Below the pieces are notes generated by a model, which saw only the letters and a program-made list of their open reading frames with translations, was not told where the DNA came from and did not search any database. This document shows positions 1-64,000 of a stretch of DNA of 64,000 nt, piece by piece. The DNA lies in NCBI GenBank assembly GCA_964421295.1, contig CAYQXM010000015.1, positions 769-64,768 of the forward strand. The letters are read 5' to 3'. This DNA is from an uncultured Pirellulales bacterium. Its GTDB lineage: Bacteria > Planctomycetota > Phycisphaerae > Sedimentisphaerales > Anaerobacaceae. Every line of letters starts with the position of its first letter. The stretch's first letter is position 1. The translations under genes were made by a program, and so were the position numbers.

Positions 1-1831
1 GCCGGTGAGCGCAGTGGCGGTCCAGGACGACGAGGGCATAGGGGTGGCCGCCGAAGGTCTCGTAGGTCTTGAGCTTGGCCTCGAAAGAGGCGCCGCTGAG
101 GCAGGGGAGTCTCTGCATCAGGCCGAGGGCCTCGGGGCGGCTCAGGTCATTCAGCGGGACCTGCTGTATGTCCCCGATGCGGCCGGAATCCAGGTCGAAC
201 AGGTAGCGGGTGGTGAAGAGGAACCGCGTGCCGGTGGCGGTTGTCTTGACCAGCGTCTTGATGAATGTGCTCAGGTTGGGATCGGTGATCTGGTGGCGCT
301 CGCCGTTCTGCGCCGTCAAATGCGTCTCGAAATTGTCGAAGATCAGCAAGAGCGGCCACTGGCTTAGGACTTGTCCGAGAATCGCGCCGAGCTGGTCGGG
401 CGGGACCGATTGGGCGATGAGCTGACCCAATACCTTCACGCCCTGTCTTTCGAAGTACCTGTGCAGTTCCAGCAGAATTGTCTCGGGCGCCAGGGCGGCA
501 CTGGTGCAATCGAAGGCATAGACCCCCTTGAAATTCCTGCGGAGGCGGGTGGCGATGTGACTGATCAGAGCGGTCTTGCCGATGCCGCCGATGCCGTGAA
601 CGATGATGGCGCGATGGTTCTTGGCTACGATCCCATCGCGGACGGCACGGTATTCCTTCCGTCGGCCATAGAAGCCGTAGGCGAGTTGAGGCAAGGGCAG
701 ATGGAAGCTGAAGTCAATCGTCGGCTGCCGGACTGTCCCCGCGTCCGCCGGCTTGGTCGTTTCCAGAGGCCGGCTATGGGCCGCGAGCAGGACCGGGCCA
801 AACGCATCCGCCTGAATCGCGACACGTTCATCGCGCAAGAGGGCCCGGCGGGCGGAACTGACCGCAGTATCGAGCGATTGGCCTTCGACAAGGCGCGGAT
901 AAAGGTTCTCGGCCAAGATCAGGCCTCCCGGATCGGAGATGGAGAACTGCATGGCGAGCGTGGCCGGGATGCCGCGGCGCAACAGGCCGCGAGCCAAATC
1001 CTGAAAACCGCGCACGTTGACGGTCTTGGCTGTCTGGCAGCCGGAAAGGACGACCAGACGCAACGAGTGTTCGGCCTTCTCCAGCGATTGCATGATCTCG
1101 GCAACCGCCGTGGGTCTGCGCTTGCCTTCCGCGTCCTCCAGCAGCAGTCCGCCCCCGCCTTCCGGGGGGATGCCGTGGCCGGAGTAGTGCAGGATATGGC
1201 ATCCGCCCTCCAGACTGCTCTCCAGGACGGGCAACTTCGCCTCGTCCTCCAATTCCAGGATGAGCCTACCCTGTCCCGAAGGGGTGTTCACTCCCTGGAG
1301 CAGGATTTCCTGTTCCTTTTCGATCTGGAGCCGCTGAATCTCCTCCAAGTCCAGCGGGGAGGACATCAGGGCGAGCATCTTCAGGGGCGCGGGTACGGCA
1401 GGCAGGGCATCCTGCACGGGGACGTCCAGGGGCAGCCGGGACACGCCGGTCTTCGCTCCGGCCGCGAGGAATTCCTGCCCATCGTGCAGCGTCTCCCAGG
1501 GGAGCGTCTCCAGGTCCTTCGCTTCGGGCGCAATCCGGATGCACAAGGTCAGGAAATCGCTGGTGTGCCGGGTCTTGTCCCAGAGGTCTTTGATTGCCGC
1601 GGTGAAGACCTTGTCGTAGAGCTTTCGGCCGAAGGCGGTTATTCGCTCCATGCGCCCCTGCGGGTCTCTCTCGTTCGGTTCGAGCTGGTTGATCTCGAAC
1701 TGCGTGAGGTAGGAGAGATCGTACTCGAAAGAGGATTTGGCCAGAGGTTGGCTGTTGTCCCGCCGGAAGACTTCCAAACTGAATGCGTTCCTGTCCGTCT
1801 GCTTGATGTGAAAATCAAGTGTCGTCGTCAT
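1..1831 (-). CDS. CHAT peptidase fused to NB-ARC-like STAND NTPase; N-terminal part only, as the ORF runs off the left edge
   Basis: Absent from the ORF track because no stop is reached. Hand translation of the minus strand from ATG at 1831 gives MTTTLDFHIKQTDRNAF... It contains the CHAT His motif HYSGHG (1172-1189), the Cys motif LSGCQT (~1031-1050), Walker A VHGIGGIGKT (~572-600) and the GxP-like TFGGHPYAL (32-58). All checkpoints share one frame. Plus-strand ORF 371..1897 is its antisense shadow. Confidence 0.8.
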   Translation of the reverse strand, partial: MTTTLDFHIKQTDRNAFSLEVFRRDNSQPLAKSSFEYDLSYLTQFEINQLEPNERDPQGRMERITAFGRKLYDKVFTAAIKDLWDKTRHTSDFLTLCIRIAPEAKDLETLPWETLHDGQEFLAAGAKTGVSRLPLDVPVQDALPAVPAPLKMLALMSSPLDLEEIQRLQIEKEQEILLQGVNTPSGQGRLILELEDEAKLPVLESSLEGGCHILHYSGHGIPPEGGGGLLLEDAEGKRRPTAVAEIMQSLEKAEHSLRLVVLSGCQTAKTVNVRGFQDLARGLLRRGIPATLAMQFSISDPGGLILAENLYPRLVEGQSLDTAVSSARRALLRDERVAIQADAFGPVLLAAHSRPLETTKPADAGTVRQPTIDFSFHLPLPQLAYGFYGRRKEYRAVRDGIVAKNHRAIIVHGIGGIGKTALISHIATRLRRNFKGVYAFDCTSAALAPETILLELHRYFERQGVKVLGQLIAQSVPPDQLGAILGQVLSQWPLLLIFDNFETHLTAQNGERHQITDPNLSTFIKTLVKTTATGTRFLFTTRYLFDLDSGRIGDIQQVPLNDLSRPEALGLMQRLPCLSGASFEAKLKTYETFGGHPYALVVLDRHCAHR

Positions 1832-2087
1832 GCTGCTTCCCGTTCCTCAATTGCGGTCCCCGCGCAAGACTCCGTTGACGATGCACAGTTCACGTAGTCG
1901 CGTCACCCCACATCTTAGCCGCCGCTCAGCCCTTTATCAAGGTGAATCAAGGGAGAGGCGAAGTCGCGACGAATTCTCCCGCAGATGGGTGAACGACCTC
2001 TTCATGGGGACCATTATCCCCGGGCGGGGACGGAGGTAAAGAGAAATGCTATCGAACGGAAACGACAAAAGATAGGAGACGAGCGAT

Positions 2088-2189
2088 GTGGCACCCCCGC
2101 CCTCGGGGGTGGAGCCCAACTTCCCCAGCCGAGGGCGGCTGGGCCACACACTACCCACTCACTTCCCCAGCCGAGGGCGGCTGGGCTAC
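2088..2189 (+). repeat. REP unit plus an extra half unit (two-hairpin palindromic element)
   Basis: The unit is gtggcacccccgccctcgggggtg...ccccagccgagggcggctgggccac. It has stems caccccc/gggggtg and cccagcc/ggctggg. The second hairpin repeats at 2161-2189. Confidence 0.75.
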
Positions 2190-2675
2190 ATGAACATAGA
2201 GCCACGGGTAGTCCTCAACGCGTTGGCAGAGGCCTTTACGGATCGGGTTTTCGCAGATGTACTGGACCTTGGCGGCCATCGCCTCGTCACGACGGAGCAC
2301 GTGGTCGAAGGATTCATCCTGCCAGACAGGACTCTGGCGGTGAAGGGCACGATTGATCGTGTGCGCGGAGGCACCCTTGATGCTATTGCTGATCTCAGCC
2401 AGAGTGTAGGGGCGGCCATTCGTGTCACATAGAGGCGCGAATACCATGTGCACGTGGTCCGGCATTACGACAGCGCCATGAACGTGAATCTTGATGCCAT
2501 CGTCGTGAAGGCAGTGATTCAAGATCATCGCGCGGATGGATTCGGGCAACACGAGATGCTCATGCGTGCAGAAGGTGAGGAAGATCGTCTTGGCATCGGC
2601 TTGCAGGTGTGGGAGATTGCGACGGTAACGCCTCTTCCCCGGCTTTGCCTGCGGCAGATTTGTCTGATGTGGCAC
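2151..2675 (-). CDS. rayT: REP-associated tyrosine (HUH, IS200/Y1-like) transposase, RayT type
   Basis: Contains RRNLPHLQ...IFLTFCT, the HUH motif PDHVHMVF and the catalytic-Tyr context VQYICENPIRKGL. The start is uncertain: a GTG at 2675 lies inside the right REP, and the track ORF extends to 2885. Confidence 0.7.
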   Translation of the reverse strand: MPHQTNLPQAKPGKRRYRRNLPHLQADAKTIFLTFCTHEHLVLPESIRAMILNHCLHDDGIKIHVHGAVVMPDHVHMVFAPLCDTNGRPYTLAEISNSIKGASAHTINRALHRQSPVWQDESFDHVLRRDEAMAAKVQYICENPIRKGLCQRVEDYPWLYVHVAQPPSAGEVSG

Positions 2676-2729
2676 CCCCGCCCTCGGGGGTGAGTCCTGA
2701 ACTTCCCCAGCCGAGTCCGGCTGGGCCAC
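2669..2729 (+). repeat. REP unit in the same orientation as the left copies, overlapping the 5' end of rayT
   Basis: gtggcacccccgccctcgggggtgagtcctgaacttccccagccgagtccggctgggccac. It matches 2088-2147 except for the inter-hairpin linker and one loop. Confidence 0.75.
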
Positions 2730-2746
2730 ATGAGGCAGCAAGCAAT

Positions 2747-2780
2747 AAAAAAGGAAGGCCGCACCGAAGTGCGGCCTTCC
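2747..2780 (-). terminator. Rho-independent terminator of hppA
   Basis: Perfect 12-bp stem ggaaggccgcac/gtgcggccttcc with loop cgaa. On the minus strand it is followed by a run of six T, 40 nt after the hppA stop. Confidence 0.8.
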
Positions 2781-2818
2781 GGGAATTGACGAGAGGCTGA
2801 GGGGCGCGGGGGCCGGGA

Positions 2819-5380
<2,562 letters not shown>

Positions 5381-5384
5381 CTAC

Positions 5385-5405
5385 CAAAGAAGTATTGATT
5401 ATTGA
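5385..5405. repeat. Heptanucleotide tract (attgatt x3) just upstream of the hppA start
   Basis: attgatt attgatt attgacg. A second tract, atcatcg atcatca attaact, lies at ~5483-5503. Confidence 0.6.
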
Positions 5406-5436
5406 TTATTGACGGCCGACGACCGGCTCCGCCCGC

Positions 5437-5482
5437 GCAGAACTCTTGCGAACCCCGCTTGGGCCGGGGCGGACAACATTGC
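5437..5482. promoter_or_regulatory. Promoter/leader-like module related to the cores of the tandem units at 7876-8480
   Basis: ttgcgaa-[ccccg cttgggc cgggg hairpin]-cggacaacattgccatagtcgc. It shares the ttgcgaa ... gacaa(y)attg..tag..gc layout with the tandem-unit cores. It lies ~60-100 nt upstream of the hppA ATG. Confidence 0.3.
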
Positions 5483-5530
5483 CATAGTCGCATCATCGAT
5501 CATCAATTAACTCAATGGGTGCCTGTGCCG

Positions 5531-6301
5531 TTAGCTGGCCGACGCGGAGCGCCACCAGTGGGCGTGCTGCACCTCCAACTCGCGCAACGGCGGGTAGGGA
5601 TAGAACTTCAGACTCTGCTGGTCGCCCACGAAGAACCCCCGCCGGATGGTCCGGTAGAAGGCGTTCATCGCCGGGGTCCGATTGACCGTCTTGGTCGACT
5701 TGCCTCGGGCGTTCTTCACTTCATTGAGGCACGCCTTGATGTGCATCGGCTCGGTGTACGGCAGATACCCCGCCAAATTCCCCGCGTCATCCTGATCCAG
5801 CAAAAGGTCCGCAAAAAACAGCCGCGGCACACTTACCGCGTTGTTCGAATCCGTCATGAACCGGCAAAACGCCGACGGCGCCAGCGACGAGACCACCTGG
5901 GGCGACACCGGGCACAACTCCTGGTACATGTGCGGTCCCGCGACCTCGCCCCCGGCGTCGTAATCCGCCGCGTCGAGTCCCAGCGTCCTGCCGTCGGCCG
6001 TCGTCAGATACAGCTTGCCGATCACCGACGTGTCCACATGCTCCAGCACCCGGTAAATGCTGATATACTTGCTGCGTTTGGGACTGCCGTCGGGCCGGGG
6101 CACACAACGCGACTGGATGTCGCCGAGCCGGAAATAGTCGCTCTTCAGGCCCGGATCGACCTCGGCGAAGACGACATTCCCCCGACTCAACTTCTGTGTA
6201 CCCACTGCCATATAATGCCCAAACGCTTCTGGCTCCAAATGAGACGCGACTAATGCCTCCAACCGATAACAGAGCAAGTAGTAATGAATGTCCATTGCCA
6301 T
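5531..6301 (-). CDS. Conserved-looking hypothetical protein (256 aa); I recognise no domain
   Basis: ATG at 6301 is preceded by AGGAGG at 7-nt spacing. The amino-acid composition is non-shadow (MAMDIHYYLLCYRLEALV...). Confidence 0.6.
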   Translation of the reverse strand: MAMDIHYYLLCYRLEALVASHLEPEAFGHYMAVGTQKLSRGNVVFAEVDPGLKSDYFRLGDIQSRCVPRPDGSPKRSKYISIYRVLEHVDTSVIGKLYLTTADGRTLGLDAADYDAGGEVAGPHMYQELCPVSPQVVSSLAPSAFCRFMTDSNNAVSVPRLFFADLLLDQDDAGNLAGYLPYTEPMHIKACLNEVKNARGKSTKTVNRTPAMNAFYRTIRRGFFVGDQQSLKFYPYPPLRELEVQHAHWWRSASAS

Positions 6302-6552
6302 TGTCTAACCTCCTGCGGTCGGGCCGCGTATGCGAAGCTAACCTGCATTGCAGAAGACAATCGGAACGGAAAGAGGGTGATTGTATCTGCTTCACGGGGT
6401 CCAGTCAACATCGCTGTGGGTTTTTGCCGACCGCAAAATGCCGCGACCCAATCCCTGTCGCGGACCGTCGCGTCAACGAATTTTGATCCCACATCGGCCA
6501 TCCCGTCCGGTGACCTTCGCCCGCTTCCCGCCCGCACCCGAAAAACGCTCCC

Positions 6553-7719
6553 CTACGGCCCCGGACCCACACCCTCCAGCGGAGCTGGAGGAAATTCGAA
6601 GTACGAAGTTCGAAGCCCGACAACTCCGCCGCAGGCGGACGTCTGTTGCCCGGTGCCGTTCCGGAAACAATGACCAAAACCATAACTCCCCAATAACCAG
6701 AACGGCTCTGCCGCGTCCTGACGCCTCCGTATCTTGTCATGCTGAGCCCCTCGGCTTCGCTCGGGAAAGGCTGCGCGCAGTGAGGTCGAAACATCCGGCC
6801 CCGAACAAGCCATGTCTTGCACTCGCGACCACACGCCTCGACCGGGCTCGGAATGACGGAGAATCGGCGCTGAGTTGTGCTCTGTTTTGAGTTTTGGATT
6901 TCGGATCTTTGAATTTGTTTCGAATTTCGATATTCGGGTTTCGGATTTCAGCGGCCGGGTGGCAGCGGCAAACCCCGTTTGCCGATGGTGCCTCGATACA
7001 ACGGTCAACGTCGCACTCGCTCTGCTATGGGCACAAATCCGCCCTTCCAGCCGGACAATCCGTCCGGTCGCAGGGAAGTTAAGATAGGCAAATTCCCCGA
7101 ACAGCTCCCGGGCTTTTCCATCGTAGGCTTTGGCCGCTTCGATCTCGTCGTCGAACAGGCCGATGAACGTCTGCTGACCCCCCACACGAATACCCGCCTT
7201 CCACTTCCCGTCCTTGTTGCGATACACCCCTTTGAACCTCGACGTTCCCCCCACCGCCGGGCGGTTCCACGCATTCTGGGCCTTGTTGCAGAGCCGCAGA
7301 TTGCACCTGCGATAGTTCAGACTATTCCCGTCGTGGTGGTCTACAAACTTCCCCTCCGGCGGGTTCATGATCAGCCGGTGCATGTAAATGACCTTGTCCT
7401 TCCGCGAGAAACACGCATACGCCTTCCGTCCGGTCGTCGCATGCCACTTGAACCCACTGAGCCACTCATAATCGCTCGCATCGACAATCGCAAACAGCCC
7501 CCGCGTCAGCGGAATATACCGAATGTCGTCGCTGGGCGGCACCGGCGGCTCCAGCCGCAGCGGCGGTGTCGGTTTTGCCCGATAGCTGCGACACCCTTCT
7601 CCCGCCGCAACATAAGAAAGCCGCCCCTCAAACCCCGGCACACAAGCACAAACCAGCTCCCCCGCCCCGCCGTTCCGGATGGTTGTCGCATACACGCACT
7701 CGCCACATTGTCTCGCCAT
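6553..7719 (-). CDS. HNH endonuclease / AP2 DNA-binding domain protein with an anomalous ~170-codon 3' extension
   Basis: ATG at 7719 follows GGAGAGG. An HNH_3-like region (HRLIM...VDHHDGNSLNYRRCNLRLCNKAQN) is followed by an AP2 domain (SRFKGVYRNKDGKWKAGIRVGGQQTFIGLFDDEIEAAKAYD). After ~7074 the frame stays open through repeat-type DNA. Confidence 0.75.
   Translation of the reverse strand: MARQCGECVYATTIRNGGAGELVCACVPGFEGRLSYVAAGEGCRSYRAKPTPPLRLEPPVPPSDDIRYIPLTRGLFAIVDASDYEWLSGFKWHATTGRKAYACFSRKDKVIYMHRLIMNPPEGKFVDHHDGNSLNYRRCNLRLCNKAQNAWNRPAVGGTSRFKGVYRNKDGKWKAGIRVGGQQTFIGLFDDEIEAAKAYDGKARELFGEFAYLNFPATGRIVRLEGRICAHSRASATLTVVSRHHRQTGFAAATRPLKSETRISKFETNSKIRNPKLKTEHNSAPILRHSEPGRGVWSRVQDMACSGPDVSTSLRAAFPERSRGAQHDKIRRRQDAAEPFWLLGSYGFGHCFRNGTGQQTSACGGVVGLRTSYFEFPPAPLEGVGPGP
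6736..6856. repeat. MITE/REP-like element with terminal inverted repeats
   Basis: gtcatgctgagccc (6736-6749) pairs with gggctcggaatgac (6843-6856), 12/14 complementary. It lies inside the 3' tail of the HNH-AP2 ORF. Confidence 0.45.
6884..6953. repeat. Degenerate heptanucleotide tract (~10 units)
   Basis: gttttga gttttgg atttcgg atctttg aatttgt ttcgaat ttcgata ttcgggt ttcggat ttcagcg. A shorter tract, gaaattc gaagtac gaagttc gaagccc, lies at 6591-6618. Confidence 0.6.
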
Positions 7720-7757
7720 GATCGTCGCCTCTCCAAAGGCCCCAGGCTTCAGGCGTC

Positions 7758-7834
7758 AGACCTCAGGCCAACCGAGCTCAACTTCCTCTTTTTCAATCAT
7801 CAATTATCAATCGTCAATAATCAATGCGAGGGCC
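7758..7834. repeat. Degenerate heptanucleotide tract (~11 units in one phase)
   Basis: ttcaggc gtcagac ctcaggc caaccga gctcaac ttcctct ttttcaa tcatcaa ttatcaa tcgtcaa taatcaa. Confidence 0.65.
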
Positions 7835-7837
7835 ACC

Positions 7838-8565
7838 GTGGCCCTCTACAATGGGACGCCGCTAGCCTTATGTTGCTAGAATTCGTGCATTATTACTACA
7901 TCTGTAGAACCGTAAGTCCTTACCCCGTCTGCACTAGAAAAAATCCAAGAATTCTGGAAAAGTGCGCGCAGGACGCTAGCCTTATGTTGCGAAAAACCTA
8001 CGTAGTGCCGACAATTGTAGAGCGCTCCGCCGCGCCACGGAAACTGCGCAAAATGATACTCGGCGTATCACGACAGGCATCAGGCGGTAGGGAGGGGAGA
8101 ACAGGGATCGGGGATCAGGGGGCAGCTATTCAAATCCACCATTAAAACTCAAACATCACACCTCCAAGTCCAACTCAAAACTAAGGACTCAAAACTCAAC
8201 ACTCGGGCCCACCCGTGGGCCCGCCCCGCCTTATGTTGCGAAAAACCTACGTAGTGCCGACAATTGTAGAGCCCTGGGCCGGGCCATGAAGACTGCGCAA
8301 AATGATACCCGCCGTATCACGACAGGCATCGGACCTCAGGCTTCGGGCGTCAGGGTTCTCTCCTCCAACTCAAAACTAAGGACTCAAAACTCAACACTCG
8401 GGCCCACCCGTGGGCCCGCCCCGCCTTATGTTGCGAAAAATCTACGTAGTCACGACAATTGTAGAGGCATCCGCCGGGCCGCGAAAAATGCGCAAAGGGA
8501 TACATCGCATATCAGGGCGGGTTACAGGCTTAAGATCCTTGGCCAGAGGATGGTACCAACCCATT
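7838..8565. repeat. 3.5 tandem units (spacings 114, 249 and 195 bp) of a conserved core + hairpin + heptad module
   Basis: The core ccttatgttgcgaaaaacctacgtagtgccgacaattgtagagc starts at 7990, 8239 and 8434, with a diverged copy at 7876. GC hairpins lie at 7838-7856 (gagggccac/gtggccctc) and at 8215-8232 and 8410-8427 (gggcccac/gtgggccc). A second block, ctgcgcaaaatgatacNNNNNgtatcacgacaggcatc, carries hairpins at 8065-8079, 8314-8328 and 8509-8523. Confidence 0.8.
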
Positions 8566-8579
8566 CTGCGACTCTGCCG

Positions 8580-9212
8580 TCAGGTCACATTTTGGGCCCA
8601 TCCTGGCGGTGGCCATGCGCCACAGGTGGTCCCCAGCGCACCTGCGAGATCGCCCACACACTTCACCATCTTGCGGAAGGAACGGGAGAAAGTGTAGGCA
8701 GCAGCCAAGTCAAAACTCGCCGTTAGCGACGCTTGATCTGCGGTTTCGTGGTAGGATCGGTTCTTGGGCATGTATTCCTCCAATGCCTCCTTGGCACCGC
8801 GTCGTCCTTCGAAGTTCGCCATTGTGGCTGCGTCCGCGCGAATGCCACACTTCCCACGGAGAGACTCAATCGCTGCCAGGAACCAAGTCTCATATTCGCG
8901 ATAGGCCAAAACCGCGAAACAGGGCATGGCGCCCGCAACAGCCTGTGCCCATCCAAGGATCATTGGGGCAAGATCTTTCGGGCATGAGTCATCGGAGTCA
9001 AACAAAAGCAGAATGGAGGCACATTGCGGTTGAAGTAACGCAAGCCGGACAGCGGTTTGCACACCGGTTTGCGTATGGAGTTCAGACCTTTTTCTGCGAA
9101 TCGGCCTCGCGACGCCAATATCGAACAATCCCGCCTCAGTGAAGAGACGGCGAAGCAACACAGGCACAGCTTGGACATCGCCGTGCCCCTCCACAATCGG
9201 TTGGACGTTCAT
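8580..9212 (-). CDS. DUF4276-like small protein with TOPRIM-like acidic motifs
   Basis: N-terminus MNVQPIVEGHGDVQAVPVLLRRL, then LLLFDSDDSCP (a Glu ... DxD pattern). Its ATG overlaps the stop of the upstream ATPase gene by 4 nt (9209-9212). The family assignment is from memory only. Confidence 0.6.
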   Translation of the reverse strand: MNVQPIVEGHGDVQAVPVLLRRLFTEAGLFDIGVARPIRRKRSELHTQTGVQTAVRLALLQPQCASILLLFDSDDSCPKDLAPMILGWAQAVAGAMPCFAVLAYREYETWFLAAIESLRGKCGIRADAATMANFEGRRGAKEALEEYMPKNRSYHETADQASLTASFDLAAAYTFSRSFRKMVKCVGDLAGALGTTCGAWPPPGWAQNVT

Positions 9213-10405
9213 TCCAGTGCCTCAAAGAGACTCCCTTCTGCAAGTTCACGAGAGTCGCTGAAGAGCGGTGCCGGGTGCATTGCGTTGGATCGGAGCAACT
9301 CTCCCGCGCCCATCAGGTGTTGAGTCATTGCCTGCCGCGAAGCATCATCTGGTCGCAGAATGTGAGAAGCCCCTTCGTGCCAAACGACAATTCGTAAATG
9401 CTGATCCTCGATCCATTCAGCATCCAGTAGTTCGGGACTGTGTGTCGTGACAATAACCTGCATGGATCGACTGGCATGGCGAATCAAATCGAGAACGGCA
9501 CCTAAGGCACCCGGGTGGATTGTGGCCTCAGGTTCTTCGATAACAAGTACTGAGGGCCGAGGAGACTGAAATACAGCCATTAGAAGGCCTAATGCCCTGA
9601 GCGTGCCATCCGACATGTTGAACGCTTCGAACAACAGTTTCTTGCCGGACGCCCATTCTTGCGTGAACTCAAGCGACAGTTTGTTGCCATGTTTCTTGGG
9701 CTTCACGGATGTAGTGTTGGGCACAATCGACTCTAGAATCTCCTGAACTCTGTCTTTCGTCTTTGAATCGCTACGCCCGATCTCCTGGAGGACACTTGCT
9801 GCATTTCCACCGTCCCTCCGGAGAACAGAACCACTATCTGGGTCCTGCATCTCTCGTAATCTGGAGGGCTCGATGGAGTATACCCGCATAGCACTGAGTG
9901 CCTTTAGGAGAGGCGCAAAGCGTTCATCGCCACCAATGACTGGGAGGGTCAGGGCCGAAGCTTCTACCGAAGGCTTCAGACCCTCAGCGTTCGTCCGAAA
10001 TGACTTCTGGCGGTCGAACCACCATCGTATACCGTCCGCATAGCGAACCTGACATTGCTCTCTGACAACCTCGAACCCATATCCGGGGAGCGCCTTGACT
10101 TCAAACGCAAAACGCCCTCCTTTTACTCTGCCGTTCATCTCACCAAACTCAAAGGCTAATCCTAGGTTTGGGGGATAGCTGCGTCCAGAGCTCCGATTTC
10201 GAACCACAGAAATGCCGCCGCGTCTGTCAAAGACAGCTTGCAGGGGAGAGAGCATTGCTTCCGCCACGAAGCTGAACAAGTCCGCAAAATTGCTTTTGCC
10301 AGCACCGTTCCGCCCAACCAGGAAGACGGGATTGCTGAAATCAACAACGTCCGAAGGGAAACTCCGGAATCGCTTAACAATGACCCTCTTCACAACGCAT
10401 GTCAT
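9209..10405 (-). CDS. ABC/SMC-type ATPase (AAA_15/AAA_21-like)
   Basis: Walker A GRNGAGKSN, ABC signature-like MSDGTLRALGLL, Walker B VLVIEEPEATIHP and H-loop VTTHSP. Hand-sampled lines give 48-53% GC, lower than the neighbours. Confidence 0.8.
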   Translation of the reverse strand: MTCVVKRVIVKRFRSFPSDVVDFSNPVFLVGRNGAGKSNFADLFSFVAEAMLSPLQAVFDRRGGISVVRNRSSGRSYPPNLGLAFEFGEMNGRVKGGRFAFEVKALPGYGFEVVREQCQVRYADGIRWWFDRQKSFRTNAEGLKPSVEASALTLPVIGGDERFAPLLKALSAMRVYSIEPSRLREMQDPDSGSVLRRDGGNAASVLQEIGRSDSKTKDRVQEILESIVPNTTSVKPKKHGNKLSLEFTQEWASGKKLLFEAFNMSDGTLRALGLLMAVFQSPRPSVLVIEEPEATIHPGALGAVLDLIRHASRSMQVIVTTHSPELLDAEWIEDQHLRIVVWHEGASHILRPDDASRQAMTQHLMGAGELLRSNAMHPAPLFSDSRELAEGSLFEALE

Positions 10406-10632
10406 GTTTCACCTTAGCACAGCTAGGGGGTGCATGCCTAACAACGGTCTTCGTTTATTTATAGAATAGTGCCCTTGCGATAGAAAAGCCAGTGCCAGTG
10501 TAAGATGATTTCAATTCCCTCGTTCTGTGCTCCGCAAGAGGCGACAACGTGGGTCTGTCGTTATCTGTCCCAAGTCACGACGACGCCCGCAATTCGGCGA
10601 GAATCAAATCCCAAATCCGGAACGGGACGGTG

Positions 10633-11835
10633 TCAGGTATTTCTTTCTCGCGGGAAGAACGGTCTGATGTCGCCGTTGCCGATGAGGCTGTTCAGGATTG
10701 TGAAGTTGCCGGTCTCGTAGCGGATGCGACCGGCGGGGATGGCGGGGTTGATGTGGAGTTCTTCCGCGAACTTCTTCACCCTTGCAGGTTCGGGATTGGT
10801 GACCAGTCCGGCGGCACGCCAGAGTTTGCCGGGGATGAGCCCGTTGCGCGCCATTCGGTCCGCTTCCTGCTCCTGGATGGACAAGTCGGACACATTCAAG
10901 TCATCGAAGAAACTCTGATCTACACCGACGTGCAAGTGCTTCGCCACATGAGCGATCTCGTGCGCCAGCGTGAACCAGAAATTGTCCGATCGGTCAAATC
11001 TCAGCGTCAGGGCAATCAAGGGCTTCCCATCCGGCATGAGCATGGCCGCCCCGTCAAGATAGGTGTTGGGCAGGTGCGATTCGATGACAAGATAGATACC
11101 ACACTTACTGAGAAGTTCCTTCGCCAGCAATGGCCCCCGGTCAAAGTAACTCAGCTTCGCTATCTCACGAATCAAGTCCCGGCCGACGGAGTCGGGCTCG
11201 TAGTCACTGACACTCTGCGATCGAGCCAGGTGCATGACACGTAGCCGCCATGCCAAGAGCGCATACGTGTCGGTAGCTCCCCCTTGGCGCACATGCTGAC
11301 GCATGCGCGCCGGTATGAGAAGCTCATCGCCAAATGGCTGAATGAACGACCTCATGATCTTCTCCGCGCACGCCCTGGCTTCCCGCACGGTGCCCTTGAA
11401 ACTGATCCATTCCCGCTTCAGCATATCGGCAATCGGAAACCGATCCCACTCCAGGGTCTGCTCCGAGAGAGTCACGGCTTCGGGGTCGCCGATGAGCACT
11501 TCCGCCGGAATGCCCAGACCGCGATGCAGATTCCTGATCATAGACAGGCTGAGTTGACGCTTGCCGGCCAACACCTCGGACACTTTGCTGGCGCTCCCGA
11601 TGAACGGGATCAGATCCTTCTGGCGCAGTCTCTGCTGCTCCATACGGAATTTCAGGGCTTCCAGAGGATCAGGCATCTCAATAGGATAATGTTGCTCCTC
11701 ATATACCGAGACCAGCGTCGTCCACAAATCAAGCTCTTCGCCCTCGGGCGTATCGGGCTCGGCATCCATGAGCTGCGTGATGCGGGCCAGAGCCGTCTCA
11801 TACTCTGCTTCGGTATGGATCGTTTTGGGCTTCAT
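10633..11835 (-). CDS. higA: HigA-type HTH antitoxin fused to an ImmA/IrrE-family Zn-metallopeptidase domain
   Basis: HigA-like N-terminus and HTH (LRQKDLIPFIGSASKVSEVLAGKRQLSLSMIRNLHRGLGIP). C-terminal HExxH motif LAHEIAHVAKH. ATG at 11835 overlaps the higB TGA by 1 nt; the track start at 11838 is a TTG. Confidence 0.8.
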   Translation of the reverse strand: MKPKTIHTEAEYETALARITQLMDAEPDTPEGEELDLWTTLVSVYEEQHYPIEMPDPLEALKFRMEQQRLRQKDLIPFIGSASKVSEVLAGKRQLSLSMIRNLHRGLGIPAEVLIGDPEAVTLSEQTLEWDRFPIADMLKREWISFKGTVREARACAEKIMRSFIQPFGDELLIPARMRQHVRQGGATDTYALLAWRLRVMHLARSQSVSDYEPDSVGRDLIREIAKLSYFDRGPLLAKELLSKCGIYLVIESHLPNTYLDGAAMLMPDGKPLIALTLRFDRSDNFWFTLAHEIAHVAKHLHVGVDQSFFDDLNVSDLSIQEQEADRMARNGLIPGKLWRAAGLVTNPEPARVKKFAEELHINPAIPAGRIRYETGNFTILNSLIGNGDIRPFFPRERNT

Positions 11836-12128
11836 CAAACAGTCTCCACGTTGATTCTATCGTACTCCGTGTGAGTACCCATATAACGGACTTGTGCAAT
11901 GCCCAGGCCGTAGTTCAACTTCACCACGAGCCGGTATTTGTTGCCGCAGATGTTGAACACCACCCTGTTGCCTCCGACGATGCTCGCGCTGCCGAACTTG
12001 GCCTTCACCTCGTTGGGCGAATGCCATCGGGCATTCTTGACCTCTGCGTGCCACGCTCTCAGTGCTTGCTCGCAATCAGGATACTTCCTGCGAAACGCGT
12101 CCAAAACACTCTTGCCAACAAGCCGCAT
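11835..12128 (-). CDS. higB: HigB-family type II toxin (mRNA interferase)
   Basis: MRLVGKSVLDAFRRKYPDCEQALRAWHAEVKNARWHSPNEVKAKFGSASIVGGNRVVFNICGNKYRLVVKLNY is typical of the HigB toxin family. I prefer ATG at 12128 (AAGGGA upstream) over the longer track ORF. Confidence 0.8.
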   Translation of the reverse strand: MRLVGKSVLDAFRRKYPDCEQALRAWHAEVKNARWHSPNEVKAKFGSASIVGGNRVVFNICGNKYRLVVKLNYGLGIAQVRYMGTHTEYDRINVETV

Positions 12129-12143
12129 TTCATTATTCCCTTT

Positions 12144-12185
12144 TTGGGAACTCCTGTCAATAGAATATACATAATATTGGGAACT
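12144..12185 (-). promoter_or_regulatory. AT-rich promoter region flanked by direct repeats ttgggaact (candidate HigA operator)
   Basis: ttgggaact occurs at 12144-12152 and 12177-12185. The repeats bracket tcctgtcaatagaatatacataata; the minus strand carries TTGACA and AT-rich -10 candidates. Confidence 0.35.
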
Positions 12186-12469
12186 TTTGTTCGCTGCGGT
12201 TGCCGAAAACCACCGACCGTCAGTATGACATGTGTAACCTCCCGCAAATCCAAGACATACGAGAGCATCCCACAGCAATACCACTGCCGATCATCTGGCA
12301 GAGACTGAGGATTGCGAACAGTCCCCTACTTCCGGCCTTGATCGATTCCATGCCTCCAAAACCGTCGCGCTCAAACCATATGGACCATTGTAGAGAAGGG
12401 GCTTGTCGGAGGCAAAGGGAAAAGGGGAGAAGTGACAAGAGACAGGCAACATGAGTAACGGTCCAGCAG

Positions 12470-12796
12470 TCAGTGGCCGGCCTTCTCGTGGAGGCAATAA
12501 AACACGAGGATGGCGGCGGGGAGGAAGAGCAGGAGCCAACCCATCAATTTGACGGCCCAGCCGGGGGAAGTCGAGGAGACCAGTCCGCACTTGGCACCGA
12601 CCAGGCCCTCGCCCAATTCGTCGCCCCACCAGATGCACCCGATACTGAGCGCCAGCCAGAAGCCCGCGCCCAACAGACCCTCAAAGAGGTCCTTAGGAGA
12701 CATCGGCTCCGAGGAGGGGCCGGTCAGGAAACAGGCGACCGCGATCACCGCGTAGATAACCACCACCGCTAACGAAATCCACCGCGAGATATCCAT
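12470..12796 (-). CDS. Small integral membrane protein (3 predicted TM segments)
   Basis: MDISRWISLAVVVIYAVIAVACFL... Hydrophobic segments alternate with short loops. Confidence 0.5.
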   Translation of the reverse strand: MDISRWISLAVVVIYAVIAVACFLTGPSSEPMSPKDLFEGLLGAGFWLALSIGCIWWGDELGEGLVGAKCGLVSSTSPGWAVKLMGWLLLFLPAAILVFYCLHEKAGH

Positions 12797-13001
12797 ATCA
12801 GTGAGAAAGTGACAGTCACTTGTTCCGGTTCTTGGTCAATTCGGTGCCTCCAAGACCGCCATGCTCAATACCACCACCCCTATTGTAGCGGACGGGCCTG
12901 CGGGAGGCAATCTGTTCCTGCGCGTGCCAAAAGCACTTGACGTCGTCGGTGGACCATGGGACAATGTAGTCACATGATTGCTCTGTGTTGGAGGCTCGGA
13001 A

Positions 13002-13331
13002 ATGGCAGGTCAGAAGAAGACGCAAGGGTTCAAGTGGTATTGGCTCCTCGATTTCGCTCCGTTCTTCAGTATCCTGTACCCGTTACACCTTGCGCTCATT
13101 CATACCCTTGGCCTCTTTTGGCGAGGCCGGGTTCTGTTCTTCGCTGCCTTTGCTCCCTTCGTCCTCGTTGTCTACGTCATGCAGTTCCGCGTGAGGAAGC
13201 GCATCGACGCCCATGCGGTTCCCGCCCCTCTATACTTCACGTTGTTCTGGATGATCGTTTTTGTCGTGGAAGTCCTGCTGAGGGATCTGGTGTTGGATAC
13301 GTCCACCTACATTTGGGGCAGCGTCAAATGA
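13002..13331 (+). CDS. Small integral membrane protein
   Basis: ATG at 13002 follows GGAGG. Contains several hydrophobic helices (FAPFFSILYPLHLALIH, VLFFAAFAPFVLVVYVM, LYFTLFWMIVFVV). Confidence 0.5.
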   Translation: MAGQKKTQGFKWYWLLDFAPFFSILYPLHLALIHTLGLFWRGRVLFFAAFAPFVLVVYVMQFRVRKRIDAHAVPAPLYFTLFWMIVFVVEVLLRDLVLDTSTYIWGSVK

Positions 13332-13484
13332 CTCTCGCCTGGCGGAAGGTATCCGCGTCTGCGCTGCCACGCAGCTTCCCTTGACACCGCCGGATAAAAG
13401 GCCTACAATAGTCGTAAATTGCAGGTGGACGGTGGTCTGGCGGGAGCACTGTCGCAACGAAGCTTTCTAACGGGAGGATCGATC

Positions 13485-14558
13485 ATGCACATCGGGCTGG
13501 GCAGCGCACAGCGAGTGACAATCGTCGCCATTCTTCTTCTGGGTTCGGGCGCGGGGTGGGCGCAGACGGTCACCTCGGCCTCGTTCGGCAAGACGGCGGG
13601 CGGGGTGGACGTGACGTGTTACACGTTGACCAACGCACACGGCCTCAAGGCGAAGGTGATCGAGTATGGGGCCACGCTGATCGCGCTGGAGGTGCCCGAC
13701 CGCGACGGCAAGCTCGCCAATATCGTACGCGGCTACGATAATCTGGCCTCGTACGTCTCGAACGCCTGGGTCGGCTCGACCGTCGGGCGCTACGCCAATC
13801 GCATCGCCAACGCCAGATTCACGCTGGACGGCATCGAGTACCGCCTCACCGCCAACTCCGGGGGCCACCAGCTCCACGGCGGCAGCGTGAAGGGCTTCCA
13901 CAACGTCGTCTGGCACGGCTATCCCTACCAGACCGAGGCGGAGGCCGGCGTGCGCCTGACGCACGAGAGTCTCGACGGCGAAGAGGGCTACCCGGGCAAC
14001 CTCACCGTCACGGTGACTTACGCGCTGACCAACGACAACGAGCTGCGTATCGACTACGGCGCCACGACGGACAAGCCCACCGTCATCAACCTGACGAACC
14101 ACAGCTACTTCAATCTCGCCGGCTACGGCACGGGTGACATCCTCGCCCACGAGATCATGATCAACGCCAACTGGTACACCGCCGCGTCGGCGGACAAGAT
14201 CCCGACGGGCGAGATCCTCACCGTCAGCGGCGGGCTGGATCTCCGCACGCCGCGGCTCGTCGGTTCCGTGATCTCGAGCGTGAATCGGGAGCAGCAGTAC
14301 GACCACAACTACGTCCTGAACCGCACGTACGGCGCGTTGGTCCTCGCGGCGAGCGCCTACGATGGGAAGAGCGGACGGCTGATGGAGTGCTACACCGATC
14401 AGCCGGGGATGCAGTTCTATACGGGCGACAAGTCGGCCTTCTGCTTCGAGACGCAGCACTTCCCCGATTCCCCGAACAAGCCGCACTTCCCCTCGACCGA
14501 GCTGCGTCCCGGCGGCAAGTTCGAAAGCACCACCGTCTGCAAGTTCTCCACGAAATAG
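13485..14558 (+). CDS. galM: Aldose 1-epimerase (galactose mutarotase), secreted
   Basis: Signal peptide MHIGLGSAQRVTIVAILLLGSGAGWAQT. Mutarotase motifs GRYANRIANARFTLDG..Y.L..N.G.HQLHGG and INLTNHSYFNL. ATG at 13485 follows GGGAGGA. Confidence 0.88.
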   Translation: MHIGLGSAQRVTIVAILLLGSGAGWAQTVTSASFGKTAGGVDVTCYTLTNAHGLKAKVIEYGATLIALEVPDRDGKLANIVRGYDNLASYVSNAWVGSTVGRYANRIANARFTLDGIEYRLTANSGGHQLHGGSVKGFHNVVWHGYPYQTEAEAGVRLTHESLDGEEGYPGNLTVTVTYALTNDNELRIDYGATTDKPTVINLTNHSYFNLAGYGTGDILAHEIMINANWYTAASADKIPTGEILTVSGGLDLRTPRLVGSVISSVNREQQYDHNYVLNRTYGALVLAASAYDGKSGRLMECYTDQPGMQFYTGDKSAFCFETQHFPDSPNKPHFPSTELRPGGKFESTTVCKFSTK

Positions 14559-14567
14559 CAGGAAAAC

Positions 14568-16040
14568 TCAGGGATAGGCGTACCAGGCGACCGATTCGTA
14601 CGTCCAGACGTCGGGATAGAGGTCGATCAGCTTGTCACGCTCGCCGGCGGAGACGGTATAGAAGTGGTGGCCAAGCATGTCCGACCAGAACCGGTAGACG
14701 GGCTGGGCCTCGGCAGGACGCTCGTCTTCGGCGTAGACGTAATAGACCGCGCCTTCATCCTCCCAGACATCCGCATAGAGGTCGATCAGCTTGTCGCGTT
14801 CCGTCGCATCGATGGTGTAGAAGTGCCCGCCCAGCGCATCGGACCAGAACCGGTAGACCGGGGCCGTCCCCGCCGGCTGGTCTCCGGGGGCATAGGCATA
14901 GAAGGCGGGACCTTCATACTCCCAGACATCCGGATAGAGGTTGATCAGCTTGTCACGCTCCGCGATGTCGATGGTATAGAAGTGCCCGCCCAGGATGTCG
15001 GACCAGAAGCGGTACACGGGGGACAGCGGATGCGGATCGTCCACGGCCAGCGTGAAGTCGACCTTCACGTTCGATTGCGCAATCGTGGCGGAACGCTCGA
15101 TGACGTGGGGCGACAGTTCGCCGCCGCCCGCGGTCAGGGCGTACGTGCCCGCCGGCAGCGCGAGGCGGTAGCCGCCGCTCGACCAGGTGGTGGTCTGAAA
15201 CGTGGCCCCATCGGCGGCGCGCGTCGCGGTGATGGTCACGCCCTCGAGGCCTTCGCCCGGCGTGTAGAAGGAGTCCTCCGTTACGAGGGTGTCGTTGTAC
15301 ACCACGCCCGTCAGGAAGGCGGCGACGCCCGCGGTGGTCGTGTACGCGAAGTCCTCGGTGATCATCTCCGCGTTGTAGCCCGAGAAAGCGCCCAGGATGA
15401 TCCCGGGTCCGATCTCGCGGAAGCTCGCATTCATCAGATTCACGCGATGTCCCCGGCCGGTGACACCCGCATCGACGAAGAATCCCTCGTGCTGCTCGGC
15501 AGTAACGGTGAGTACGTCGAATGAGGGCGCGGTGGTGCCGGACCAGGAGATGTTCTCGCCCCAGCCGGCCGGAGCCTGGAAGGTGTAACCCGCCGCGGTC
15601 ATGCGGTCGCCCGGCGCGGAGCCGGAGGCGCCGGTGTGGCTGAAGGTGTCGGTGTCGATCATCCACTGGCTGTGCGCGCGGGCCGCGTCCAGAAGGTTCG
15701 GGTTCAGGGCCAGCGGCGGCTTGGGCGCGGACGAAATCGTGCCGGGCGCCAGTCCTTCATTCAGATCGATGCCGTATCGCGCCGCCTCCGCCGTCGGATT
15801 GGCGCGCGCCCGGTTGATCAACTCCAGCAGGTACTGCTCGTAGTCGTTCGGCGCCGCGGCCCTACTGTCGGGCACCGCGACCATCGCCACCAGGAACATC
15901 ACGAACACCGGGAGAGTCCGGCCGGATCGCACTGCTCTCGTCCCGGCTTTTCCCCCCAACCCATTCAGAATGCAGTGAAACAATCCACTCTCCTCTGTAC
16001 TCACACCATTTCTTATGGTACCCGATGCGGGATAGGCCAT
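14568..16040 (-). CDS. Secreted CAP/SCP-domain protein with three C-terminal ~48-aa repeats (DUF5648-like)
   Basis: CAP-domain context LINRARANP...LLDAARAHSQWM...FSHTG...GENISW. The repeat PVYRFWSD.LGGHFYT....ERDKLI.LY.DVW.YEG is present 3 times at the C-terminus. The start is uncertain. Confidence 0.7.
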   Translation of the reverse strand: MAYPASGTIRNGVSTEESGLFHCILNGLGGKAGTRAVRSGRTLPVFVMFLVAMVAVPDSRAAAPNDYEQYLLELINRARANPTAEAARYGIDLNEGLAPGTISSAPKPPLALNPNLLDAARAHSQWMIDTDTFSHTGASGSAPGDRMTAAGYTFQAPAGWGENISWSGTTAPSFDVLTVTAEQHEGFFVDAGVTGRGHRVNLMNASFREIGPGIILGAFSGYNAEMITEDFAYTTTAGVAAFLTGVVYNDTLVTEDSFYTPGEGLEGVTITATRAADGATFQTTTWSSGGYRLALPAGTYALTAGGGELSPHVIERSATIAQSNVKVDFTLAVDDPHPLSPVYRFWSDILGGHFYTIDIAERDKLINLYPDVWEYEGPAFYAYAPGDQPAGTAPVYRFWSDALGGHFYTIDATERDKLIDLYADVWEDEGAVYYVYAEDERPAEAQPVYRFWSDMLGHHFYTVSAGERDKLIDLYPDVWTYESVAWYAYP

Positions 16041-16257
16041 CCGCCTCCGGCAACAGGTACCTGGGGATCCCTCCTAGATCATGCTAATGGATTCCTTATA
16101 CTCCAAATCACTTCCATTGTCTCCCCCAAAACGCGGTAAATAGGACCGGATGCACACGCGGTACTGGGAGAATACTCCGGCCGTCGGGCGTCGGCAGCAG
16201 CCGTAGAGACGCAAGATCCTACGTCTCTCTTACGGCCTGCGAAGAGAATATGGCGTA

Positions 16258-16479
16258 TCAGGCGGAAAGAGAGGTTGTCCCGTTTTTGATGGGGGTTTCG
16301 TCGGGAACGACGATGCGAAACGTGCTGCCTTTGCCCGGCGCACTTCTGAGGGTCATCCGCCCACCCAGCAATTCCGCCCGCTCGCGAATGCTCAGCAGAC
16401 CGAAGCCGACGACTTCTCTGACGGCCTCAGGGTCGAACCCCCGGCCGCCTCGTGCTACGTAGCGCAGCCGCGGCGTCAA
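16258..16479 (-). pseudogene. Orphan C-terminal fragment of a sensor histidine kinase (HATPase_c G2 box only)
   Basis: GRGFDPEAVREVVGFGLLSIRERAELLGGRMTLRSAPGKGSTFRIVVP matches the last ~50 aa of NarX/LiaS-type kinases. No H-box or N-box lies upstream in frame. Confidence 0.6.
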
Positions 16480-16533
16480 GCAGGGCCTTCCCGGCGGGCG
16501 CGTTTTTCCCGTCGGGACGGGCGGCGCTCGGGC

Positions 16534-17223
16534 CTAGCGGACGGAAATGACCGCTGTATTGGCAATGCGATCATGCCAGCCGCGGGGCCGGCCTTTTTGG
16601 CCGAAGAAGGTGAGCCACTCGAAAGGTATGAAGCGACAGAGGGATCGGCAGAGAACCTGGCCCAGAGAGGGAGCCGTGCCATTCACGCTGACCACCTTGG
16701 TGCCCATGATCCATTTCCCCACGGTTCGGCCGCAGACAGCTTCCTGGAGGGAGTAATAGGCCAGGTAGATGATCGTCCCCAGCACCAGGGGATTCATGTC
16801 CAGAATGAATTCTGCCTGCCCCGTGACACCCATGGTGAAGCCGATCATGAAGCCGAACACGCGGCAGAAGACGATATCCAGCAGGAGCGTGCCGAAGCGT
16901 TGGACGGTCGAAGCCACGACCGGCGTCGGCGCCGGCTGAGGCGCCGCCGGGCAGGGACGCGGGTCATAGACCGAGGGCTGCTCGAAGGAGAGCGCGGTCC
17001 GCGTCGGCGCTTCCGCCGACAGAACGGCGGTCGCCTGGACGGCGCCTTGCTCTTCCTGCGGTGGGACGGCCGCCGCCTGCTCGCTGAGGCGTGCCCGCCG
17101 CGCTCGGCCCGAGGTTTCCTGCGGTGCCGCTTCCACCCACTCACCGCAGTGCATGCACTTCATGGCGGTGGCGCTGATTTCGCCCTTACAGAACGGACAA
17201 GTCCTGGACCCTTCGTTGCTCAT
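16534..17223 (-). CDS. Zinc-ribbon + RDD-family membrane protein
   Basis: CPFCKGEISATAMKCMHCGEWV zinc ribbon, a Pro/Ala-rich linker, and a C-terminal RDD-like TM domain (LLLDIVFCRVFGF...GRTVGKWIMGTKVV...WHDRIANTAVI). I prefer ATG at 17223. Confidence 0.7.
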   Translation of the reverse strand: MSNEGSRTCPFCKGEISATAMKCMHCGEWVEAAPQETSGRARRARLSEQAAAVPPQEEQGAVQATAVLSAEAPTRTALSFEQPSVYDPRPCPAAPQPAPTPVVASTVQRFGTLLLDIVFCRVFGFMIGFTMGVTGQAEFILDMNPLVLGTIIYLAYYSLQEAVCGRTVGKWIMGTKVVSVNGTAPSLGQVLCRSLCRFIPFEWLTFFGQKGRPRGWHDRIANTAVISVR

Positions 17224-17410
17224 AGATGGCCTCCCAATCTCGGACAACTGCACGGTCGGACAGGGACTGTCCCCCTCCGGCAAATAGCAGCGGTCCCCTG
17301 CTGGCGCTCCCATCGGCAGAAATAGGACGTGACTTTAGCGCGCAGTGACCTGCCGGGGAAGATCGGAAGAGCCGATCAGACGAGACAGACGATTATCCGA
17401 CCCCTCTTGT

Positions 17411-18967
17411 TCACGGCTTGCGGAAGTTCCAGCGGGCCTTGTCACTCCTGGGGTCGAACCGGGCCAGTGTCGGTGTGCTGGCGCCCACCGCCGTCAGAGC
17501 CAGAGGGCCCTCGGCGTTGGGCACGGATTTGGGCATGATGCGGTACGTGCCGTCGATCAACTGGTCGATGCGCCACAGTTGTTCGGGTTGTCCGGTGAAG
17601 GCAGGAACCGCAGTCACCTCGGCCTCCGGCGTGGCGGACAGCGTGCGCTCCGTGCCGGCGATGGTGATCCTGAACCACGGGCCGCCGAGAGTGCCGCCCG
17701 CGCCCGGGACGGGCGTGATCGTCCACTTCTGGTGCGCTTGCAGCATGTAATCGCCGATGCGAACGGGGAGAACGCCGGCGGGCCAATTCCTGGAGACTTC
17801 GTTGACATCCTGGTTCGCAATGGCAGTCACGGGGCCACTCGGAGCGCCGAACATTCCGCCGCCGAACCCGCCGCGGCGGGCGCCCCGACCGGAGAGAGCG
17901 TTGGGATCCGTCGGCGCATTGGCGCCGCGCGTGCCTCTGCCGCCGCCCATGCCCATTTCCCTGCCGCGGCGGGCGCCGCCGACCGGGACACCGTCCACGC
18001 CCAGCTCCAGGGCGTAGCCGCTGCGCTCGGACTCGATTTCAAAGGTGCCGCCGGTGAAGTTGTCACCCGTGACAGGCCAGCCGTTCTGCCAGAGCAGGGC
18101 GCGGATGTCCAGGATGCTGCGCCCACCGCGGTCGAGGTCGGCTTCGTAATGGCAGGAGTATTTCTGCACGCCGTCGCCCAGGTCGATCAGGCCGAAGTGG
18201 CCGGGGCCGATGAGGCGACCGTTGGCGGCCACGACGAGCTTGCCGCCGCCTTTGAGCATGTCGATGCCCATGTTGTCGAGGTAGGGACCGGTCACCTTCC
18301 GGGAGCGGCCCACGCGGATGTTGTAGCTGGAGTTGGCGCCGTTGCAGCACGTGCCGTGCGTGCCCAGCAGGTAGTACCAGCCCTCGCGATACATCAGGGC
18401 CGTGGCTTCGCAGTCGATGGCGATGTTCACCGGCTCATTGCCCGCGACGCGCCGGCCCGTCTTCGGATCGAGCTCGACGAGGCGGATGTAGCCGAAGTAG
18501 GTGCCGTAGGTGAGCCACAGCCGGCCGTCGGTGGGATCGAGCAGCAGCGACGGATCGATGGCGTCGCAATCCTCGACGCCGTCACTCGAGGCGACCACGA
18601 CAGCCTCGGAGTACTTGAAGTCGGGAGAATTGGGGTCGAGCGTTTTGTTCCACATCGTCAGAATCCTGCCGTTGTGCCCGCCGCCCAGACCGCCGCCGGT
18701 GGCGCCGTAGGCCACGAGGTAGCGTTCTCCGATCTTGAGGGCGTCCGGTGCCGCCCCGCCGCCGGGACGCACGCCGCCGCGGTTCCAGGTCCAGCCATCG
18801 ACGGAGACCAGGCCCCCGCCGCCCGTGCCGAAAGTGTAGTACTTGCCGGCGCACTCCATGATGGTCGAAGGATCGTGGATGTAGGGCGCGCCGTCCAAAG
18901 CGAGGGCCGGACCGGACATCCAGAGACAGATCAGGCTGGGAACTACTGCAAGAAAGCGGAATTTCAT
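17411..18967 (-). CDS. Glycoside hydrolase family 43 with a C-terminal ricin-type (QxW) lectin domain, secreted
   Basis: Signal peptide MKFRFLAVVPSLICLWMSGPALA. GH43 five-bladed propeller motifs (IHDPSTIMECAGKYYTFGTG, DAIDPSLLLD). C-terminal EQLWRIDQLIDGTYRI. GGGAGG RBS. Confidence 0.8.
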   Translation of the reverse strand: MKFRFLAVVPSLICLWMSGPALALDGAPYIHDPSTIMECAGKYYTFGTGGGGLVSVDGWTWNRGGVRPGGGAAPDALKIGERYLVAYGATGGGLGGGHNGRILTMWNKTLDPNSPDFKYSEAVVVASSDGVEDCDAIDPSLLLDPTDGRLWLTYGTYFGYIRLVELDPKTGRRVAGNEPVNIAIDCEATALMYREGWYYLLGTHGTCCNGANSSYNIRVGRSRKVTGPYLDNMGIDMLKGGGKLVVAANGRLIGPGHFGLIDLGDGVQKYSCHYEADLDRGGRSILDIRALLWQNGWPVTGDNFTGGTFEIESERSGYALELGVDGVPVGGARRGREMGMGGGRGTRGANAPTDPNALSGRGARRGGFGGGMFGAPSGPVTAIANQDVNEVSRNWPAGVLPVRIGDYMLQAHQKWTITPVPGAGGTLGGPWFRITIAGTERTLSATPEAEVTAVPAFTGQPEQLWRIDQLIDGTYRIMPKSVPNAEGPLALTAVGASTPTLARFDPRSDKARWNFRKP

Positions 18968-18984
18968 AGAACCTCCCAGGGGAC

Positions 18985-19049
18985 GGAAGTCCTAAGTTTT
19001 GAGTGTTGAGTCCTAAGTTAACTTAGGACTGAGGACTCAGAACTCAGGA
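18985..19049. repeat. Degenerate heptanucleotide tract filling most of an 82-nt intergenic gap
   Basis: ggaagtc ctaagtt ttgagtg ttgagtc ctaagtt aacttag gactgag gactcag aactcag. It uses the same word family as 8183-8217. Confidence 0.6.
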
Positions 19050-19772
19050 CTAATTCAGAGTGATATCTTTGATCGGGTCGCCCTTTTCATCGATGAAACG
19101 GACACAGAAATCGCTCAAGCCGGGGCCGTTGATGACGGCGCCGCGAATGACGTTGCGTCCCTGGTTGAGCGTGAGGCGCTTGGAGACGCCATCATCCATG
19201 ACCATGCGCCGATCGCCGAAGAGGGTGACGGCTTCCTGGCCGTTGAGCCACCACATGGACGCCGAGTTGGAGCCGGCAGCCAGGCGCACGTTCAGCATCT
19301 CGCGCGGGCTGTCGACGACCGTCACGGCCCAGAACAGAACGCCATACTCCGGCTTGTTCAAGCCGTAAGCGAAACGAAAGAGCTTGACGTTCCAGGTCGT
19401 CGAGTCCAGGGCATGCCAGGCGAGCGGCGTGTCGGCCACCGTCACCGTGTCGCCGTCATGCGGCACGACGGTGAACTGGTCGGGGAAGTATTCGGCGTTG
19501 AACGTGCTCCGGATGAAGCTCTCATTGAATCCCGTATTGCTGCGGATCGACTGCTTGATCGGCTCGAGCAGCAGCCAGCGCTGGAGGAAGCCGTCGGGGT
19601 CCGGCGCCTTGGCGCCTGCGGTAGCCGGCGTGAAGTACGGCGCGAGGCTGCGACCCGCGGCACCGGTCGCGGAGTCGCCCACCGCCCGGCCCGGCGCAGC
19701 GGAGCAACCCTGAAACGCCAACACGATCAGAACGGCGGATACCGGCAGTACGATGGAGCGGAGTGTGTTCAT
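19050..19772 (-). CDS. Secreted lipoprotein with a jelly-roll (galactose-binding-like) domain, function unknown
   Basis: MNTLRSIVLPVSAVLIVLAFQGCSA lipobox. The C-terminal pattern LAAGSNSASMWWLNGQEA resembles sugar-binding jelly-roll modules. Confidence 0.55.
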   Translation of the reverse strand: MNTLRSIVLPVSAVLIVLAFQGCSAAPGRAVGDSATGAAGRSLAPYFTPATAGAKAPDPDGFLQRWLLLEPIKQSIRSNTGFNESFIRSTFNAEYFPDQFTVVPHDGDTVTVADTPLAWHALDSTTWNVKLFRFAYGLNKPEYGVLFWAVTVVDSPREMLNVRLAAGSNSASMWWLNGQEAVTLFGDRRMVMDDGVSKRLTLNQGRNVIRGAVINGPGLSDFCVRFIDEKGDPIKDITLN

Positions 19773-19863
19773 AGTAGGCTCTTGCAGATTTCTGACTTTT
19801 GCGTATGACACGAGAACAGATCTTTCGTCGTGGGGACCAACGTACACAATCCCTGCCGCCCTG

Positions 19864-21057
19864 TCAATCCCCAGCCAGGATCAAGCCCGGATGGTGGCCC
19901 GTGAGGCTGCGGCCGCCGTCGGGGGTGACTGCGAAGGTGTCCTCGATGCCGACCATGCCGACGCCGGGGATGCCCTTCTTGGGTTCCAGGGCCAGCACCA
20001 TGCCCTCGGCTAACGGCTCGTCGAATCCCTCGGCCAGCACGGGCAGATCGTCGATCTGCAGGCCAACTCCGTGCCCGAGAAAGTTGGCCCGGCGGGCGCC
20101 GAAGCCCATGAAGTTCTCCAGGAATGCCGGGTCCAGTTCCTTCATGACGCCGGTATAGATCTGCGAGGGGATGGCGCCGGGTTTGAGCCCCGCGGCCAGT
20201 TGGTGCTGGATCTCCACGCAGCGTTTGTGCGTCGCGATCACCTCTTCCGGCAGCGGCCGGCCGAACATGTAGACCATGGTCTTATCCGTGTGATAACCCT
20301 CCACGGCCAGGCCGATGTCCACGAACACCAGGTCGCCCGGGCTGAGCTTGCGGTCGCGGCTGCCCAGAATCGGCGCCGCGGGGCACAGACCCAGGCACCC
20401 GCCCGGCCCGTCGAAGCTGGTGGGATAGAGCGAATTGACCCCGAAAGCCAACTGCCCCACGGCGATATCCGCACCGAACGCGCCGAAACGGACCGTGCCC
20501 TGATGTCCCGCGCGAACCATAAGCGAGTACAGATCGGCGCCGAGCTCCGCCTCGCTCATCCCCGCGCGGAGCAGCACGGGGACCCCATCCTCCAGGACGC
20601 GCCGGTGGATGGCCCCGGCCTGTTCCAGGAGCGCCAGCTCGTAGGGACTCTTCACGGCCCGCAGACGAGCCAGCGTCGCGTCGAGGCCCGTGACCTCCCG
20701 GCAGGGGAAGTATTTGCGGAAACGCCCCAGCAGCGCCAACGGGACCACCTCGGCGTCGACGTGGATGACCTCCCGCGCGCCGGGGACCGCCGGGGCGGCG
20801 TCACGATAGCCCTTCATGGGCCGGATGTCCGGAAACGACGACTCGGCGCCGGCCCGCTCGAAGCTGCGGCGGACGCAGAACACGGCCGGGGCGTCACGGG
20901 GAATCAGCAGCACGCCGTCCTGCATCGTGCCGGTGAAGTAGTACTGGTTGATCCGGCCGAAGAGGGCGGCCAGCTCCCAACGCGGGTGCGCCGCGTCCAT
21001 GCCGGACCGAAAACGCTCCATCCGGTCGGCCAGTTCAGTGACAGGTATCAAAGCCAT
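19864..21057 (-). CDS. M24-family metallopeptidase (Xaa-Pro aminopeptidase / creatinase fold)
   Basis: Pita-bread fold metal-ligand contexts: LVFVDIGLAVEGYHTDKTM, FLGHGVGLQIDD, LALEPKKG, GIEDTF. I prefer the start at MALIPVTEL (21057). Confidence 0.82.
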   Translation of the reverse strand: MALIPVTELADRMERFRSGMDAAHPRWELAALFGRINQYYFTGTMQDGVLLIPRDAPAVFCVRRSFERAGAESSFPDIRPMKGYRDAAPAVPGAREVIHVDAEVVPLALLGRFRKYFPCREVTGLDATLARLRAVKSPYELALLEQAGAIHRRVLEDGVPVLLRAGMSEAELGADLYSLMVRAGHQGTVRFGAFGADIAVGQLAFGVNSLYPTSFDGPGGCLGLCPAAPILGSRDRKLSPGDLVFVDIGLAVEGYHTDKTMVYMFGRPLPEEVIATHKRCVEIQHQLAAGLKPGAIPSQIYTGVMKELDPAFLENFMGFGARRANFLGHGVGLQIDDLPVLAEGFDEPLAEGMVLALEPKKGIPGVGMVGIEDTFAVTPDGGRSLTGHHPGLILAGD

Positions 21058-21249
21058 GGCGATCTCAGCTAAGGTTACGCTTGGGTCCAACCTCCACCTC
21101 GGAGGCTGCCCAGTCGACCCCAGCATAGTGGAGAACGGACAAAGAGGGAAGCCCTTTTACCGGAACGACCGCCCTGACCAGGCGCCGGAACAACGGCTCG
21201 AACCGACGGGAATACGTGCCACATTCTCACAGAACGGCAGCGTGCGTCC

Positions 21250-21278
21250 TTGACAGTGACATGAAGGAAAGGTAGCGT
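21250..21278 (+). promoter_or_regulatory. Candidate sigma70-type promoter for the lipoprotein pair
   Basis: TTGACA (21250-21255), a 17-nt spacer, then TAGCGT. The predicted transcript would start at the 5' arm of a 10-bp long-range helix (21283-21292 / 21372-21381). Confidence 0.3.
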
Positions 21279-21498
21279 GGGAGCCTTGCGACACGAGCAT
21301 CAGACGCCGTTGCGGGTGGATCTCGTGCGGGTGGTGGCGCTGGGAGTTGCAGAACGGAGCTGGTACAGGCCGTCGCAAGGCCTCGTCCCTTTCTGTGGCG
21401 TGCGCAATCAGAGCTTGCTCGAGTGACCCTCGTGCGGCCTCGGGACAAGGTAGAGTATTCACTTACCGCGAACCTTAGTGCGAAAGGAGATTGTCCAG

Positions 21499-22044
21499 AT
21501 GATTCGTCCGTGTGTTTCGTCCGCGCTCCGGGGCCTGGTGCTGCTCGGGTGCGTATTGTCCCTGGCGTCCTGTTCCGGGGGCCGCTACACGCCCAAAGCG
21601 TCGCTGGCCGAGGGCCTGGTCCGGAAGGTGTCGTGTCCGAGCGCAGTGGCGGTGGTCAACGGCCAGAGTGACAGCGTGGAGCACCAGCTGGAATTCGGCC
21701 GATACGCGGTACAGTATCAGGAGTTCACCCAGGCGGTGGTCGACGCCTTGAAGGGCGAGTTCGAACGCAACGGCGTGACGGTGCAGGAGGGGGCGGCCAA
21801 GACGCTGCGCGTCACGGTGACGAATATCACCATGATGCCGTCGGGGATGACTTACCGGGCGACGATTGAAGCCACCGTCGAGACGGGGGACGGCAAGGGG
21901 GCGCGGTTCCAGCCCAGCCGAGGTTCCTACGCCTCCGGCTTCAATCTGACGTTCAGCCCCATGAAGCCTATGGACGCCTCGTTCCGCGATCTGGTAGCGG
22001 CTATCCCGGAAAACGATGTCATCAAGGAGTACCTCGCGAAGTGA
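21499..22044 (+). CDS. Lipoprotein, function unknown
   Basis: ATG at 21499 follows AAAGGAG (the track start at 21478 is a GTG). Signal and lipobox: MIRPCVSSALRGLVLLGCVLSLASCSG. Confidence 0.65.
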   Translation: MIRPCVSSALRGLVLLGCVLSLASCSGGRYTPKASLAEGLVRKVSCPSAVAVVNGQSDSVEHQLEFGRYAVQYQEFTQAVVDALKGEFERNGVTVQEGAAKTLRVTVTNITMMPSGMTYRATIEATVETGDGKGARFQPSRGSYASGFNLTFSPMKPMDASFRDLVAAIPENDVIKEYLAK

Positions 22045-22092
22045 CGTAGAATCTCGTGCTCGTTTCTATTACACTGGAGAAAGGAGAATCGC

Positions 22093-22530
22093 ATGCGCCT
22101 CATGGGTTGGTTGGTTTCACTGGCGGCCCTGGTCCTGTTGCAGGGCTGCACCATCAGTCAGAACGTCAAGGGTGTGGCAGACAAGAACATCAAGCAGATC
22201 AAGATCATCGTGAATCCCGCGGTGCGGAGCCAGTATCTCGATGCCATCCAGACCTCCGTGGAAAACCAGGGAGTCACGGTGGAGGTGATCCCGGCCACGT
22301 CGCTCCCGAAGGACTCTCCCTATGCCATGACCTACACGGCCAACTGGGCCTGGGACATCACCATGTACCTCGTCTACACGGAAATCAACGTGTATGAGAA
22401 CGGACAGGAAATCGGCAAAGCTGTCTACGATGCCCGGAGAGGGGGAGGCAATATGGGCAAGTTCATCAACGCGGAAAAGAAGGTGAACGAGCTGGTCACC
22501 GCTCTCTTCACCCAGAAGAAGCCCGACTAG
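22093..22530 (+). CDS. Small lipoprotein, function unknown
   Basis: AAGGAGA RBS. Lipobox in MRLMGWLVSLAALVLLQGCT. Confidence 0.65.
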   Translation: MRLMGWLVSLAALVLLQGCTISQNVKGVADKNIKQIKIIVNPAVRSQYLDAIQTSVENQGVTVEVIPATSLPKDSPYAMTYTANWAWDITMYLVYTEINVYENGQEIGKAVYDARRGGGNMGKFINAEKKVNELVTALFTQKKPD

Positions 22531-22569
22531 CAGACGTTTTGCCGTCTCTCCCTGCGCGGCTGGTTCGGC

Positions 22570-24582
22570 TCATCGGGTTGATGCGTCGGACCAGCCGGGT
22601 AGAGAGATGGTGGCCTGGTAGTTGGAGGTGTTGTAGAGCGGATTCCGGCTGGGGCGGTAAAGACGCCCGGACTTGGGATTATCGGATTGGGTGTAGACCC
22701 ACATCTGCCGCGGGTCCCACACGACGATCTCATCGCGGCCGTCGCCCGTGAGGTCCAGCACGGCGTAGCACATATCGGGGTGCCCATCGTCGGGGAATGT
22801 CACGACCTTGCGGCCCCACCCATCGCAGAGGCCGCCCTCGTCCACGTTGGCGTTGAGCACGAAGAACTCCTCCGAGCGCCCCGTCCAGTTGATCGGCAGG
22901 CACATGCTGCCGTACTGCGTGGGCTCGGCACTGTAATACACCCGGCCCTCGGCGTCGAAGAAGTGCAGGATGCCCTGGTTCCGCCAGAAGTTGATGGTCA
23001 CGATCTCGAGGCCCGGCAGGTCGTCCCGGAAATTGGCGAGCGCGGGACTCTGCACGTGGCCCAGCCAGCGGTGTAGCAGCACGCGACCCTGCATGTCCGC
23101 AAAGAAGATGCCTTCGTCGCTGGCGGCACAGACGAGTTTCAGGTCCGCGCCGTCGCGCAGGCGCAGAATCGCGGCGCCGTCGGCGTGATCGCTCAACCGG
23201 CCGTCCAGACTCCAGAGCACCTTGCCGTCGTCATCGAAGAGCGTATACCCGACCATCAGCTCCTCCCGCCCGTCGCCGTCGGTGTCACAGGCATAGGGGT
23301 AATGGCCCGTGTTGCACGCCGCGTCCCACAACGGCTGGAGCTTGTCGTTGCAGGCCCACACGTGCTGGTAGCGGTCCTTGATGACGATGTCACTGTCATG
23401 GCCCACGCCGCGCAGGTCGCAGAAGTAGAGGCAATCGCCCAGGATAGGGCCCGCGCCGGGCGCCGCGGGGGTCGGCGCCTGAAACCGCGTCCGCCCCGTG
23501 GCGCCGTCCGCCACGATCAGCGTGCGATTCATACAATAGACGACTTCATTCTTGCCGTCGCGGTCCAGATCATGAATCTGGAAGGCCACATCGTTGGTCA
23601 GGTGCGTCTTCCACGCGTCGGGCGTCCCGAGCTGCCAGAGGCGCTTGCCGTCGAACGTCATGGCAGTCAGGCAGCTCAGCTCGCTATTGCGATCGGTCGG
23701 GCCGTGGTGGACGACCTGGCCGATCAGCACGTCGAGGGCGCCGTCGTGGTTGAGGTCGCCGAACCGGACGTTGCGGCCCACGCCGAAGCCTTCCGTCTGA
23801 ATCTTCTTCCACACGACCGGCCGGGGATTGTCGGCCTGCAACTGCCTTTCCGTGTCGTCGCGCGCCCGCCGCGCCGCCTCGAACTTCTGCCGATCGCCGA
23901 GTGCAGTTGTGACTGTGACATCTGTGAACGCGGCGACGCCGTCCGCCGTCAGTCCGATCTTGCCGGAGGGGTACGTGGGATCGACGGCCTCCAGTTGGAC
24001 GCGCCCGTTGAGGCCGGCGCGAATCGCCGGGCCTTTCACCACAACATCAACGCTGAGAACTTCGCCCCCCTGCCACGCGAAATCCGCCCGGGCGAGAATC
24101 CTCTGCGATAACTGGCGAAACGCCGGGCCATGGTCGATCAGCTTCAGCACGGCCTGGCCGGACTCGACGCCGAAGAAGTAGTGACACCGGTCGTTCTGAT
24201 AACGGAAGAGGACGCCGCAGCGATAGGCGCCGGACTCGGGTTTGAGCAGCACGTGCAGTCGGTAGTCCTGCCAGAGGGCGTCCCCCGCCACGAGGATGGG
24301 GTAGGCATAGGCCAGATTGTTGGTGCCGGACTGGCACAGCCAGCGTTTGCCCTCGGCCCGGCGAATGCTCCACCAGCCCAGATCGTTGGACACGGACCAC
24401 GCGCAGCGTGGCGCCGCCTCGGGCAGATAGTGATACTCCGTGTGGGCGCCGACGGCCGTGCTGAGGGGACCTGCTCGCACGCCCGCGAGATCATCCTGAA
24501 ACAGAACGACCTCCCGGCGCGCCGGCGCACAGGAGCCCGCCGCCACAACCGCGATCCCCAGAAGGACGATGCCCTTTCTCAT
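22570..24582 (-). CDS. Secreted concanavalin/DUF1080-like domain + FG-GAP/PL11-like beta-propeller protein
   Basis: Has a signal peptide and an N-terminal lectin-like module. Repeated calcium-type loops: DLNHDGALDVLIG, DLDRDGKNEVV, DTDGDGREELMVG, DLTGDGRDEIVVWD. The C-terminal RNPLYNTSNYQATISLPGW is reminiscent of rhamnogalacturonan lyase PL11 (from memory). Confidence 0.6.
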   Translation of the reverse strand: MRKGIVLLGIAVVAAGSCAPARREVVLFQDDLAGVRAGPLSTAVGAHTEYHYLPEAAPRCAWSVSNDLGWWSIRRAEGKRWLCQSGTNNLAYAYPILVAGDALWQDYRLHVLLKPESGAYRCGVLFRYQNDRCHYFFGVESGQAVLKLIDHGPAFRQLSQRILARADFAWQGGEVLSVDVVVKGPAIRAGLNGRVQLEAVDPTYPSGKIGLTADGVAAFTDVTVTTALGDRQKFEAARRARDDTERQLQADNPRPVVWKKIQTEGFGVGRNVRFGDLNHDGALDVLIGQVVHHGPTDRNSELSCLTAMTFDGKRLWQLGTPDAWKTHLTNDVAFQIHDLDRDGKNEVVYCMNRTLIVADGATGRTRFQAPTPAAPGAGPILGDCLYFCDLRGVGHDSDIVIKDRYQHVWACNDKLQPLWDAACNTGHYPYACDTDGDGREELMVGYTLFDDDGKVLWSLDGRLSDHADGAAILRLRDGADLKLVCAASDEGIFFADMQGRVLLHRWLGHVQSPALANFRDDLPGLEIVTINFWRNQGILHFFDAEGRVYYSAEPTQYGSMCLPINWTGRSEEFFVLNANVDEGGLCDGWGRKVVTFPDDGHPDMCYAVLDLTGDGRDEIVVWDPRQMWVYTQSDNPKSGRLYRPSRNPLYNTSNYQATISLPGWSDASTR

Positions 24583-24794
24583 ATCGGATCCCTCGTCTGG
24601 TCTTTTGCTGATCCCGCGTATCGAGCGGGATCATGGCGAATTCAGGATAAGCCCGGCACTGCCGGGATGCCACCGAATTCCCGAGAACGACGATGGCGGC
24701 GGAACCGAATTCGATTGCACGGAGCGCGCGGGATGGGTAGAAGACAAAGAACAGGTCGACCATTCGATACTCACAAGGATGTAGAGAGGTACAC

Positions 24795-26435
24795 ATGAAA
24801 ACGGTCACACGCACGCCGGCGGGCTCTGCCCTGTTCCAGCTCTTCGCTTTGGCACTCCTGTGGGCGGTTGCGAGCGGGTGTGCGCTGGCACCGCAGAGTA
24901 CCGGCGGGCGGGTCTACTATGTGGCGGCCGACGGCGACGACGGGAACTCCGGACGGTCTCCGGCCACGGCGTGGAAGACCCTCGAACGGGTCAACCGCGA
25001 GACCTTCGGACCCGGCGATGCGATCCTCTTCCGCGCGGGCGACGTCTGGAACGGTCAGTTGCGACCGCTGGGCTCGGGCGCGCAGGACAAGCCCATTCGC
25101 CTGGACCGTTTCGGCGCGGGGGCCATGCCCATCGTCAATCTGGGGACCGCCACGGGAGCGGGGATCAAGCTCGTCAACCAGGAGGGGTGGGTGATTCAGA
25201 ATATGGAGGTCACCAGCGGCGCGCCGCCCGAGGCGGGGGTAGGACGCCAGGGAATCGTGATTCTCGCCGAGGGCAGTGGCGGGCACACGGGGCATGTGAT
25301 CGTGCGCCACTGCTTCATCCACGATATCTGGGGGCAGCTCGGCGGGCGGGGCACGTTCACGGGCTACAACAGTGCGGCGATTTTCGTCGGGCCGGCGCAG
25401 GGACGGGGACGCAGCGAGGCAGGGGCGGACGATGTCACGATCGAGAACAACCGCATCGAGCGCATCGATCGCTGCGGCATCATCGTCTGGCGCGGGCACG
25501 ACCGCATCGTCGTGCGCGGCAACGTCATGGAGAACCTGGGCGGCGACGGGATTTTCATGAACGGCTGCCGGGCCGGGATGATGGAGCGCAATGTCGTGCG
25601 GCGGTCGTGTCTGCGGACGGGCGACCCCGACCTCGTCATCACCGGCAACTACAATCCCCACTCCGCCGCGATGTGGATTCAGGACTGCACCGATACGGTC
25701 ATGCAGTTCAACGAGGCGTACGACACGGGCCGCCAGCGCGGCAACGGCGACGGCAACGCGTACGACTTCGACTTCACCTGCCGCAACTGCATCGCCCAGT
25801 ACAACTACAGCCGGAACAATCATGGGTTCCTGCTGATCATGAACCGCGCCACAGGCAATGTCGCCCGCTACAACATCAGCGAGAACGATCAGACGCACCT
25901 GGTGCAGATGCAGGGGACACTGTCGGAGGGGAACCTCCTCTATCACAACGTTTTCTACGTCGACTACGGCACGGCGGATATCGACTTCTACATGGGCAAC
26001 GCCGAAGTCAGCGACGACAACAAGCGGCAGCTCGGCGCCCACTTCGAGAACAACATCTTCTACGCAACTGGACAAGGACGTTTCCGCACGGTGTACACGT
26101 ACAGCAGCGCCCTGGAGCGGAAGTACCTGGACCAGGTGCAGCTCGCGCCGGTCACGCCGGGGGCTATCATGCGGCATAACTGGTACTTCGGACCGTGGCT
26201 GAATGGCGCGCCCGACGATCCGGAGGCGATGAGGGGCGACCCACTGTTCGTCGCGCCCGGCACGGGCACTGCCGGCCTGGACTCACTCGGCGGCTATCGT
26301 CTCCGCCCGGGCTCTCCGTGTGCCGGGACTGCGACCGTGCTCGCGAATCGCGGCACGCGTGACCTCTTCGGCGACCCACTGAAGACCGACACGGCGTCGT
26401 TCGGCGTCTTTGAACCGCCCGCCGCATCCCTGTGA
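24795..26435 (+). CDS. Secreted right-handed parallel beta-helix (pectate-lyase fold) protein
   Basis: Lipobox-like signal. YYVAADGDDGNSGRSPATAWKTLERVN entry motif. Repeated N..I.....GI turns. Confidence 0.7.
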   Translation: MKTVTRTPAGSALFQLFALALLWAVASGCALAPQSTGGRVYYVAADGDDGNSGRSPATAWKTLERVNRETFGPGDAILFRAGDVWNGQLRPLGSGAQDKPIRLDRFGAGAMPIVNLGTATGAGIKLVNQEGWVIQNMEVTSGAPPEAGVGRQGIVILAEGSGGHTGHVIVRHCFIHDIWGQLGGRGTFTGYNSAAIFVGPAQGRGRSEAGADDVTIENNRIERIDRCGIIVWRGHDRIVVRGNVMENLGGDGIFMNGCRAGMMERNVVRRSCLRTGDPDLVITGNYNPHSAAMWIQDCTDTVMQFNEAYDTGRQRGNGDGNAYDFDFTCRNCIAQYNYSRNNHGFLLIMNRATGNVARYNISENDQTHLVQMQGTLSEGNLLYHNVFYVDYGTADIDFYMGNAEVSDDNKRQLGAHFENNIFYATGQGRFRTVYTYSSALERKYLDQVQLAPVTPGAIMRHNWYFGPWLNGAPDDPEAMRGDPLFVAPGTGTAGLDSLGGYRLRPGSPCAGTATVLANRGTRDLFGDPLKTDTASFGVFEPPAASL

Positions 26436-26450
26436 CACTGAAACCACTGT

Positions 26451-27509
26451 CTACTTGCTCAGGCAGGTTTTCAGGTCGCGCAGGAAGGCGCGGATAGCGC
26501 GCTCGGTGGTGTTCCAGGAACACATCAGGCGGGCACCGCCCAGACCGATGAACGTGTAGAAGTGCCAACCCCGCCCGTGCAGGGCCTCAATCACGGCGGG
26601 CGGCAGCTTCACGAAAACCGAGTTCGCCTGCCGAGGCAACATGATCTCGACCTCGGGGATTTGACGCAGTCGATCTTCGAGCAGTTGGGCGCAGTGATTT
26701 GCGTGCCGGGCGTGACGGAGCCACGCCCCGGTCTTGAGCACGCCGAGCCACTGGGCGGCGATGAACCGCATTTTGGCCGCCAGTTGGCCTGCCTGTTTGC
26801 AGCGGTACGCGAATTCCTCCGCGGGTTCGGGGTCAAAGAAGATCACGGCTTCGCCCAGGGCCAGGCCGTTCTTGGAGCCGCCGAAGCAGAGCACGTCGAC
26901 GCCGCAGTCCACGGAGATTTCGGCGGGCCGCACGCCCAGCGCGGCCACGGCGTTGGCGAAACGCGCGCCGTCCATATGGATCTTCAGCTGGTGGGCCCGG
27001 GCGGCCTTGTGCAGGGCCTTGAGCTCCTGCGGCGTGTATACCGTGCCCACCTCGGTGGCCTGTGTCACGCTCACGACCCGGGGCTTGGGATAGTGGACGT
27101 CGGTTCGGCGTGTCACGACCTCGTGCACGCCCGCAGGGTTCAGCTTGCCGTTCGGGCCCTCCGCCACGAGCAGCTTGGCCCCGTGCGAGAAGAACTCGGG
27201 GGCCCCGCACTCGTCCGTTTCCACGTGGGCGAGCCGGTGGCAGACGATGCTGTGAAAGGACTGGCACAAGGACGCCAAGGCCAGCGAATTGGCCGCGGTG
27301 CCGTTGAACACGAAGAACACCTCGCACGGCCGGCCGAACATTTCCCGGAAGAGATCGCACACCTCGGCGGTCCAGCGATCGTCGCCGTAGGAGAACTCGT
27401 GTCCGGCATTGACCTTCTCCAGACAGGCCAGGGCCTCGGGACAGATCCCCGAGTAGTTATCGCTGGCAAATTGCTCATTGAGCCCCCGGGGGGCCGTCAT
27501 CTTCTTCAT
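26451..27509 (-). CDS. ltaE: Low-specificity L-threonine aldolase (PLP-dependent beta-eliminating lyase family)
   Basis: FASDNYSGICPEAL...FVFNGTAANSLALASL...CFGGSKNGLALGEAVIFF (PLP lysine context). The start is ambiguous among ATGs at 27527, 27509 and 27500. Confidence 0.82.
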   Translation of the reverse strand: MKKMTAPRGLNEQFASDNYSGICPEALACLEKVNAGHEFSYGDDRWTAEVCDLFREMFGRPCEVFFVFNGTAANSLALASLCQSFHSIVCHRLAHVETDECGAPEFFSHGAKLLVAEGPNGKLNPAGVHEVVTRRTDVHYPKPRVVSVTQATEVGTVYTPQELKALHKAARAHQLKIHMDGARFANAVAALGVRPAEISVDCGVDVLCFGGSKNGLALGEAVIFFDPEPAEEFAYRCKQAGQLAAKMRFIAAQWLGVLKTGAWLRHARHANHCAQLLEDRLRQIPEVEIMLPRQANSVFVKLPPAVIEALHGRGWHFYTFIGLGGARLMCSWNTTERAIRAFLRDLKTCLSK

Positions 27510-27848
27510 CTGCGTGCGTTTTACCATACCGCAGAGCTTACCGGTGGGATGCAGCAAATCAAGTGGCATTCGTTGAGAAGCCCAACGCCACGCGCAGACA
27601 AGAAGGGCGGCGCCCCAATCGTAACCGGTGCTAATGCCGTCGTCCGTGGCGTGTCGCGATAACCGGGTGCCCCTCCCGAACGCCCGTGGTCCCCTACCCA
27701 TGGAGTCGCTCTGTATTGTCCAGAATTGAATATGGAACTGTTAGCAGGAATATCCGCATATTGGCACTTTCAAGACCATTAGATGCATGTTTTTGGGACT
27801 ATCCTGAAGTTGCGCGGGCAATCAAGGTTATATTGGGTAAGATGTTGA

Positions 27849-27877
27849 TTGACATTGTAGGGTAATATAGGTAAACT
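27849..27877 (+). promoter_or_regulatory. Candidate sigma70-type promoter of the PEP-CTERM gene
   Basis: TTGACA (27849-27854), a 17-nt spacer, then TAAACT (27872-27877), in an AT-rich gap ~95 nt upstream of the ATG. Confidence 0.35.
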
Positions 27878-27972
27878 GATCAAATGACGGTGGGCGCTGT
27901 CTGCGTGCACTTTCCGCACGGCCACCGGTGCCATCGAAAGATGACGAGTAGAGTTGACAGAGGAGAAGGGTT

Positions 27973-28611
27973 ATGACGTTCTCGACGATTCGCCGGTTCG
28001 TATTGTGCCTCGGACTCGTGGCGTTACTGAGCAGCCCCAGCTTCGCAGCATTCAGCATCACGATGCACGAAGCGAATTCTACTGTGGGTAATCAGGCTTA
28101 TTCCGGCCTCGTGGGTTTGCAGTTCGATGTCTTCTCCACGAGTTTCACGGTGTCAAGCCTGGGCGTCTACGATAGCGCCAATGACGGCATCCAGGGTGAC
28201 GGCAAGACACTCACGACCGTCCTGTTCGACTCCTCGACGCGTGCCATCATCGCTTCGACAACGTTCGACACGACCGACGGCTCGGCGGTGGACAACTACC
28301 TGTGGCACGACATCACTCCGGTCACTCTGGCATCCGGACGGTATAGCATCGTGTCCTATGGGTTCGATTCCGACAACCCGCTGCACAACATCAACCTCGG
28401 TGGGGCGGGACCTGATCGGGCTCCCGAACTGGACTACGTCCGGTCCATTTGGAGCAGCAGCACCAACGTGGCCACGGCGGCTTTCTCCAGTGGGACTCCG
28501 GACTACTTCGATGCCCCGAACATGAAGTTCACGCCGGCCCCCGGTGCAATTATCCTGTGCGGCCTCGGCGCCGGCCTGGTCGGCTGGATGCGGAGACGCG
28601 GGACGCTGTAA
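27973..28611 (+). CDS. PEP-CTERM sorting-signal protein
   Basis: Signal peptide, GAGGAG RBS, and the C-terminal TPAPGAIILCGLGAGLVGWMRRRGTL (PEP-like motif + TM + basic tail). Confidence 0.75.
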   Translation: MTFSTIRRFVLCLGLVALLSSPSFAAFSITMHEANSTVGNQAYSGLVGLQFDVFSTSFTVSSLGVYDSANDGIQGDGKTLTTVLFDSSTRAIIASTTFDTTDGSAVDNYLWHDITPVTLASGRYSIVSYGFDSDNPLHNINLGGAGPDRAPELDYVRSIWSSSTNVATAAFSSGTPDYFDAPNMKFTPAPGAIILCGLGAGLVGWMRRRGTL

Positions 28612-28646
28612 ACCCGGCGACGATCGCACTCGCTTGACAAAGAGCA

Positions 28647-28679
28647 GGGGCCGATGTCACTGAGACACCGGCCCCTTTT
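28647..28679. terminator. Bidirectional intrinsic terminator between convergent genes
   Basis: Stem ggggccg/cggcccc with a 15-nt loop, followed by tttt on the plus strand. Confidence 0.6.
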
Positions 28680-28712
28680 GTTGCGCCTGAGGCGAGGAAT
28701 CGTCGGAGAAGA

Positions 28713-31700
28713 TCACCGGTCGCCCATAAGATGGCGGATCTCCCCTTCGGTCAGCACGCGATTGTAGATGCGAAGATCGTCGATCGTACCGTTGAGGTAC
28801 GCATCGGATGCGGATTGCGAGCGGCCCAGCCAATTCTGCGTGGTCGCGCCCAGATCTCTCGGCAGCGCGGCCGGGGCACCTCCCTGCGCGAGGTCACCGT
28901 CCACGTAGAGCGCCATCGCGGGTGCGGCCGTCGAGGTGTCGATCACGCCGGCCAGATGATGCCAGCCAACTGACAGCGCCCGAGTCCCCGACACACCTGC
29001 TTCGGCGCCGGTGGAGGTCTTGATGGCGAACCGCGGCATGCCGCCGGCGTTCCGCGTCGCCAGGAACATGTACACGGTCGAGCTGCTGCCGAAATCGAAC
29101 ACCCGCTGCCCATTCGAGCCCTGGCCGGTATGGTACACCCACGCGCCGGCGGTGCAGTTAGTCAGCGTTTTGACCAGACCGCTTCCGAACGCAGCGCCCA
29201 GATCCACATACGAGGTCGTGCCGTTGAACTGGACGGCCTTGCCGTAGCCGGCGAGGGAATCCACGAACGTCGCGCTCACGCCCGTGCCGGTGTAGCCGTG
29301 GTTCGAGGCATCCTTGAAGTCCCCTTCGAACGAGAAGTACGCCACCAGGTTCGCGGAGCCTGCGCTGACAGGCTGGACGACGGCCGGGGCGGACTTGTAC
29401 AGCCGGATATCGTCGACATACAGCCGGCCCTTGGCGGAGCCCGATATGCCAAGGCTCAGCGTCTTGACAGCCTTGATTCCTGGGACGGCCGTCAGGTCGA
29501 TATTCCACTGCTTCCACGTCGGAACAGTCAGCACGGCGGCGCTGCCGGGATAGTCGATCCGCGCGTTGTTGATCTTGACGTAGAGCTGGCCGGCCGTGTT
29601 GGCCGGGTCGCCACGGAAGTAGATAACCAGCGTCGCGATTCCGGCCCTCGTCCAGTCCTGGATCGTTCCATACGTGTACGTGGCCTCGGCGGACGCCGCC
29701 ACCGAGTTGTCATAGTAGAACGGCATCGACTGGCTGCCACCCCGAACGGCCGTGCGTTCGGCGAAGGGGGCCGTGGCATGCCCGACCAGCGAGCCATTGG
29801 TGGTCGTGCCATACCCATCCGCCCAGGCGCCGTAGATGGGCTTCGTAGTGTCGTTGTAGCTTTCGAAGTCGTCGACCGTGATGAAGTCGGGCGTGCTGAA
29901 GCTCCAGACGTCACCCGTCCACGTCGTGGGCGTTTCGGCGGCATTGACTTCATCGACTCTCCAGTAATAGGTCGCACCCAGTTGGAGTCCCGACGGAGCA
30001 TAGCTGGCCTGGGCCGGAGTCGCGATGGGCGTCGTGCTGCTGCGCACGGCCTCGGCGTCGGTGCCCAGGTACAGCTCGTGCGCAGCGGCGCCGCGTCCGG
30101 ACCGCCAGTTCAGCGTGACACTCGGATCGACGCCGGTGCTGCCGGAGGCCGGTTTCGGATCCCGGGCGAAGGCGGCGATATGATAGAACCGCACTTCGGC
30201 CAGTCCGGCTTTCGGCAAACCGCCCCACGTGCCGGTCACACTGATGCGCACCGACCTGGCGGTCACGCCGCCGAAAGGAATCGTGGTGTTATGAGCATAG
30301 TCGGCCGTCCCCGGGGCCTGGGCGAATTCGAAATCGCCGAGCTTGGTCCAGGTCGTGCCGTCGAGCGAGTATTCGATCGTCGCCATTTGCACGCCGAAGC
30401 CCAGCGACGACTCATAGTCCGTGTTGTGGTTCCAGACCCACAGTTCGTAGAGCTTGTAGAGCCGGGCAAAGTCGTAGCGAATCCAGTTGGGGACGACCTT
30501 GCCGGTGGTGAGCCACATGGCCTTGTTGTCGGTCGAATGCAGATCGCCGGTCAGGCCGGAGCCGTTGACCGTATTCTGCGGTCCGTAGCCCGTGCCGGCA
30601 CTCGAGGCGGTGGCGGTGATCTGAGCGGACTCAATCGCGTACGCCACCGGCTCCGCGGAGAAGCTCCAGAGATCGCCCCGCGTGATGCTGCCCGTCGTGG
30701 TGTTGACCTCGTCGATCCGCCAGTAGTACGTCTGGCCCAAAGTCAGCAGACTGGGGGGATGGTACACATTGGCGTCCTGCCCCTGGTTGACGAGCACGCT
30801 CCGTCCGTTCGCGCGATCGGCGTTGTTCACATCCTCCGCGCTCGTACTGAAGTAGACGTCGTGCGCCCCGGCGGATCGACCGGGCTTCCAACTCAGCACC
30901 GTATCGACCGCAACATCCGTCGCGTTGTTCGCCGGGGACGGTTTGGTGGCCTTGTCCGTGCTGACGATCACCAGCTCGGCCGTGCCCCACTTGCTCGGGT
31001 TGTGCGGCGGGGAGCTGGGAATGTGCCAGCATATCTGCGAGTCCCGGCCGCCGCCATCGTCATCGTCGTCGACGCCCACATCGATCCCGACGAGCTGCCC
31101 CTCGTGCGGCGCCGGGCCGTTGGGGTTGATCGTCGACCAGGGGAACTTGATCTCCAGGCGATAGCCGGGTGCCGTCTTGACAATGGCATAGCTGACGCCG
31201 GTCGTGATACCCGAATACCATTCGCTCGGCGCCTCGACGACGCCGTTGTTCCAGCGGAAGTTGAACTGAAAGTCGTTCTTAGCCGAGGTGTTCGTGCTCG
31301 TATCCTTGCTGTTGTCGCCATCGATGTACACCGAGACGCGGTCGTCGTCCCAGGCCGAGCCGGAATCCTGCACGAGGGACTCGTCGTTGACATCGACCAG
31401 GATGTACAAGCTCGTGCCGTCGCTCAGGCCCTTCCACACGACCTGACAATCCGCCGGGGAGCCGGGCGCCGAACCCTCAGTGGCAATCGAACCGACCTGC
31501 CCCGTGGCCAGCGACCAGAGGTCGTCGACCGCCCCGTCGATGATCGGGGCCTGGTCCGAAAGCAGCGGGATGGTGGCGTCCGCCGCTCCGGCTGGGGAGA
31601 CGAAGACCGTCAGGCTCAACACCAGCGCTAACAGAAGCAAACGAGTCATCCCACCCGGAGCTTCCCTCATCCGACGAAAGGTTTTCGCTTCTTTGCCCAT
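28713..31700 (-). CDS. Large secreted lectin-type protein (CBM9-like, F5/8 type C discoidin, LamG domains)
   Basis: ATG at 31700 follows GAAGGAGG. CBM9-like N-terminus (PIIDGAVDDLW). Duplicated P.PA.GATDV...LSW..G..A..H.VY....YYWR.DEVN modules. Discoidin-like WIRYDF..LYKLYELWVWN. C-terminal LamG (DDLRIYNRVLTEGEI). Confidence 0.75.
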   Translation of the reverse strand: MGKEAKTFRRMREAPGGMTRLLLLALVLSLTVFVSPAGAADATIPLLSDQAPIIDGAVDDLWSLATGQVGSIATEGSAPGSPADCQVVWKGLSDGTSLYILVDVNDESLVQDSGSAWDDDRVSVYIDGDNSKDTSTNTSAKNDFQFNFRWNNGVVEAPSEWYSGITTGVSYAIVKTAPGYRLEIKFPWSTINPNGPAPHEGQLVGIDVGVDDDDDGGGRDSQICWHIPSSPPHNPSKWGTAELVIVSTDKATKPSPANNATDVAVDTVLSWKPGRSAGAHDVYFSTSAEDVNNADRANGRSVLVNQGQDANVYHPPSLLTLGQTYYWRIDEVNTTTGSITRGDLWSFSAEPVAYAIESAQITATASSAGTGYGPQNTVNGSGLTGDLHSTDNKAMWLTTGKVVPNWIRYDFARLYKLYELWVWNHNTDYESSLGFGVQMATIEYSLDGTTWTKLGDFEFAQAPGTADYAHNTTIPFGGVTARSVRISVTGTWGGLPKAGLAEVRFYHIAAFARDPKPASGSTGVDPSVTLNWRSGRGAAAHELYLGTDAEAVRSSTTPIATPAQASYAPSGLQLGATYYWRVDEVNAAETPTTWTGDVWSFSTPDFITVDDFESYNDTTKPIYGAWADGYGTTTNGSLVGHATAPFAERTAVRGGSQSMPFYYDNSVAASAEATYTYGTIQDWTRAGIATLVIYFRGDPANTAGQLYVKINNARIDYPGSAAVLTVPTWKQWNIDLTAVPGIKAVKTLSLGISGSAKGRLYVDDIRLYKSAPAVVQPVSAGSANLVAYFSFEGDFKDASNHGYTGTGVSATFVDSLAGYGKAVQFNGTTSYVDLGAAFGSGLVKTLTNCTAGAWVYHTGQGSNGQRVFDFGSSSTVYMFLATRNAGGMPRFAIKTSTGAEAGVSGTRALSVGWHHLAGVIDTSTAAPAMALYVDGDLAQGGAPAALPRDLGATTQNWLGRSQSASDAYLNGTIDDLRIYNRVLTEGEIRHLMGDR

Positions 31701-32125
31701 GACGGTCCTCCTTCAAAGAGATGCAGGAAAGCACGATCATCCGGCCTGTCAGGCCATCGACTTCGATCAAGTACGCTGCAGGGTGGCGTCCGCCCTTCTG
31801 CCGCTGTTGCCGAAAAGATCCAACGCCGTGCCACCTCCGATTGTGCTGCACGGTCCCTTTCGCTCCCGGCACGGGTGGTGTCTCTGAGTTTCCGCGTTGC
31901 CAGAGTTCTGGCCGGCCCGGGAACATACCACGTGACGAACCCGATTGTACTCCTCACCCACGACTGCTGCAATCGCCTTTTCACCTCCGCCCCGCTCCCC
32001 GCCGATCCTCAAGACCGTCAGGCTGTGCCGTGTAATCGAGGGTAGCATATATCATACTGTAGCAGTAGGAATGCGTAAGTCCTGCTCAGTTCCGGTAATA
32101 TTGCCCGCCTTAACACAGATCATCA

Positions 32126-32154
32126 TTGACATGGTGTTATAGGGAAGATACATT
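32126..32154 (+). promoter_or_regulatory. Candidate sigma70-type promoter of the FN3/beta-helix giant gene
   Basis: TTGACA (32126-32131), a 17-nt spacer, then TACATT (32149-32154), in an AT-rich segment. Confidence 0.35.
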
Positions 32155-32272
32155 CGACATGTCTGCACTATTATTAAGATCGGCCGGATAGTCTCTGGGA
32201 ATGCCACGTCCGTCATCAGGCCGCCGGGCACCCAGACTGTGGGCCTTTCACCAACTCGGGAAGGAGGAGGTT

Positions 32273-35200
32273 ATGACCGCCGTGTCGTTATGCACCATCG
32301 TTCTCGCCTTGTTGGGAAGCACCCCCGGAGAGACTGCCGGCTGGGGTACAGGGTCCGTCAACTTCGTGGCCCATGTGACCACGGCCGAGCACCAGGAAAT
32401 CTATCCGATGGGCACCGGCAAGTACACCGTCGAGGCCAACATCCTCCAGGTGATCGACGATCCCTTTGGAGTCCTGGTCTACAAGACGAACATCGAGATT
32501 TACTACAACACTGCGATGGGCCTGAAGTCGGGCGATACCATCGACGTGACCGGTACGTTCAACGATGGGGCCAGCGCCATTCCTTACATTGACCACGTCA
32601 TCGCGACGTATATCTTCCGAAATGATAACTGGGAAGAGCCGGTGCCAGGCGAGCCGCCGGATCCCCTGGTGTGGCCTTCCGTGACCACCGGTTCGGCCAG
32701 CGCCACCGAGACCACCGTCACAATGCAGGGCAAGCTCGTCAACGACGGCGGCTTCTCATGCCGCTGCCGGTTCATCTATCAGGAATGTGCCGGGGCCGGA
32801 TTCAATTTCGGCCTGCCGGTCTGGAGCACCGCGTGGAGCGAAGGCATGCGCACCGGGGCGACCCTTGGTGAGAGCGTGGCGGCCCTCAAGCCGGCCACCC
32901 GCTACTTCTATCGGATGGAAGTGGAGAACGAGTGGGCGAACAACTACGGCGTCACCGGCACCTTCGTCACGCTCACAGAGACGGTGCCCCCGATTCCCTA
33001 TCCCGCCATCTGGTCCGCTGAACCCGACCAGGTCGATACGACGACGATCACGATGACGGCAGGGATCGAACGGGATCTCACGGGCCCCATCGAGTACGCT
33101 TTCGATTTCGTGGAGAGTCCCACGGGCGGCGCCGGCGGCTCGGGTTCGCAGTGGCTGTTCACGCCCACGTTTATGGACGTCGGCCTCAATACGAATCACC
33201 AATACGGCTATCGCGTCAAAGCGCGGGACGGCAACGGCAATGATACCGCGTATTCCGCCACGCGCTACGCGTACACCGATATCGAGACCCCCACCGACGT
33301 GACATTCGGCGAGATCACGACCAGCAGTATCAAAGTCAGCGTTGCCGGCACGTTCTCGGGTCTGACCCGCGGGCAATCCGGCCTCAAGCTGGAAAACGTC
33401 ACGGCCGGTCAAGTTTCCGCATGGCAGCAGGACAACAGCCCGTGGCTGAGCAGCGGCCTGCTGCCGAACACGTCCTACGCCTTCCGGGCCCAGGCCCGCA
33501 ACGGCGACGGCGATCCCACGCCCTTCTGCGAGGAGAGCAGCGTTTATACCCTGGCGGCCGTCCCCGGAACCGTGACCATCTCGCAGGGCCCGAACGGCCA
33601 GTTGATCGTGCGCTGGGCCGCCAACGGCAACCCGACAGGGACGCAGTACTGGTGCCAGAACACCGTGACGAATTCCAACTCCGGCTGGATCAACGGCACG
33701 CAGTGGTTCGACACGGGTCTGTCGCCCAACACCAAGTACGGCTATAAGGTCAAGGCCCGCAACGGCGACAACGTCGAAACCGTCTTCTCCGCCGTCGTGC
33801 AGGCCTACTCCGCCATCGAGACGCCGACCGGCGTCGTCTTCGGCGCGACCACGACGACCACACTCCAGGTGAAAGCGGACGGCACCGTGTCCGGCCTGGA
33901 CCGGGACAACTCGGGTCTGCTGTTCGAGAATATCACGACCGGGCAGACCTCCGGCTGGCGGCATGACAACACCTACTGGACGAGCGACGGCCTGCAGCCG
34001 AACCAACCTTATGAGCTGCGCGTCCGGGCCCGCAACGGCGACGGCGAACCCACGTCGTTCAGCATCGCGGGCTATGTCTACACGCAGGCGATGATTCCCG
34101 GGACGGCCACCGTTTCCGCCAACGGGCGCCTGGGCCAGCTCTCCGTTTCCTGGAGCGCCAACGGCAACCCGGCGGGCACACAGTACTGGTGCCAGAACAC
34201 CGTGACAAACGCGAACTCCGGCTGGACGACCAGCACGGAGTGGGTTGAGACGGGTCTGTCCGCCAACACCAAGTACGGCTACAAGATCAAGGCCCGCAAT
34301 GGGGACGGCGTCGAGACGGCGTTTTCGGCCACCGTCCAGGGCTATTCCATCATCGAGACCCCGACGGCGGTGAGTTTCGGCACACCGGGCCCGACGACGA
34401 TTCAGGTGAAGGCCAAGAATACCCCGTCCGGCCTCGATCGCGATAACTCGGGTCTGCTGTTCGAGAACATCACGACCGGACAGACCTCTACGTGGCGGCA
34501 CGACAATGCGTTCTGGACGAGCGACAGCCTGCTGCCCAATCGGTCGTACGGTTTCCGCGTGCGGGCCCGCAACGGCGACGCCGTAGCCACGTCGTGGAGC
34601 GACTCGGCCTACATCTATACGTATGCCAATCCACCGACGGCGGGATCGTTCACGGGCATCACTTCGACCTCCATTCAGGTCCAGTGGGGCGTCAACGGCA
34701 ACCCGGCCGGCACGATGTACATGTGCGAGAACACCACCTCCGGGGCCATCTCCGGCTGGATCACGGACACTGCCTGGGACAACGTCTCCCTGCAGCCGAA
34801 CACGCCGTATACCTATCGCGTCAAGGCGCGCAACGGTGACGGCGTGGACACCGCCTGGGTCACCCTCGGCACGCAGTCGACGGATTACCGCTCCCTGACG
34901 GTCAGCGCCACCACGGGCGGCCAGGTCAGCGCACCGGGTCTCGGCACGTTCCGCTACGCCCCGGGGGCCACGGCGACCCTCACCGCCGCACCGGTCGGTG
35001 GCTATCACTTCCTCTGCTGGACCGGCACCGCCGTGGACGCGGGCCGTGTCACGGACGTCGGCGCCGCCCAGACCACCGTGCTGGTCGACGCCCACTACAC
35101 CCTCGTGGCCAACTTCCTGCGCACGAAGATGTACGTGGATGGCCGCTCCCCCGCCGGCGGGGATGGCTCCACCTGGCAGAAAGCCTTCACGTATCTTCAG

Positions 35201-36661
35201 GACGCACTGGACGCAGCGCAGCCGGGTAACGAAATCTGCGTCGCCCAGGGCACCTATAAACCCGATATGGGTAAGAACGTCGTCGCCGGCGACCGTACGG
35301 CGAGCTTCAATCTCCCGAGCGGCGTCCGCCTCAAGGGCGGCTACGTCGGTATCGGCGCTGCCGACGCCGAGGCGCGTGACATCACGGTCTATCCGACCGT
35401 CTTCAGCGGCGATCTCAAGAGCGACGACAAAGCCGTCACCGATCTGTATGACCTCTACAGCGACTTCCGCCGCACCGACAACAGCCTCCACGTCGTGACC
35501 GCCTGGGAAGGGGACAGCGAAACGCTACTCGAAGGCGTCACCATCATCGGCGGCAACGGCGGCGAAGGCGCCGGCCTCTTCATCTATGGCGGCGGCCCCG
35601 TCCTCTCCCAGTGCACCATCCGGGCCAACCGCTCCGGCCACCAGACCGGCGACGGCCTCGCCGGCTGGGGTACCGGCGCCGGCGTCTCCTGCTATGCGTC
35701 GGAACCCTCCTTCGTGAACTGCCTGTTCCAGAGCAACTGGTCCGGCTACCAGGGCGGCGCCCTGTGCAGCATCGAGAGCAAGCCCAGCCTCGTGGGTTGT
35801 GCGTTCCGGCTGAACCAGGCCGGTCTGCAGGGCGGCGCCCTCTACACGGAAGACAGCAACGCCGTCCTGGTCGGCTGCGTCTTCCACGGCAATAACGCCG
35901 GGGACGGCGGCGCGCTCTACGCCGGGGAGGGCAGTGACGCCCGCCTGACCCATTGCAGCTTCTTCGGCAATGCCGCCGGCAGTGACGGCGGCGCCGTCTT
36001 CAGCGCCGGTCGGGATCTGCGGTTCATCAACAACGTCTTCAGCGCCAACCTGGCCCTTGTCTCCGGCGGCGGCATCGCCCTGACCCACGGGTCGGCCATC
36101 CTGACCAACTGCACGTTGAGCCGCAACTACTGCGAGCAGATCAAGAACGGGCAAGCGCTCGCTATCACCGACGCGGTGGCCGTCCTGACCAACTGCATCG
36201 TCTGGGACCAGGCCGGCAGCCTGCGGGCACCGATCGCCATCACCGGCACGGCGCAGAACATCGCCGAGGTGATCGCCTCCTACTCCCATATCGCCTTGGG
36301 CGCCGACGGCGTCGTCCGCAAGGGCAATGTCACGGTGAGCTGGGGCAGCGGCAACATCGCCCTCGATCTCGATCCGCGGTTCGTGAGTCCTGCCGGCGTG
36401 GACAAGATCGCGGGCACCGAAGACGACAATCTTCGCCTCCAGGCCGTTTCGCCGTGCCTCGACGCCGGCAACAACACGGCCGTGCCGGAGGATATGGACG
36501 ATGTTGATGCGGATGCTAACAAGACCGAGCGGGTACCGTTCGATCTGGCCGGGCAGCCGCGCTTTGTCGATCGTGCCGCCGTCGTCGATACCGGTCTGGC
36601 CGACCCGCCGACGTACAAGGCTATCGTCGATCTCGGCGCCTACGAGTTGCCCGCACAATAG
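32273..36661 (+). CDS. Giant secreted protein: ~9 fibronectin type III domains + right-handed beta-helix (Pmp-like) region
   Basis: ATG at 32273 follows GGAAGGAGGAGG. The FN3 signature Y.Y.V.ARNGDG recurs. The C-terminal half carries GGALY/GGAV beta-helix rungs. Confidence 0.8.
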   Translation: MTAVSLCTIVLALLGSTPGETAGWGTGSVNFVAHVTTAEHQEIYPMGTGKYTVEANILQVIDDPFGVLVYKTNIEIYYNTAMGLKSGDTIDVTGTFNDGASAIPYIDHVIATYIFRNDNWEEPVPGEPPDPLVWPSVTTGSASATETTVTMQGKLVNDGGFSCRCRFIYQECAGAGFNFGLPVWSTAWSEGMRTGATLGESVAALKPATRYFYRMEVENEWANNYGVTGTFVTLTETVPPIPYPAIWSAEPDQVDTTTITMTAGIERDLTGPIEYAFDFVESPTGGAGGSGSQWLFTPTFMDVGLNTNHQYGYRVKARDGNGNDTAYSATRYAYTDIETPTDVTFGEITTSSIKVSVAGTFSGLTRGQSGLKLENVTAGQVSAWQQDNSPWLSSGLLPNTSYAFRAQARNGDGDPTPFCEESSVYTLAAVPGTVTISQGPNGQLIVRWAANGNPTGTQYWCQNTVTNSNSGWINGTQWFDTGLSPNTKYGYKVKARNGDNVETVFSAVVQAYSAIETPTGVVFGATTTTTLQVKADGTVSGLDRDNSGLLFENITTGQTSGWRHDNTYWTSDGLQPNQPYELRVRARNGDGEPTSFSIAGYVYTQAMIPGTATVSANGRLGQLSVSWSANGNPAGTQYWCQNTVTNANSGWTTSTEWVETGLSANTKYGYKIKARNGDGVETAFSATVQGYSIIETPTAVSFGTPGPTTIQVKAKNTPSGLDRDNSGLLFENITTGQTSTWRHDNAFWTSDSLLPNRSYGFRVRARNGDAVATSWSDSAYIYTYANPPTAGSFTGITSTSIQVQWGVNGNPAGTMYMCENTTSGAISGWITDTAWDNVSLQPNTPYTYRVKARNGDGVDTAWVTLGTQSTDYRSLTVSATTGGQVSAPGLGTFRYAPGATATLTAAPVGGYHFLCWTGTAVDAGRVTDVGAAQTTVLVDAHYTLVANFLRTKMYVDGRSPAGGDGSTWQKAFTYLQDALDAAQPGNEICVAQGTYKPDMGKNVVAGDRTASFNLPSGVRLKGGYVGIGAADAEARDITVYPTVFSGDLKSDDKAVTDLYDLYSDFRRTDNSLHVVTAWEGDSETLLEGVTIIGGNGGEGAGLFIYGGGPVLSQCTIRANRSGHQTGDGLAGWGTGAGVSCYASEPSFVNCLFQSNWSGYQGGALCSIESKPSLVGCAFRLNQAGLQGGALYTEDSNAVLVGCVFHGNNAGDGGALYAGEGSDARLTHCSFFGNAAGSDGGAVFSAGRDLRFINNVFSANLALVSGGGIALTHGSAILTNCTLSRNYCEQIKNGQALAITDAVAVLTNCIVWDQAGSLRAPIAITGTAQNIAEVIASYSHIALGADGVVRKGNVTVSWGSGNIALDLDPRFVSPAGVDKIAGTEDDNLRLQAVSPCLDAGNNTAVPEDMDDVDADANKTERVPFDLAGQPRFVDRAAVVDTGLADPPTYKAIVDLGAYELPAQ

Positions 36662-36759
36662 TCGCCGCGCTTCCGGGTACGGCTGACATTTCAGAAAGAA
36701 CACGGGTGGCAGCTTCGGGGCCTCAGGCTTCGAGGTTGCCACCCGATTCTACAGGTGGA

Positions 36760-37050
36760 TCACAAATCAAAGGGCTCGGAGTGGTCGTGCGTGTGGATGC
36801 GAACGTTCTCGCGGTAGACCGTGGGTGAGCCGCGGGAGAAACGCCGCTGCGTCCAGAGCATCTTCAGAGCGGCCACGGCCAGCGACAATCCGACGACGAA
36901 GAACACCGCCGCCGCCAGAAAGGCGAACACTTCGGGAAAAGCCACGATCACCGCACCGAATCCGATCAGGACCAGCCCGACCGTGAGGATGCCCATCGCC
37001 ACCGTTCGCGACGCCTGCGAGAGCATATTCGTGTAAGAGTGGAACCACAT
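36760..37050 (-). CDS. Small membrane protein (2 TM)
   Basis: MGILTVGLVLIGFGAVIVAF and FLAAAVFFVVGLSLAVAAL hydrophobic helices. Confidence 0.5.
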   Translation of the reverse strand: MWFHSYTNMLSQASRTVAMGILTVGLVLIGFGAVIVAFPEVFAFLAAAVFFVVGLSLAVAALKMLWTQRRFSRGSPTVYRENVRIHTHDHSEPFDL

Positions 37051-37086
37051 AGCGGGTCCTCCCTTCAGCGGAATCTACGTAGAGAA

Positions 37087-37116
37087 GCGGGTCCCGTTCG
37101 GATGTCCGGGACCCGC
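37087..37116 (-). terminator. Hairpin terminator candidate downstream of groEL
   Basis: Perfect 10-bp stem gcgggtcccg/cgggacccgc with a 10-nt loop, 57 nt after the groEL stop. The U-tract is weak (ttctct). Confidence 0.45.
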
Positions 37117-37172
37117 TCTGTCGCACGAGGGAGGCTCTCTTTTTCGGGAGCCCCCTATTTACATTTTCTACG

Positions 37173-39108
<1,936 letters not shown>

Positions 39109-39149
39109 CTGTTTAGCTCCTTTCTATTTTCCAATACTGTGTCACTCAG

Positions 39150-39563
39150 TCATAAAGCGAATAGATCGCTGTTGTACTTCTTGAGAAACAGTCGGTTCAG
39201 CACTTGCTGCAACAGGTCCATACTCACCGGCTTATCGATCACGCCGAACACGTCGAGCTGTAGCGCCTTGCCGAGCACCTCCGAATCCACCCGGCTGGTC
39301 AGCAAAATGCACGGCACGAGCGGATAATCCATCCGGATGATCTTGATGGTGGCGAGACCCGTGGACCGCTCCGCGTCCATATCGACGATGGTGGTGTGAA
39401 TCCGCCGGTTGCTGATGACCTGCACGAACTCTCGCGGCTCCTGCGCGACAAGGAGGTTGACCCCCCGCGGCTTGAACAGACTCCGTACCGCCTCCGGCCA
39501 AGCCCAGTCGGCGGCACTCGCCAGCACATTCACTTCATCAAGTTGTGACCGTTCTGCAAACAT
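39150..39563 (-). CDS. Single-domain response-regulator receiver (REC) protein
   Basis: IVDMDAE (phospho-Asp context), LLTS, and VIDKPV (Lys-Pro). The usual N-terminal DD pair is replaced by QE. Its stop lies only 41 nt upstream of groES. Confidence 0.6.
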
Positions 39564-40047
39564 ACTCTATGCCGACAGGAGATTGAGCAAATACCATACC
39601 ACGCCCAATTAAATCGCATCATCTCATGTAAGTGATGGCTTGTACATTAGTTACATTCCACACACTCCTTTCCCATCTTGCTGGCAGAATTGCAGTTCCC
39701 TGACCCCCTGCTGCCACGATGGCAGTCCTATGGGAATAGCCCAGCCACAGTCCTCGGCAAATGTCCTGTTCAAGGGGTACCTCCCGAGCCCATTCGGTCA
39801 GAAAGACCAATCCAGCGAATCACTGCTGAGCCCCTGTCGATCGTTTTGGCCCGACCCTGACAGAAGGAACATTGCGGCCGATTGCGTACCGGATACAATA
39901 AGGTTGTCCTTTTCTCAAGAGCTGCGTGTTCTCTGAAATGACACAGAAGCGAGGGGTTTTATCACCAATCATGGCACATGATCTCCGGGCCGGCGGTGTT
40001 GCTGGTCGGGGTGGGTTCATTTATTGGGAGCGTTAAGGAGAGAAGGT

Positions 40048-40635
40048 ATGAACGAGCAAGGGACGGAAAGTCCGAGCAATCGTCGGGAAATGTTGAAGCT
40101 GTCGGCCACCGGGGTGCTGGGGGCGGTGGCGGCCGGGGCGATGATGCCGCAGGCGGCGCGGGCGGCGGAGACGGGCACGCTGTCCGACGTCTCGTATGCT
40201 TCGTGGATTCACGGGAACAGCATGCAGGTCGAGTTCCCGGAGCGGCTGGTGCAACGGAAGTGCATCGGACCCTTCATCCGCGTCGAGGGCTGGCCCGGCA
40301 CAACAAACTGGTTCCATTTCTCAATCCCGACGCCGGTCATGATCGACGACGTGCGGCTGCGCGCCGCGTGCGCTATCGTCAGCTTCGAGACCGGTTCCGT
40401 CGACGCCTTTATCCGGGACGTCCATATCTACGACGGCAACGGGAGGATCGCCGAGCACAACGGCGTCAACCTGTCGGCGGCTAATTACTTCGCGCGGTTC
40501 GATATCGCGGCCAAGCCGGAGATCTGGCAGGGCATCGGCATCTCCATCGGCGTCGAGTTCGGCCTCCAGGCCCTGGATCACTGGATGACGTTCGCCTCGG
40601 CCGGCTGTGACTTCACGCGCAAGGCGCCGAAATAG
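40048..40635 (+). CDS. Tat-signal secreted protein, function unknown
   Basis: ATG at 40048 follows AAGGAGAG. Twin-arginine leader SNRREMLKLSATGVLGAVAAGAMMPQAARA. Confidence 0.65.
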   Translation: MNEQGTESPSNRREMLKLSATGVLGAVAAGAMMPQAARAAETGTLSDVSYASWIHGNSMQVEFPERLVQRKCIGPFIRVEGWPGTTNWFHFSIPTPVMIDDVRLRAACAIVSFETGSVDAFIRDVHIYDGNGRIAEHNGVNLSAANYFARFDIAAKPEIWQGIGISIGVEFGLQALDHWMTFASAGCDFTRKAPK

Positions 40636-40680
40636 GCGAAGAATCCTGCCGACCAGAATTGCTGGGCGGTGACGTGACCT

Positions 40681-42366
40681 CTAGCGTACGCCGACGGGGT
40701 CGGTGACGCGGAGACTGTCGAACCAGAATTGCATCCCGACGAAATCGTGGTACTCGGAGACGATCTCGCAACGGTCCACCGCGGACCAGTCGAAGGCGCC
40801 GCGTGGATTGTACCAGCCGTCGTCCCATGAGCCGCGGTCTTTGAAGTTCTTCAGCGGGATCCGGACGTGGTGCCACGAGCCGTCCCAGGGAGCCAGCGTC
40901 TGATCGATGGCGGCGCCCATGCGCCAGGGGTGGTCGGCCGCATCGCTGGTCTTGGTGTCCACGAAACGGACTTCGATCTTGCTGCCGGAGGGCGCGACGC
41001 CGCGGACCCAGAGGTCCAGGGCGCTGTCTCCCTTGACGAGCAGGGTCATGTCTTTGTTGGGCCGGAAGTCGAAACCGATGGCGGCATAACGCGGCAGGCC
41101 GGCGGCGTAGATGCAGTACGTACCTTCCTGCGGTTGCGTGCCGTCATAGAAGTCCAGCGTCCCCTGAGTGACCCAGCTCGTGTTCAGCACGCCGAGCCCG
41201 GCGCCGTCGCCATAGAGAGCAAAGCCCACGCTGTCGGGCGTCACGACATACGGCGTCTGTGCGGGGGCGGTCAATCCGAGCGCTTCGGCGAGCGGGACAT
41301 TCAGGTCGTGCTCGAAAAGCTCGCTCGTGCCCGCCTGGAAGAGGCCGAAACCACCCTGGTAATCCCACATCGTCCAGGGGATGCCCTTTTCGGCGAAGTA
41401 CTCGCGGACCAGCTTGTACCAGGCGACCCGCTGGCCGGCGTTGCTGTTGGGCCGGTAGACGCCGAACTCGCCGCAGAAGATGGGGACGTGCATCGTGTTC
41501 TGGAACTCGGTGGCGATATCGAGGAGCTGACGGACGTGGGCCGCGGTGCCGTCGGTGGCATAGGCCTTCAGGGAACTTTCAATCCAGGTCCCTTTCAGCG
41601 ACTCGGGGCAGGCGGGCATCGCGGCGGCGCCGTACGGGAATGGCACACCCGCCAGCGGCACCATCGACGGGTTCGTCCAACTGGCGCCCTGGTGCGTGAA
41701 CATGAAGGGGTCGTAGAAGTGGAACGAGTAGATCAGGTTGTCGTCCCGATAGCGACCGAGGGCCTTGAGGTTATTGTAGCTGCCCCACCCCGCGCCGGTG
41801 ACGACGATCGTGTGCACACCGTCGATCGCGCGGATGGCATTGATGACCTGCCGCTGAATCTCCATCCATCGGGCGTCGTCGATGCCGTGCGGCTCGTTGA
41901 GGATTTCGTAGTAGAGGTACGTCGAACGGCTCTTGTAGTGCTCCGCCATCTGCGACCAGACAGGGAGGAGGACCTTGTCGACGTTCGGATCCGTGCTGGC
42001 GTCCACGTCGAAGGTGTGGTTGTCGAGGATCAGGTGAATCTTCAGCTCCTCGCTCCAGTCGACGATCTGGTCGAGGAAGTAAAAGAAGAGCGGATCGATC
42101 GTGTAATGCGGCGCGCCATCGGTCATGAAGTGCAGGTTGATGGGCAGACGGATCACGTCGCCGCCAAGGCTCTTGATATTGGCGAGATCCTGCTTCGTGT
42201 ACTTGCTGAACTGGATCGTCCGGGCGTTGTCGGCCTGCAGCCAGTTCGTGAGGTTGACCCCACGATGGAACGCCACCGGCGGCGGCGTAGTGCTCTCGGC
42301 CCACGCGCAAGCGCACGCCCATGCGACCGCAAGCAATGCCGCTGCCGCTACCACCAAAGAACGCAT
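40681..42366 (-). CDS. Glycoside hydrolase family 5 (cellulase/mannanase-type) with a C-terminal carbohydrate-binding-like domain
   Basis: Signal peptide MRSLVVAAAALLAVAWACACAWA after AGGAGG. GVNLTNW, IRLPINLH, DNHTF, and YEILNEP (acid/base Glu). Confidence 0.82.
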   Translation of the reverse strand: MRSLVVAAAALLAVAWACACAWAESTTPPPVAFHRGVNLTNWLQADNARTIQFSKYTKQDLANIKSLGGDVIRLPINLHFMTDGAPHYTIDPLFFYFLDQIVDWSEELKIHLILDNHTFDVDASTDPNVDKVLLPVWSQMAEHYKSRSTYLYYEILNEPHGIDDARWMEIQRQVINAIRAIDGVHTIVVTGAGWGSYNNLKALGRYRDDNLIYSFHFYDPFMFTHQGASWTNPSMVPLAGVPFPYGAAAMPACPESLKGTWIESSLKAYATDGTAAHVRQLLDIATEFQNTMHVPIFCGEFGVYRPNSNAGQRVAWYKLVREYFAEKGIPWTMWDYQGGFGLFQAGTSELFEHDLNVPLAEALGLTAPAQTPYVVTPDSVGFALYGDGAGLGVLNTSWVTQGTLDFYDGTQPQEGTYCIYAAGLPRYAAIGFDFRPNKDMTLLVKGDSALDLWVRGVAPSGSKIEVRFVDTKTSDAADHPWRMGAAIDQTLAPWDGSWHHVRIPLKNFKDRGSWDDGWYNPRGAFDWSAVDRCEIVSEYHDFVGMQFWFDSLRVTDPVGVR

Positions 42367-42721
42367 GCCCGATCCTCCTGCAAACGCCCGAGGGCTTGAC
42401 GGACTCTTCATACTCCTTCATTATCGTCCCGGCGCGCGACCGGTAAAGCAGAAAGCCCCCGGCGGCACCTGCCCACGCAGATTTTCGGACATTGACATTC
42501 CTCCCGTCCGATAGGAGCAACGCGGGCCCGCAGCCTTGTTTTCCTTGACTTCCGGCCCCAATTGTGATAGAATCACTCTTGTTCACAGGATGGATTGCGG
42601 GCATCTGGAGGCCACCGGGGGATTTGTCGCTCAGAGACGGACCGTCGCCGACGCAGGCGCTGCTGCCGCTCTGTGCCATCCGAGTCATCGGGGAGGGTTG
42701 GGTATTTCACCTGTAAAGGCC

Positions 42722-44614
42722 ATGGGACTTTCAGCACCGCAACAGATAGGGAAGGTTCGCGTCTATCGCCTCCCGACATCTGACGCCGCGCGTCCCGTCT
42801 ATAGTGACGGCGACATCGAAGAGACGCTGCAGCAGATGTTCCAGGGCGATGCCGCACGCGCGGACTCCGGGCAGGCCGCGGCCTACGGATCGTGGGCGGA
42901 GGAATACCATCTCTCCACGGTGCGTCACAACCTGCTCAAATGGTACCCGTTCAACCATCAGGGGAGCCTGCTGGAGATCGGCGCCGGATGCGGCGCGCTG
43001 ACGGGACTCTTCTGCGAGAAGGTCAGCCGCGTTCTGGCCCTCGAATACAGCCCCCGCCGGGCCGGGATCACCGCCTTACGCCATGCGGGTCGTTCCAACC
43101 TTGAGATCATCGTCGGCGGTTTCCAGGATTTTGAAACCACCGAGCAATTCGATTATGTCACGATCATCGGCGTGCTGGAATACGCCGCCGAGTTCTACGG
43201 GGGCCGCAACCCTTACGAGTCGTTCCTGAAGCGCGCCCATCAACTGCTGCGCCCGGGCGGACATCTCCTGCTGGCGATTGAGAATAAGATTGGTCTGAAA
43301 TACCTCACCGGCGCCGCCGAAGACCACACGGGCCGGGCTTTCGATTCGATCTACAACTATCCGTACTCCAAGAATGTCCGGACGTTCAGCCGGACCGAGC
43401 TGGCCGCGTTGCTCGGCGCCGCGGACTTCCGGCATCTGGACTGGTATTATCCGTTGCCCGACTACAAGCTGCCGCACGCGGTGCTGTCGGACGCGGTGCA
43501 TCCCGGCAACACAGATCCCATTTGGGCCCTGGCGCCCGCGACGATTCCACACCTGCCGCGGCGCGAGGTGCTTTCGGAGAAACTGCTGGGCCAGACGCTG
43601 GCGCAAGCGGGCCTCTTCAGCGAGTTCGCCAACTCGTTTCTCGTCATCGCGTCGAAAGAGGCCGTGACGGAGGAACCGCGCTGCCTGCGTTTCTTCGGCT
43701 CCAACCGCAGCCGCCGACCGGCGTACCGGACGTGCGTCTCGATTCGCCTGAACCGCGGCGCCAAACAGGTCGTCAAAATCGCCGACAACCGGCAGGCGGA
43801 GGATTTCATCAATGAACTGCCCCTGCGCGAGCAACTCGCGCAGTCTTTCTTCGCCGGCAAGGCCACCGTGGTCGCCGGCGCACTTAACGGCACTGAGATT
43901 GTCTATCCCCACCTGGAATACCCTACATTGAAGGAGATGATCGCCCGCACCCTGGCGGACGACGACGCGGCAGGCGAACAGCGCCTGCTCGACGAGTATC
44001 TGAGCTTCGTACGCGGCCTGCCCTCGCACGACTGCGTCCCGGAGGAGTTTCTGCACGAGTTTACAGGGGCAACTCCAACCGCAGGGAAGGTGCTCCGCTG
44101 CCTCGACTGCGCCCCGGTCGATTGCATCCCCGCCAACATCTTCGTCGGCCCCGAGGGCTGGCACATCATCGATTCGGAGTGGACGCTGCCCTTCCCGATG
44201 CCGGTGGATTTCCTGATCTTCCGCGCCATCCACGCCCTTACGCACGATCTGCAATTCTACATCCAGAAGCGTGCCTCGTCCCGGCACCCGGTGGTGCGCC
44301 TGTGCGGCATGCGTCACCCGCACTACATCCCCGCCGACTGGTTCGACCTGCTGAACAATCTCCAGGTCCCCGGCCGGCAATTGTCACAATGGGAGGTCGG
44401 TTTCCAGAACATGGCGCTCCTGTCGGCCCCGTCGCGCCGGAGCCTCTGGTTCCCGCTCACGCGCCGCCGGCTCACCCACGTGAAAATCAAGGACGCCGCA
44501 CGCCTGTCCGACGTCCCGTTCTACGTCCACCGCCTGCGTCGCCGCCTCGCCGCCTTGGCCCGCCTGCGCCGACGCCGCCCCGCCCTCGAACCCATCCTCA
44601 CGCCGGCAAGCTGA
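42722..44614 (+). CDS. Class I SAM methyltransferase fused to a protein-kinase-like domain and a basic C-terminal tail (WbdD-like architecture)
   Basis: SAM motif I LLEIGAGCGALTG. Downstream kinase-like catalytic-loop context VDCIPANIFVGPEGWHIIDSEW. Arg-rich C-terminus RLRRRLAALARLRRRRP. The start is uncertain. Confidence 0.6.
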   Translation: MGLSAPQQIGKVRVYRLPTSDAARPVYSDGDIEETLQQMFQGDAARADSGQAAAYGSWAEEYHLSTVRHNLLKWYPFNHQGSLLEIGAGCGALTGLFCEKVSRVLALEYSPRRAGITALRHAGRSNLEIIVGGFQDFETTEQFDYVTIIGVLEYAAEFYGGRNPYESFLKRAHQLLRPGGHLLLAIENKIGLKYLTGAAEDHTGRAFDSIYNYPYSKNVRTFSRTELAALLGAADFRHLDWYYPLPDYKLPHAVLSDAVHPGNTDPIWALAPATIPHLPRREVLSEKLLGQTLAQAGLFSEFANSFLVIASKEAVTEEPRCLRFFGSNRSRRPAYRTCVSIRLNRGAKQVVKIADNRQAEDFINELPLREQLAQSFFAGKATVVAGALNGTEIVYPHLEYPTLKEMIARTLADDDAAGEQRLLDEYLSFVRGLPSHDCVPEEFLHEFTGATPTAGKVLRCLDCAPVDCIPANIFVGPEGWHIIDSEWTLPFPMPVDFLIFRAIHALTHDLQFYIQKRASSRHPVVRLCGMRHPHYIPADWFDLLNNLQVPGRQLSQWEVGFQNMALLSAPSRRSLWFPLTRRRLTHVKIKDAARLSDVPFYVHRLRRRLAALARLRRRRPALEPILTPAS

Positions 44615-44643
44615 TCACGCGGCGGTTGAAGGAGAATGCGCGG

Positions 44644-47439
44644 CTATTCCTTTGCCCCGTGCTCGCGCAATAGCTTGACTATCTCTTCGTGACCTTCTTC
44701 CCGAGCCCATTGCAGCACGGTTTTGCCGGTTTTGTCCTTTCCGTTGATATCGGCACCATGGGTAATCAGAATCTGTACCATATCCTTGTCGTTACGATCT
44801 ACCGCGAAATGCACCGGCGTCCAGCCAAAATCGACGGCCACATTGACATCGGCACCGTGGACCAGCAGTAGTTCTACTATGTCCTTATGACCGCCCATGA
44901 CCGCCGCATGCAGCGGCGGAGTTGGACCGGGGCGCTTGGGATTGATCGCCGCGCCTTTGGACAACAAGAGTTGCACCGTGTCCTTGTCACCTCGACGTAC
45001 TGCACAGAGGAGCGGCGTCGAGCCGTCGAGGTCTCGTGCATTCACGTCCGCGCCACGGTCGAGCAGAAGCGCTGCCACGTCTTTCTGGCCGGCGCAATGC
45101 AGCGCACTGCAGGAGTGCCAGACCATCTTCGTATTGGCATCGACGCCGTTGTCGAGGAATTCCTTTACTTTGGCAGTATCTCCCAGGAAGGCGGCGACGT
45201 AGAGGGTCGACACCGTGGCGCCCTTAGCCAGGAGGAGATTCACCAGATCCTTGTTCCCCTCCGCCACCGCATAATTGATGGGCGTCAAGCCGCCTCGTTC
45301 CCTGGCGTTCACGTCCGCGCCGCTCGCCAATAGCAGCTCCACCATGCCTTTGTTCTGTTGCGCAACGGCCCTGTGCAGGGGCGTCCAGCCACTCTGGTCG
45401 GGCGCGTTGACGTCGGCACCTTTGGCGATCAGCAACCTGGCCCCCGCGACGTCACCCTCCCGGGCGGCTTTGTGAAGCGGCGTGGGATTTCTCTTCATCG
45501 CGTCTTCCACGGCCGCACCGGATGTCGCCCCATGCGCACGCAGAAGATCGGCCACGTCTGTGTGGTCTCCGGAAACGGCTTCGAGCAAGGGTGTCCCAAC
45601 TCGTGTTCTTTGTCCGCCGACGATACGCAACAGCAGAGCCGCTTTAGGCTTGGCATTGACGTTCGCACCCTTGCGAATGAGCAGTTCCGCTAGCGCAAAT
45701 TCGCCGGCCCGGGCGGCTACGTGCAAAGGGGTGCGGCCATCTTCATCAGGGGCATTGACGTCGGCGCCCTTGGCGATGAGCAGCGCGGCGATTTCCGTCT
45801 GCCCGCTGGCCGCAGCTCGGTGCAGAGGTGTCTGGCCAACACTATCTGTCATCCGGAGATTCGCACCGTGACCCAGCAGCATTTCTGCTATGTCCTTCGC
45901 GCCGGCGCCAGCCGCAACATGCAGGGGTGTTTCGCCCAGACGAGTCTGCGTGTTCACGGGAGCACCTTTGGACAGGAGCAATTTCGCTGTCTCCAGATAA
46001 CCGGCGCGCCCGACGGCAGCGTGCAGGGCGGTATCGCCATTCTGATCTACGGCATTGACGTCGGCGCCCGCCGCGAGCAGCATCTCCGCGATGCGCGCGT
46101 CGCTTTGACGCGCCGCCATGTGCAAGGGGATCCCGGAGCCGCGTCGGCCCCTGACATTAACATCGGCACCCCGGGCCAACGCCAGTTTCGCGATGTCCTT
46201 ATGTCCGGTCCAAATGGCCAGATGCAACGTCGTATCGCCATCCCCATCCGGAGTATTGACGTCGGCGCCCTTGGAGATCAGCAACTCCGCGACCTCCGTT
46301 TGGCCCCGCCGAACCGCTTCATGCAGAGGCGTCGAACTTGAAACGCGCGGCATCCCTGGTTTTGAAACACTCATCACAGCCCGAAGATCAGCCCCCTTGG
46401 CCAGAAGGATTTGCACGACCTCCTTGTGCCCGCGGAGAGCCGCCAGGTGCAACGGTGTGCAACCACCTGCGTCACTGGCGCCCGCCTGCGCCCCCTGATC
46501 CACGAGAAACTGCACTACTTCCGTTTGCCCTTCAAGTGCTGCGTAATGGAGAGACGTGAAACTGTTCCTGTCGTTGACATTCACCTGATTGCCGTCGGCC
46601 GCCAGAGTCCTCACTTGGGCCAGGTCCCCAAGATAGGCGGCAAGATGAATGCTCTTGAGGTCGAGAGAACCAACACCCCTGGACGCGAGCACGGCGACCG
46701 TTTCTCTATGGCTGATGAGTCTGTCCGCCATGGCCTTGTCTACCGCGGTCCGACCTTCGTTGTCTGTTGCCTTCGGATCCGCACCCTTGGCGATAAGCAA
46801 CTCCAGGATGTCCTTCCGACCGAACGACGCGGCCAGGTGAATAAGCGTCGTGCCGGCGCGATCCTTCACGTTGACGTCGGCACCATGAGCCAGGAGGACC
46901 TCGATGATGTCCTTCTGACCCGATGCGGCGGCGCTATAGAGAGGCGTCTGGCCGTAACTGTCCTTTTCGTTGGCGGGAGCACCTTGGGCGAGCAACAGCT
47001 CCACCATCTCCCGGTCCTTCTTGCGCGCGGCAATGCGCAAAGGCGTCTCGCCGCTGACGCCCTTCGCGCTGATATCAGCGCCTCTGGCGACGAGCAGTTT
47101 GGCCACGTCCGTGTGACCCGCTGAGAGCGCATCATGCAGCGGCGTCACACCCACAAAACCTTGCACGGTTCTCGTCGCATTCACCTCCGCCCCGCTATCG
47201 AGGAGGAGCGCCGCAACATCCCGACGACCGTTGAGCGCCGCGCGATGCAAAGGCGTGGCTCCCTCCTTGTCGACGAGGTTGACGTCACCACCCCTGGAGA
47301 TGAGCAGGCGCACTTGATTGGCGTCACCCTCCGCGGCGGCGATATGAAGCGACTCGCTCGGTTGTCTTGCCGACTGCGCGTACGCGCCCGCAAGAATCGT
47401 CCATGTCAGGAACACACACGTTATCTCGATCGCCTTCAT
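44644..47439 (-). CDS. Secreted ankyrin-repeat protein (~27 repeats)
   Basis: ATG at 47439 (the track start is a GTG). Signal peptide MKAIEITCVFLTWTILAGAYA. Continuous G.TPLH.A...GH.....LL..GA.VN repeats. Confidence 0.85.
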   Translation of the reverse strand: MKAIEITCVFLTWTILAGAYAQSARQPSESLHIAAAEGDANQVRLLISRGGDVNLVDKEGATPLHRAALNGRRDVAALLLDSGAEVNATRTVQGFVGVTPLHDALSAGHTDVAKLLVARGADISAKGVSGETPLRIAARKKDREMVELLLAQGAPANEKDSYGQTPLYSAAASGQKDIIEVLLAHGADVNVKDRAGTTLIHLAASFGRKDILELLIAKGADPKATDNEGRTAVDKAMADRLISHRETVAVLASRGVGSLDLKSIHLAAYLGDLAQVRTLAADGNQVNVNDRNSFTSLHYAALEGQTEVVQFLVDQGAQAGASDAGGCTPLHLAALRGHKEVVQILLAKGADLRAVMSVSKPGMPRVSSSTPLHEAVRRGQTEVAELLISKGADVNTPDGDGDTTLHLAIWTGHKDIAKLALARGADVNVRGRRGSGIPLHMAARQSDARIAEMLLAAGADVNAVDQNGDTALHAAVGRAGYLETAKLLLSKGAPVNTQTRLGETPLHVAAGAGAKDIAEMLLGHGANLRMTDSVGQTPLHRAAASGQTEIAALLIAKGADVNAPDEDGRTPLHVAARAGEFALAELLIRKGANVNAKPKAALLLRIVGGQRTRVGTPLLEAVSGDHTDVADLLRAHGATSGAAVEDAMKRNPTPLHKAAREGDVAGARLLIAKGADVNAPDQSGWTPLHRAVAQQNKGMVELLLASGADVNARERGGLTPINYAVAEGNKDLVNLLLAKGATVSTLYVAAFLGDTAKVKEFLDNGVDANTKMVWHSCSALHCAGQKDVAALLLDRGADVNARDLDGSTPLLCAVRRGDKDTVQLLLSKGAAINPKRPGPTPPLHAAVMGGHKDIVELLLVHGADVNVAVDFGWTPVHFAVDRNDKDMVQILITHGADINGKDKTGKTVLQWAREEGHEEIVKLLREHGAKE

Positions 47440-47559
47440 CGTTGGCACTCCCAGGAAGCAAGCGACTATTGCCTGTGCACGAGACTATTCTAAAAGCTCG
47501 TTCCCACAAAAGCAAGAGGGTACCGTGAGGGGCGGACCGTGCTTTATGGCGCATTGATT

Positions 47560-48249
47560 TCACTCGGCCGTCGTCGGATGGACCTGACCATTCTCGAGAA
47601 GGTAGTGCTGGTCGGCGGCATCGGGGGAGAATTCGCCGTGGGTGCAGACGATGAGAGTCGTACTGTTCCGGCGGACCAGGGTCGTCAGGCAGGTCAGGAT
47701 GGACTGAGCGGTCTGGGGATCGACGTCGCCCGTGGGTTCGTCGGCGAAGACGAGGGACGGCACGTGGATCAGGGCGCGGGCGATGGCGACCCGCTGCTGC
47801 TGGCCAATGCTGAGCTCGGAAGGCAGGTGGTCGATGCGGTCGCTCAGCTCCAGGCTGTCGAGCATGTCACGCACTTGGCCCGCGCGCTGACTGCGCGTGA
47901 GGCGTGTGTGGATGAGGGCGGCTTCCACGTTCTGGCCCGCAGTCCAGGAGGAGATCAGGTTGAAGTTCTGAAAGATGAAACCCATCGTCTCTCGTCGCAG
48001 GGCCGCGAGTTCGCCCGCGGAGAGTGCATCGAGCGGCCGGCCCGCGATCTCGACCCGACCCGTCGTGGGGCGATCCAAACCCGCCAGGATTTGCAGGAGC
48101 GTCGACTTGCCTGTACCACTGCGGCCCTGGATCACGGCGATCCCGCCCCGGCGGATTTCCAGGCTCACATCCGAGAGTACGTCCGTCGTGCGGCCGCGCG
48201 AGGCGAAGCGTTTCGTGACATGCTGACAGGTGAGAATCGTGTCGGTCAT
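47560..48249 (-). CDS. ABC transporter ATP-binding protein (MacB/LolD/FtsE family)
   Basis: Walker [10 protein letters not shown], signature [15 protein letters not shown], Walker [10 protein letters not shown]. Confidence 0.88.
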
Positions 48250-48260
48250 GGCCAGAGTCC

Positions 48261-49505
48261 TCAGAAGCTACGCAACAAGTTGGACGGACGTTGGTAGGCC
48301 GCCCAGAACGCCGGGAAGAGACCCGCCAGCAGGCCGCCGGCGACGGACAGGAGAATCGCCAGGAGACAGACCGGCAGCCAGTTGATCCCGGAGGCCGGGA
48401 CACCCATGGGGACCAGCCACCGCGCCAGTAGCCATGGCATGAGGGACGCGACGAGTACGCCGGCAATCAGCGCACCCCCAACCGCCTGCAGCACGGACTC
48501 CAGCACGATCTGTCCCATGATGCGATCGTTGGAGAAGCCCAGCGTCTTGAGGATGCCCAGCTCCCGCCTCCGTTCGACCAGGACCGACAACTGGGCGATC
48601 ATGGCCAGGAGCACGGTGAAGATTCCGATCGCTACGATCAGGACCGCCAGCGCCGCGGTGTTGATGGCCCGCGCCCGGGAGGCGGGTTTGTAGCAGGCGT
48701 AGCTCGATATCACCAGATCGGGGTACAGCGATTTCACTTCCCGGATGGCCTGATCCTGCACGGAGCTGTCTTTGACTTCCACAAGGATCAGGTTGCAGTA
48801 GCCGGCCAGAGGGACATTGGGCAGTTGCGTTGCGACCAGGCGCTCGGCCTGGGCGTAGGGCAGGTAGATATCCGCGCGGGCCGGACGGATGCCGGGGTTG
48901 ATGATGCCCTGGACGATGAAAGCCTCTCCTGCGATACGGAGCGTCTGGTTCACCTTGAGGCCCCGCAATTTGGCATAGGCCTGTTCCACGAGGACCTTGC
49001 CGGTGTCACCCTCCCAGAGGAAGCGTCCCTCGACGATATCCGTGGCCGCACAGCAGGTCGTGCCCACCACCATGGTGTTGTTCGGATCGAAGCCGCCAAC
49101 GGTGAAGAGGTGGTCGTCGTTGGGGTCGCGGAACCGGTATTGCAGATAGCGCGCCGCATCGGCCACGGTGGGCACGGCCCGAATCTTCTCGACAAAGGCA
49201 TGGGGCATCAAGTGGGTCCGCGTGCCGAACGCCACGAGTCCCTCGCTCTTGATCTGGCTGTTGGCCACGGCCATGCATGGTCCACACGCGGCCATGTCCG
49301 CCGGGGCAAAGGCCACGAAATGCGTCCCGGTGTGATCGAGGATTCCAGCACTGCTGCGGCCTGAGGCCTGCAGGACACCGACCAGCACCATCATGCTCGA
49401 CACTGCCAAGGCATAACCCAGGACCGTTGTCAAGGTTCGCGCTTTGCGTTGCCGCAGTTCGCACCAGGCGTGTTGGAGGATCGCACTCATCGCGGGCACC
49501 TGCAT
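48261..49505 (-). CDS. ABC transporter permease, FtsX/MacB type
   Basis: N-terminal TM segment, a large periplasmic domain, and a C-terminal FtsX 3-TM bundle (ELGILKTLGFSN). Confidence 0.82.
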   Translation of the reverse strand: MQVPAMSAILQHAWCELRQRKARTLTTVLGYALAVSSMMVLVGVLQASGRSSAGILDHTGTHFVAFAPADMAACGPCMAVANSQIKSEGLVAFGTRTHLMPHAFVEKIRAVPTVADAARYLQYRFRDPNDDHLFTVGGFDPNNTMVVGTTCCAATDIVEGRFLWEGDTGKVLVEQAYAKLRGLKVNQTLRIAGEAFIVQGIINPGIRPARADIYLPYAQAERLVATQLPNVPLAGYCNLILVEVKDSSVQDQAIREVKSLYPDLVISSYACYKPASRARAINTAALAVLIVAIGIFTVLLAMIAQLSVLVERRRELGILKTLGFSNDRIMGQIVLESVLQAVGGALIAGVLVASLMPWLLARWLVPMGVPASGINWLPVCLLAILLSVAGGLLAGLFPAFWAAYQRPSNLLRSF

Positions 49506-49882
49506 GAAGTCCTCTTCGAGGAACGTCCCTTACGAGCCACCGCCATAATCGTATCCACGGATTGGCGATAGGCTTTCAAAGTCTCGGTCCATTGGTCCAG
49601 ACAGGCCCGGCCGCGGGGCGTCAAGGCGTATTTCCTCCGCATGGGTCCGGTCTCGGGCGCCTCCACGCACGAGGAGACCAGGCCCTCTTCTTCCATGACC
49701 TTGAGAGTCCGATAGACCCCCGAGTGATCGGGCCCTTCCTCCGCCAGCGGCATCATGGCCTTGAGGCGCTCGGTGATGACATAGCCGTGGGTCGGCCCCT
49801 CCGCCAGCACGGCCAGCGCCGCCGGGCGCACGAGCTTGGCCAGCGATTTGCCGGTGCAGGCGCACGCGGTAAAGTCCATCAT
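49487..49882 (-). CDS. PadR-family transcriptional regulator
   Basis: GPTHGYVITERLK...GVYRTLKVMEEEGLV winged-helix motif. Its 3' end overlaps the permease start by 19 nt. Confidence 0.78.
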   Translation of the reverse strand: MMDFTACACTGKSLAKLVRPAALAVLAEGPTHGYVITERLKAMMPLAEEGPDHSGVYRTLKVMEEEGLVSSCVEAPETGPMRRKYALTPRGRACLDQWTETLKAYRQSVDTIMAVARKGRSSKRTSCRCPR

Positions 49883-50030
49883 GAGACTCCTTCAACTATG
49901 TGAGTAGGTCCAATAGCAACGGATCATACCCCGCGTGCATGAAGGGGTCAACGAGATTTTCCTCCATGTCCGCTCTCCACCGCCCGGTCCAGCTTTTCAG
50001 ATGCGGCTCCTCAAAGACGAACGCCCTTGC

Positions 50031-50148
50031 CGGACGGACATACTGTCCATCCTCAATGACGCCCTCCAACGCTCATGAGCATCACCTTTTACTAAACGCA
50101 GTGGCATGACCGGCGTTTCATTTTTCTGCCCCGAAATCTGTCAACGAT
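50031..50148 (-). repeat. Inter-paralog spacer, copy 1 (3'-flank part only; sits between the last paralog and padR)
   Basis: cggacatactgtccatcctcaatgacgccctccaacgctcatgagcatcaccttttactaaacgcagtggcatgaccggcgtttca... aligns with 55360-55475 and 57316-57416. Confidence 0.75.
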
Positions 50149-51957
50149 CTACTCCGCCGGCGTGCGGCTGGCTTCGCCAGTATCGCCGTAGGCGCCCTGG
50201 TTCACCCGGCCGCCGTTGGGAGCAGGCTCCAGGGTGAAGACCGCGTTCAGATCGCCGGCGTCGATGCAAGGGCTGGTCACGTCGTCCAGCACCCACGAGG
50301 CGGTCTGGGGATTCCAGTGTCCGGCCTTGGACTTGAGGTGGCAGTCTCCGAGGACGTAGGCGTTTGGATCGGTCCAGGTGCCTGAAGTCACGAACAGTGG
50401 GTCGGCATCGACATTGCCCTGGCCCGTGAAGCCGCCCTGCACATCCGAGTAGGATACAGTGACATTGCCTTTGATCTGGGCATTGTTCACCGAGACCCCG
50501 TTGCCGGAGAGGATCGAATTGGACACCGTGATCCCGTCGCCGTCCAGAGCGTAGCCCCGGTTTTGGGTGATCGTGCCATGGGCGAGGTCGACCGTGCTGT
50601 AGACGAGGCGTCGGCCCTTCACGGGCAGCGAGGATAGACCTGTCCCGCCGTTGCCCGCGATGATGCAATGGTCCAGGCTGAGGGTGCTCTCATTGCTGAC
50701 CTCGACGCCGCAGTCCCGGTTGCCCGTGATGACGCACGCACTCAGGTTCAGCTCGGCCCCCGCGCAGACGATGCCGTCGGCGCCGCCGGTGATCGTCAGG
50801 CCCTGGAGGGAGCGCAGGGCCGTCCCGGCGGACAGAGTCACGACCGCCGTGCTGCCGTCGCCCACGAGGCGGGTCAGAGACACCACCGCCGAATCCTGGG
50901 GATTGGTCGAGCGGATCGTCAGCGGGATGTTGGGGAGAGTGATGGTCTCTTTGTACGTGCCGGGTGAGACCTCGATAATGTCGCCGGACTGGGCGTAGTT
51001 GATCGCGGCTTGGAGGGAGGTGAAGCGCACGCCGGTGGAGAGATTGCCGATCGGACCGTTGGGATCGGGTAGGAAGGCCGTGACACTCACCCAGTAGATG
51101 TTTCTTTCTCCAGCCGAGTTGGCACGGGAAAAGAACAGATATCTGTAATCCGGGGATAGACAAGGGGAATCCTCAGATCCTGAGGTATTAAAGGTGGGTC
51201 CCAGGTTTCGAGGGGTAGCCCATCCCCCCAGGCCATCTGCAAAACTGACATAAAGATCCACCGCTCCAAAACCACCGGGGCGACCGGACATGAGGACCAC
51301 ATACTCCTCGTTAGGTCCGGGTACAGCCGCGCAATCATAGCTGTTGCTGTTTAGGTCGAGCTGGTTTTGGGCATCTGTAAACTGCCCCTCTGAAGACCTG
51401 ATTCGATACAGATCGCATGCGCCCCGTCCGCCGGGACGCCACGAACACATCCACATGTTCCCAAGGCTGGAGATATGGCAACTGGCACTGCCATTCAACC
51501 CAGACGGATTGATGTTGACTGGGGCAGGCAGGGTCTCCGGACTGGACCACTCCTGTATCCCCGATCCAGCCGGGGACCTGTGGACCCTGTAGATAGTGGA
51601 GTCCCGGAGGAAGTACAGGGATTGATCATTGTCCGCCAGGCTCGGGCAAGAAGTCAGACTGTCTAAGTATGGGGCCTTCACGGGCGTGGTCCAGAGTCCA
51701 CCTTCATATCTTGTGACCATAATTTGACCCGCTGGAGAAGACACATCGAAATAGCATTCCCGCCCGTCCTTGGTGAAGCAGATATTACCTTCACCACGGT
51801 TGGGAAGGCAGATCATCCCCGGCGCAAAAACCTTGGGCGTTAGTCCCGGCGGTTCCTGACCCATATAGGGCAGGGGACTGTTGCTGTCTGCCGCGAGGAC
51901 CGGCATGGTCGCCCACAGGACGATCCAGCCGACTATTCTTGTCTGTCGAGCCTTCAT
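50149..51957 (-). CDS. Secreted PD40/TolB-like beta-propeller + right-handed beta-helix protein (array paralog 1)
   Basis: Signal peptide MKARQTRIVGWIVLWATMPVLAADSN. PD40-type repeats (RPGGFGAVDLYVSF, FFSRANSAGERNIYWVSV). Helix part IRSTNPQDSAVVSLT...LQGLTITGGADGIVC. C-terminal DADPLFV...CIDAGD...NGGRVNQGAYG. Confidence 0.8.
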   Translation of the reverse strand: MKARQTRIVGWIVLWATMPVLAADSNSPLPYMGQEPPGLTPKVFAPGMICLPNRGEGNICFTKDGRECYFDVSSPAGQIMVTRYEGGLWTTPVKAPYLDSLTSCPSLADNDQSLYFLRDSTIYRVHRSPAGSGIQEWSSPETLPAPVNINPSGLNGSASCHISSLGNMWMCSWRPGGRGACDLYRIRSSEGQFTDAQNQLDLNSNSYDCAAVPGPNEEYVVLMSGRPGGFGAVDLYVSFADGLGGWATPRNLGPTFNTSGSEDSPCLSPDYRYLFFSRANSAGERNIYWVSVTAFLPDPNGPIGNLSTGVRFTSLQAAINYAQSGDIIEVSPGTYKETITLPNIPLTIRSTNPQDSAVVSLTRLVGDGSTAVVTLSAGTALRSLQGLTITGGADGIVCAGAELNLSACVITGNRDCGVEVSNESTLSLDHCIIAGNGGTGLSSLPVKGRRLVYSTVDLAHGTITQNRGYALDGDGITVSNSILSGNGVSVNNAQIKGNVTVSYSDVQGGFTGQGNVDADPLFVTSGTWTDPNAYVLGDCHLKSKAGHWNPQTASWVLDDVTSPCIDAGDLNAVFTLEPAPNGGRVNQGAYGDTGEASRTPAE

Positions 51958-52035
51958 GATTTCACTCCTCAATGATTAAGACTCCCGTCAGGCGGACACA
52001 CTGTCCATCGTCAATGACGCCCTCCGACACGAACT
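51958..52035 (-). repeat. Inter-paralog spacer, copy 2 (5'-leader part only)
   Basis: gatttcactcctcaatgattaagactcccgtcaggcggacacactgtccatcgtcaatgacgccctcc aligns with 55328-55395. It diverges beyond that point. Confidence 0.65.
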
Positions 52036-52194
52036 GGAGTCACCGTCAACCCGGTAGCATGGCCGGCTTTTCAACCTTACCATCCCGGAATCTCTCGCGG
52101 CGTTTCATGTCTCTGGCGAATTACGTAGAAATAATCCAGAATAAAGTTGAAGCGCATAGGCCAATGTCGGGATAACAATGTCAGACGAGTCCAA

Positions 52195-53517
52195 ATGGGC
52201 AAACAGACTGACGATCTCGAGATGATTCGGCAGGCCCGTCTCGGCAATCGGGACAGTATGTCTCGTCTCGCCGAGACGGCCCGGGGGAAGGTCTTTGTTT
52301 ACCTGTACCGCGTCACGCTCAACTATCACCTGGCGCAGGACCTTTCACAGGAGACGATCCTGGAGATGCTGAAATCCCTCCCACGATTGAAGATTGACGG
52401 CGCCAGTCTATTCTGGTCTTGGCTGTATCGCACGGCCCTGGGAAAATTCCAGCACCACTTCAGATGCCAGGGCGATCGGAGAGTCGAGCAGAAGACCGTA
52501 TTCAGCGACGCCGAACTATTGGACCACATCGGCAAAGACGACCAGAGCGGCCTGGAAGCACTCTTGCGCAAGGAGCTTTCACAAGTGGTCTTCAAGGCGA
52601 TGAGCGGGATGAGGATCGCGCACCGGAACGTTCTGACGTTGCGGTGTTTCAACGATATGTCGTATGCCCAAATCGCCGCGGTGATGGGCGTTTCGGAAAT
52701 ACAGGCCCGGTTGCAGTTCTTTCGTGCCAAGCAGTCGCTGAAAAAACAACTGGCTGAAAGTGGATACAAGAAGGAGTATCTGCTGCCCGCACTTGGCTTG
52801 TTTGGCACCATCACGGGTTTTTCCGTTAAATCCGCCGCGGCAGCTGCCCCTGTGGGTCCGGCCGCGATGGACATCGGCGTGCCTGCCGCCGCCCTTGGCG
52901 TCGCCACCTCCAAGACAGGGATTCTCATGATTGCCGCTGCGTTGATGGCGGTATCGGCGGGTGTCGCGACGGTTGCAGCGCGAAAGGAAATCGCCGTTTA
53001 TCCTCCTCCCAGCAGGATGCTCTCAGGCCCCGCGGCTGCCGCAGTATTTGAGAGTCCTTCGCGTCTGCTCTTTGCGGCCGACCCGGACAACAACGGATGG
53101 AAGGCGGCGCATCATCTGAAGCCAACGGAACCTGCCGTTCCCATTCGACCTGAAGACCTCCTCCTGGGCCATCGCAAACGCAGCTTCGCCGATCTGGCTG
53201 TAATCCTCCCGCAAGGGCACACGCTGGTCTTCCGCTTTTCCGGCGAAGTCGCAAATAGTCAGGGGACAAGCATCTGCTATGAGGGAAGGATAACCGGCAA
53301 GCTGCCTCGCCTGGTCGTTGGCGACGGCGTGTCACGAGAAGTCGAGGTTACCTCCGCGCCGAGCGTTGAGAATCTTGAAAACGGCTATCAACTGATTGGT
53401 TATGACATTGCGAATCTGCCCTACAAGCCCCGCACGGTGGTTCTCACCGGAGTCGACAACGCGGGCCCATGGGGCGGCGTCGAACTTTCCGGGGTGTGGG
53501 CCAGACTCTCCAGGTAG
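52195..53517 (+). CDS. ECF-type sigma-70 factor with a C-terminal two-TM and ~170-aa extracytoplasmic extension
   Basis: Region 2 (YLYRVTLNYHLAQDLSQETILEM). Region 4 HTH (MSYAQIAAVMGVSEIQARLQFFRAKQSLKKQL). Then TM segments YLLPALGLFGTITGFSV and GILMIAAALMAVSAGVATVAA. Confidence 0.75.
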   Translation: MGKQTDDLEMIRQARLGNRDSMSRLAETARGKVFVYLYRVTLNYHLAQDLSQETILEMLKSLPRLKIDGASLFWSWLYRTALGKFQHHFRCQGDRRVEQKTVFSDAELLDHIGKDDQSGLEALLRKELSQVVFKAMSGMRIAHRNVLTLRCFNDMSYAQIAAVMGVSEIQARLQFFRAKQSLKKQLAESGYKKEYLLPALGLFGTITGFSVKSAAAAAPVGPAAMDIGVPAAALGVATSKTGILMIAAALMAVSAGVATVAARKEIAVYPPPSRMLSGPAAAAVFESPSRLLFAADPDNNGWKAAHHLKPTEPAVPIRPEDLLLGHRKRSFADLAVILPQGHTLVFRFSGEVANSQGTSICYEGRITGKLPRLVVGDGVSREVEVTSAPSVENLENGYQLIGYDIANLPYKPRTVVLTGVDNAGPWGGVELSGVWARLSR

Positions 53518-53533
53518 GCCGTGACCTGTTTGT

Positions 53534-55327
53534 CTACTCCACCACCGTGCGGCTGGCCTCGACTGTGCCGCCGTAGGCACCCAGGTTCGCCCGGCCGCCG
53601 TTCGGCATCGGTTCAAGGTTGAAGACAGCGTTCGGATCGCCCGCATCGATGCACAGGCTGGTCACCTCGTCCAGGATCCAGGCGAGGGTCTTGGGGTTCC
53701 AGTGGCCGGCCTTGGACTGGAGATGATAGTCTCCCGCAACGTAAGTGTTCGGATCGGTCCACGTGCCGGAAGTCACGAACAGTGGATCGGCGTCGATATT
53801 ACCCGGGCCTGTGAAGCCATCCTGTATGTCCGAGTATGATATGGCGACATTGCTGCTCTTGCTTTGGATGTTACCAGTTGTGAGACCGTTGCTGCAGAGG
53901 ATCGAATTGGTGACTGTGATCTCTTCCCCGTCCAAGGCGCAGCCCCGGTTCTGGGTGATCGTGCAATGAGCGAGATTGACCTTGCTGTAGACCAGGCGCC
54001 GGCCCTTCACAGGTACCGAGGACAGGCCTGCCCCGCCGTTGCCCGCCACGAGGCAATGATCCAGATTCAGTGTGCTCTCCTGACTGACCTCGATGCCGCA
54101 GTCGCGGTGGCCCGTGATGACGCAGGAACTCAGACTCAACTTGGCCCCGGCGCAGACGATGCCGTCGGCGCCGCCCGTGATGGTCAGGCCCTGGAGTGAG
54201 CGCAGGGCTGAACCCGGCGCGAGTGTCACGACCGCCGCGGTTCCATCGCCCGTGGCGCTGGTCAGCGAGACGACCGCCGAATCCTGGGGATTGGTCGAGC
54301 GGATCGTCAGCGGGATGTTGGGCACAACGATGTTTTCTTGGTACGTGCCGGGCGAGATCGAGATGACCTGGCCCGACTCGGCGTAGTTGATCGCCGTCTG
54401 AATGGAGGCGAAGCGCTGCCCGGAGGTGAGATTGTAGATCGGCCCGTTCGGATCAGGCAGAAACGCCCCGACGCTGACCCAGTAGATATTCGTATCTGTA
54501 GAGGCATCCTCGCGGGAGAAGAACAGATATTTGTGGTCCGGCGAGAGGGATGGAACCGCGTCATGCTTCGATGAATTGATGATCGGCCCCAGGTTCCTGG
54601 GCGCGGTCCAGCCGCCTTGGCCGTCCGGGAAACCGATGTAGAGATCAACGCCGCCGAAACCCCCGGCGCGGTCGGAATGAAAGACCACGTAGTCCTCGTT
54701 GGGCCCCGGCACGGGCTGACAATCAGCGGACGAGAGATTGAGGCTGGCGAGGTTCGTAGCCTGCGTGAACTGCCCACCGGCAAAAGAGACCCGCCACACA
54801 TCGCACCCGCCCATCCCTCCGGCACGGTGCGAACAGATCCACAGGTTCCCCAGGGTGGAGATGTGACAACTCCACTCGGCCGCGCTGGAACTGGCCGGTT
54901 CCGCCACGAATTCCGGCTGGGACCATCCTTGGGCGGTTCGGCGGACTCTCCAGATATCCATGCTCCGGTTGAAATACAGGGTCTGATCCCCGTCCGCGAG
55001 ATCCGGGCACAGGGATTGAGTGTTGGAGAACGGCGCCACGACCGGTGAGGTCCACTGTCCGTTCTCATAGCGCATGACCAGGATGTGAGCGCTCGACCAG
55101 TCCGCGGCGCGCACGGCGAGATAACACTCCCGCCCATCCTTGCTGAGGCACAGACTGTGCTCGCAGCGGTTGGCAACGCTGATGAGTCCGGGCGCGAAGA
55201 GCTTGGGCACGAATCCCGGCGGCTCCTGGCCCATATAGGGCGGGACACCATTGCTGTCCGCCGCAAACACAGGACAGGCTGCCAGCAGGACGATCCAACC
55301 GACCATTCTTGTTTTTCGAGCCGTCAT
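53534..55327 (-). CDS. Secreted PD40 propeller + beta-helix protein (array paralog 2)
   Basis: ATG at 55327 follows GAGGAG. MTARKTRMVGWIVLLAACPVFAADSNGVPPYMGQEPPG. Same domain order as paralog 1. Confidence 0.8.
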   Translation of the reverse strand: MTARKTRMVGWIVLLAACPVFAADSNGVPPYMGQEPPGFVPKLFAPGLISVANRCEHSLCLSKDGRECYLAVRAADWSSAHILVMRYENGQWTSPVVAPFSNTQSLCPDLADGDQTLYFNRSMDIWRVRRTAQGWSQPEFVAEPASSSAAEWSCHISTLGNLWICSHRAGGMGGCDVWRVSFAGGQFTQATNLASLNLSSADCQPVPGPNEDYVVFHSDRAGGFGGVDLYIGFPDGQGGWTAPRNLGPIINSSKHDAVPSLSPDHKYLFFSREDASTDTNIYWVSVGAFLPDPNGPIYNLTSGQRFASIQTAINYAESGQVISISPGTYQENIVVPNIPLTIRSTNPQDSAVVSLTSATGDGTAAVVTLAPGSALRSLQGLTITGGADGIVCAGAKLSLSSCVITGHRDCGIEVSQESTLNLDHCLVAGNGGAGLSSVPVKGRRLVYSKVNLAHCTITQNRGCALDGEEITVTNSILCSNGLTTGNIQSKSSNVAISYSDIQDGFTGPGNIDADPLFVTSGTWTDPNTYVAGDYHLQSKAGHWNPKTLAWILDEVTSLCIDAGDPNAVFNLEPMPNGGRANLGAYGGTVEASRTVVE

Positions 55328-55475
55328 GATCCCACTCCTCGAACATTGAGACTCCCGCCAGGCGGACACAACGTCCATCCTCAATGACGCCCTCCAACGC
55401 TCATGAGCATCACCTTTTACTAAACGCAGCGACACGGCCGGCGTTTCAATTTTCGCCCGGAAATGTGCTGATTGT
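55328..55475 (-). repeat. Inter-paralog spacer, copy 3 (complete)
   Basis: Near-identical to 57282-57416 apart from a 13-14 nt indel (tcatgagcatcac). Confidence 0.8.
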
Positions 55476-57281
55476 CTACTCCATCGGCGTGCGGCTGGCT
55501 TCGGTCGTGTTGCCGTAGGCGCCTAAATTCGCCCGACCGCCGTTGGGCGCGGGCTCCAGGCTGAAGCTCGCCGTCGGATCGCCCGCATCGATGCAGGGAC
55601 TGGTCACGTCATCCGGAACCCAGATACTCGCGTTGGCGTTCCAGTGGCCCGCCTCTGACTTGAGATGATGATCGCCGGCGACGTACGTATTCGGATCAGC
55701 CCAACTGCCCGATGTCACAAACAGCGGGTCGGCATCGGTGTTGCCCTGGCCCGTGAAGCCACCCTGCACGTCCGAGTAGGAAATGGCGACGTTGCTGCTC
55801 TTGCTCTGGACGTTGCCTGTCGCCAGGCCGTTGCCGGAGAGGATCGAATTGGACACCGTGATCCCGTCGCCGTCCAGGGCGTAGCCGCGATTCTGGGTAA
55901 TCGTGCAATGGTTGAGGTCCACCTTGCTGTAGACGAGGCGTCGACCTTTTACGGGCACCGAGTACAGGCCCGCCCCACCGTTGCCCGCCAGGATGCAGTG
56001 ATCCAGACTCAGCATGCTCTCGTTGCTGACCTCGATGCCACAGTCCCGATTGCCCGTGAGAACGCAGGAGCTCAATTTCAATTGCGCCGCGGTGCAGACG
56101 ATGCCGTCCGCGCCGCCGGTGATCGTCAGCCCCTGGAGGGAGCGCAGGGCTGAACCCGGTGCGAGTGTCACGACCGCCGAGGTTCCGTCGCCCACGGCAC
56201 TAGTCAGGGAGACGACCGCCGAATCCTGGGGATTGGTCGAGCGGATCGTCAGCGGGAGATTGGGCACTACGATGTTCTCGTGGTACGTGCCCGGCGCGAT
56301 CGAGATGACCTGACCCGACTCAGCGTAGTTGAGCGCCGCCTGGATGGAGGCGAAGCGCTGGCCGGTGGAGAGATTGTAGACCGGTCCGTTCGGATCGGGC
56401 AGGAAGGCCTTGACACTCACCCAGTAGATATTCGAATCATTGGAGGTCTCGCGGTTGAAGAACAGATACCTGTAATCCGGCGATAGGGAAGGGCCTCCTT
56501 CACTCCTTGAGGAATTGATGATCGGCCCCAGATTTCGAGGTGCTGTCCAGCCGCCATGGCCGTCGGCAAGACTGATATAGAGGTCTATGCCTCCGAACCC
56601 ACCCGGGCAGTCGGACTGCCAGATGACATACGCCTCATCCGGTCCGGGTACGGGGTAACAGTCACTGGCCGTGGTGTTGAGGCTGCGAAGGTCCGTGGCC
56701 TCGGTAAACTGCCCGTTTGCGGACTGGATCCGCCACAGATCGCACTGACCTACACCCCCTGTGCGCCAAGAACAGATCCACATGTTCCCAAGGCTGGAGA
56801 TACTGCAACTGGGCGCGCCCTGCGGTGAAGTGACTGGGGCAGGCACGACCTCCGGTTGGGACCAGGCCTGGATCCCCGATCCGGTCAGGGATCGGTGGAC
56901 CTTCCAGATACTGCGGTCTCGGCTGAAATACAGGGATTGATCGTTGTCTGTCAGGGACGGGGATTGGGATTGACTGTTTGAGAACACCGCCTGTACCGGA
57001 GAGGTCCATTGCCCGTTCTCGTAGCGCGTGACCATGATCTGGACGGTCGACCAATTGGCAGCCGGAACGGTGATATAACATTCCCGCTCGTCCTGGCTGA
57101 GGCAAATGCTGTGTTCAAATCGGTTGGGAAGGCTGACGAGCCCTGGGGCAAAGACCTTGGGCGTCAGCCCCGGCGGCTCCTGGCCCATATAGGGCGGGAC
57201 ACCATTGCTGTCCGCCGCAAACACAGGACAGGCTGCCAGCAGGACGATCCAACCGACCATTTTTGTTTTTCGAGCCTTCAT
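55476..57281 (-). CDS. Secreted PD40 propeller + beta-helix protein (array paralog 3)
   Basis: ATG at 57281. MKARKTKMVGWIVLLAACPVFAADSNGVPPYMGQEPPG; residues from MVGW through EPPG are identical to paralog 2. Confidence 0.8.
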   Translation of the reverse strand: MKARKTKMVGWIVLLAACPVFAADSNGVPPYMGQEPPGLTPKVFAPGLVSLPNRFEHSICLSQDERECYITVPAANWSTVQIMVTRYENGQWTSPVQAVFSNSQSQSPSLTDNDQSLYFSRDRSIWKVHRSLTGSGIQAWSQPEVVPAPVTSPQGAPSCSISSLGNMWICSWRTGGVGQCDLWRIQSANGQFTEATDLRSLNTTASDCYPVPGPDEAYVIWQSDCPGGFGGIDLYISLADGHGGWTAPRNLGPIINSSRSEGGPSLSPDYRYLFFNRETSNDSNIYWVSVKAFLPDPNGPVYNLSTGQRFASIQAALNYAESGQVISIAPGTYHENIVVPNLPLTIRSTNPQDSAVVSLTSAVGDGTSAVVTLAPGSALRSLQGLTITGGADGIVCTAAQLKLSSCVLTGNRDCGIEVSNESMLSLDHCILAGNGGAGLYSVPVKGRRLVYSKVDLNHCTITQNRGYALDGDGITVSNSILSGNGLATGNVQSKSSNVAISYSDVQGGFTGQGNTDADPLFVTSGSWADPNTYVAGDHHLKSEAGHWNANASIWVPDDVTSPCIDAGDPTASFSLEPAPNGGRANLGAYGNTTEASRTPME

Positions 57282-57416
57282 GATCCCACTCCTCGAACAT
57301 TGAGACTCCCGCCAGGCGGACACAGTGTCCATCCTCAATGACGCCCTCCAACGCCTTTACTAAACGCAGTGGCATGACCGGCGTTTCAATTTTCTACCCC
57401 GAAATCTGCCAACTAG
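57282..57416 (-). repeat. Inter-paralog spacer, copy 4 (complete)
   Basis: See copy 3. Confidence 0.8.
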
Positions 57417-59027
57417 CTACTCCGCCGGGGTGCGGCTGGCTTCGGCGGTCCCACCGTACGCGCCGAGATTCGCCCGGCTGCCGTGCGGAACAGGCTCTCG
57501 ATCGAAAGCCGCACTCGGATTGCCCGCATTGGTGGTGTCGTCCAAGACCCAGGTGCAGGTCCTGAGATTCCAATGGCCGACTTGAGACTTGAGGTGGTAG
57601 TCTCCCAGGGTGTAGGTGTTCGGATCGGTCCAGGTGCCCGCGGCTGCAAACAGGGGATCAGTATCAATGCTCTCCTGCCCGGCAAAGCCGCCCTGGACGT
57701 CTGAGTACGATACATAGAGGTTGTTGCCCTTGATCTGCATGTCCCCGTTGCTGTAGAGGATCGAGTTGGCCACCGTGATCCCATCGCCCCCCAGGCCATA
57801 ACCTCCGTTCTGGATCAGGCGGCACTGGTTGAGGTTTACCTTGTTGACCTTGACCAGTCCCCTGCCCCTGGTCTTGGGTACGGACCGAAGCCCGGCCGCT
57901 TTGTTGCCGGCCACGATGCAGTGGTCCAGACTGAGGGTGCTCTCTGCAGGTACCGGGCGAGAGCTGGAGACAATCGCCGGACTGGGCGCAGTTGACCCCG
58001 GTCTGGATGGAGCCGAAGCGCTCACCGGTCGAGAGATTGACGACTGGGCCATTTGGATCGGCAATACGGATCGAGCATCCACCCAGTACACATCATGGTC
58101 GTGATCGGGAGTCCAGCGGGTGAAGAAGAGGTACTGGCCATCTCGCGAGAGCATCGGGAACCGTTCCATCCGGTCCGTATTGATTGGTTCGCCCAGGCTG
58201 ACGGGATCGGTCCAACTGCCGTCCGCCAGGCGGCTGATGTAGAGATCGCCATCACCGCGGCTGGGATCGCGCCGGTCCGAGGAGAACAGCAGGTAGCTCT
58301 CGTCCGGCGCAATGAACGGTGTCCAGTTCAGGAAGGGAGGAAGGTTAATGCTGCGAGGGAGCAACTCCGGTTTTGCGTACTCGCCATTGGCGAGCTCCGT
58401 CCGGTAGATGCCGTAATCGTTGAGCGGACCGGGCGTGTAGCCCGTGAAGTAGAGGGTGCCGTTGCGAGTGAAAGAGGGACCACTAACCGATTTCAGTTCA
58501 GGAAAGACGGTCAGGAGCCCCAGGGATCTTCGTTCGCTCCAGCCGTTCCCCGTCTTCTCGACATATACGATGTCGTAGACTCTGGAGCCGCCGGAGGGTG
58601 GCGGAGCCGCGTCCGCCGAGCCGAAGTAGAGACGTTTCCCATCGGGTGAGAAAACCGGCCCGCCATCGACGAATTTGCCCGAGAATGGAGCCACGGTCGG
58701 CACCGACCACGTGCCGCTTTCGCGCCGCATGGTCATGATCACCTGCGGCTCCCCTTTGTCGGGCCACCGCCACAGGGACCAGAAGACCTCGTTGCCGTCC
58801 GGCGAAAATGCCGGCGCACTGTGTTCGAGGTGGTCGGTCGACACGATCCCGCGGGCGAAGACCTGCGGCGTGGCGCCGGGTGGAGGCTGACCCAGATAGT
58901 CGCACGCAACTTGAGACCTTGTGTCGAGCTTGCCCCCAAGGTCGGTGATCCGAGACCCGGCTTCCACCTGGCCCTTGGACACCTCCTGCGCCAGGAGCAC
59001 TGTGATCAGTAGTCCGACAGGCGTCAA
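57417..59027 (-). CDS. Divergent PD40/TolB-like propeller + truncated beta-helix protein (array paralog 4; rearranged)
   Basis: The propeller belongs to a different subfamily (APAFSPDGNEVFW, VFSPDGKRLYF, LFSSDRRDP). It has a Ser/Pro linker, then only the last helix rungs and the shared C-terminal module. Non-ATG start: TTG at 59027, overlapping the upstream stop by 4 nt. Confidence 0.65.
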   Translation of the reverse strand: MTPVGLLITVLLAQEVSKGQVEAGSRITDLGGKLDTRSQVACDYLGQPPPGATPQVFARGIVSTDHLEHSAPAFSPDGNEVFWSLWRWPDKGEPQVIMTMRRESGTWSVPTVAPFSGKFVDGGPVFSPDGKRLYFGSADAAPPPSGGSRVYDIVYVEKTGNGWSERRSLGLLTVFPELKSVSGPSFTRNGTLYFTGYTPGPLNDYGIYRTELANGEYAKPELLPRSINLPPFLNWTPFIAPDESYLLFSSDRRDPSRGDGDLYISRLADGSWTDPVSLGEPINTDRMERFPMLSRDGQYLFFTRWTPDHDHDVYWVDARSVLPIQMAQSSISRPVSASAPSRPGSTAPSPAIVSSSRPVPAESTLSLDHCIVAGNKAAGLRSVPKTRGRGLVKVNKVNLNQCRLIQNGGYGLGGDGITVANSILYSNGDMQIKGNNLYVSYSDVQGGFAGQESIDTDPLFAAAGTWTDPNTYTLGDYHLKSQVGHWNLRTCTWVLDDTTNAGNPSAAFDREPVPHGSRANLGAYGGTAEASRTPAE

Positions 59028-60691
59028 CCGCGCTTTCGTTTTTTCACCTCCGGCTCCGTTGGAGAATCAGGCGATGTTGTCGCCAGCGTTTGCTCCCGGA
59101 CGTAGTGGAATCGCTCGCCGATTGCGATTCCTCCCTCCGGATAGAACACCGGAACGTTGCGGGCCTTCAGAACTGCGACGCACTTCTTGTGTTCTTCGGT
59201 GACGAGGTCGTCGCCTATCAAATAGATGGCCTTCGGCGAGAGCTGGTCCATCAGGTAGAGGTAGGGTTCGTAGGCAACCGTGATATGACGGCCCGTGATG
59301 GGCAGGATCGCGATGTCGATCGGACCGAAAGCCTTCAGGGCGTCGATCTCTTTACGGTATTTCTCCACCTGGGAGGCGCTGTTGTTCGGGGCCGCGTGAA
59401 GTCCGGCGTGGAAGACCTTCACTCCATCGGCTTCGACGAGATAGCCAAAGCCTTCCATGCCGGGAAAGTAGCGACGCATCGCCGTCGTATGGACCCCGAT
59501 CCCGCCCACGGCGAAGGCCTCGCCGGGTTTGGCGAGTCGATAGGGCGGAATGTCCCCTTCGGGCGCGGCGTCGCCCACGAATATGAGATTGGAGGGCCGA
59601 GGGGCGGTCGGATCGGAGTCCAGTATGAAATCGGCGCCCGGCATTCGCTTCGCCAGCCTGGAAAGGCCCATTCCAGAGGCAAACACGGTGATCCTCTGAC
59701 CTGCCAGTTCGTCGGACGCCAGATGCCCGTTAGCCAACCCCGACTCCGGTGATTCATTTATCCGTACCGGAGGACGGAAGAGAAGCAGGTGTTCCTTCGT
59801 CTTCACGGCAAAGCTGGAGCAAGGGGAGCCGCCGCCCATGTACCAGAGATAGGCCTCGCCTTCCTTGAGGGCTTCGGTGAGCTGCGGCGATTTGCCGTAG
59901 TTGGCCTCGACGATGGCGCTCTTGTCTGCTCCAGCGGTGATCAATGCATCGGCCGCCTTGCGATGGCCGTGTCTGGCGGCATAGTAGAGCGGCGTATGAC
60001 CATACTCGTTTGTGGCGTTGACCCCTGCGCCGTGCCTGATCAGGAGCGGCACCAGATCCGCGCTGCCCCTCATGGCCGCCAGATGGAGTTCGGTGTTGCC
60101 GAAGCTGAATTCCTGAAGTCTCGCTCCGTTTTCGAGGAGCCACTTGGCCATTTCCTCGTTTGGACCTTGATAAATGGCCATTTGCAGGGGAGTGCCTTCC
60201 AGGGTGTTGACGTTGATGTCTGCGCCGTGATCGATCAGGAACCTGGCTTTCTTGAGGTTGCCCATCTTGGCGATACCGCTGAAGATTGTCCAGTTGCGAT
60301 GGGTAGATAGTTTCGCGTTGATGTCGGCCCCCTTGGCAAGGAGACGTTCAGCAAGATCGACGTTGAAATCCTCACGCGGATGATCGATGACCCCGTACAA
60401 CGGTGTTACACCTATCTTGTTCCCGGCGTTGACGTTGGCGCCCCTGTCGATGAGGAAATTGGCGACCGCCGCCTGAGATGCAGCGCACGCCCTACCGAGC
60501 GATGTGTCGCCATTGTTGTCTTTCGACTCCAACAACGTTGGATCGGCTTCAAGGAGCGTCTTCACCTTGTTCAGATCGCCGCCAGCGGCCGCGTCGTGGA
60601 TCTCTCCCGCACGCAGACCAGCGGCAAGGAGGCTCATCCCGGCCAGGATAACCGTTATGTGGACTACTCTGACAGACTTGAATGTTCCCAT
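59024..60691 (-). CDS. Secreted ankyrin-repeat + metallo-beta-lactamase-fold protein
   Basis: ATG at 60691 follows AAAGGA. Signal MGTFKSVRVVHITVILAGMSLLAAGLRA. ~8 ANK repeats. The C-terminal MBL-like part (GYLVEADGVKVFHAGLHA...IDIAILPITG) is a UlaG/Lactamase_B_3-like pattern recalled from memory. Confidence 0.65.
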   Translation of the reverse strand: MGTFKSVRVVHITVILAGMSLLAAGLRAGEIHDAAAGGDLNKVKTLLEADPTLLESKDNNGDTSLGRACAASQAAVANFLIDRGANVNAGNKIGVTPLYGVIDHPREDFNVDLAERLLAKGADINAKLSTHRNWTIFSGIAKMGNLKKARFLIDHGADINVNTLEGTPLQMAIYQGPNEEMAKWLLENGARLQEFSFGNTELHLAAMRGSADLVPLLIRHGAGVNATNEYGHTPLYYAARHGHRKAADALITAGADKSAIVEANYGKSPQLTEALKEGEAYLWYMGGGSPCSSFAVKTKEHLLLFRPPVRINESPESGLANGHLASDELAGQRITVFASGMGLSRLAKRMPGADFILDSDPTAPRPSNLIFVGDAAPEGDIPPYRLAKPGEAFAVGGIGVHTTAMRRYFPGMEGFGYLVEADGVKVFHAGLHAAPNNSASQVEKYRKEIDALKAFGPIDIAILPITGRHITVAYEPYLYLMDQLSPKAIYLIGDDLVTEEHKKCVAVLKARNVPVFYPEGGIAIGERFHYVREQTLATTSPDSPTEPEVKKRKRG

Positions 60692-60732
60692 GACCTGTTC
60701 CTTTCCTATATCTGTTTGGACTCCCATCAGGT

Positions 60733-62541
60733 TTAAGGAACAATCGTCAAGGGAGACGGCGATGTGCTCGCCTCGGTGGTATTGCCGTAGGCACCCAAGT
60801 TCACCCGGCCGCCGTTCGGAGCAGGCTCTCGATCGAAGGCCGCACTCGGATCGCCGGCGTCGATACACGGGCTGGTCACCTCGTCCAGGACCCAGGTGCC
60901 CGTACGCGGATGCCAGTGACCGGCCTTCGACTTGAGGTGGTGATCACCGGGGACATACGCGTTCGGATCCGCCCAACGGCCGGACGTCACGAACAGCGGA
61001 TCGGCGTCGATGTTGCCCTGACCCGCGCAGCCGCCCTGCACGTCGGAGTACGATATCGTGACATTGCTGCTCTTGCTTTGGACGTTCCCGGTCGTCAGAC
61101 CGTTGTCGTAGAGGATCGAGTTGGCGACGGTGATCTCGTCGCCGTCCAGGGCGTATCCGCGATTCTGGGTGATCGTGCAATGACTGAGATCCACCTTGCT
61201 GCAGATGAGGCGTCGGCCCTTCACGGGGATTGAGTACAAAGCCGTCCCGCCATTGCCGGCGATGATGCAGTGATCCAGACTCAGCGTGCTCTCCTGACTG
61301 ACCTCGACGCCACAGTCTTTGTGGCCCGTGATGACGCACGAACTCAGGTTCAGCTTGGCACCCGCGCAGACGATACCGTCGGTGCCGCCGGTGATGGTCA
61401 GGCCCTGGATGGAGCGTAGGGCTGACCCCGCCGCGAGTGTCACGACCGCTGAGGTTCCGTCGCCCGTGGCGCTGGTCAGGGAGACGACCGCCGAGTCTTG
61501 GGGATTGGTCGAGCGGATCGTCAGTGGAATGTTAGGCACGATCAGGTTTTCTTTGTAGGTCCCGGGCGAGATGGAGATGACCTGGCCCGCCTCGGCATAG
61601 TTGAGCGCCGTCTGAATGGAGGCGAAGCGCTGCCCGGAGGTGAGATTGTAGATCGGCCCGTTCGGATCAGGCAGAAACGCCCAGACGCTGACCCAGTAGA
61701 TGTTCGTGTCCGTGGAGGTGTCGTCGCGGCAGAAGAACAGGTATTTGTAGTCCGGTGAGAGATAAGCGGCCCCTTCGTGCTTCGACGAGTTGATGATCGG
61801 TCCCAGGTTGCGGGGGGCGGTCCACCCGCCCTGACCGTACGGGAAGCTGAGGTAGAGATCCGCGCCGCCCAAGCCCCCGGCACAATCGGAATTCCAGATG
61901 ACGTAGCTCTCATCCGGTCCCGGTGTGGGCGAACAATCATTGCCCGAGGTGTTGAGGCTGCGCAGATTCGTCGCCTCGGAGAACTGACCGTCTACCGGCT
62001 TGATGCGCCATAAATCGCACACCCCGGCCCCGCCGGTACGATGCGAGCAGATCCAGGCGTTGCCGAGGTCGGAGATGCAGCAACTCCACTCACTCTGGGC
62101 GGAGCTGATGGGGTCAGGCACGGCCTCGGGCTGAGACCACCCCAGGCCCTCTCTGCGGACCCGGTAGATGTGGCGGTTCCGGCCGAAATAGAGAATCTGA
62201 TCGTTGTCGGCCAGGCTGGGCGAGAGCGATTTACTGTCGGAGAAGGAGGCCAGCACCGGAGTGGTCCATTGCCCGTTCTCGTAGCGAGTCACCATGATCT
62301 CATATACGGTCCAGGCCGCATTGCGAATCATGAAATAGCACTCCCGCCCGTCCCGGCTGAAGCAGAGACTGTTGTCGCAGCGGTTGGCCACACTGATGAA
62401 TCCCGGCGCGAAGATCCTGGCCGTCAGTCCCGGCGGCTCCTGGCCCATATAGGGCGGGACATTGTTACTGTCCGCCCCGAGAACCGAGGATGTCACCAAC
62501 AGGACTACCCAGCCAATGGTTCTGGTTACGTGCGCGTTCAT
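60733..62541 (-). CDS. Secreted PD40 propeller + beta-helix protein (array paralog 5)
   Basis: MNAHVTRTIGWVVLLVTSSVLGADSNNVPPYMGQEPPG. Same architecture as paralogs 1-3. The ATG at 62541 directly abuts the upstream stop. Confidence 0.8.
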   Translation of the reverse strand: MNAHVTRTIGWVVLLVTSSVLGADSNNVPPYMGQEPPGLTARIFAPGFISVANRCDNSLCFSRDGRECYFMIRNAAWTVYEIMVTRYENGQWTTPVLASFSDSKSLSPSLADNDQILYFGRNRHIYRVRREGLGWSQPEAVPDPISSAQSEWSCCISDLGNAWICSHRTGGAGVCDLWRIKPVDGQFSEATNLRSLNTSGNDCSPTPGPDESYVIWNSDCAGGLGGADLYLSFPYGQGGWTAPRNLGPIINSSKHEGAAYLSPDYKYLFFCRDDTSTDTNIYWVSVWAFLPDPNGPIYNLTSGQRFASIQTALNYAEAGQVISISPGTYKENLIVPNIPLTIRSTNPQDSAVVSLTSATGDGTSAVVTLAAGSALRSIQGLTITGGTDGIVCAGAKLNLSSCVITGHKDCGVEVSQESTLSLDHCIIAGNGGTALYSIPVKGRRLICSKVDLSHCTITQNRGYALDGDEITVANSILYDNGLTTGNVQSKSSNVTISYSDVQGGCAGQGNIDADPLFVTSGRWADPNAYVPGDHHLKSKAGHWHPRTGTWVLDEVTSPCIDAGDPSAAFDREPAPNGGRVNLGAYGNTTEASTSPSPLTIVP

Positions 62542-64000
62542 CTACTTGCTTCCTCCTTTCATATCGGACAGAAAAGCTGCCATGCCGACCCAGTAGACAT
62601 CCGCCTCGGTCGGGGTTTCACGGACGAAGAAGAAATACTTCTGATCCGGCGACAGATAGGGGCTGGTCTCGTGGTCCGGGGAGTTGATGGCCGACCCCAG
62701 GTTTTTCGGCGTGGTCCATCCGCCCTGGCCGTCGGGGAAACTGATGTAGAGGTCCATCCCCCCGAGACCGCCGGGCCGATCGGCGCTGAACACCACATAG
62801 GTTTCATTGGGGCCCGGCACCGGGGAACAGTCCAATTCCGGGGTGTTCAGGTTACGAAGGTTCTGGGCCTCGTTGAACTTACCGTCCGCGGACTTGACCC
62901 GCCACAGATCGCACTTGCCCACGCCGTCGGGGCGCCACGAACACGTCCAGAGGTTCCCCAGGCTGGAAACGTGACAACTGAACTCTTCTTTAGGAGAGTT
63001 GGCCGGCGCAGCCAGAGCTTCTGGTTGGGACCACCCTTGCGTTGTCCTCCGGACTCTGCAGATATCCAGGTCCCGGCAGAAGTACAGGGTCTGATCGTTG
63101 TCGGCCAAAGATGGGCACGAGGAGCGACCGGTGGAGAATGGCGCCAGCGCCGGTGAGGACCACTGTCCATTCTCAAATCGCGTCACCATGATCTGCGAGG
63201 TGGACCAGTTTGCCGCGCGCACCCTGAAGTAACACTCCCGGCCGTCCTGGCTGAGACAGATGCTGCCTTCGAATCGCTTGGGGGCACTGACGAGGCCCGG
63301 AGCGAAGATCTTGGGCGTCCGTCCCGGCGGCTCCTGGCCGAGATAGAGCGGGGCCGTATTGCTGTCTGCTGCCACACTTGGCAGTGCCGCAATCGGGTCG
63401 GACAGGAAAGCCTGAACGCTGACCCAGTAGATACTCCCCTCACCAGCGACATTTCTGCTGAAGAAGAGATACTTGCCGTCGGGTGAGAGCGAGGGGGCGT
63501 CTTCCCAATCCGGCGTGTTGATGGCAGGGCCCAGGTTCTTCGGACTGGTCCAACCTCCCTTGCCGTCGGCGAAAGCGATGTACAGATCACCGTTGCCGAT
63601 GCCACCGGGACGATTGGATCTCAGGATAACGTACTTCTCGTCCGGACCCGGGACGGCCGCGCAATCGCTGGCATCGCTGTTGAGGGCAAGCTGGTTCTTG
63701 GGCTCCGTGAATTGTCCATCCTCGAAACGTAGCCGCCACAGATCGCACTGGCCGAGTCCGCCTTCACGCCACGAGCAGATCCACATGTTGCCCAGGCTGG
63801 AGATATCGCAACCCACGTTGCCGTTGGCGTCTGGCTTGAGGTTCACCGGGGCGGGCATAACCTCCGGTTGCGACCAGCCCTGCCCGGTTCGTCGGACTTT
63901 CCAGATGGTGTATTTCTCATGGATGAAGTAAACAGACCGATCGTTGTCCGCCAGGCACGGCCCGTAACACTTGTCGTCTGAGAATGAAGCCGGCGCGGGC
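62542..64000 (-). CDS. Multi-propeller fusion protein (at least 3 PD40 propeller modules, no beta-helix); 5' end lies beyond the right edge
   Basis: The track ORF starts at 63858, but hand translation of 63859-64000 in the same frame stays open (PAPASFSDDKCYGPCLADNDRSVYFIHEKYTIWKVRRTGQGWSQPEV) and is homologous to the paralogs. Confidence 0.7.
   Translation of the reverse strand, partial: PAPASFSDDKCYGPCLADNDRSVYFIHEKYTIWKVRRTGQGWSQPEVMPAPVNLKPDANGNVGCDISSLGNMWICSWREGGLGQCDLWRLRFEDGQFTEPKNQLALNSDASDCAAVPGPDEKYVILRSNRPGGIGNGDLYIAFADGKGGWTSPKNLGPAINTPDWEDAPSLSPDGKYLFFSRNVAGEGSIYWVSVQAFLSDPIAALPSVAADSNTAPLYLGQEPPGRTPKIFAPGLVSAPKRFEGSICLSQDGRECYFRVRAANWSTSQIMVTRFENGQWSSPALAPFSTGRSSCPSLADNDQTLYFCRDLDICRVRRTTQGWSQPEALAAPANSPKEEFSCHVSSLGNLWTCSWRPDGVGKCDLWRVKSADGKFNEAQNLRNLNTPELDCSPVPGPNETYVVFSADRPGGLGGMDLYISFPDGQGGWTTPKNLGSAINSPDHETSPYLSPDQKYFFFVRETPTEADVYWVGMAAFLSDMKGGSK

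Follow-up and report, generated by a model that had tools for sequence, protein, structure and literature searches.

Tandem copies of a predicted control region upstream of an HNH-AP2 nuclease gene at the edge of a defence island

Repression through a DNA loop between two operators is known from gal, in which OE and OI lie ~114 bp apart, and from lac, in which O1 and O3 are separated by 92 bp. NsiR1 of Anabaena forms a tandem small-RNA array in cyanobacteria, in which STRR-like heptanucleotide tandem repeats also occur. The homing endonuclease I-TevI represses its own promoter via an operator (PMC2988022). Here we compare these systems with a repeat array found in a window of 64 kb, by which we mean the whole stretch of DNA analysed. 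Alignment with relatives indicates that the array arose by local multiplication of a conserved non-coding region, the predicted control region of the HNH-AP2 nuclease gene beside it, of which the relatives carry one copy.

Like I-TevI, the product of this gene is a nuclease with a separate DNA-binding domain, and its ORF is directly preceded by a conserved site-like sequence and by a putative regulatory hairpin in the leader. I-TevI, however, is a GIY-YIG enzyme that resides in a phage intron and has one operator overlapping a late promoter, whereas the present protein combines HNH and AP2 domains, its gene is chromosomal and syntenic, and the putative binding sites are two boxes 113 bp apart. 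With the gal and lac loops, the locus shares two like sites ~11 turns apart, A/T-rich DNA between them and a spacing that is kept while the sequence drifts. By contrast, the sites here are direct repeats without clear dyad symmetry, the distance of 113-114 bp corresponds to ~10.8 turns at 10.5 bp per turn, which is not an integer, and both the promoter and the repressor are predictions. As in NsiR1 arrays, tandem units that combine a -10-like element with a hairpin occupy an intergenic region and precede a gene of like orientation, but there are only two to three units of unequal length, with no U-run terminators and no Rfam match, relatives have a single copy, and any transcripts of the units are putative. 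As with STRR sequences, short 7-nt tandem tracts are confined to intergenic DNA and often lie beside hairpins; here, the phylum is another one, the contig having the appearance of Phycisphaerae (Planctomycetota), the heptads are different and mostly contain a stop codon, and the tracts form a positioned part of the leader rather than being dispersed within the 64 kb.

An earlier note on this DNA had described the array, and it is indeed present in the sequence, far above chance. A 36-nt core, TTGCGAAAAACCTACGTAGTGCCGACAATTGTAGAG, occurs exactly at 7987-8022 and 8236-8271 and with three mismatches at 8431-8466, and no match to it was found in shuffled sequence. CCTTATGTTGCGAAAAA, which forms the left end of the core, is found at 7980, 8229 and 8424 and, in diverged form, at 7866; the start positions given in the note are therefore ~10 nt too high. 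A repeat search of the window returned a 158-nt family at 7920, 8169 and 8364 (spacings 249 and 195). Three GATAC-N5-GTATC blocks (the last reading GATAC...ATATC), six heptad tracts and three GC hairpins, one of them GAGGGCCA/TGGCCCTC and two GGGCCCA/TGGGCCC, belong to the same stretch (Table 1). Because the flanking genes all have minus-strand orientation, the array constitutes the region upstream of HNH-AP2. The array is non-coding, as had been proposed: none of the five ORFs overlapping it has a Pfam match, and relatives differ by indels of 1 and 2 nt, not multiples of three. An open frame common to the window and L025 across the module was rejected as coding, because 1-2-nt indels in L021 and L023 break it.

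Table 1. Positions of the array, its parts and the flanking genes in the window (the gene sense is the minus strand).
Feature	Position	Strand	Description
HEC-01-like candidate defence pair	8580-10405	-	ABC ATPase 9209-10405; DUF4276/TOPRIM 8580-9212; upstream neighbour, outside the module
Whole non-coding stretch, DUF4276 stop codon to HNH-AP2 start codon	7720-8579	-	HNH-AP2 upstream module, repeated 3.5 times in tandem
Unit u3, shortened	8418-8530	-	GATAT-N5-GTATC palindrome 8499-8513 (gene sense); TACAAT 8458-8463; one box 8424-8445
GC stem-loop closing u3	8399-8418	-	GGGCCCA-CGGG-TGGGCCC; allele type shared with L025
Heptad tracts	8323-8399	-	GAGTTTT type 8367-8399; CCTGANG type 8323-8358; GGAGGAGAG stretch between
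Unit u2, shortened	8223-8335	-	GATAC-N5-GTATC 8304-8318; TACAAT 8263-8268; one box 8229-8250
GC stem-loop closing u2	8204-8223	-	Same sequence as the 8399-8418 stem-loop
Heptad tracts between u2 and u1	8086-8204	-	GAGTTTT type 8172-8204; C-rich type 8102-8120
Unit u1	7974-8085	-	Upstream half of the ancestral module; parts in the next rows
Parts of u1		-	GATAC-N5-GTATC 8055-8069; GTATCATTTTGCGCAG block; variable 17-18-nt spacer; TACAAT 8014-8019
Box 1 in u1	7974-7996	-	TTTTTCGCAACATAAGGCTAGCG in gene sense
Inter-box segment	7883-7973	-	Weak AT hairpin 7944-7958; T-run 7938-7943 (gene sense); GGACTTAC 7912-7919; CTACAGATGTAG 7896-7907
Box 2	7860-7882	-	Matches box 1 at 17/17 positions over GCAACATAAGGCTAGCG; direct repeat, 114 bp further downstream in gene sense
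ATTGTAGAGG element and GC stem-loop	7828-7852	-	Element 7843-7852, running into GAGGGCCA-CGG-TGGCCCTC 7828-7846
Leader	7720-7827	-	ATTGATN heptads 7793-7825; CCTGANG heptads 7737-7769; ribosome-binding site GGAGAGG 7728-7734
HNH_3 + AP2 nuclease gene	6553-7719	-	4-Cys N-terminal extension; conserved part ~residues 1-225; ORF continues through heptads

The same non-coding module occurs in a single copy upstream of the HNH-AP2 gene in seven relatives (L021, L023, L025, L026, L027, L109 and L118), whose HNH-AP2 genes are 49-87% identical to that of the window and whose modules gave nhmmer E values of 1e-35 to 1e-78. Our sample comprised eight loci representing five independent box types; ~2000 homologues exist. 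None of the relatives fetched has an array, the module being single even beside differing upstream genes. In the window, the nhmmer module profile gave one full match and two partial ones (u2 and u3). Read in the sense of the gene, the module begins with a conserved block, GTATCATTTTGCGCA, followed by a variable spacer of constant length, TACAAT and box 1. Counted from box 1, there follow a T-run at ~+50 (starting at +48 to +53 in 8/8 loci), a CTTAC block at ~+77, box 2 at +112 to +115 and ATTATAGAGG at ~+142, and then the GC stem-loop, the heptad-rich leader and the ribosome-binding site. The T-run lies ~15 bp off the midpoint between the boxes, and the ATTATAGAGG-type element, counted on the sequences, ~26-30 nt after the start of box 2. 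L027, L109 and L118 have no TACAAT ahead of box 1. The succession of conserved, variable and conserved segments at constant length gives the module a promoter-like appearance. Of the two orientations offered in the earlier note, the stacking of minus-strand elements upstream of HNH-AP2 proved the closer, since the module travels with this gene in all eight loci and five box types. Neither the module nor any paired repeat was present in the 80 phage homologues examined (0/80), so the module goes with the cellular family that bears the N-terminal extension.

The two boxes, each 17-22 nt long, are spaced by 114, 114, 113, 114, 115, 113, 112 and 114 bp across the eight loci, with the sequence between them largely turned over. 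Within a locus, the boxes agree at 13-17 of 17 positions (16-17 in six loci, 13 in L021 and L025). They are alike within a lineage and differ between lineages: both L023 boxes end in TAGCA, both window boxes read ACATAAGG, and L026, L027, L109 and L118 are each distinguished by a 17-21-nt pair of their own. GCAAC(A) occurs in most boxes and is absent from L118 (GCAG) and L026 (GCAAT). As in a pair of operators, the sites are alike at 8/8 loci and their distance is fixed at 112-115 bp despite the turnover between them. Such concerted evolution implies that the two boxes often exchange sequence, and identical boxes could also stem from gene conversion between repeats, without protein binding. 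A box pair occupies the same place in every family member and is therefore not an insertion scar. The boxes do not fit a sigma-54 promoter either; the GG-N10-GC rule held in L109 only, the others having CG or the wrong spacing.

In the encoded protein, HNH_3 scored 30.6 bits, above the cut-off, and AP2 23 bits, below it; in the predicted structure, the AP2 domain was modelled confidently and matched the solved AP2 domains 7et5 and 1gcc, with the plant TEM1/RAV AP2 domain as the best match. The HNH motif is intact, and D127, H128, N140 and N149/N152 are invariant. With both domains present and the catalytic D-H...N...N kept, sequence and structural model place the protein among the homing-endonuclease-like HNH_3 + AP2 proteins. 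Exact-protein look-ups for the DUF4276 product and the 388-aa HNH-AP2 product of the window returned nothing on record. The binding of RAV1 to CAACA is assigned to its AP2 domain. The likeness of the boxes to this CAACA motif, bound by RAV1 (PMC6315318), serves here as an analogy.

The explanation that we favour, at slightly less than an even chance, is that the array is a local multiplication of the HNH-AP2 cis-regulatory region and that the boxes are predicted operators for one protein. Two identical boxes would serve as operators for a single sequence-specific DNA-binding protein, and the most likely binder would be the nuclease's own AP2 domain, by which the enzyme would repress its gene in the manner of I-TevI. 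The boxes would bracket the promoter of the gene at a fixed distance of ~11 turns, which would suit a DNA loop such as that of gal OE/OI, and the GC stem-loop would work in the leader RNA of the sense strand, by stabilising or pausing. Recombination at the identical cores would have added the shortened units u2 and u3 at the edge of the variable defence island, where they would supply the gene with additional weak promoters in its own sense and/or with further operator (decoy) sites; u2 and u3, missing half the module, may also do nothing.

We then considered where transcription might start, using as a sigma-70 criterion TTGACA-16..18-TATAAT with at least 9/12 matches, A2 and T6. The scan called no site in 7720-8579; it called one at 6408-6380(-) and four in 12200-13500. 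The two promoters proposed in the earlier note (TTGCGA-17-GACAAT on the plus strand and TACAAT on the minus strand) each reach 8/12 and went uncalled, and they do not seem to be positionally kept beyond the window's own clade: only the window, L023 and L025 retain the sense TACAAT and the antisense GACAAT, L021 speaks for the sense site, and L026, L027, L109 and L118 have neither. TACAAT in the units is preceded by a poor -35 (TTCCGT, CTTCAT or TTTCGC), whereas good local promoters read TTGNNN-17-TACAAT. The -10-like elements of the module are the weak CTTAC and TACAAT. Because no sigma-70-like promoter is positionally kept in all lineages, the place of the promoter relative to the boxes is a guess. 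A literature search on planctomycete promoter motifs gave nothing useful.

In each lineage, the GC stem-loop lies 0-3 nt after AGAGG; the stems are unrelated (z -1.5 to -5.9), and the stem-loops contain five G.U wobbles in the sense strand and zero in the antisense strand. The pairing-preserving change noticed earlier in these hairpins thus extends across lineages, which place quite different stems at one position. The GATAC hairpin, said to keep its stem while its loop changed, does so among the three recent copies and L023 only; it shows no compensatory change and no covariation among aligned relatives, and in L021 and L025 the 5' arm is broken, with the 3' arm GTATCA in place. A clean terminated RNA of ~60 nt, also suggested in the note, is not borne out by the GC hairpins, which lack a following U run; no minus-strand terminator was called at them, and their tails read GAGUGUUGAG... 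or GCAUUGAUUA... A weak AT hairpin followed by U6-7 lies in the inter-box segment in about half of the lineages only: in the window, L021, L025 and L109, the T-run comes straight after a small hairpin, and none abuts it in L023, L026 and L118. Rfam 15 gave no match across the window at the gathering score and none in 7600-8700 at E<=1. Six modules folded jointly as RNA gave a weak consensus (-9.9 kcal/mol), with mostly invariant or G.U pairs and no long-range helix, and single-unit folds had z values of -0.45 to -1.46, except for a 46-nt segment with the u2 palindrome (z -2.25). A long-range helix between CTCTACAAT in the core and ATTGTAGAG beside the hairpin was rejected, its complementarity being lost in L021 and L023.

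These data bear on the possibility that the units are tandem small-RNA genes on the minus strand, each starting at TACAAT and ending at the next hairpin to give a 65-75-nt RNA containing the box, with the extra units raising the dose. TACAAT is the usual -10 of the contig's strong sigma-70-like sites and is kept in u1-u3, L023 and L025, and TAGACT in L021 keeps the critical A2 and T6; the four hairpins directly before a T-run lie ~75 nt downstream, the 35 nt after TACAAT are the best-conserved part of the unit, and the wobble asymmetry points to use of a sense-strand RNA. We nevertheless consider such genes unlikely, given the 8/12 site with its poor -35, the lineages with no TACAAT or no hairpin abutting the T-run, the u2 and u3 GC hairpins followed by GAGUGUUGAGUUUUGAG and no U run, folding no better than that of shuffles (z -0.45 to -1.34) and the lack of an Rfam match even at E<=1; the RNA would, moreover, be identical and not complementary to the mRNA leader.

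Comparison of the units with each other and with relatives indicates that, in the window, u1+u0 is the ancestral module, and that u2 and u3 are shortened extra units with the hairpin and heptads of another allele. The tails of u2 and u3 match the L025 allele at 36/42 positions, and the u0 tail matches the L026 allele at 44/54. Each of u2 and u3 retains the conserved block, TACAAT, one box, the GC stem-loop and heptads; missing from both are the inter-box segment, box 2 and the ATTATAGAGG element. This lack, the single modules of the relatives fetched and the incipient decay of u3 (6-7/17 differences in its first block and one G.U in its palindrome) would all suit a recent neutral duplication without function of its own, with only the gene-proximal u1+u0 mattering. 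Against it, the core differs between units at 1-4 of 44 nt and the adjoining spacer at 7-8 of 23 nt (Fisher p 0.002-0.04), and cores of u2 and u3 that stay nearly identical to that of u1 beside diverged spacers suggest constraint or ongoing conversion; together with conservation in the relatives, these differences bear out the constraint on the core that the earlier note had seen. We rate neutrality, too, as unlikely.

Synteny with the relatives stops exactly at the upstream edge of the module. Beyond the break, the window has a defence island with HEC-01 and PD-Lambda-2, whereas the upstream genes in relatives are Vsr, DUF4928 and NOV_C in L023 and Tox-REase-7 in L112. Since relatives hold other genes there, the link drawn earlier between the array and the ATPase/DUF4276 pair comes down to adjacency. 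This arrangement raises the possibility that the units are scars or attachment-like sites, left as partial module copies each time HNH-AP2 cut the boxes and recombination captured a foreign cassette. The position of the array at the break, the differing defence- or toxin-like genes, the foreign hairpin and heptads of u2 and u3 (which resemble box 1/box 2 recombinants minus the inter-box segment), the exchange implied by concerted box evolution and the conserved HNH catalytic residues all fit. We hold this to be quite improbable, however, because the 64 kb contain no second module, be it at the other end of the island or at any other place, the island contains no integrase or recombinase, and the relatives fetched have a single module even where their upstream genes differ; in addition, the HNH-AP2 gene is vertically syntenic with hppA and so is not visibly mobile. 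An attL/attR pair around the island was rejected for want of a second module copy in the window. A still more speculative reading, which we consider very unlikely, makes the two-box module the DNA substrate of a domesticated HNH-AP2 nuclease, through which a single chromosomal site would stay open to recombination and serve as a platform for capturing defence cassettes, with the array units recording successive captures; the boxes would then co-evolve with the AP2 domain of the nuclease.

We regard as highly improbable the plus-strand reading of the earlier note, in which TTGCGA-17-GACAAT fires away from HNH-AP2 to give 150-200-nt RNAs ending at the GC hairpin, the last unit running antisense to the 3' end of DUF4276. 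Such a promoter could possibly form a bidirectional pair with the minus-strand TACAAT. In its favour, TTGCGA suits the local -35 flavour (TTGCNN), GACAAT is the -10 of one 9/12 site elsewhere (12937-12965) and L023 and L025 share the promoter site with the window, but it scores 8/12 and was uncalled, its 17-nt 'spacer' is as conserved as the hexamers, which implies another constraint, L021 lacks the critical T6 (GACAAG), L026 has GATCTC at -10 and L027, L109 and L118 have no site, the GC hairpins are followed by GCCCCGCC and no U on the plus strand, and the sense G.U wobbles become A-C mismatches in a plus-strand RNA.

Two classes of repeat were rejected. The array is not a CRISPR array, its units being 195-249 nt long and homologous along most of their length, and its neighbours being HEC-01, PD-Lambda-2 and HNH-AP2, with no cas genes. 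Nor is it a MITE or insertion sequence: blastn and the nhmmer profile found no further module copies elsewhere in the 64 kb, and the array had no match in the plasmid and phage DNA collections. The core pattern TTGCGAAAA-N15-ACAATTGTAG had 2 matches in the genome collection (Eubacterium) and 18 in metagenomes, mostly human gut, which we attribute to chance because none extends past the pattern.

The array itself is ordinary, the edge of a defence island having gained two further copies of a predicted control region. The fixed upstream layout in a cellular HNH-AP2 family, apparently of Phycisphaerae, is undescribed; it comprises a pair of self-identical boxes separated by 112-115 bp, a T-run at a set position and a stem-loop of changing sequence. 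Few targets are known for bacterial AP2 domains, and a candidate target sequence adjoins each HNH-AP2 gene, so binding specificity is directly testable. Self-regulation or cutting of the boxes, if true, would explain both the harmlessness of a homing-type nuclease in the chromosome and the variation between relatives at the adjacent site.

Two further sequences had been connected with the array. The 'related module' upstream of hppA (5437-5482) is unrelated, having only TTGCGA in common with the units, and was recovered neither by blastn of the array against the window nor by the nhmmer module profile. The word attgtagag at 12387-12395 is real but is not a copy of a unit; it supplies the -10 of a sigma-70-like site with 9/12 matches (TTGCCT-17-TACAAT), which precedes the PD-Lambda-2 genes on the minus strand.

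The genes flanking the array (7720-8579) all lie on the minus strand, and between 6 and 14 kb the GC content drops to 55-58%, versus 62-65% in the rest of the window. PADLOC models identified the ATPase/DUF4276 pair as HEC-01 A/B and the two genes after it as PD-Lambda-2 A/B. Gene orientation, island systems and GC dip together mark the array as the region upstream of HNH-AP2, on the border of a defence island. The only published test of HEC-01, a candidate ABC-ATPase/TOPRIM system, saw no protection (bioRxiv 10.1101/2024.01.29.577857). The island (8580-12284, minus strand) holds a HEC-01-like ABC ATPase and DUF4276/TOPRIM pair and a PD-Lambda-2-like pair of HigB-type toxin and M78 peptidase. 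A gene beside hppA (2151-2885, minus strand; also L023, a relative's locus, 10286-10735) has a weak match to an IS200-like Y1 transposase domain.

Coordinates of genes and repeat elements in and around the array
Feature	Position	Strand
AAA_21/ABC ATPase	9209-10405	-
DUF4276	8580-9212	-
HNH_3+AP2 ORF	6553-7719	-
256-aa protein, family unassigned	5531-6301	-
hppA, H+-pyrophosphatase	2819-5380	-
36-nt core, exact copies	7987, 8236	
36-nt core, three mismatches	8431	
Left end of core	7980, 8229, 8424; diverged copy 7866	
GATAC-N5-GTATC blocks	8055-8069, 8304-8318, 8499-8513	
GC hairpins of array	7828-7846, 8204-8223, 8399-8418	
Heptad tracts	array 7737-7769, 7793-7825, 8102-8120, 8172-8204, 8323-8358, 8367-8399; upstream of hppA 5393-5412	

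The core, GATAC blocks, heptads and GC hairpins described by the earlier note were all found at 7720-8579; its core copies are real, but its positions for them were ~10 nt too high. Its interpretation was supported in part: for the array as non-coding, under constraint and stacked upstream of HNH-AP2. The 36-nt core, TTGCGAAAAACCTACGTAGTGCCGACAATTGTAGAG, whose left end is CCTTATGTTGCGAAAAA, had no match in 100 shuffles. It belongs to a 158-nt repeat family with spacings of 249 and 195 nt, and the array has six heptad tracts.

A search using the 225 conserved residues of HNH-AP2 gave ~2000 homologues. By source names, the closest annotated ones are from Sedimentisphaerales and Phycisphaerales, which makes Phycisphaerae the probable origin of the contig. 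We compared relatives' contigs with HNH-AP2 identities of 49-87%. The closest clade (loci L021, L023/L024 and L025) shares synteny of the gene with hppA, and BLAST aligned the DNA upstream of the gene there to 8070-7720 of the window, covering unit u1 and the "diverged copy" u0. The same layout occurs in more distant members: L026, L027/L028, L109-L117 (adjoining tatD-dnaG) and L118, which comes from a complete Phycisphaerales genome of 6.5 Mb. An nhmmer profile of this module matched all these relatives (E 1e-35 to 1e-81). Its matches in the window were one full and two partial (u2 and u3), with no other within 64 kb, leaving the "related module" once proposed near hppA unsupported. The profile found no module in any of 80 phage homologues, and 0/80 had a paired repeat upstream of the gene. 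Readings of the array as a CRISPR array, small coding ORFs, a sigma-54 promoter or, given no further profile match in 64 kb, a MITE were unsupported, as was any Rfam family. In the P0069 loci (L109-L117, positions 152-1100), ~1 kb upstream of the module lacks called genes and carries GAGATAC and CGGATCA heptad tracts; L112 alone has a called Tox-REase-7 fragment.

Counted in gene sense from the start of box 1, the module comprises box 1 (17-22 nt, TTTCGCA-N6-GTGCAAC type; TTTCGCAAC-NN-AAGGCTAGCG in the window's clade), a T-run that begins at +48 to +53, a CTTAC block around +77 and box 2 at +112 to +115 (114, 114, 113, 114, 115, 113, 112 and 114 in eight loci). A ATTATAGAGG-type element follows ~26-30 nt past the start of box 2, with a GC stem-loop 0-3 nt from it and then a leader, which in L026 and the window's clade is rich in heptads. 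The inter-box sequence is largely replaced between lineages; its length is constant. Boxes 1 and 2 are the same or almost the same within a lineage and different between lineages: both are ACATAAGG in the window, both end in TAGCA in L023, and each of L026, L027, L109 and L118 has a pair of its own. By sequence comparison, this pattern is concerted evolution. As far as our searches show, the two-box module is undescribed. At ~5670 in L023, CTACATCTGTAG replaces the CTACAGATGTAG of the window (7896-7907), L021 and L025; the 4-nt centre of this small palindrome is exactly inverted, as template switching in a hairpin would give.

Our preferred reading, held tentatively and at a little under an even chance, is that the module is the nuclease gene's control region. 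The boxes would be operators at a fixed distance of ~11 turns, most likely bound by the nuclease's own AP2 domain; the stem-loop would act within the leader RNA; and recombination would have produced the extra units, which would add weak promoters or decoy operators. The proposed self-binding resembles I-TevI, which represses its own promoter via an operator (PMC2988022). As an event, the array is unremarkable; the underlying two-box module merits a binding test.

The HNH-AP2 family keeps the HNH residues D127, H128, N140, N149 and N152 and has a four-Cys N-terminal extension, past which (near residue 45-78) most tblastn matches to phage homologues start. In the AlphaFold model (pLDDT 86), I-HmuI weakly matched the HNH part, and the best solved matches of the AP2 domain were plant AP2 domains, led by TEM1 (38% identity), a RAV-family factor. 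CAACA is the motif of RAV1's AP2 domain, and GCAAC(A) is present in most boxes. By analogy with CAACA binding by RAV1 (PMC6315318), this similarity would be a lead linking the AP2 domain to the boxes. The ORF runs ~160 codons beyond the AP2 domain (6553-7045, minus strand), crossing heptads at 6892-6949. The tails of relatives P0003, P0004 and P0006 are similar, being likewise of low complexity and ending in ...ENVGPGP against ...EGVGPGP in the window, so the tail may be translated.

A GC-rich stem occupies the same position in every lineage with unrelated sequences (z -1.5 to -5.9), among them GAGGGCCA/UGGCCCUC, GGGACCGC/GCGGUCCC, GGCGCCU/GGGCGCC, GGCGGA/UUCGCC and a 14-bp stem in L025. There are five sense-strand G.U wobbles (one each in L027, L109 and the u3 palindrome, two in L118) and none possible in the antisense strand only, which says that the region would work as sense-strand (minus-strand) RNA; the claimed covariation of the GC hairpins thus held. 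Tandem small-RNA genes on the minus strand are an improbable reading. No U run follows the GC stems checked in any lineage, which makes them resemble stem-loops of a leader, not terminators, and a suggested terminated 60-nt RNA found no support. Both arms of the GATAC hairpin are intact only in the three window copies and L023. The 5' arm is broken without compensation in L021 (CACAC...GTATC) and L025 (TATAC...TTATC), leaving the covariation claimed there unsupported, and across these copies and loci we found no evidence of a selected RNA stem; the 3' arm and following GTATCATTTTGCGCA are conserved at the sequence level.

Units u2 and u3 retain the conserved block, TACAAT, one box, the GC stem-loop and heptads, lack the inter-box segment, second box and ATTGTAGAGG element, and have the appearance of box1/box2 recombinants. 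In stem-loop and heptads they match the L025 allele (36/42), and the gene-proximal tail matches that of L026 (44/54), not L025's. Judged by these two tail types, the array is a mosaic, excluding simple in-place duplication. Units differ at 1-4 positions in the 44-nt core versus 7-8 in the 23-nt spacer (Fisher p 0.002-0.04), and this low core divergence fits constraint or continuing conversion alike. Neutral duplication is exactly as improbable as small-RNA genes. Nuclease targets or recombination scars from island capture are slightly less probable again. Synteny with relatives ends exactly at the module's upstream edge, and the genes beyond differ (e.g. Vsr, DUF4928 and NOV_C in L023); because relatives carry other genes there, the proposed tie to the ATPase/DUF4276 pair finds no support.

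A promoter scan called no sigma-70-like site in the array; elsewhere it called TTGACT-17-TACAAT at 6408-6380(-) and four sites in 12200-13500. Good local sites usually have TACAAT as -10, normally with a TTGNNN -35. A usable local promoter consensus, TTG(A/C)NN-16/17-TACAAT, is shared by good promoter-like sites at 6380-6408, 12387-12415, 12882-12910, 13381-13409, 31944 and 39894. The word attgtagag, noted earlier at 12387, is present but explained by a TTGCCT-17-TACAAT site at 12415-12387(-). Within the units, the sense (TTTCCG-18-TACAAT) and antisense (TTGCGA-17-GACAAT) candidates both score 8/12. L023 and L025 keep both, in L021 the critical -10 bases survive at the sense site (TAGACT) and are lost at the antisense one (GACAAG), and neither site occurs in L026, L027, L109 or L118. 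The stretch from conserved block to TACAAT varies in sequence at constant length, as in a promoter, whereas the 17 nt separating TTGCGA and GACAAT show the same conservation as the hexamers, unlike a promoter. On this difference we tend to favour the sense site, as a candidate clade-specific promoter; promoters firing along the plus strand are the least probable reading.

In gene sense, a stop codon recurs every 7 nt in most heptad tracts, at 7737-7769, 7793-7825, 8172-8204, 8323-8358, 8367-8399 and 5393-5412 (UGA in AUUGAUN, GAGUUUU and CCUGANG; UAA upstream of hppA), so three repeats close all three frames before the downstream start codon; L021, L023, L025 and L026 share this pattern. At 18990-19050, a long inverted repeat of AGTCCTN-type heptads occupies the whole 82-nt interval separating two minus-strand genes and directly precedes a GGGAGG ribosome-binding site. 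Identical or nearly identical 50-nt stretches at ~54431, 56373 and 61645 (minus strand) lie within a run of ~600-aa ORFs (53534-62541), suggesting that these genes are paralogues in tandem.

Follow-up and report, generated by a model that had tools for sequence, protein, structure and literature searches.

A stand-alone HEC-01-type ABC ATPase and DUF4276 gene pair from an uncultured Pirellulales bacterium

Two adjoining genes at positions 8580 to 10405 of the analysed DNA of an uncultured Pirellulales bacterium (64,000 nucleotides, referred to here as the window) form a further member of HEC-01, a catalogued family of candidate anti-phage systems, and do not represent a new kind of system. The pair is probably a two-gene HEC-01-type module that is complete in itself, in which a compact ABC ATPase is combined with a DUF4276 protein, one half of which would be a TOPRIM-like, metal-dependent nuclease. 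HEC-01 stands for Hma-embedded candidate 01 in PADLOC-DB v2 and was described as an ABC ATPase with a TOPRIM protein that has a metal-binding site in common with BpOLD (Payne et al., bioRxiv 10.1101/2024.01.29.577857). In the same work, HEC-01 gave E. coli MG1655 no protection against any phage tested, whereas in a later study E. coli B gained some protection from one stand-alone HEC-01 homologue, against at least one of the phages T4, T5 and T7. The defence function of the family is thus that of a candidate. The preliminary description of this locus, which was based on sequence alone, was largely right about what the two proteins are, but since the family is already catalogued as HEC-01, the pair is no new kind. 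Its view that the small partner is functionally uncharacterised has to be corrected as well, as the protein is catalogued as HEC-01B and phage tests have been published, with conflicting results.

The gene pair and its surroundings

The ATPase gene is an ORF of 398 aa on the minus strand (9209..10405) and is followed by the DUF4276 gene, an ORF of 210 aa on the same strand (8580..9212). As read from the sequence, the two share the bases ATGA (9209..9212, minus strand), and since the ATPase stop codon and the DUF4276 start codon in this way overlap, translational coupling is suggested by these 4 nt. Both the protein sizes and the overlap agree with what had been proposed at the outset. A Shine-Dalgarno-like AAGGTG, recognised by its resemblance to the consensus only, is positioned 4 nt 5' of the ATPase start codon (10410..10415, minus strand), where the minus strand reads CTAAGGTGAAACATG.

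Assignment to HEC-01 follows from the PADLOC models, which were both matched over their full length. Residues 3-381 of the ATPase align with positions 7-385 of the 399 in the HEC-01A model (PDLC04178; 1e-109, 365 bits), and residues 1-188 of the small protein with positions 1-190 of the 197 in the HEC-01B model (PDLC04196; 1.7e-58). The two matches adjoin each other on the minus strand with the 4-nt overlap, and the gene order, with the ABC ATPase first and the TOPRIM-like protein second, is that of HEC-01.

The association of the two genes is strictly conserved and they are inherited jointly. Both family assignments lie well outside chance: searches returned 3810 relatives of the ATPase at E ≤ 1e-10, and for the small protein 1867 at E ≤ 0.001 as well as 2090 clusters formed at 50% identity. 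An ATPase is encoded as a separate gene directly upstream, on the same strand, in 79 of 80 related loci, in 60 of these 79 the 4-nt overlap is kept (as ATGA or GTGA), and the identities of the A and B proteins to the proteins from the window are correlated (r=0.79). Recognisable defence genes are immediate neighbours in a minority of the related loci only. The proposed co-occurrence with defence functions was found in part: the pair is occasionally embedded in Hma loci and adjoins a type III restriction enzyme in L020, and the enrichment is weak. Carriage by phages was considered and rejected, as a pattern scan revealed no relatives on IMG/VR viral contigs and the small protein has no PHROG match.

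In the window, the pair stands alone, outside any Hma context, in a small islet of low GC content beside a defence-type module. The GC fraction is 0.53-0.58 over approximately 6000-13000, as compared to 0.60-0.68 in the flanks, in agreement with the lower GC noted earlier. The neighbouring module had been taken for HigBA; a HigB-like gene is indeed present, but the two genes are really a PD-lambda-2 A/B-like pair (10633..12128, minus strand; PADLOC and Pfam), which lies outside the pair under study. The HigB-like gene (11835..12128, minus strand) encodes 97 aa when read from M53 of its ORF and matches PD-Lambda-2_A (3.8e-36), Pfam HigB_toxin and, over positions 1-97 of 97, phrog_5734. The second gene (10633..11838, minus strand) encodes a 401-aa protein with an Xre-type HTH and an M78 peptidase domain (PD-Lambda-2_B, 7.2e-143; Pfam Peptidase_M78). 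Between this module and the downstream ATPase gene on the same strand there is a gap of 227 nt. On the other side, the repeat array and the HNH gene that had been reported nearby were recovered as a three-copy repeat (7835-8555) and an HNH_3+AP2 gene (6553..7719; Pfam). The neighbours on both sides are the PD-lambda-2 A/B-like pair, the HNH-AP2 gene and housekeeping genes; no methylase, helicase or Hma gene was detected among the neighbours scanned. The repeats were discarded as a conserved RNA partner in the module, as they gave no Rfam match, were absent from all 85 fetched loci and received weak consensus-fold support. A conserved link of the pair to the HigB-like/Xre-M78 genes or to the HNH-AP2 gene was likewise dismissed, there being no homologues of these in 80 related loci.

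The ATPase and the DUF4276 protein

The large protein, an ABC ATPase of the AAA_21/SMC type, falls in the Rad50/SMC/OLD-like clade. It matches the Pfam families AAA_21 (3.1e-32), AAA_15 (3.3e-15) and SMC_N (3.3e-13), and the best Foldseek matches of its AF2 model (pLDDT 79.1, pTM 0.80) in the PDB are the ABC heads of Rad50, SMC and PtuA proteins (E about 1e-10, probability 1.00). The motifs quoted in the preliminary description, here and in the small protein, are all present. In the ATPase these are GRNGAGKSN (31-39), of which residues 31-38 form the Walker A motif GRNGAGKS, MSDGTLRAL (264-272) with the signature-like MSDGT (264-268), VLVIEEPEATIHP (286-298), which includes the Walker B motif and catalytic Glu (VLVIEE, 286-291), and VTTHSP (319-324) with the H-loop residue H322. 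Q187 is a candidate for the Q-loop. The motif residues are invariant or nearly so in 39 homologues.

The small protein matches Pfam DUF4276 at 1.3e-11 with 45.5 bits, above the cutoff of 30.2. Of the profile matches proposed at the start, AAA_21, AAA_15 and DUF4276 were all obtained, and DUF4435 and OLD-like_TOPRIM were not matched by the small protein. The protein carries IVEGHGD (6-12) and DSDD (72-75), with 64 residues separating E8 from D72. Its AF2 model (pLDDT 88.8, pTM 0.86) has alternating strands and helices in beta-alpha repeats, with E8 and G9 at the end of strand 1 (residues 2-8), D72-S-D74-D75 directly after the third long strand (64-71), and E106 and E108 after the next strand. 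D72 does not vary among 127 representatives of the family, and conservation reaches at least 90% at E8, G9, E106 and E108; D74 and D75 belong to the same invariant or nearly invariant pattern. The N-terminal half (approximately 1-115) can accordingly be described as a TOPRIM-like alpha/beta domain with E8-G9, D72-x-D74-D75 and E106/E108. Helices make up the C-terminal half, which contains the conserved motifs RSFRK (177-181) and WPPxxW (200-205). In the Menshen study (PMC12065111), DUF4276 and RloB are both assigned to the Toprim superfamily, DUF4276 with the E and DxD residues.

The fold searches that were run here weakly indicate a TOPRIM fold for the modelled small protein. The best match among the viral models in BFVD is an RloB-like protein (E 6.8e-4, TM 0.50), and primases are found further down the list. 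Members of the family gave weak matches to DUF3226 (24 of 127, best 2.8e-4), RloB (15 of 127, best 0.0025) and, in a single case out of 127, OLD-like_TOPRIM (0.046). A Foldseek search of the model against the PDB yielded nothing at E ≤ 1e-3, and its top matches (lumazine synthase, a PIWI MID domain and LacI-type folds) do not directly confirm TOPRIM because they are generic alpha/beta folds. The fold check proposed earlier thus returned a weak RloB-like match in BFVD but no TOPRIM match in the PDB. With the family HMM profiles A1 and A3, neither a TOPRIM protein nor a solved structure of a member of the subfamily was detected among the PDB sequences, the matches being a spurious designed repeat protein and two odorant-binding proteins that were not significant (E 0.49). 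The DUF4276 profile was also compared with the YbjD OLD nuclease. Against the C-terminus of E. coli YbjD as a single sequence the probability was 1.8%, and against an alignment of 31 YbjD OLD TOPRIM sequences hhalign gave 5.9% with the motifs unaligned, which is a weak negative because both profiles are low in diversity.

Related systems and rival explanations

The combination of an ABC ATPase with a DUF4276 protein carrying the Glu and DxD residues, which follows the logic of OLD, Gabija and PARIS, was correctly recognised from the start; it is borne out by the HEC-01A and HEC-01B matches and by the Payne, Menshen and PARIS papers. The locus had also been called a split OLD/PARIS-like candidate, and here the logic holds whereas membership does not, as there is no DUF4435 or AriB match and the small protein has no OLD-like_TOPRIM match. 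PARIS resembles the pair in that two genes encode an ABC ATPase (AAA_15/21) and, as a protein of its own, a small effector of the TOPRIM type, but its effector AriB is a DUF4435 protein; the small DUF4276 protein matched neither DUF4435 (Pfam) nor AriB (PADLOC) at E ≤ 1. The ATPase, with 398 aa, is smaller than the 55-kDa AriA and matches the AriA models at 2.3e-31 and 2.2e-16, as compared to 1e-109 for HEC-01A, and the better of the AriA models covers the same span of the ATPase as the generic AAA_21 domain. Moreover, PARIS is often carried by phages or satellites, unlike the relatives of the pair in the IMG/VR pattern scan, and cleavage of tRNA-Lys and sensing of Ocr are features of PARIS. 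The OLD family, including Gabija GajA and E. coli YbjD, shares the combination of an ABC ATPase with a TOPRIM-type nuclease that has the Glu and DxD residues, and the C-terminal region of the ATPase weakly matched the models for Old, GajA and DUF2813. In OLD proteins, however, both domains are part of one chain, whereas here they belong to two ORFs that a stop codon separates, and Gabija requires the UvrD-like helicase GajB, no helicase being present among the neighbours scanned. Membership of PARIS, OLD or Gabija is thus ruled out by effector family and domain architecture.

The methylation-associated defence system MADS of P. aeruginosa, an 8-gene operon, is similar in arrangement, as its Mad3 and Mad4 are an AAA_21-type ATPase and a DUF4276-type protein encoded side by side. 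Mad4 is a DUF4276 homologue according to the Menshen study (PMC12065111), and the PARIS paper lists MADS3-4 among the pairs of ABC ATPases and TOPRIM proteins. Assignment to MADS was rejected, since the ATPase reaches 98.7 bits where the cutoff for the NCBIfam MAD3 equivalog is 420. With PADLOC it matches mad3 at 9e-23 as compared to 1e-109 for HEC-01A, mad4 is absent from all six PADLOC matches of the small protein, and none of the other mad genes, including the mandatory mad6-8 and the methylase, occurs among the neighbours scanned. In the Menshen system, whose NsnC has DUF4276 effector domains, DUF4276 and RloB domains are described as effectors of the Toprim superfamily (PMC12065111), but the window offers no NsnA or NsnC context and the match of the ATPase to NsnB is only 1.6e-20. 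RloB-like proteins are the nearest relatives of the small protein in fold among those found here, and after DUF3226 the nearest family in sequence, but RloB usually occurs within type I restriction loci (PMC12065111), which does not apply to the pair.

The connection with methylation-based systems (Hma, MADS, type I/III restriction-like) raises the question whether the pair is a non-autonomous nuclease/ATPase sub-module of such systems, the copy in the window then being an orphan with little or no activity by itself. We regard this as unlikely. It would be in line with the lack of defence by HEC-01 alone in E. coli and with the situation in MADS, where Mad3 and Mad4 act inside the 8-gene operon, mad3 and mad4 are each required for defence, and the mad5 methylase can be deleted only together with mad2 or mad3, its loss being lethal otherwise. 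This rescue from methylase loss suggests a restriction-like role for mad3. Close homologues of the pair are located between HmaB and HmaC in at least four loci (L001, L022, L045 and L057), and the copy in the window has no methylase or helicase among the neighbours scanned. Of 55 loci surveyed, however, only about 5 show such embedding in Hma, and the nearest relatives (88% and 80% identity) stand by themselves at another site, flanked by housekeeping genes, with the DUF4276 gene intact in both of the contigs that carry it. All catalytic motifs are intact in the window as well, a stand-alone HEC-01 cluster was somewhat protective in the later study, and the score of the ATPase is far from the MAD3 cutoff.

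A function outside immunity, either as a selfish, addiction-type module that stabilises its own DNA or as a DNA repair or maintenance factor of the Rad50/RecF/OLD type, appears quite unlikely. In its favour, mobile selfish modules typically show a patchy distribution across many phyla and a low local GC content, as the pair does. Rad50 and SMC heads are the closest structural matches of the ATPase, defence genes are weakly enriched among the neighbours, and the first phage screen of HEC-01 was negative. Against this stand the repeated embedding of the pair, in the same orientation, inside defence operons, the requirement of the homologous Mad3 and Mad4 for phage resistance, the one positive phage assay of HEC-01, and the fact that all pairings of an AAA_15/21 ATPase with a TOPRIM protein that have been characterised to date are defence systems. 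Very improbable, finally, is a four-gene composite in which the pair replaces the missing third component of PD-lambda-2 and acts with the upstream HigB-like and Xre-M78 genes. The shared strand and the short gap would fit, and PD-lambda-2 needs a third gene for defence, of which no ORF is present at the locus. No sigma-70-like promoter was found in the gap and a strong one is found upstream of the HigB-like gene, but the scan covered one promoter type and its sites were no more than expected by chance. In the 80 related loci, homologues of the HigB-like and Xre-M78 genes are absent from the surrounding 10 kb, the pair by itself is the conserved unit, and PD-Lambda-2_C is found neither among all six PADLOC matches of the small protein nor among the best 25 of the 127 PADLOC matches of the ATPase.

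Possible mode of action and significance

For a self-contained HEC-01-type module, a mode of action can be envisaged by analogy with PARIS, OLD/Gabija and MADS. In PARIS, the AAA_15/21 ATPase sequesters the TOPRIM effector and releases it upon sensing a phage protein. Similarly, the ATPase of the pair would form an ATP-dependent oligomer that binds the nuclease, keeps it inactive and senses infection; a phage cue would then release or activate the nuclease, leading to cutting of nucleic acid, and this could halt phage replication or host translation. Published accounts that we found report no substrate or trigger for this DUF4276 subfamily. As a rough split, we would give about half of the weight to DNA as the substrate (as in OLD/Gabija, and fitting the genetics of MADS), about one third to tRNA or other RNA (as in PARIS), and the rest to something else. 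It is conceivable, but rather doubtful, that DUF4276 is a TOPRIM effector with a substrate and release mechanism of its own, for example as a second PARIS-like system, possibly wired to the HigB-like/Xre-M78 pair. In such a PARIS-like system, a compact ATPase would sense a phage protein and set free a nuclease whose target is a specific tRNA or some other RNA.

The main practical value of the copy in the window lies in its correct annotation, as an HEC-01-type candidate that adjoins a PD-lambda-2 A/B-like pair. It adds one stand-alone example, which judging by its closest relative probably comes from a Planctomycetota-like metagenome-assembled genome, and nothing new in kind to a family that is very widespread and for which the data on phage protection are conflicting. 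With a conserved pair, a conserved overlap and invariant acidic residues, the family is a fair target for biochemical work on the control that ABC ATPases exert over TOPRIM nucleases.

Gene pair and family assignment

The minus strand of the window carries an ABC ATPase gene (9209..10405, 398 aa) followed by a gene for a small protein (8580..9212, 210 aa), both with an ATG start. Four bases common to both open reading frames (9209-9212) read ATGA on that strand, so that the ATPase stop codon overlaps the start codon of the small-protein gene, which suggests translational coupling. A Shine-Dalgarno-like AAGGTG lies 4 nt 5' of the ATPase start codon. The preliminary description had reported these frames, their overlap and a set of motifs, all of which were recovered: GRNGAGKSN (31-39), MSDGTLRAL (264-272), VLVIEEPEATIHP (286-298) and VTTHSP (319-324) in the ATPase, and IVEGHGD (6-12) and DSDD (72-75) in the small protein.

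In Pfam, the ATPase matches AAA_21 (3.1e-32, full model) and AAA_15, two families named beforehand as candidates, as well as SMC_N. Its AF2 model (pLDDT 79, pTM 0.80) most resembles ABC heads, namely those of Rad50, SMC and PtuA (E about 1e-10); across 39 homologues, no or almost no variation is seen in the Walker A motif, Q187, the signature-like MSDGT, Walker B IEE or H322. In PADLOC-DB, the HEC-01A model PDLC04178 covers residues 3-381 (1e-109), with weaker matches to AriA (2.3e-31), mad3 (9e-23), AbiLi (1.5e-21), the Menshen protein NsnB (1.6e-20), Old (6e-17) and GajA (1e-11). The small protein matches the HEC-01B model PDLC04196 over residues 1-188 (1.7e-58) and DUF4276 in Pfam (1.3e-11; 45.5 bits vs a cutoff of 30.2), the latter as anticipated; NCBIfam gave no match for it.

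Since each protein matches its model and the genes sit side by side in the same orientation, the pair can be classified as a member of HEC-01 (Hma-embedded candidate 01; Payne et al., bioRxiv 10.1101/2024.01.29.577857), which supports the earlier reading as an ABC ATPase with a TOPRIM-like partner. The description of that partner as uncharacterised is out of date insofar as the family is already catalogued, although its mechanism is still uncharacterised. By analogy, the pair probably works like PARIS, OLD and MADS3-4, yet it belongs to none of them. PARIS is ruled out by the effector family, which is AriB there and DUF4276 here. OLD and Gabija are fused proteins, whereas the window has two separate genes, and Gabija moreover requires a helicase partner. 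Membership of MADS is ruled out since the ATPase misses the cutoff of the NCBIfam MAD3 equivalog (98.7 vs 420 bits) and no other mad gene lies among the neighbours scanned.

TOPRIM-like character of the small protein

The classic TOPRIM signature consists of hhhVEGxxD/E and, later, hhhhDxDD, and the motifs of the small protein follow this pattern with a spacing of about 64 residues; E. coli YbjD carries LLVEGETE and VLVDGDEAG. AF2 gave a confident model (pLDDT 88.8, pTM 0.86), with strands and helices that alternate at first (E2-8, H15-26, E38-40, H48-59, E64-71, H82-93, E98-102, H106-113) and a helical C-terminal half. In this model, E8-G9 form the end of the first strand, D72-x-D74-D75 come after strand 64-71, and E106 and E108 after strand 98-102. 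Among 127 representatives of 35-54% identity, D72 is invariant and conservation reaches at least 90% at E8, G9, C77, E106, E108 and W110. Thus, the Glu...DxD pattern noticed at the outset is present and conserved, while the fold comparison is weak: Foldseek against the PDB returned nothing at E<=1e-3, only generic alpha/beta folds. In a viral structure library, the best match was an RloB-like protein (E 6.8e-4, TM 0.50, full length), and DNA primases also matched, with weak E-values, across about 110 columns. With family profiles, no real match was found among PDB sequences, a comparison by hhalign with a YbjD-type OLD TOPRIM profile stayed below significance (5.9% probability), and weak matches among the 127 representatives were to DUF3226 (24), RloB (15) and OLD-like_TOPRIM (1). 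Our own fold and profile tests are therefore only weakly confirmatory. The literature is more definite, and the small protein is accepted as TOPRIM-like: HEC-01B is structurally similar to TOPRIM proteins and shares a metal-binding site with BpOLD (Payne et al.), and the Menshen study (PMC12065111) places DUF4276 and RloB in the Toprim superfamily, with the Glu and DxD residues kept, and identifies Mad4 as a DUF4276 homologue.

Relatives and genomic surroundings

The family is large, with 1867 small-protein relatives at E<=0.001 in a word-indexed search, 2090 clusters at 50% identity in an exhaustive one, and 3810 ATPase relatives at E<=1e-10. Eighty related loci (41-70% identity) were fetched from species-representative genomes of Acidobacteriota, Elusimicrobia, Planctomycetota, Verrucomicrobiota, Chloroflexota, Pseudomonadota, Latescibacterota, Spirochaetes, Nitrospirales, Mycobacterium and others. 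The small-protein gene directly follows the ATPase gene, on the same strand, in 79 of these; in the remaining locus, a contig end cuts off the position. A 4-nt overlap as in the window recurs in 60 of the 79. Identities of the two proteins to their window counterparts are correlated (r=0.79, n=73). The two genes act as one unit.

Immediate neighbours in 55 loci included matches to HmaB (5), HmaC (5), mad2 (6) and DrmD/SNF2 helicases (4) and Pfam matches to DUF499 (5) and DUF1156 (4). In a per-locus check, HmaB and HmaC lay on either side of the pair in L001 (the closest species-representative relative), L022, L045 and L057, exactly the published 'Hma-embedded' pattern. In a Verrucomicrobia MAG (L020, 5787-16062), the flanking genes encode a DrmD/HmaA-like SNF2 helicase (4.5e-205) on one side and, on the other, a type III restriction enzyme (3.8e-199), so that the pair also occurs embedded in restriction-type operons that are not Hma. 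The majority of related loci are not embedded; the closest relatives (ATPase 88%, small protein 80% identity) stand alone among housekeeping genes at a different site. A Planctomycetes MAG, the closest relative at NCBI (L081, 11197-12016; ATPase 88%), has no gene called after the ATPase, which may reflect a pseudogene or a gene-calling gap; a near-identical JGI contig (L082) has an intact DUF4276 gene there. A pattern scan of IMG/VR viral contigs found no relative, and the small protein had no match in PHROGs.

In the window, the pair lies inside about 7 kb of lower GC (0.53-0.58 vs 0.60-0.68) bordered by genes for an H+-pyrophosphatase (2819..5380) and an aldose epimerase (13419..14558). The lower GC, a repeat array and an HNH gene had been pointed out before, and all three are there. 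The repeats, downstream of the pair, comprise three copies of 110-195 nt (7835-8555); their core GCCTTATGTTGCGAAAAACCTACGTAGT occurs exactly twice and a third time with one mismatch, and a GGGCCCACCCGTGGGCCC hairpin is present in copies 2 and 3. The repeats have weak consensus-fold support, no Rfam match and no copy among 85 fetched loci. Beyond them, a minus-strand HNH_3 and AP2 frame of 388 aa (6553-7719) gave matches to HNH endonuclease families of phages (phrog_99, 1.4e-37) and none in PADLOC; it is probably a homing-endonuclease-like gene or phage remnant in the same islet. At the left edge, a minus-strand 256-aa frame (5531-6301) has no match in Pfam, PADLOC or PHROGs.

Upstream, on the minus strand (10633-12128), the adjacent module first taken for HigBA does contain a HigB-like gene (97 aa; PD-Lambda-2_A, 3.8e-36), and its partner encodes an Xre-HTH and M78 peptidase protein (401 aa; PD-Lambda-2_B, 7.2e-143, full length), which makes it a PD-lambda-2 A/B-like pair. 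PD-lambda-2, discovered by experiment, has three genes, and its defence in E. coli needs the third, which is absent beside this A/B-like pair. Since homologues of these neighbours occur in none of the 80 related loci, the adjacency looks like island clustering rather than a conserved composite. The 227-nt gap before the ATPase gene showed no sigma-70-like promoter in a scan that is itself weak evidence. Family matches to the HigB-like frame, listed with 149 aa and a GTG start, begin at residue 53; the frame is thus probably overextended, with its start at 12128. A near-consensus promoter-like site (12132-12160, minus strand; TTGACA, 17 nt, AATAAT; 11/12 matches) ends 4 nt before this likely start codon, so that the transcript may be leaderless or have a very short leader.

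Phage evidence and putative mechanism

Direct phage evidence for the HEC-01 family is conflicting: Payne et al. saw no phage protection by HEC-01 in E. coli MG1655, and one homologue protected E. coli B against one or more of T4, T5 and T7. PARIS is the best-understood analogue for the mechanism. There, six AriA hold three AriB; when a foreign protein is detected, in an ATP-dependent step, AriB is set free, forms a dimer and cleaves tRNA-Lys. For the nearest named relatives, those of MADS, genetics suggests DNA-level action: neither mad3 nor mad4 is dispensable, and cells that lose the mad5 methylase survive only when mad2 or mad3 has been lost as well. tRNA-Lys cutting by PARIS and the DNA-level genetics of MADS point to different substrates, and for the DUF4276 protein we lean slightly towards DNA. 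By analogy, the ATPase would sense and regulate in an ATP-dependent manner, with the DUF4276 protein as nuclease effector. Both the ABC ATPase and the TOPRIM-type acidic site of the pair are intact; the two genes are inherited together, pass between phyla and in some loci lie within methylation-based defence operons.

Follow-up and report, generated by a model that had tools for sequence, protein, structure and literature searches.

The region at 50149–64000 of the window, the whole 64,000-nucleotide stretch of DNA analysed here, was read, with a probability of about one half, as a tandem expansion, specific to this lineage, of the gene targeted by a conserved envelope-signalling module of Planctomycetota, the output being secreted glycan-binding or glycan-processing proteins. 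This reading starts from the observed gene order, conserved synteny, a promoter-like motif, the folds of the domains, and the age of the copies and the selection on them; domain swaps in sigma relatives and surroundings rich in carbohydrate-active enzymes also speak for it. The core of the module would be a membrane-tethered ECF sigma factor and a divergently encoded, Sec-exported PD40-propeller protein, usually together with a MacB-type ABC, with or without PadR; here the propeller protein is fused to a short carbohydrate-type beta-helix.

The array and the age of its copies

Six paralogs were found on the minus strand, of which A, B, C and E are intact and D and F are derivatives (Table 1). 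The features listed as common to the family in an earlier note (signal peptide, PPYMGQEPPG, PD40 propeller, linker, helix and C-terminal module) were present in A, B, C and E, which are full length and share 69–75% amino-acid identity. Their order is signal peptide, PPYMGQEPPG, PD40 propeller, linker YWVSV.AFLPDPNGP, beta-helix with the motifs IRSTNPQDSAVVSLT and LQGLTITGG.DGIVC, and a tail with DADPLFV...CIDAGD...NGGR.N.GAYG. The signal peptide ends in AADSN, as described, in A, B and C, but in GADSN in E. All sequences compared were from uncultured MAGs.

Table 1. Coordinates of the array genes, their neighbours and the promoter-like sites
Feature	Position	Strand	Basis or remark
Secreted ankyrin protein, ~930 aa	44644..47439	-	Pfam (17 Ank repeats), signal peptide; directly downstream of ABC genes
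ABC ATPase	47560-48249	-	Pfam PF00005, 108.7 bits
FtsX/MacB_PCD permease	48261-49505	-	Pfam PF12704, 52.5 bits; PF02687, 39.7 bits
PadR	49487-49882	-	Pfam
Sigma-70-type promoter-like site in front of PadR	49923..49951	-	TTGACC-N17-TATGAT
Orphan fourth spacer copy, between A and PadR	50000..50126	-	Repeat family D17
Paralog A	50149..51957	-	ORF and translation, Pfam Beta_helix and Disaggr_assoc; 69% identity to C; divergent from sigma gene
Second A-side motif copy, degenerate	52048-52073	-	GAAAA-N15-GGGTT
A-side motif, exact, promoter-like	52082..52106	-	GAAAC-N15-GGGAT; upstream of A
Sigma-side motif, promoter-like, one mismatch	52149..52173	+	GAAGC-N15-GGGAT; ends 21 nt before sigma ATG; back to back with A-side motif
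ECF sigma factor, 440 aa	52195..53517	+	Pfam, NCBIfam TIGR02937, hydropathy; homologs P0121-P0197
Paralog B, full length	53534..55327	-	74.6% identity to C
Spacer upstream of B	55328..55475	-	TTGAAAC-N15-GCGTT at 55423-55448
Paralog C, full length	55476..57281	-	Modelled copy; AlphaFold2 and fold search
Spacer upstream of C	57282..57416	-	Motif at 57363-57388
Paralog D, chimera	57417..59027	-	Frames of tblastn segments
Secreted ankyrin-repeat protein with weak MBL-like (Lactamase_B_3) C-terminal domain	59024..60691	-	Pfam, signal peptide
Paralog E, full length	60733..62541	-	ATG directly after stop codon of F
Paralog F, two-copy fusion, cut by window edge	62542..64000, on to ~275 nt past edge	-	P0027, 577 aa

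Deletion, frameshift and fusion derivatives had been proposed, and D indeed carries a deletion and an out-of-frame linker, while F is fused. D joins a propeller of the ankyrin-associated type of other phyla to the linker relic, followed by the C-terminal half of the helix and tail found locally. Its propeller is divergent, with 34% identity to the neighbouring copies compared with 40–51% to propellers of other-phylum loci. The tblastn segments showed that its linker and helix start (58059-57937) are homologous to those of the other copies and out of frame, that ~80 codons of the helix are deleted, and that D agrees with the other copies at ~60% of its last 180 residues. The start codon of D overlaps the stop codon of the ankyrin/MBL gene. 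The database protein corresponding to F (P0027) consists of a signal peptide and two propellers with a relic 'AADSN' in between, and no helix was found in its 577 residues; judging from this sequence, F is a fusion of two adjacent copies. The array was also claimed to continue past the right edge, which was borne out for F itself, but for F alone; as the source contig is 66,922 bp long, at most 2.9 kb are missing.

Recent duplication, one of the origins first suggested, did not agree with the substitution rates. The dS values between intact copies were 0.66–0.97, with dN/dS of 0.18–0.31, indicating purifying selection; dN/dS was 0.21–0.26 for D and 0.12–0.34 for F, and 0.12–0.34 over all copies. 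The duplicates, D and F included, are old and under purifying selection. Divergence between paralogs was greatest in the propeller (dN of 0.22–0.36 versus 0.08–0.16 in the helix). Long identical DNA stretches do exist, as had been noticed, but they are modest against an overall DNA identity of 67–77%. The longest runs were 93 nt between B and C (signal peptide), 77 nt between B and E (linker), and 50 nt between A and B and between A and C (helix region), and the spacers downstream of A, C and D are 90–95% identical over ~100 nt. In a permutation test on runs of concordant polymorphic sites, three tracts were significant (global p <= 0.0002), all of them short (74–93 nt). The local identity tracts are consistent with the gene conversion proposed earlier.

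Such mosaic tracts, the fusion and chimera derivatives F and D, and relatives labelled 'predicted outer membrane repeat protein' would also suit an exchangeable set of surface or matrix proteins (surface variants or adhesins) diversified by gene conversion, next to which the regulators are incidental. However, purifying selection acts throughout on old copies, the identity tracts are short and fall in spacers, signal peptide and linker, not in exposed variable parts, and the sigma/ABC synteny and the common motif are conserved across genomes, which makes this origin very unlikely.

The sigma factor, the promoter-like motif and the ABC genes

The gene divergent from A encodes an ECF (group 4) sigma-70 factor, with 36.8 bits to PF04542, 33 bits to PF08281 and 69.3 bits to TIGR02937 (cut-off 42.9); the profile search gave no sigma-3 or sigma-1 match. 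Hydropathy revealed one strong hydrophobic segment at residues 243–262, conserved in homologs. The topology inferred from the sequence would place sigma-2/sigma-4 in the cytoplasm, followed by one transmembrane helix and a predicted outside domain of ~175 residues. No Pfam or PDB relative of this domain was found, and a Pfam search between sigma-4 and the transmembrane helix detected no zinc-finger/ZAS or FecR-like anti-sigma domain.

Homologs of the sigma factor were found beside propeller or propeller-helix genes in eight other Planctomycetota loci (L002, L004, L011, L012, L013, L014, L048 and L062), aligning over 73–100% of the window sigma, into its C-terminal part, with 30–55% identity where they align. 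In L082 the gene opposite the homolog codes for an 877-aa protein with the propeller type of the array; the homolog in L083 has no annotated propeller neighbour, and in L001 a propeller-helix gene and PadR-ABC are present and a nearby sigma factor is absent. In one relative (P0160) the outside domain is swapped for an array-type propeller with 54% identity to C, and in others it is replaced by CBM9 or a beta-lactamase/PBP-like domain. Chance might also have produced P0160, as fortuitous sigma insertions of this type are described from Planctomycetes (PMC7671368).

A search for an ECF-type promoter motif shared by the spacers, proposed as a check on the array, yielded GAAAC-N15/16-GGGAT, with the variant GCGTT in B, C and the orphan spacer. 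In the window and 19 Planctomycetota loci, GAAAC-N15/16-GGAT occurred 24 times, compared with 3.7 ± 1.8 expected. GAAAC-N15/16-GGGAT lies back to back in the sigma–propeller intergenic regions of L002, L004, L012 and the window, and 8 of the 11 other sigma homologs are preceded by the motif (L002, L004, L012, L048, L062, L082, L083 and L084). It is exact and directly upstream of the homologs in L082, L083 and L084, i.e. in all three loci fetched by sigma homology alone. At a consistent distance it also precedes ten propeller genes, and the motif in front of A recurs before propeller genes of nine other loci. Autoregulation from a promoter with AAC in its -35 box and a -10 box that is conserved is characteristic of ECF (group 4) factors. 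In silico, the motif upstream of the sigma homologs has the appearance of such an autoregulated ECF-type promoter.

The -10 position reads GCGTT instead of GGGAT in the spacers of B and C and in the orphan copy. The B-upstream spacer additionally carries an invariant GGAGGGCGTCATTGAGGATGGAC, a palindrome GGAC-N5-GTCC and a ribosome-binding site GAGGAG, and the orphan copy is 91% identical over ~100 nt to this B-upstream spacer, which is also the one downstream of C. The motif was absent upstream of E, F, D and the ankyrin/MBL gene, which look co-transcribed from beyond the window.

As had been stated, a PadR-ABC exporter follows the array (47560..49882, minus strand). It consists of PadR, an FtsX permease with the MacB periplasmic core domain and the cognate ATPase, and is thus of MacB type. 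The same three genes follow the propeller-helix ortholog in L001. An FtsX gene adjoins the family in six loci (L001, L004, L005, L009, L012 and L063), accompanied by the ABC ATPase where the contig reaches, and the MacB-type ABC occurs there with or without PadR. In L001 a similar TTGACC-N17-TAGCAT precedes PadR. The exact GAAAC motif stands in front of FtsX-ABC in L063 only. The permease with a MacB core and a separate ATPase resembles MacAB, LolCDE, FtsEX and BceAB, and like FtsEX and BceAB it adjoins extracytoplasmic proteins and a signalling protein. No adjacent adaptor (MacA-like) or two-component partner was found among the annotated flanking genes.

The sigma factor had been described as inserted into the array. 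This view was abandoned: since related genomes also show the sigma–propeller pairing, the promoter-like motif and, downstream, a MacB-type ABC, the sigma factor is better regarded as a partner and probable regulator, and the array as a probable expansion of its target gene.

The same partners could belong to an envelope-stress or antimicrobial-defence module, in which sigma, a MacB/Bce-like ABC and PadR answer a membrane- or wall-active compound and the TolB-like propellers are periplasmic binders, decoys or stabilisers, not glycan enzymes. The conserved MacB_PCD/FtsX, ABC ATPase and PadR downstream, the motif before FtsX in L063, the beta-lactamase/PBP-like outside domains of sigma relatives, and array-type propellers fused to BlaR1/M56 sensors (P0099) and OmpA-type envelope proteins all point in this direction. 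We regard it as unlikely, however, as the helix and many fusion partners are of carbohydrate type (CBM6/35, CBM9, LamG and F5/8C), the neighbourhoods are rich in carbohydrate-active enzymes, and several diverged paralogs are not obviously explained.

For the envelope-signalling module, the following route, with its ligand, its proteolytic activation and any catalytic activity, is what we infer. An extracytoplasmic ligand, most likely a glycan, would cause the sigma domain to be released or activated, probably through regulated proteolysis of the kind that acts on the sigma/anti-sigma hybrids IutY and SCO4117. The sigma factor would then read the GAAAC-N15/16-GGGAT promoters of its own gene and of A and, with variant -10 boxes, probably those of B and C; whether transcription starting at the orphan spacer copy also runs on into PadR-FtsX-ABC is a matter of speculation. 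Once exported, the propeller-helix proteins would act on a polymer beyond the cytoplasmic membrane, by binding or processing it.

IutY (ECF243) and SCO4117 (ECF52) combine an ECF core, a transmembrane segment and an extracytoplasmic sensor domain, are activated by proteolysis, and in SCO4117 this domain binds carbohydrate (PMC8999054). The window sigma is similar in having one transmembrane helix and an outside domain, and relatives have CBM9 there; it differs in that no anti-sigma region was detected, the outside domain is of no known family, proteolysis is putative, and both phylum and target genes are different. WD40-like C-terminal extensions are described for planctomycete ECF57 sigma factors, and in duplicated Planctomycetes ECFs the C-terminal extensions are variable (PMC8999054, PMC7671368). 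Here too, close relatives differ in their extension, which can be a beta-propeller, as in the fusion P0160, whereas the propeller is normally a separate, divergently encoded secreted protein.

Folds of the propeller-helix proteins

The AlphaFold2 model of C (mean pLDDT of 82.7) was confident for propeller and helix and of low confidence for the conserved C-terminal 80 residues. PD40, Beta_helix (PF13229) and Disaggr_assoc (PF08480) exceeded their Pfam cut-offs, the last with 34.3, 23.6, 25.7 and 25.4 bits for A, B, C and E, respectively (cut-off 22.6). The closest PDB folds of the propeller were TolB structures (E of 1e-8, 15% identity). Membership of TolB was rejected, because TIGR02800 reached at most 24.4 bits against a cut-off of 343 and the TolB N-terminal domain was absent. 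Partial NCBIfam matches to PorE and CHU_0125 gave 57 bits compared with a cut-off of 620. The array propeller thus shares PD40 repeats with TolB, PorE and CHU_0125-type OmpA proteins, but the TolB N-terminal domain, OmpA domain and TPR are lacking and the scores lie far under the cut-offs.

The helix spans ~220 residues and is the most conserved part of the paralogs. Its nearest folds in Foldseek were pectin methylesterases, PL6 lyases, epimerases and phage depolymerases, the best match being a weak one to CE8 (E of 2e-4, TM of 0.40–0.44, 15% identity). It shares the right-handed fold and PbH1-like repeats with CE8, PL6, PL9, AlgE epimerases and phage depolymerases, and its PF08480 score links it to Methanosarcina disaggregatase-related proteins; to our knowledge PF08480 has no defined mechanism. 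The structural similarity is weak, however, and no curated enzyme family was reached in Pfam or NCBIfam. A PDB sequence search found no relative of the propeller-helix protein. The earlier note had not recognised the combination as a described family or system, and the profile, PDB and Foldseek searches likewise gave no match to a described family or enzyme class.

These proteins might be new secreted polysaccharide-degrading enzymes (lyases, esterases or hydrolases), the array providing substrate breadth as in a polysaccharide utilisation locus and the sigma factor being only a substrate-responsive switch. CE8, PL6, GH87 and phage depolymerases head the Foldseek list for the helix, Disaggr_assoc and 'weak' precomputed Pel9A-like (PF22842) matches exist, the paralogs diverge most in the propeller, and the family is surrounded by carbohydrate-active enzymes, namely GH5, GH43 and CBM9/LamG proteins in the window and GH78, GH35, GH95, GH127, GH31 and an esterase in L001 and L002. 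This was nevertheless judged improbable, given the lack of a curated enzyme family or PDB sequence relative and the small size and high conservation of the helix, in which no catalytic motif stood out. In addition, the helix module occurs together with many unrelated N-terminal domains, an arrangement that suits binding or anchoring no less than catalysis.

The ankyrin/MBL neighbourhood and implications

The ankyrin/MBL gene had been described as embedded in the array. That it is merely incidental there was not supported: at least 16 of the loci fetched have an ankyrin homolog next to a propeller gene, and the MAGs they come from are assigned to several phyla. L024, L073 and L052 encode proteins that match most of the length of the ankyrin/MBL protein, and homologs beside propeller arrays in Bacteroidales MAGs showed 44–48% identity over ~550 residues. 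The propeller–ankyrin neighbourhood is wider than the helix fusion. The ~930-aa ankyrin gene may belong to the same unit as the ABC genes. A full-text literature search retrieved no description of a propeller–ankyrin–MBL neighbourhood. Tentatively, and as a rather doubtful extension, the propeller, ankyrin and MBL-like proteins might form a widespread undescribed extracytoplasmic system, wired in Planctomycetota to a new class of tethered sigma factor (with a novel outside domain exchangeable for a propeller) and a MacB-type ABC; the propellers would then be co-sensors or ligand shuttles, not just output.

ECF sigma factors whose C-terminal extensions lack an explanation are very numerous in Planctomycetes. 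For these, the locus offers a concrete testable regulon, in which a family of target genes and a partner transporter go with a conserved promoter-like motif, and one natural fusion (P0160) joins the target protein to the sigma factor on its sensor side. It also defines an uncharacterised secreted architecture, a propeller with a carbohydrate-type helix, in polysaccharide-degrading Phycisphaerae, and points to the cross-phylum propeller–ankyrin–MBL neighbourhood. If the ligand is a glycan, the module would be a planctomycetal counterpart of the Bacteroidetes sigma/anti-sigma control of polysaccharide utilisation loci.

Anatomy of the paralog array

Six homologous genes (A to F) were located on the minus strand at 50149-64000, which agreed with an earlier note on this DNA that claimed at least six same-strand propeller and helix paralogs. 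No further copy was found elsewhere in the window. The DNA was assigned to Phycisphaerae on the strength of its named relatives. The full-length genes A, B, C and E encoded proteins of ~600 aa with mutual amino-acid identities of 69-75%. Each of them started with a Sec-type signal peptide ending in A-A/G-D-S-N and the motif PPYMGQEPPG, followed by a PD40 propeller of ~265 residues; the linker IYWVSV.AFLPDPNGP joined this propeller to a short right-handed beta-helix, and the proteins ended in ~80 conserved tail residues (DADPLFV...GD.HL...SPCIDAGD...NGGR.NLGAYG). PD40, Beta_helix and Disaggr_assoc all exceeded the Pfam cut-offs in the array paralogs. A lipoprotein reading of the 'LAAC' in B and C was rejected, because the Cys was missing from A, E and the family consensus.

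The claimed deletion, frameshift and fusion derivatives were recognized in D and F. The propeller of D was only 34% identical to neighbouring copies; 41 corresponding codons of the linker and helix start were retained but out of frame, ~80 helix codons were absent, and the last 180 residues were ~60% identical to the other copies. In F, the sequence at the inter-propeller junction ('...IYWVSVQAFLSDPIAALPSVAADSNTAPLYLGQEPPG...') indicated that two adjacent copies had been fused by a deletion in which one helix was lost along with most of a signal peptide.

Coordinates of the features discussed (window positions unless a locus is named)
Feature	Position	Strand	Remark
Paralog A	50149-51957	-	full length
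Paralog B	53534-55327	-	full length
Paralog C	55476-57281	-	full length
Paralog D	57417-59027	-	chimera
Paralog E	60733-62541	-	full length
Paralog F (P0027)	62542 to ~275 nt past window edge	-	signal peptide and two propellers
Orphan spacer element	50000-50126	-	between A and PadR, no gene of its own
ECF sigma factor P0121	52195-53517		440 aa
Exact motif before A	52106-52082	-	
GAAGC-N15-GGGAT before sigma	52149-52173	+	ends 21 nt before sigma ATG
Ankyrin/MBL gene	59024-60691	-	between D and E
PadR, FtsX/MacB_PCD permease, ABC ATPase	47560-49882	-	downstream of A
Secreted ankyrin protein	44644-47439	-	~930 aa, 17 Ank hits; directly 3' of ABC ATPase
MBL-propeller-ankyrin fusion and array regulators	L024:9164-13204; L024:136-1941; L073:57-1871		Bacteroidales MAGs
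GH43 and ricin lectin	17411-18967		
FG-GAP/RGL11-like protein	22570-24582		
CBM9, F5/8C and LamG protein	28713-31700		
fn3/PMP-repeat protein	32201-36661		1486 aa
GH5 cellulase	40681-42411		
HNH endonuclease-like gene	6553-7719		
AAA_21/AbiEii-type ATPase	9209-10405		

Age of the copies and probable exchange between them

The copies were under purifying selection, with pairwise dN/dS of 0.18-0.31 among A, B, C and E. The corresponding dS of 0.66-0.97 contradicted the recent duplication that had been proposed. Divergence was highest in the propeller (dN 0.22-0.36) and lowest in the helix (dN 0.08-0.16). For the D tail and both F propellers, dN/dS was 0.12-0.34 at dS >0.9, suggesting that the rearranged genes are maintained and not decaying.

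Sequence identity between the copies was a mosaic. B and C were 95-99% identical across ~200 nt of upstream spacer and signal peptide, a tract with a 93-nt identical run and a dS of 0 in the first 30 codons. An identical run of 77 nt was shared by the linkers of B and E, and the spacers 3' of A, C and D showed mutual identities of 90-95%. In a permutation test on concordant polymorphic-site runs, all three tracts were significant (global p ≤ 0.0002), consistent with the gene conversion raised earlier. The coding tracts are most simply read as conversion; the spacers could instead reflect selection on a regulatory element. An NJ tree that combined the window copies with 35 homologs taken from other assemblies placed the four together with a bootstrap of only 42%, at which the tree cannot tell lineage-specific expansion from concerted evolution. 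Old tandem duplications, joined at times by short conversions and by rearrangements, may account for the expansion of the family at this locus.

The sigma factor, a promoter-like motif and the spacer element

The sigma factor encoded divergently from A had one strong transmembrane segment (aa 243-262) and a conserved C-terminal domain of ~175 residues, for which no relative was found in Pfam or PDB. A PDB profile search of this domain matched designed Kelch repeats only, by way of a short repeated motif, and the match was judged spurious. Homologs spanning 73-100% of the protein and reaching into its C-terminal part adjoined propeller or propeller-helix genes in eight loci (L002, L004, L011, L012, L013, L014, L048 and L062), from Phycisphaerae, Sedimentisphaerales, Pirellulales and other Planctomycetota MAGs. 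Together with the shared motif described below, this argued for a partner of the array and not for the insertion suggested in the earlier note. In L082, an 877-aa protein with an array-type propeller faced a sigma homolog.

Close relatives of the sigma factor had core identities of 40-60%, and their outside domain, after the transmembrane helix, was replaced by CBM9, a beta-lactamase/PBP-like domain (PF00144) or a PD40 propeller (P0155, P0156, P0158, P0164; P0167, P0191, P0195, P0196; P0160). The propeller of P0160 was 54% identical to that of C, which connects the propeller with the sigma pathway on its extracytoplasmic side. A caveat is that duplicated ECFs of Planctomycetes have reportedly acquired unrelated extensions at the C-terminus through fortuitous insertions (PMC7671368).

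The promoter-like motif GAAAC-N15/16-GGGAT was over-represented (24 matches versus 3.7 ± 1.8 expected). It stood back to back between the divergent genes of L002, L004 and L012, and the window had the same layout. It was also observed at a consistent spacing before ten propeller genes, and upstream of FtsX in L063. Three loci fetched by sigma homology alone (L082, L083 and L084) served as an independent check, and the motif was directly upstream of sigma in 3/3. One-mismatch matches on the plus strand, antisense within propeller coding sequence, at 50879-50903 (A), 54267-54291 (B), 56209-56233 (C) and 61481-61505 (E) were probably a by-product of conserved codons.

An element of ~150 nt occurred in four minus-strand copies: A, B and C each had one upstream, and an orphan stood between A and PadR. 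It bore the bipartite promoter-like motif, the invariant GGAGGGCGTCATTGA.GATGGAC, the palindrome GGAC-N5-GTCC and a GAGGAG ribosome-binding site. As to a promoter motif shared by the spacers, an exact match preceded A, but B, C and the orphan carried GAAAC-N15-GCGTT, whose two -10 box changes make their dependence on sigma less certain, and E, the ankyrin/MBL gene and D were without the element. An initial pattern from the B/C spacers, GAAAC-N16-CGTT, was not conserved in other genomes and was replaced by the motif conserved there. The genes E, ankyrin/MBL and D were tightly packed, with no gap between the F stop and the E start and an overlap of the ankyrin/MBL stop with the D start, and probably form a single transcription unit starting at or beyond F. 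PadR had its own sigma-70-type site, TTGACC-N17-TATGAT.

The orphan was 91% identical over ~100 nt to the B-upstream spacer, which is the spacer 3' of C; it could be what is left of a deleted paralog, or could have arisen by conversion. The idea of a structured RNA leader was rejected, because the B/C stem CATTGAG/CTCAATG was not kept in the A or orphan copies and Rfam gave no match in 47000-64000, spacer element included.

Neighbours, folds and proposed role

In L001 (a 3.86-Mb contig), a single-copy ortholog of 68% identity was directly followed by PadR, FtsX and ABC genes, as in the window. FtsX adjoined the family in five further loci, as did the ABC ATPase where the contig reached. Signal peptides were present in both the ankyrin/MBL protein and the second ankyrin protein, and the latter was nearly all ankyrin repeats. 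At least 16 fetched loci had ankyrin homologs next to propeller-only arrays; their MAG labels were Acidobacteriota, Aminicenantes, Gemmatimonadota, Bacteroidales, Cytophagales and others. Two of these homologs were 44-48% identical to the window ankyrin/MBL protein over ~550 residues, one Acidobacteriota locus held ~12 propellers and ~8 ankyrins, and the D propeller was of the type found in ankyrin-associated loci of other phyla. Tandem propeller-only PD40 genes (up to ~12) were interleaved with several secreted ankyrins in L025 (whole locus), L056, L061, L041, L046 and L052, from MAGs whose labels included Acidobacteriota, Gemmatimonadota and Aminicenantes. The helix fusion of Planctomycetota is far narrower in distribution than this propeller-ankyrin association, of which full-text literature searches gave no description. 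L024 encoded a 1346-aa fusion protein that combined an MBL domain, two PD40 propellers and ankyrin repeats. The arrays of L024 and L073 followed a HisKA-HATPase-REC-AraC hybrid regulator; they also held Fib_succ_major, SBBP and FG-GAP proteins.

In the AlphaFold2 model of C, propeller and helix were confident, whereas the tail stayed at pLDDT <50. The propeller was closest to TolB (E 1e-8, 15% identity). For the helix alone, the nearest structures were pectin methylesterases, PL6 lyases, epimerases, GH87 and phage depolymerases, and the similarity was weak (E 2e-4, TM ~0.4). A PDB sequence search with the helix gave nothing but spurious LRR matches. Curated families, PDB sequences and named homologs assigned no function to the propeller-helix proteins, in line with the earlier view that no described family was matched, and literature searches on the architecture found nothing specific. 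The helix-plus-tail module is portable, since it also followed N-termini with MBL, HAF, Fib_succ_major, F5/8C, LRR or dockerin. Propeller partners in other proteins were CBM6/35, LamG, BlaR1/M56 and OmpA.

Three rival readings of the locus were considered: variable surface proteins, new polysaccharide-degrading enzymes in the true sense, and an envelope-stress or defence module. The surrounding genes were rich in carbohydrate-active enzymes. Secreted carbohydrate-related proteins were also abundant in the remaining window. At 6000-14000, GC was 0.55-0.58 versus 0.62-0.65 elsewhere; this region, with its HNH endonuclease-like gene and AAA_21/AbiEii-type ATPase, is a candidate island of mobile or defence genes.

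In the best-supported reading, the locus is the regulon of a membrane-tethered ECF sigma factor, and its output is a secreted glycan-binding or glycan-processing propeller-helix family, which is possibly also a co-sensor of the sigma factor. The sequences show the gene anatomy, the conserved synteny, the promoter-like motif, the folds of the domains and the selection acting on the copies. We infer the ligand and any catalysis. By analogy with IutY and SCO4117 (PMC8999054), the sigma factor would be activated by proteolysis. To the known kind of ECF sigma factor with a C-terminal sensor extension and a regulon, the locus adds a variant with an uncharacterised target family and a wider, undescribed propeller-ankyrin association.
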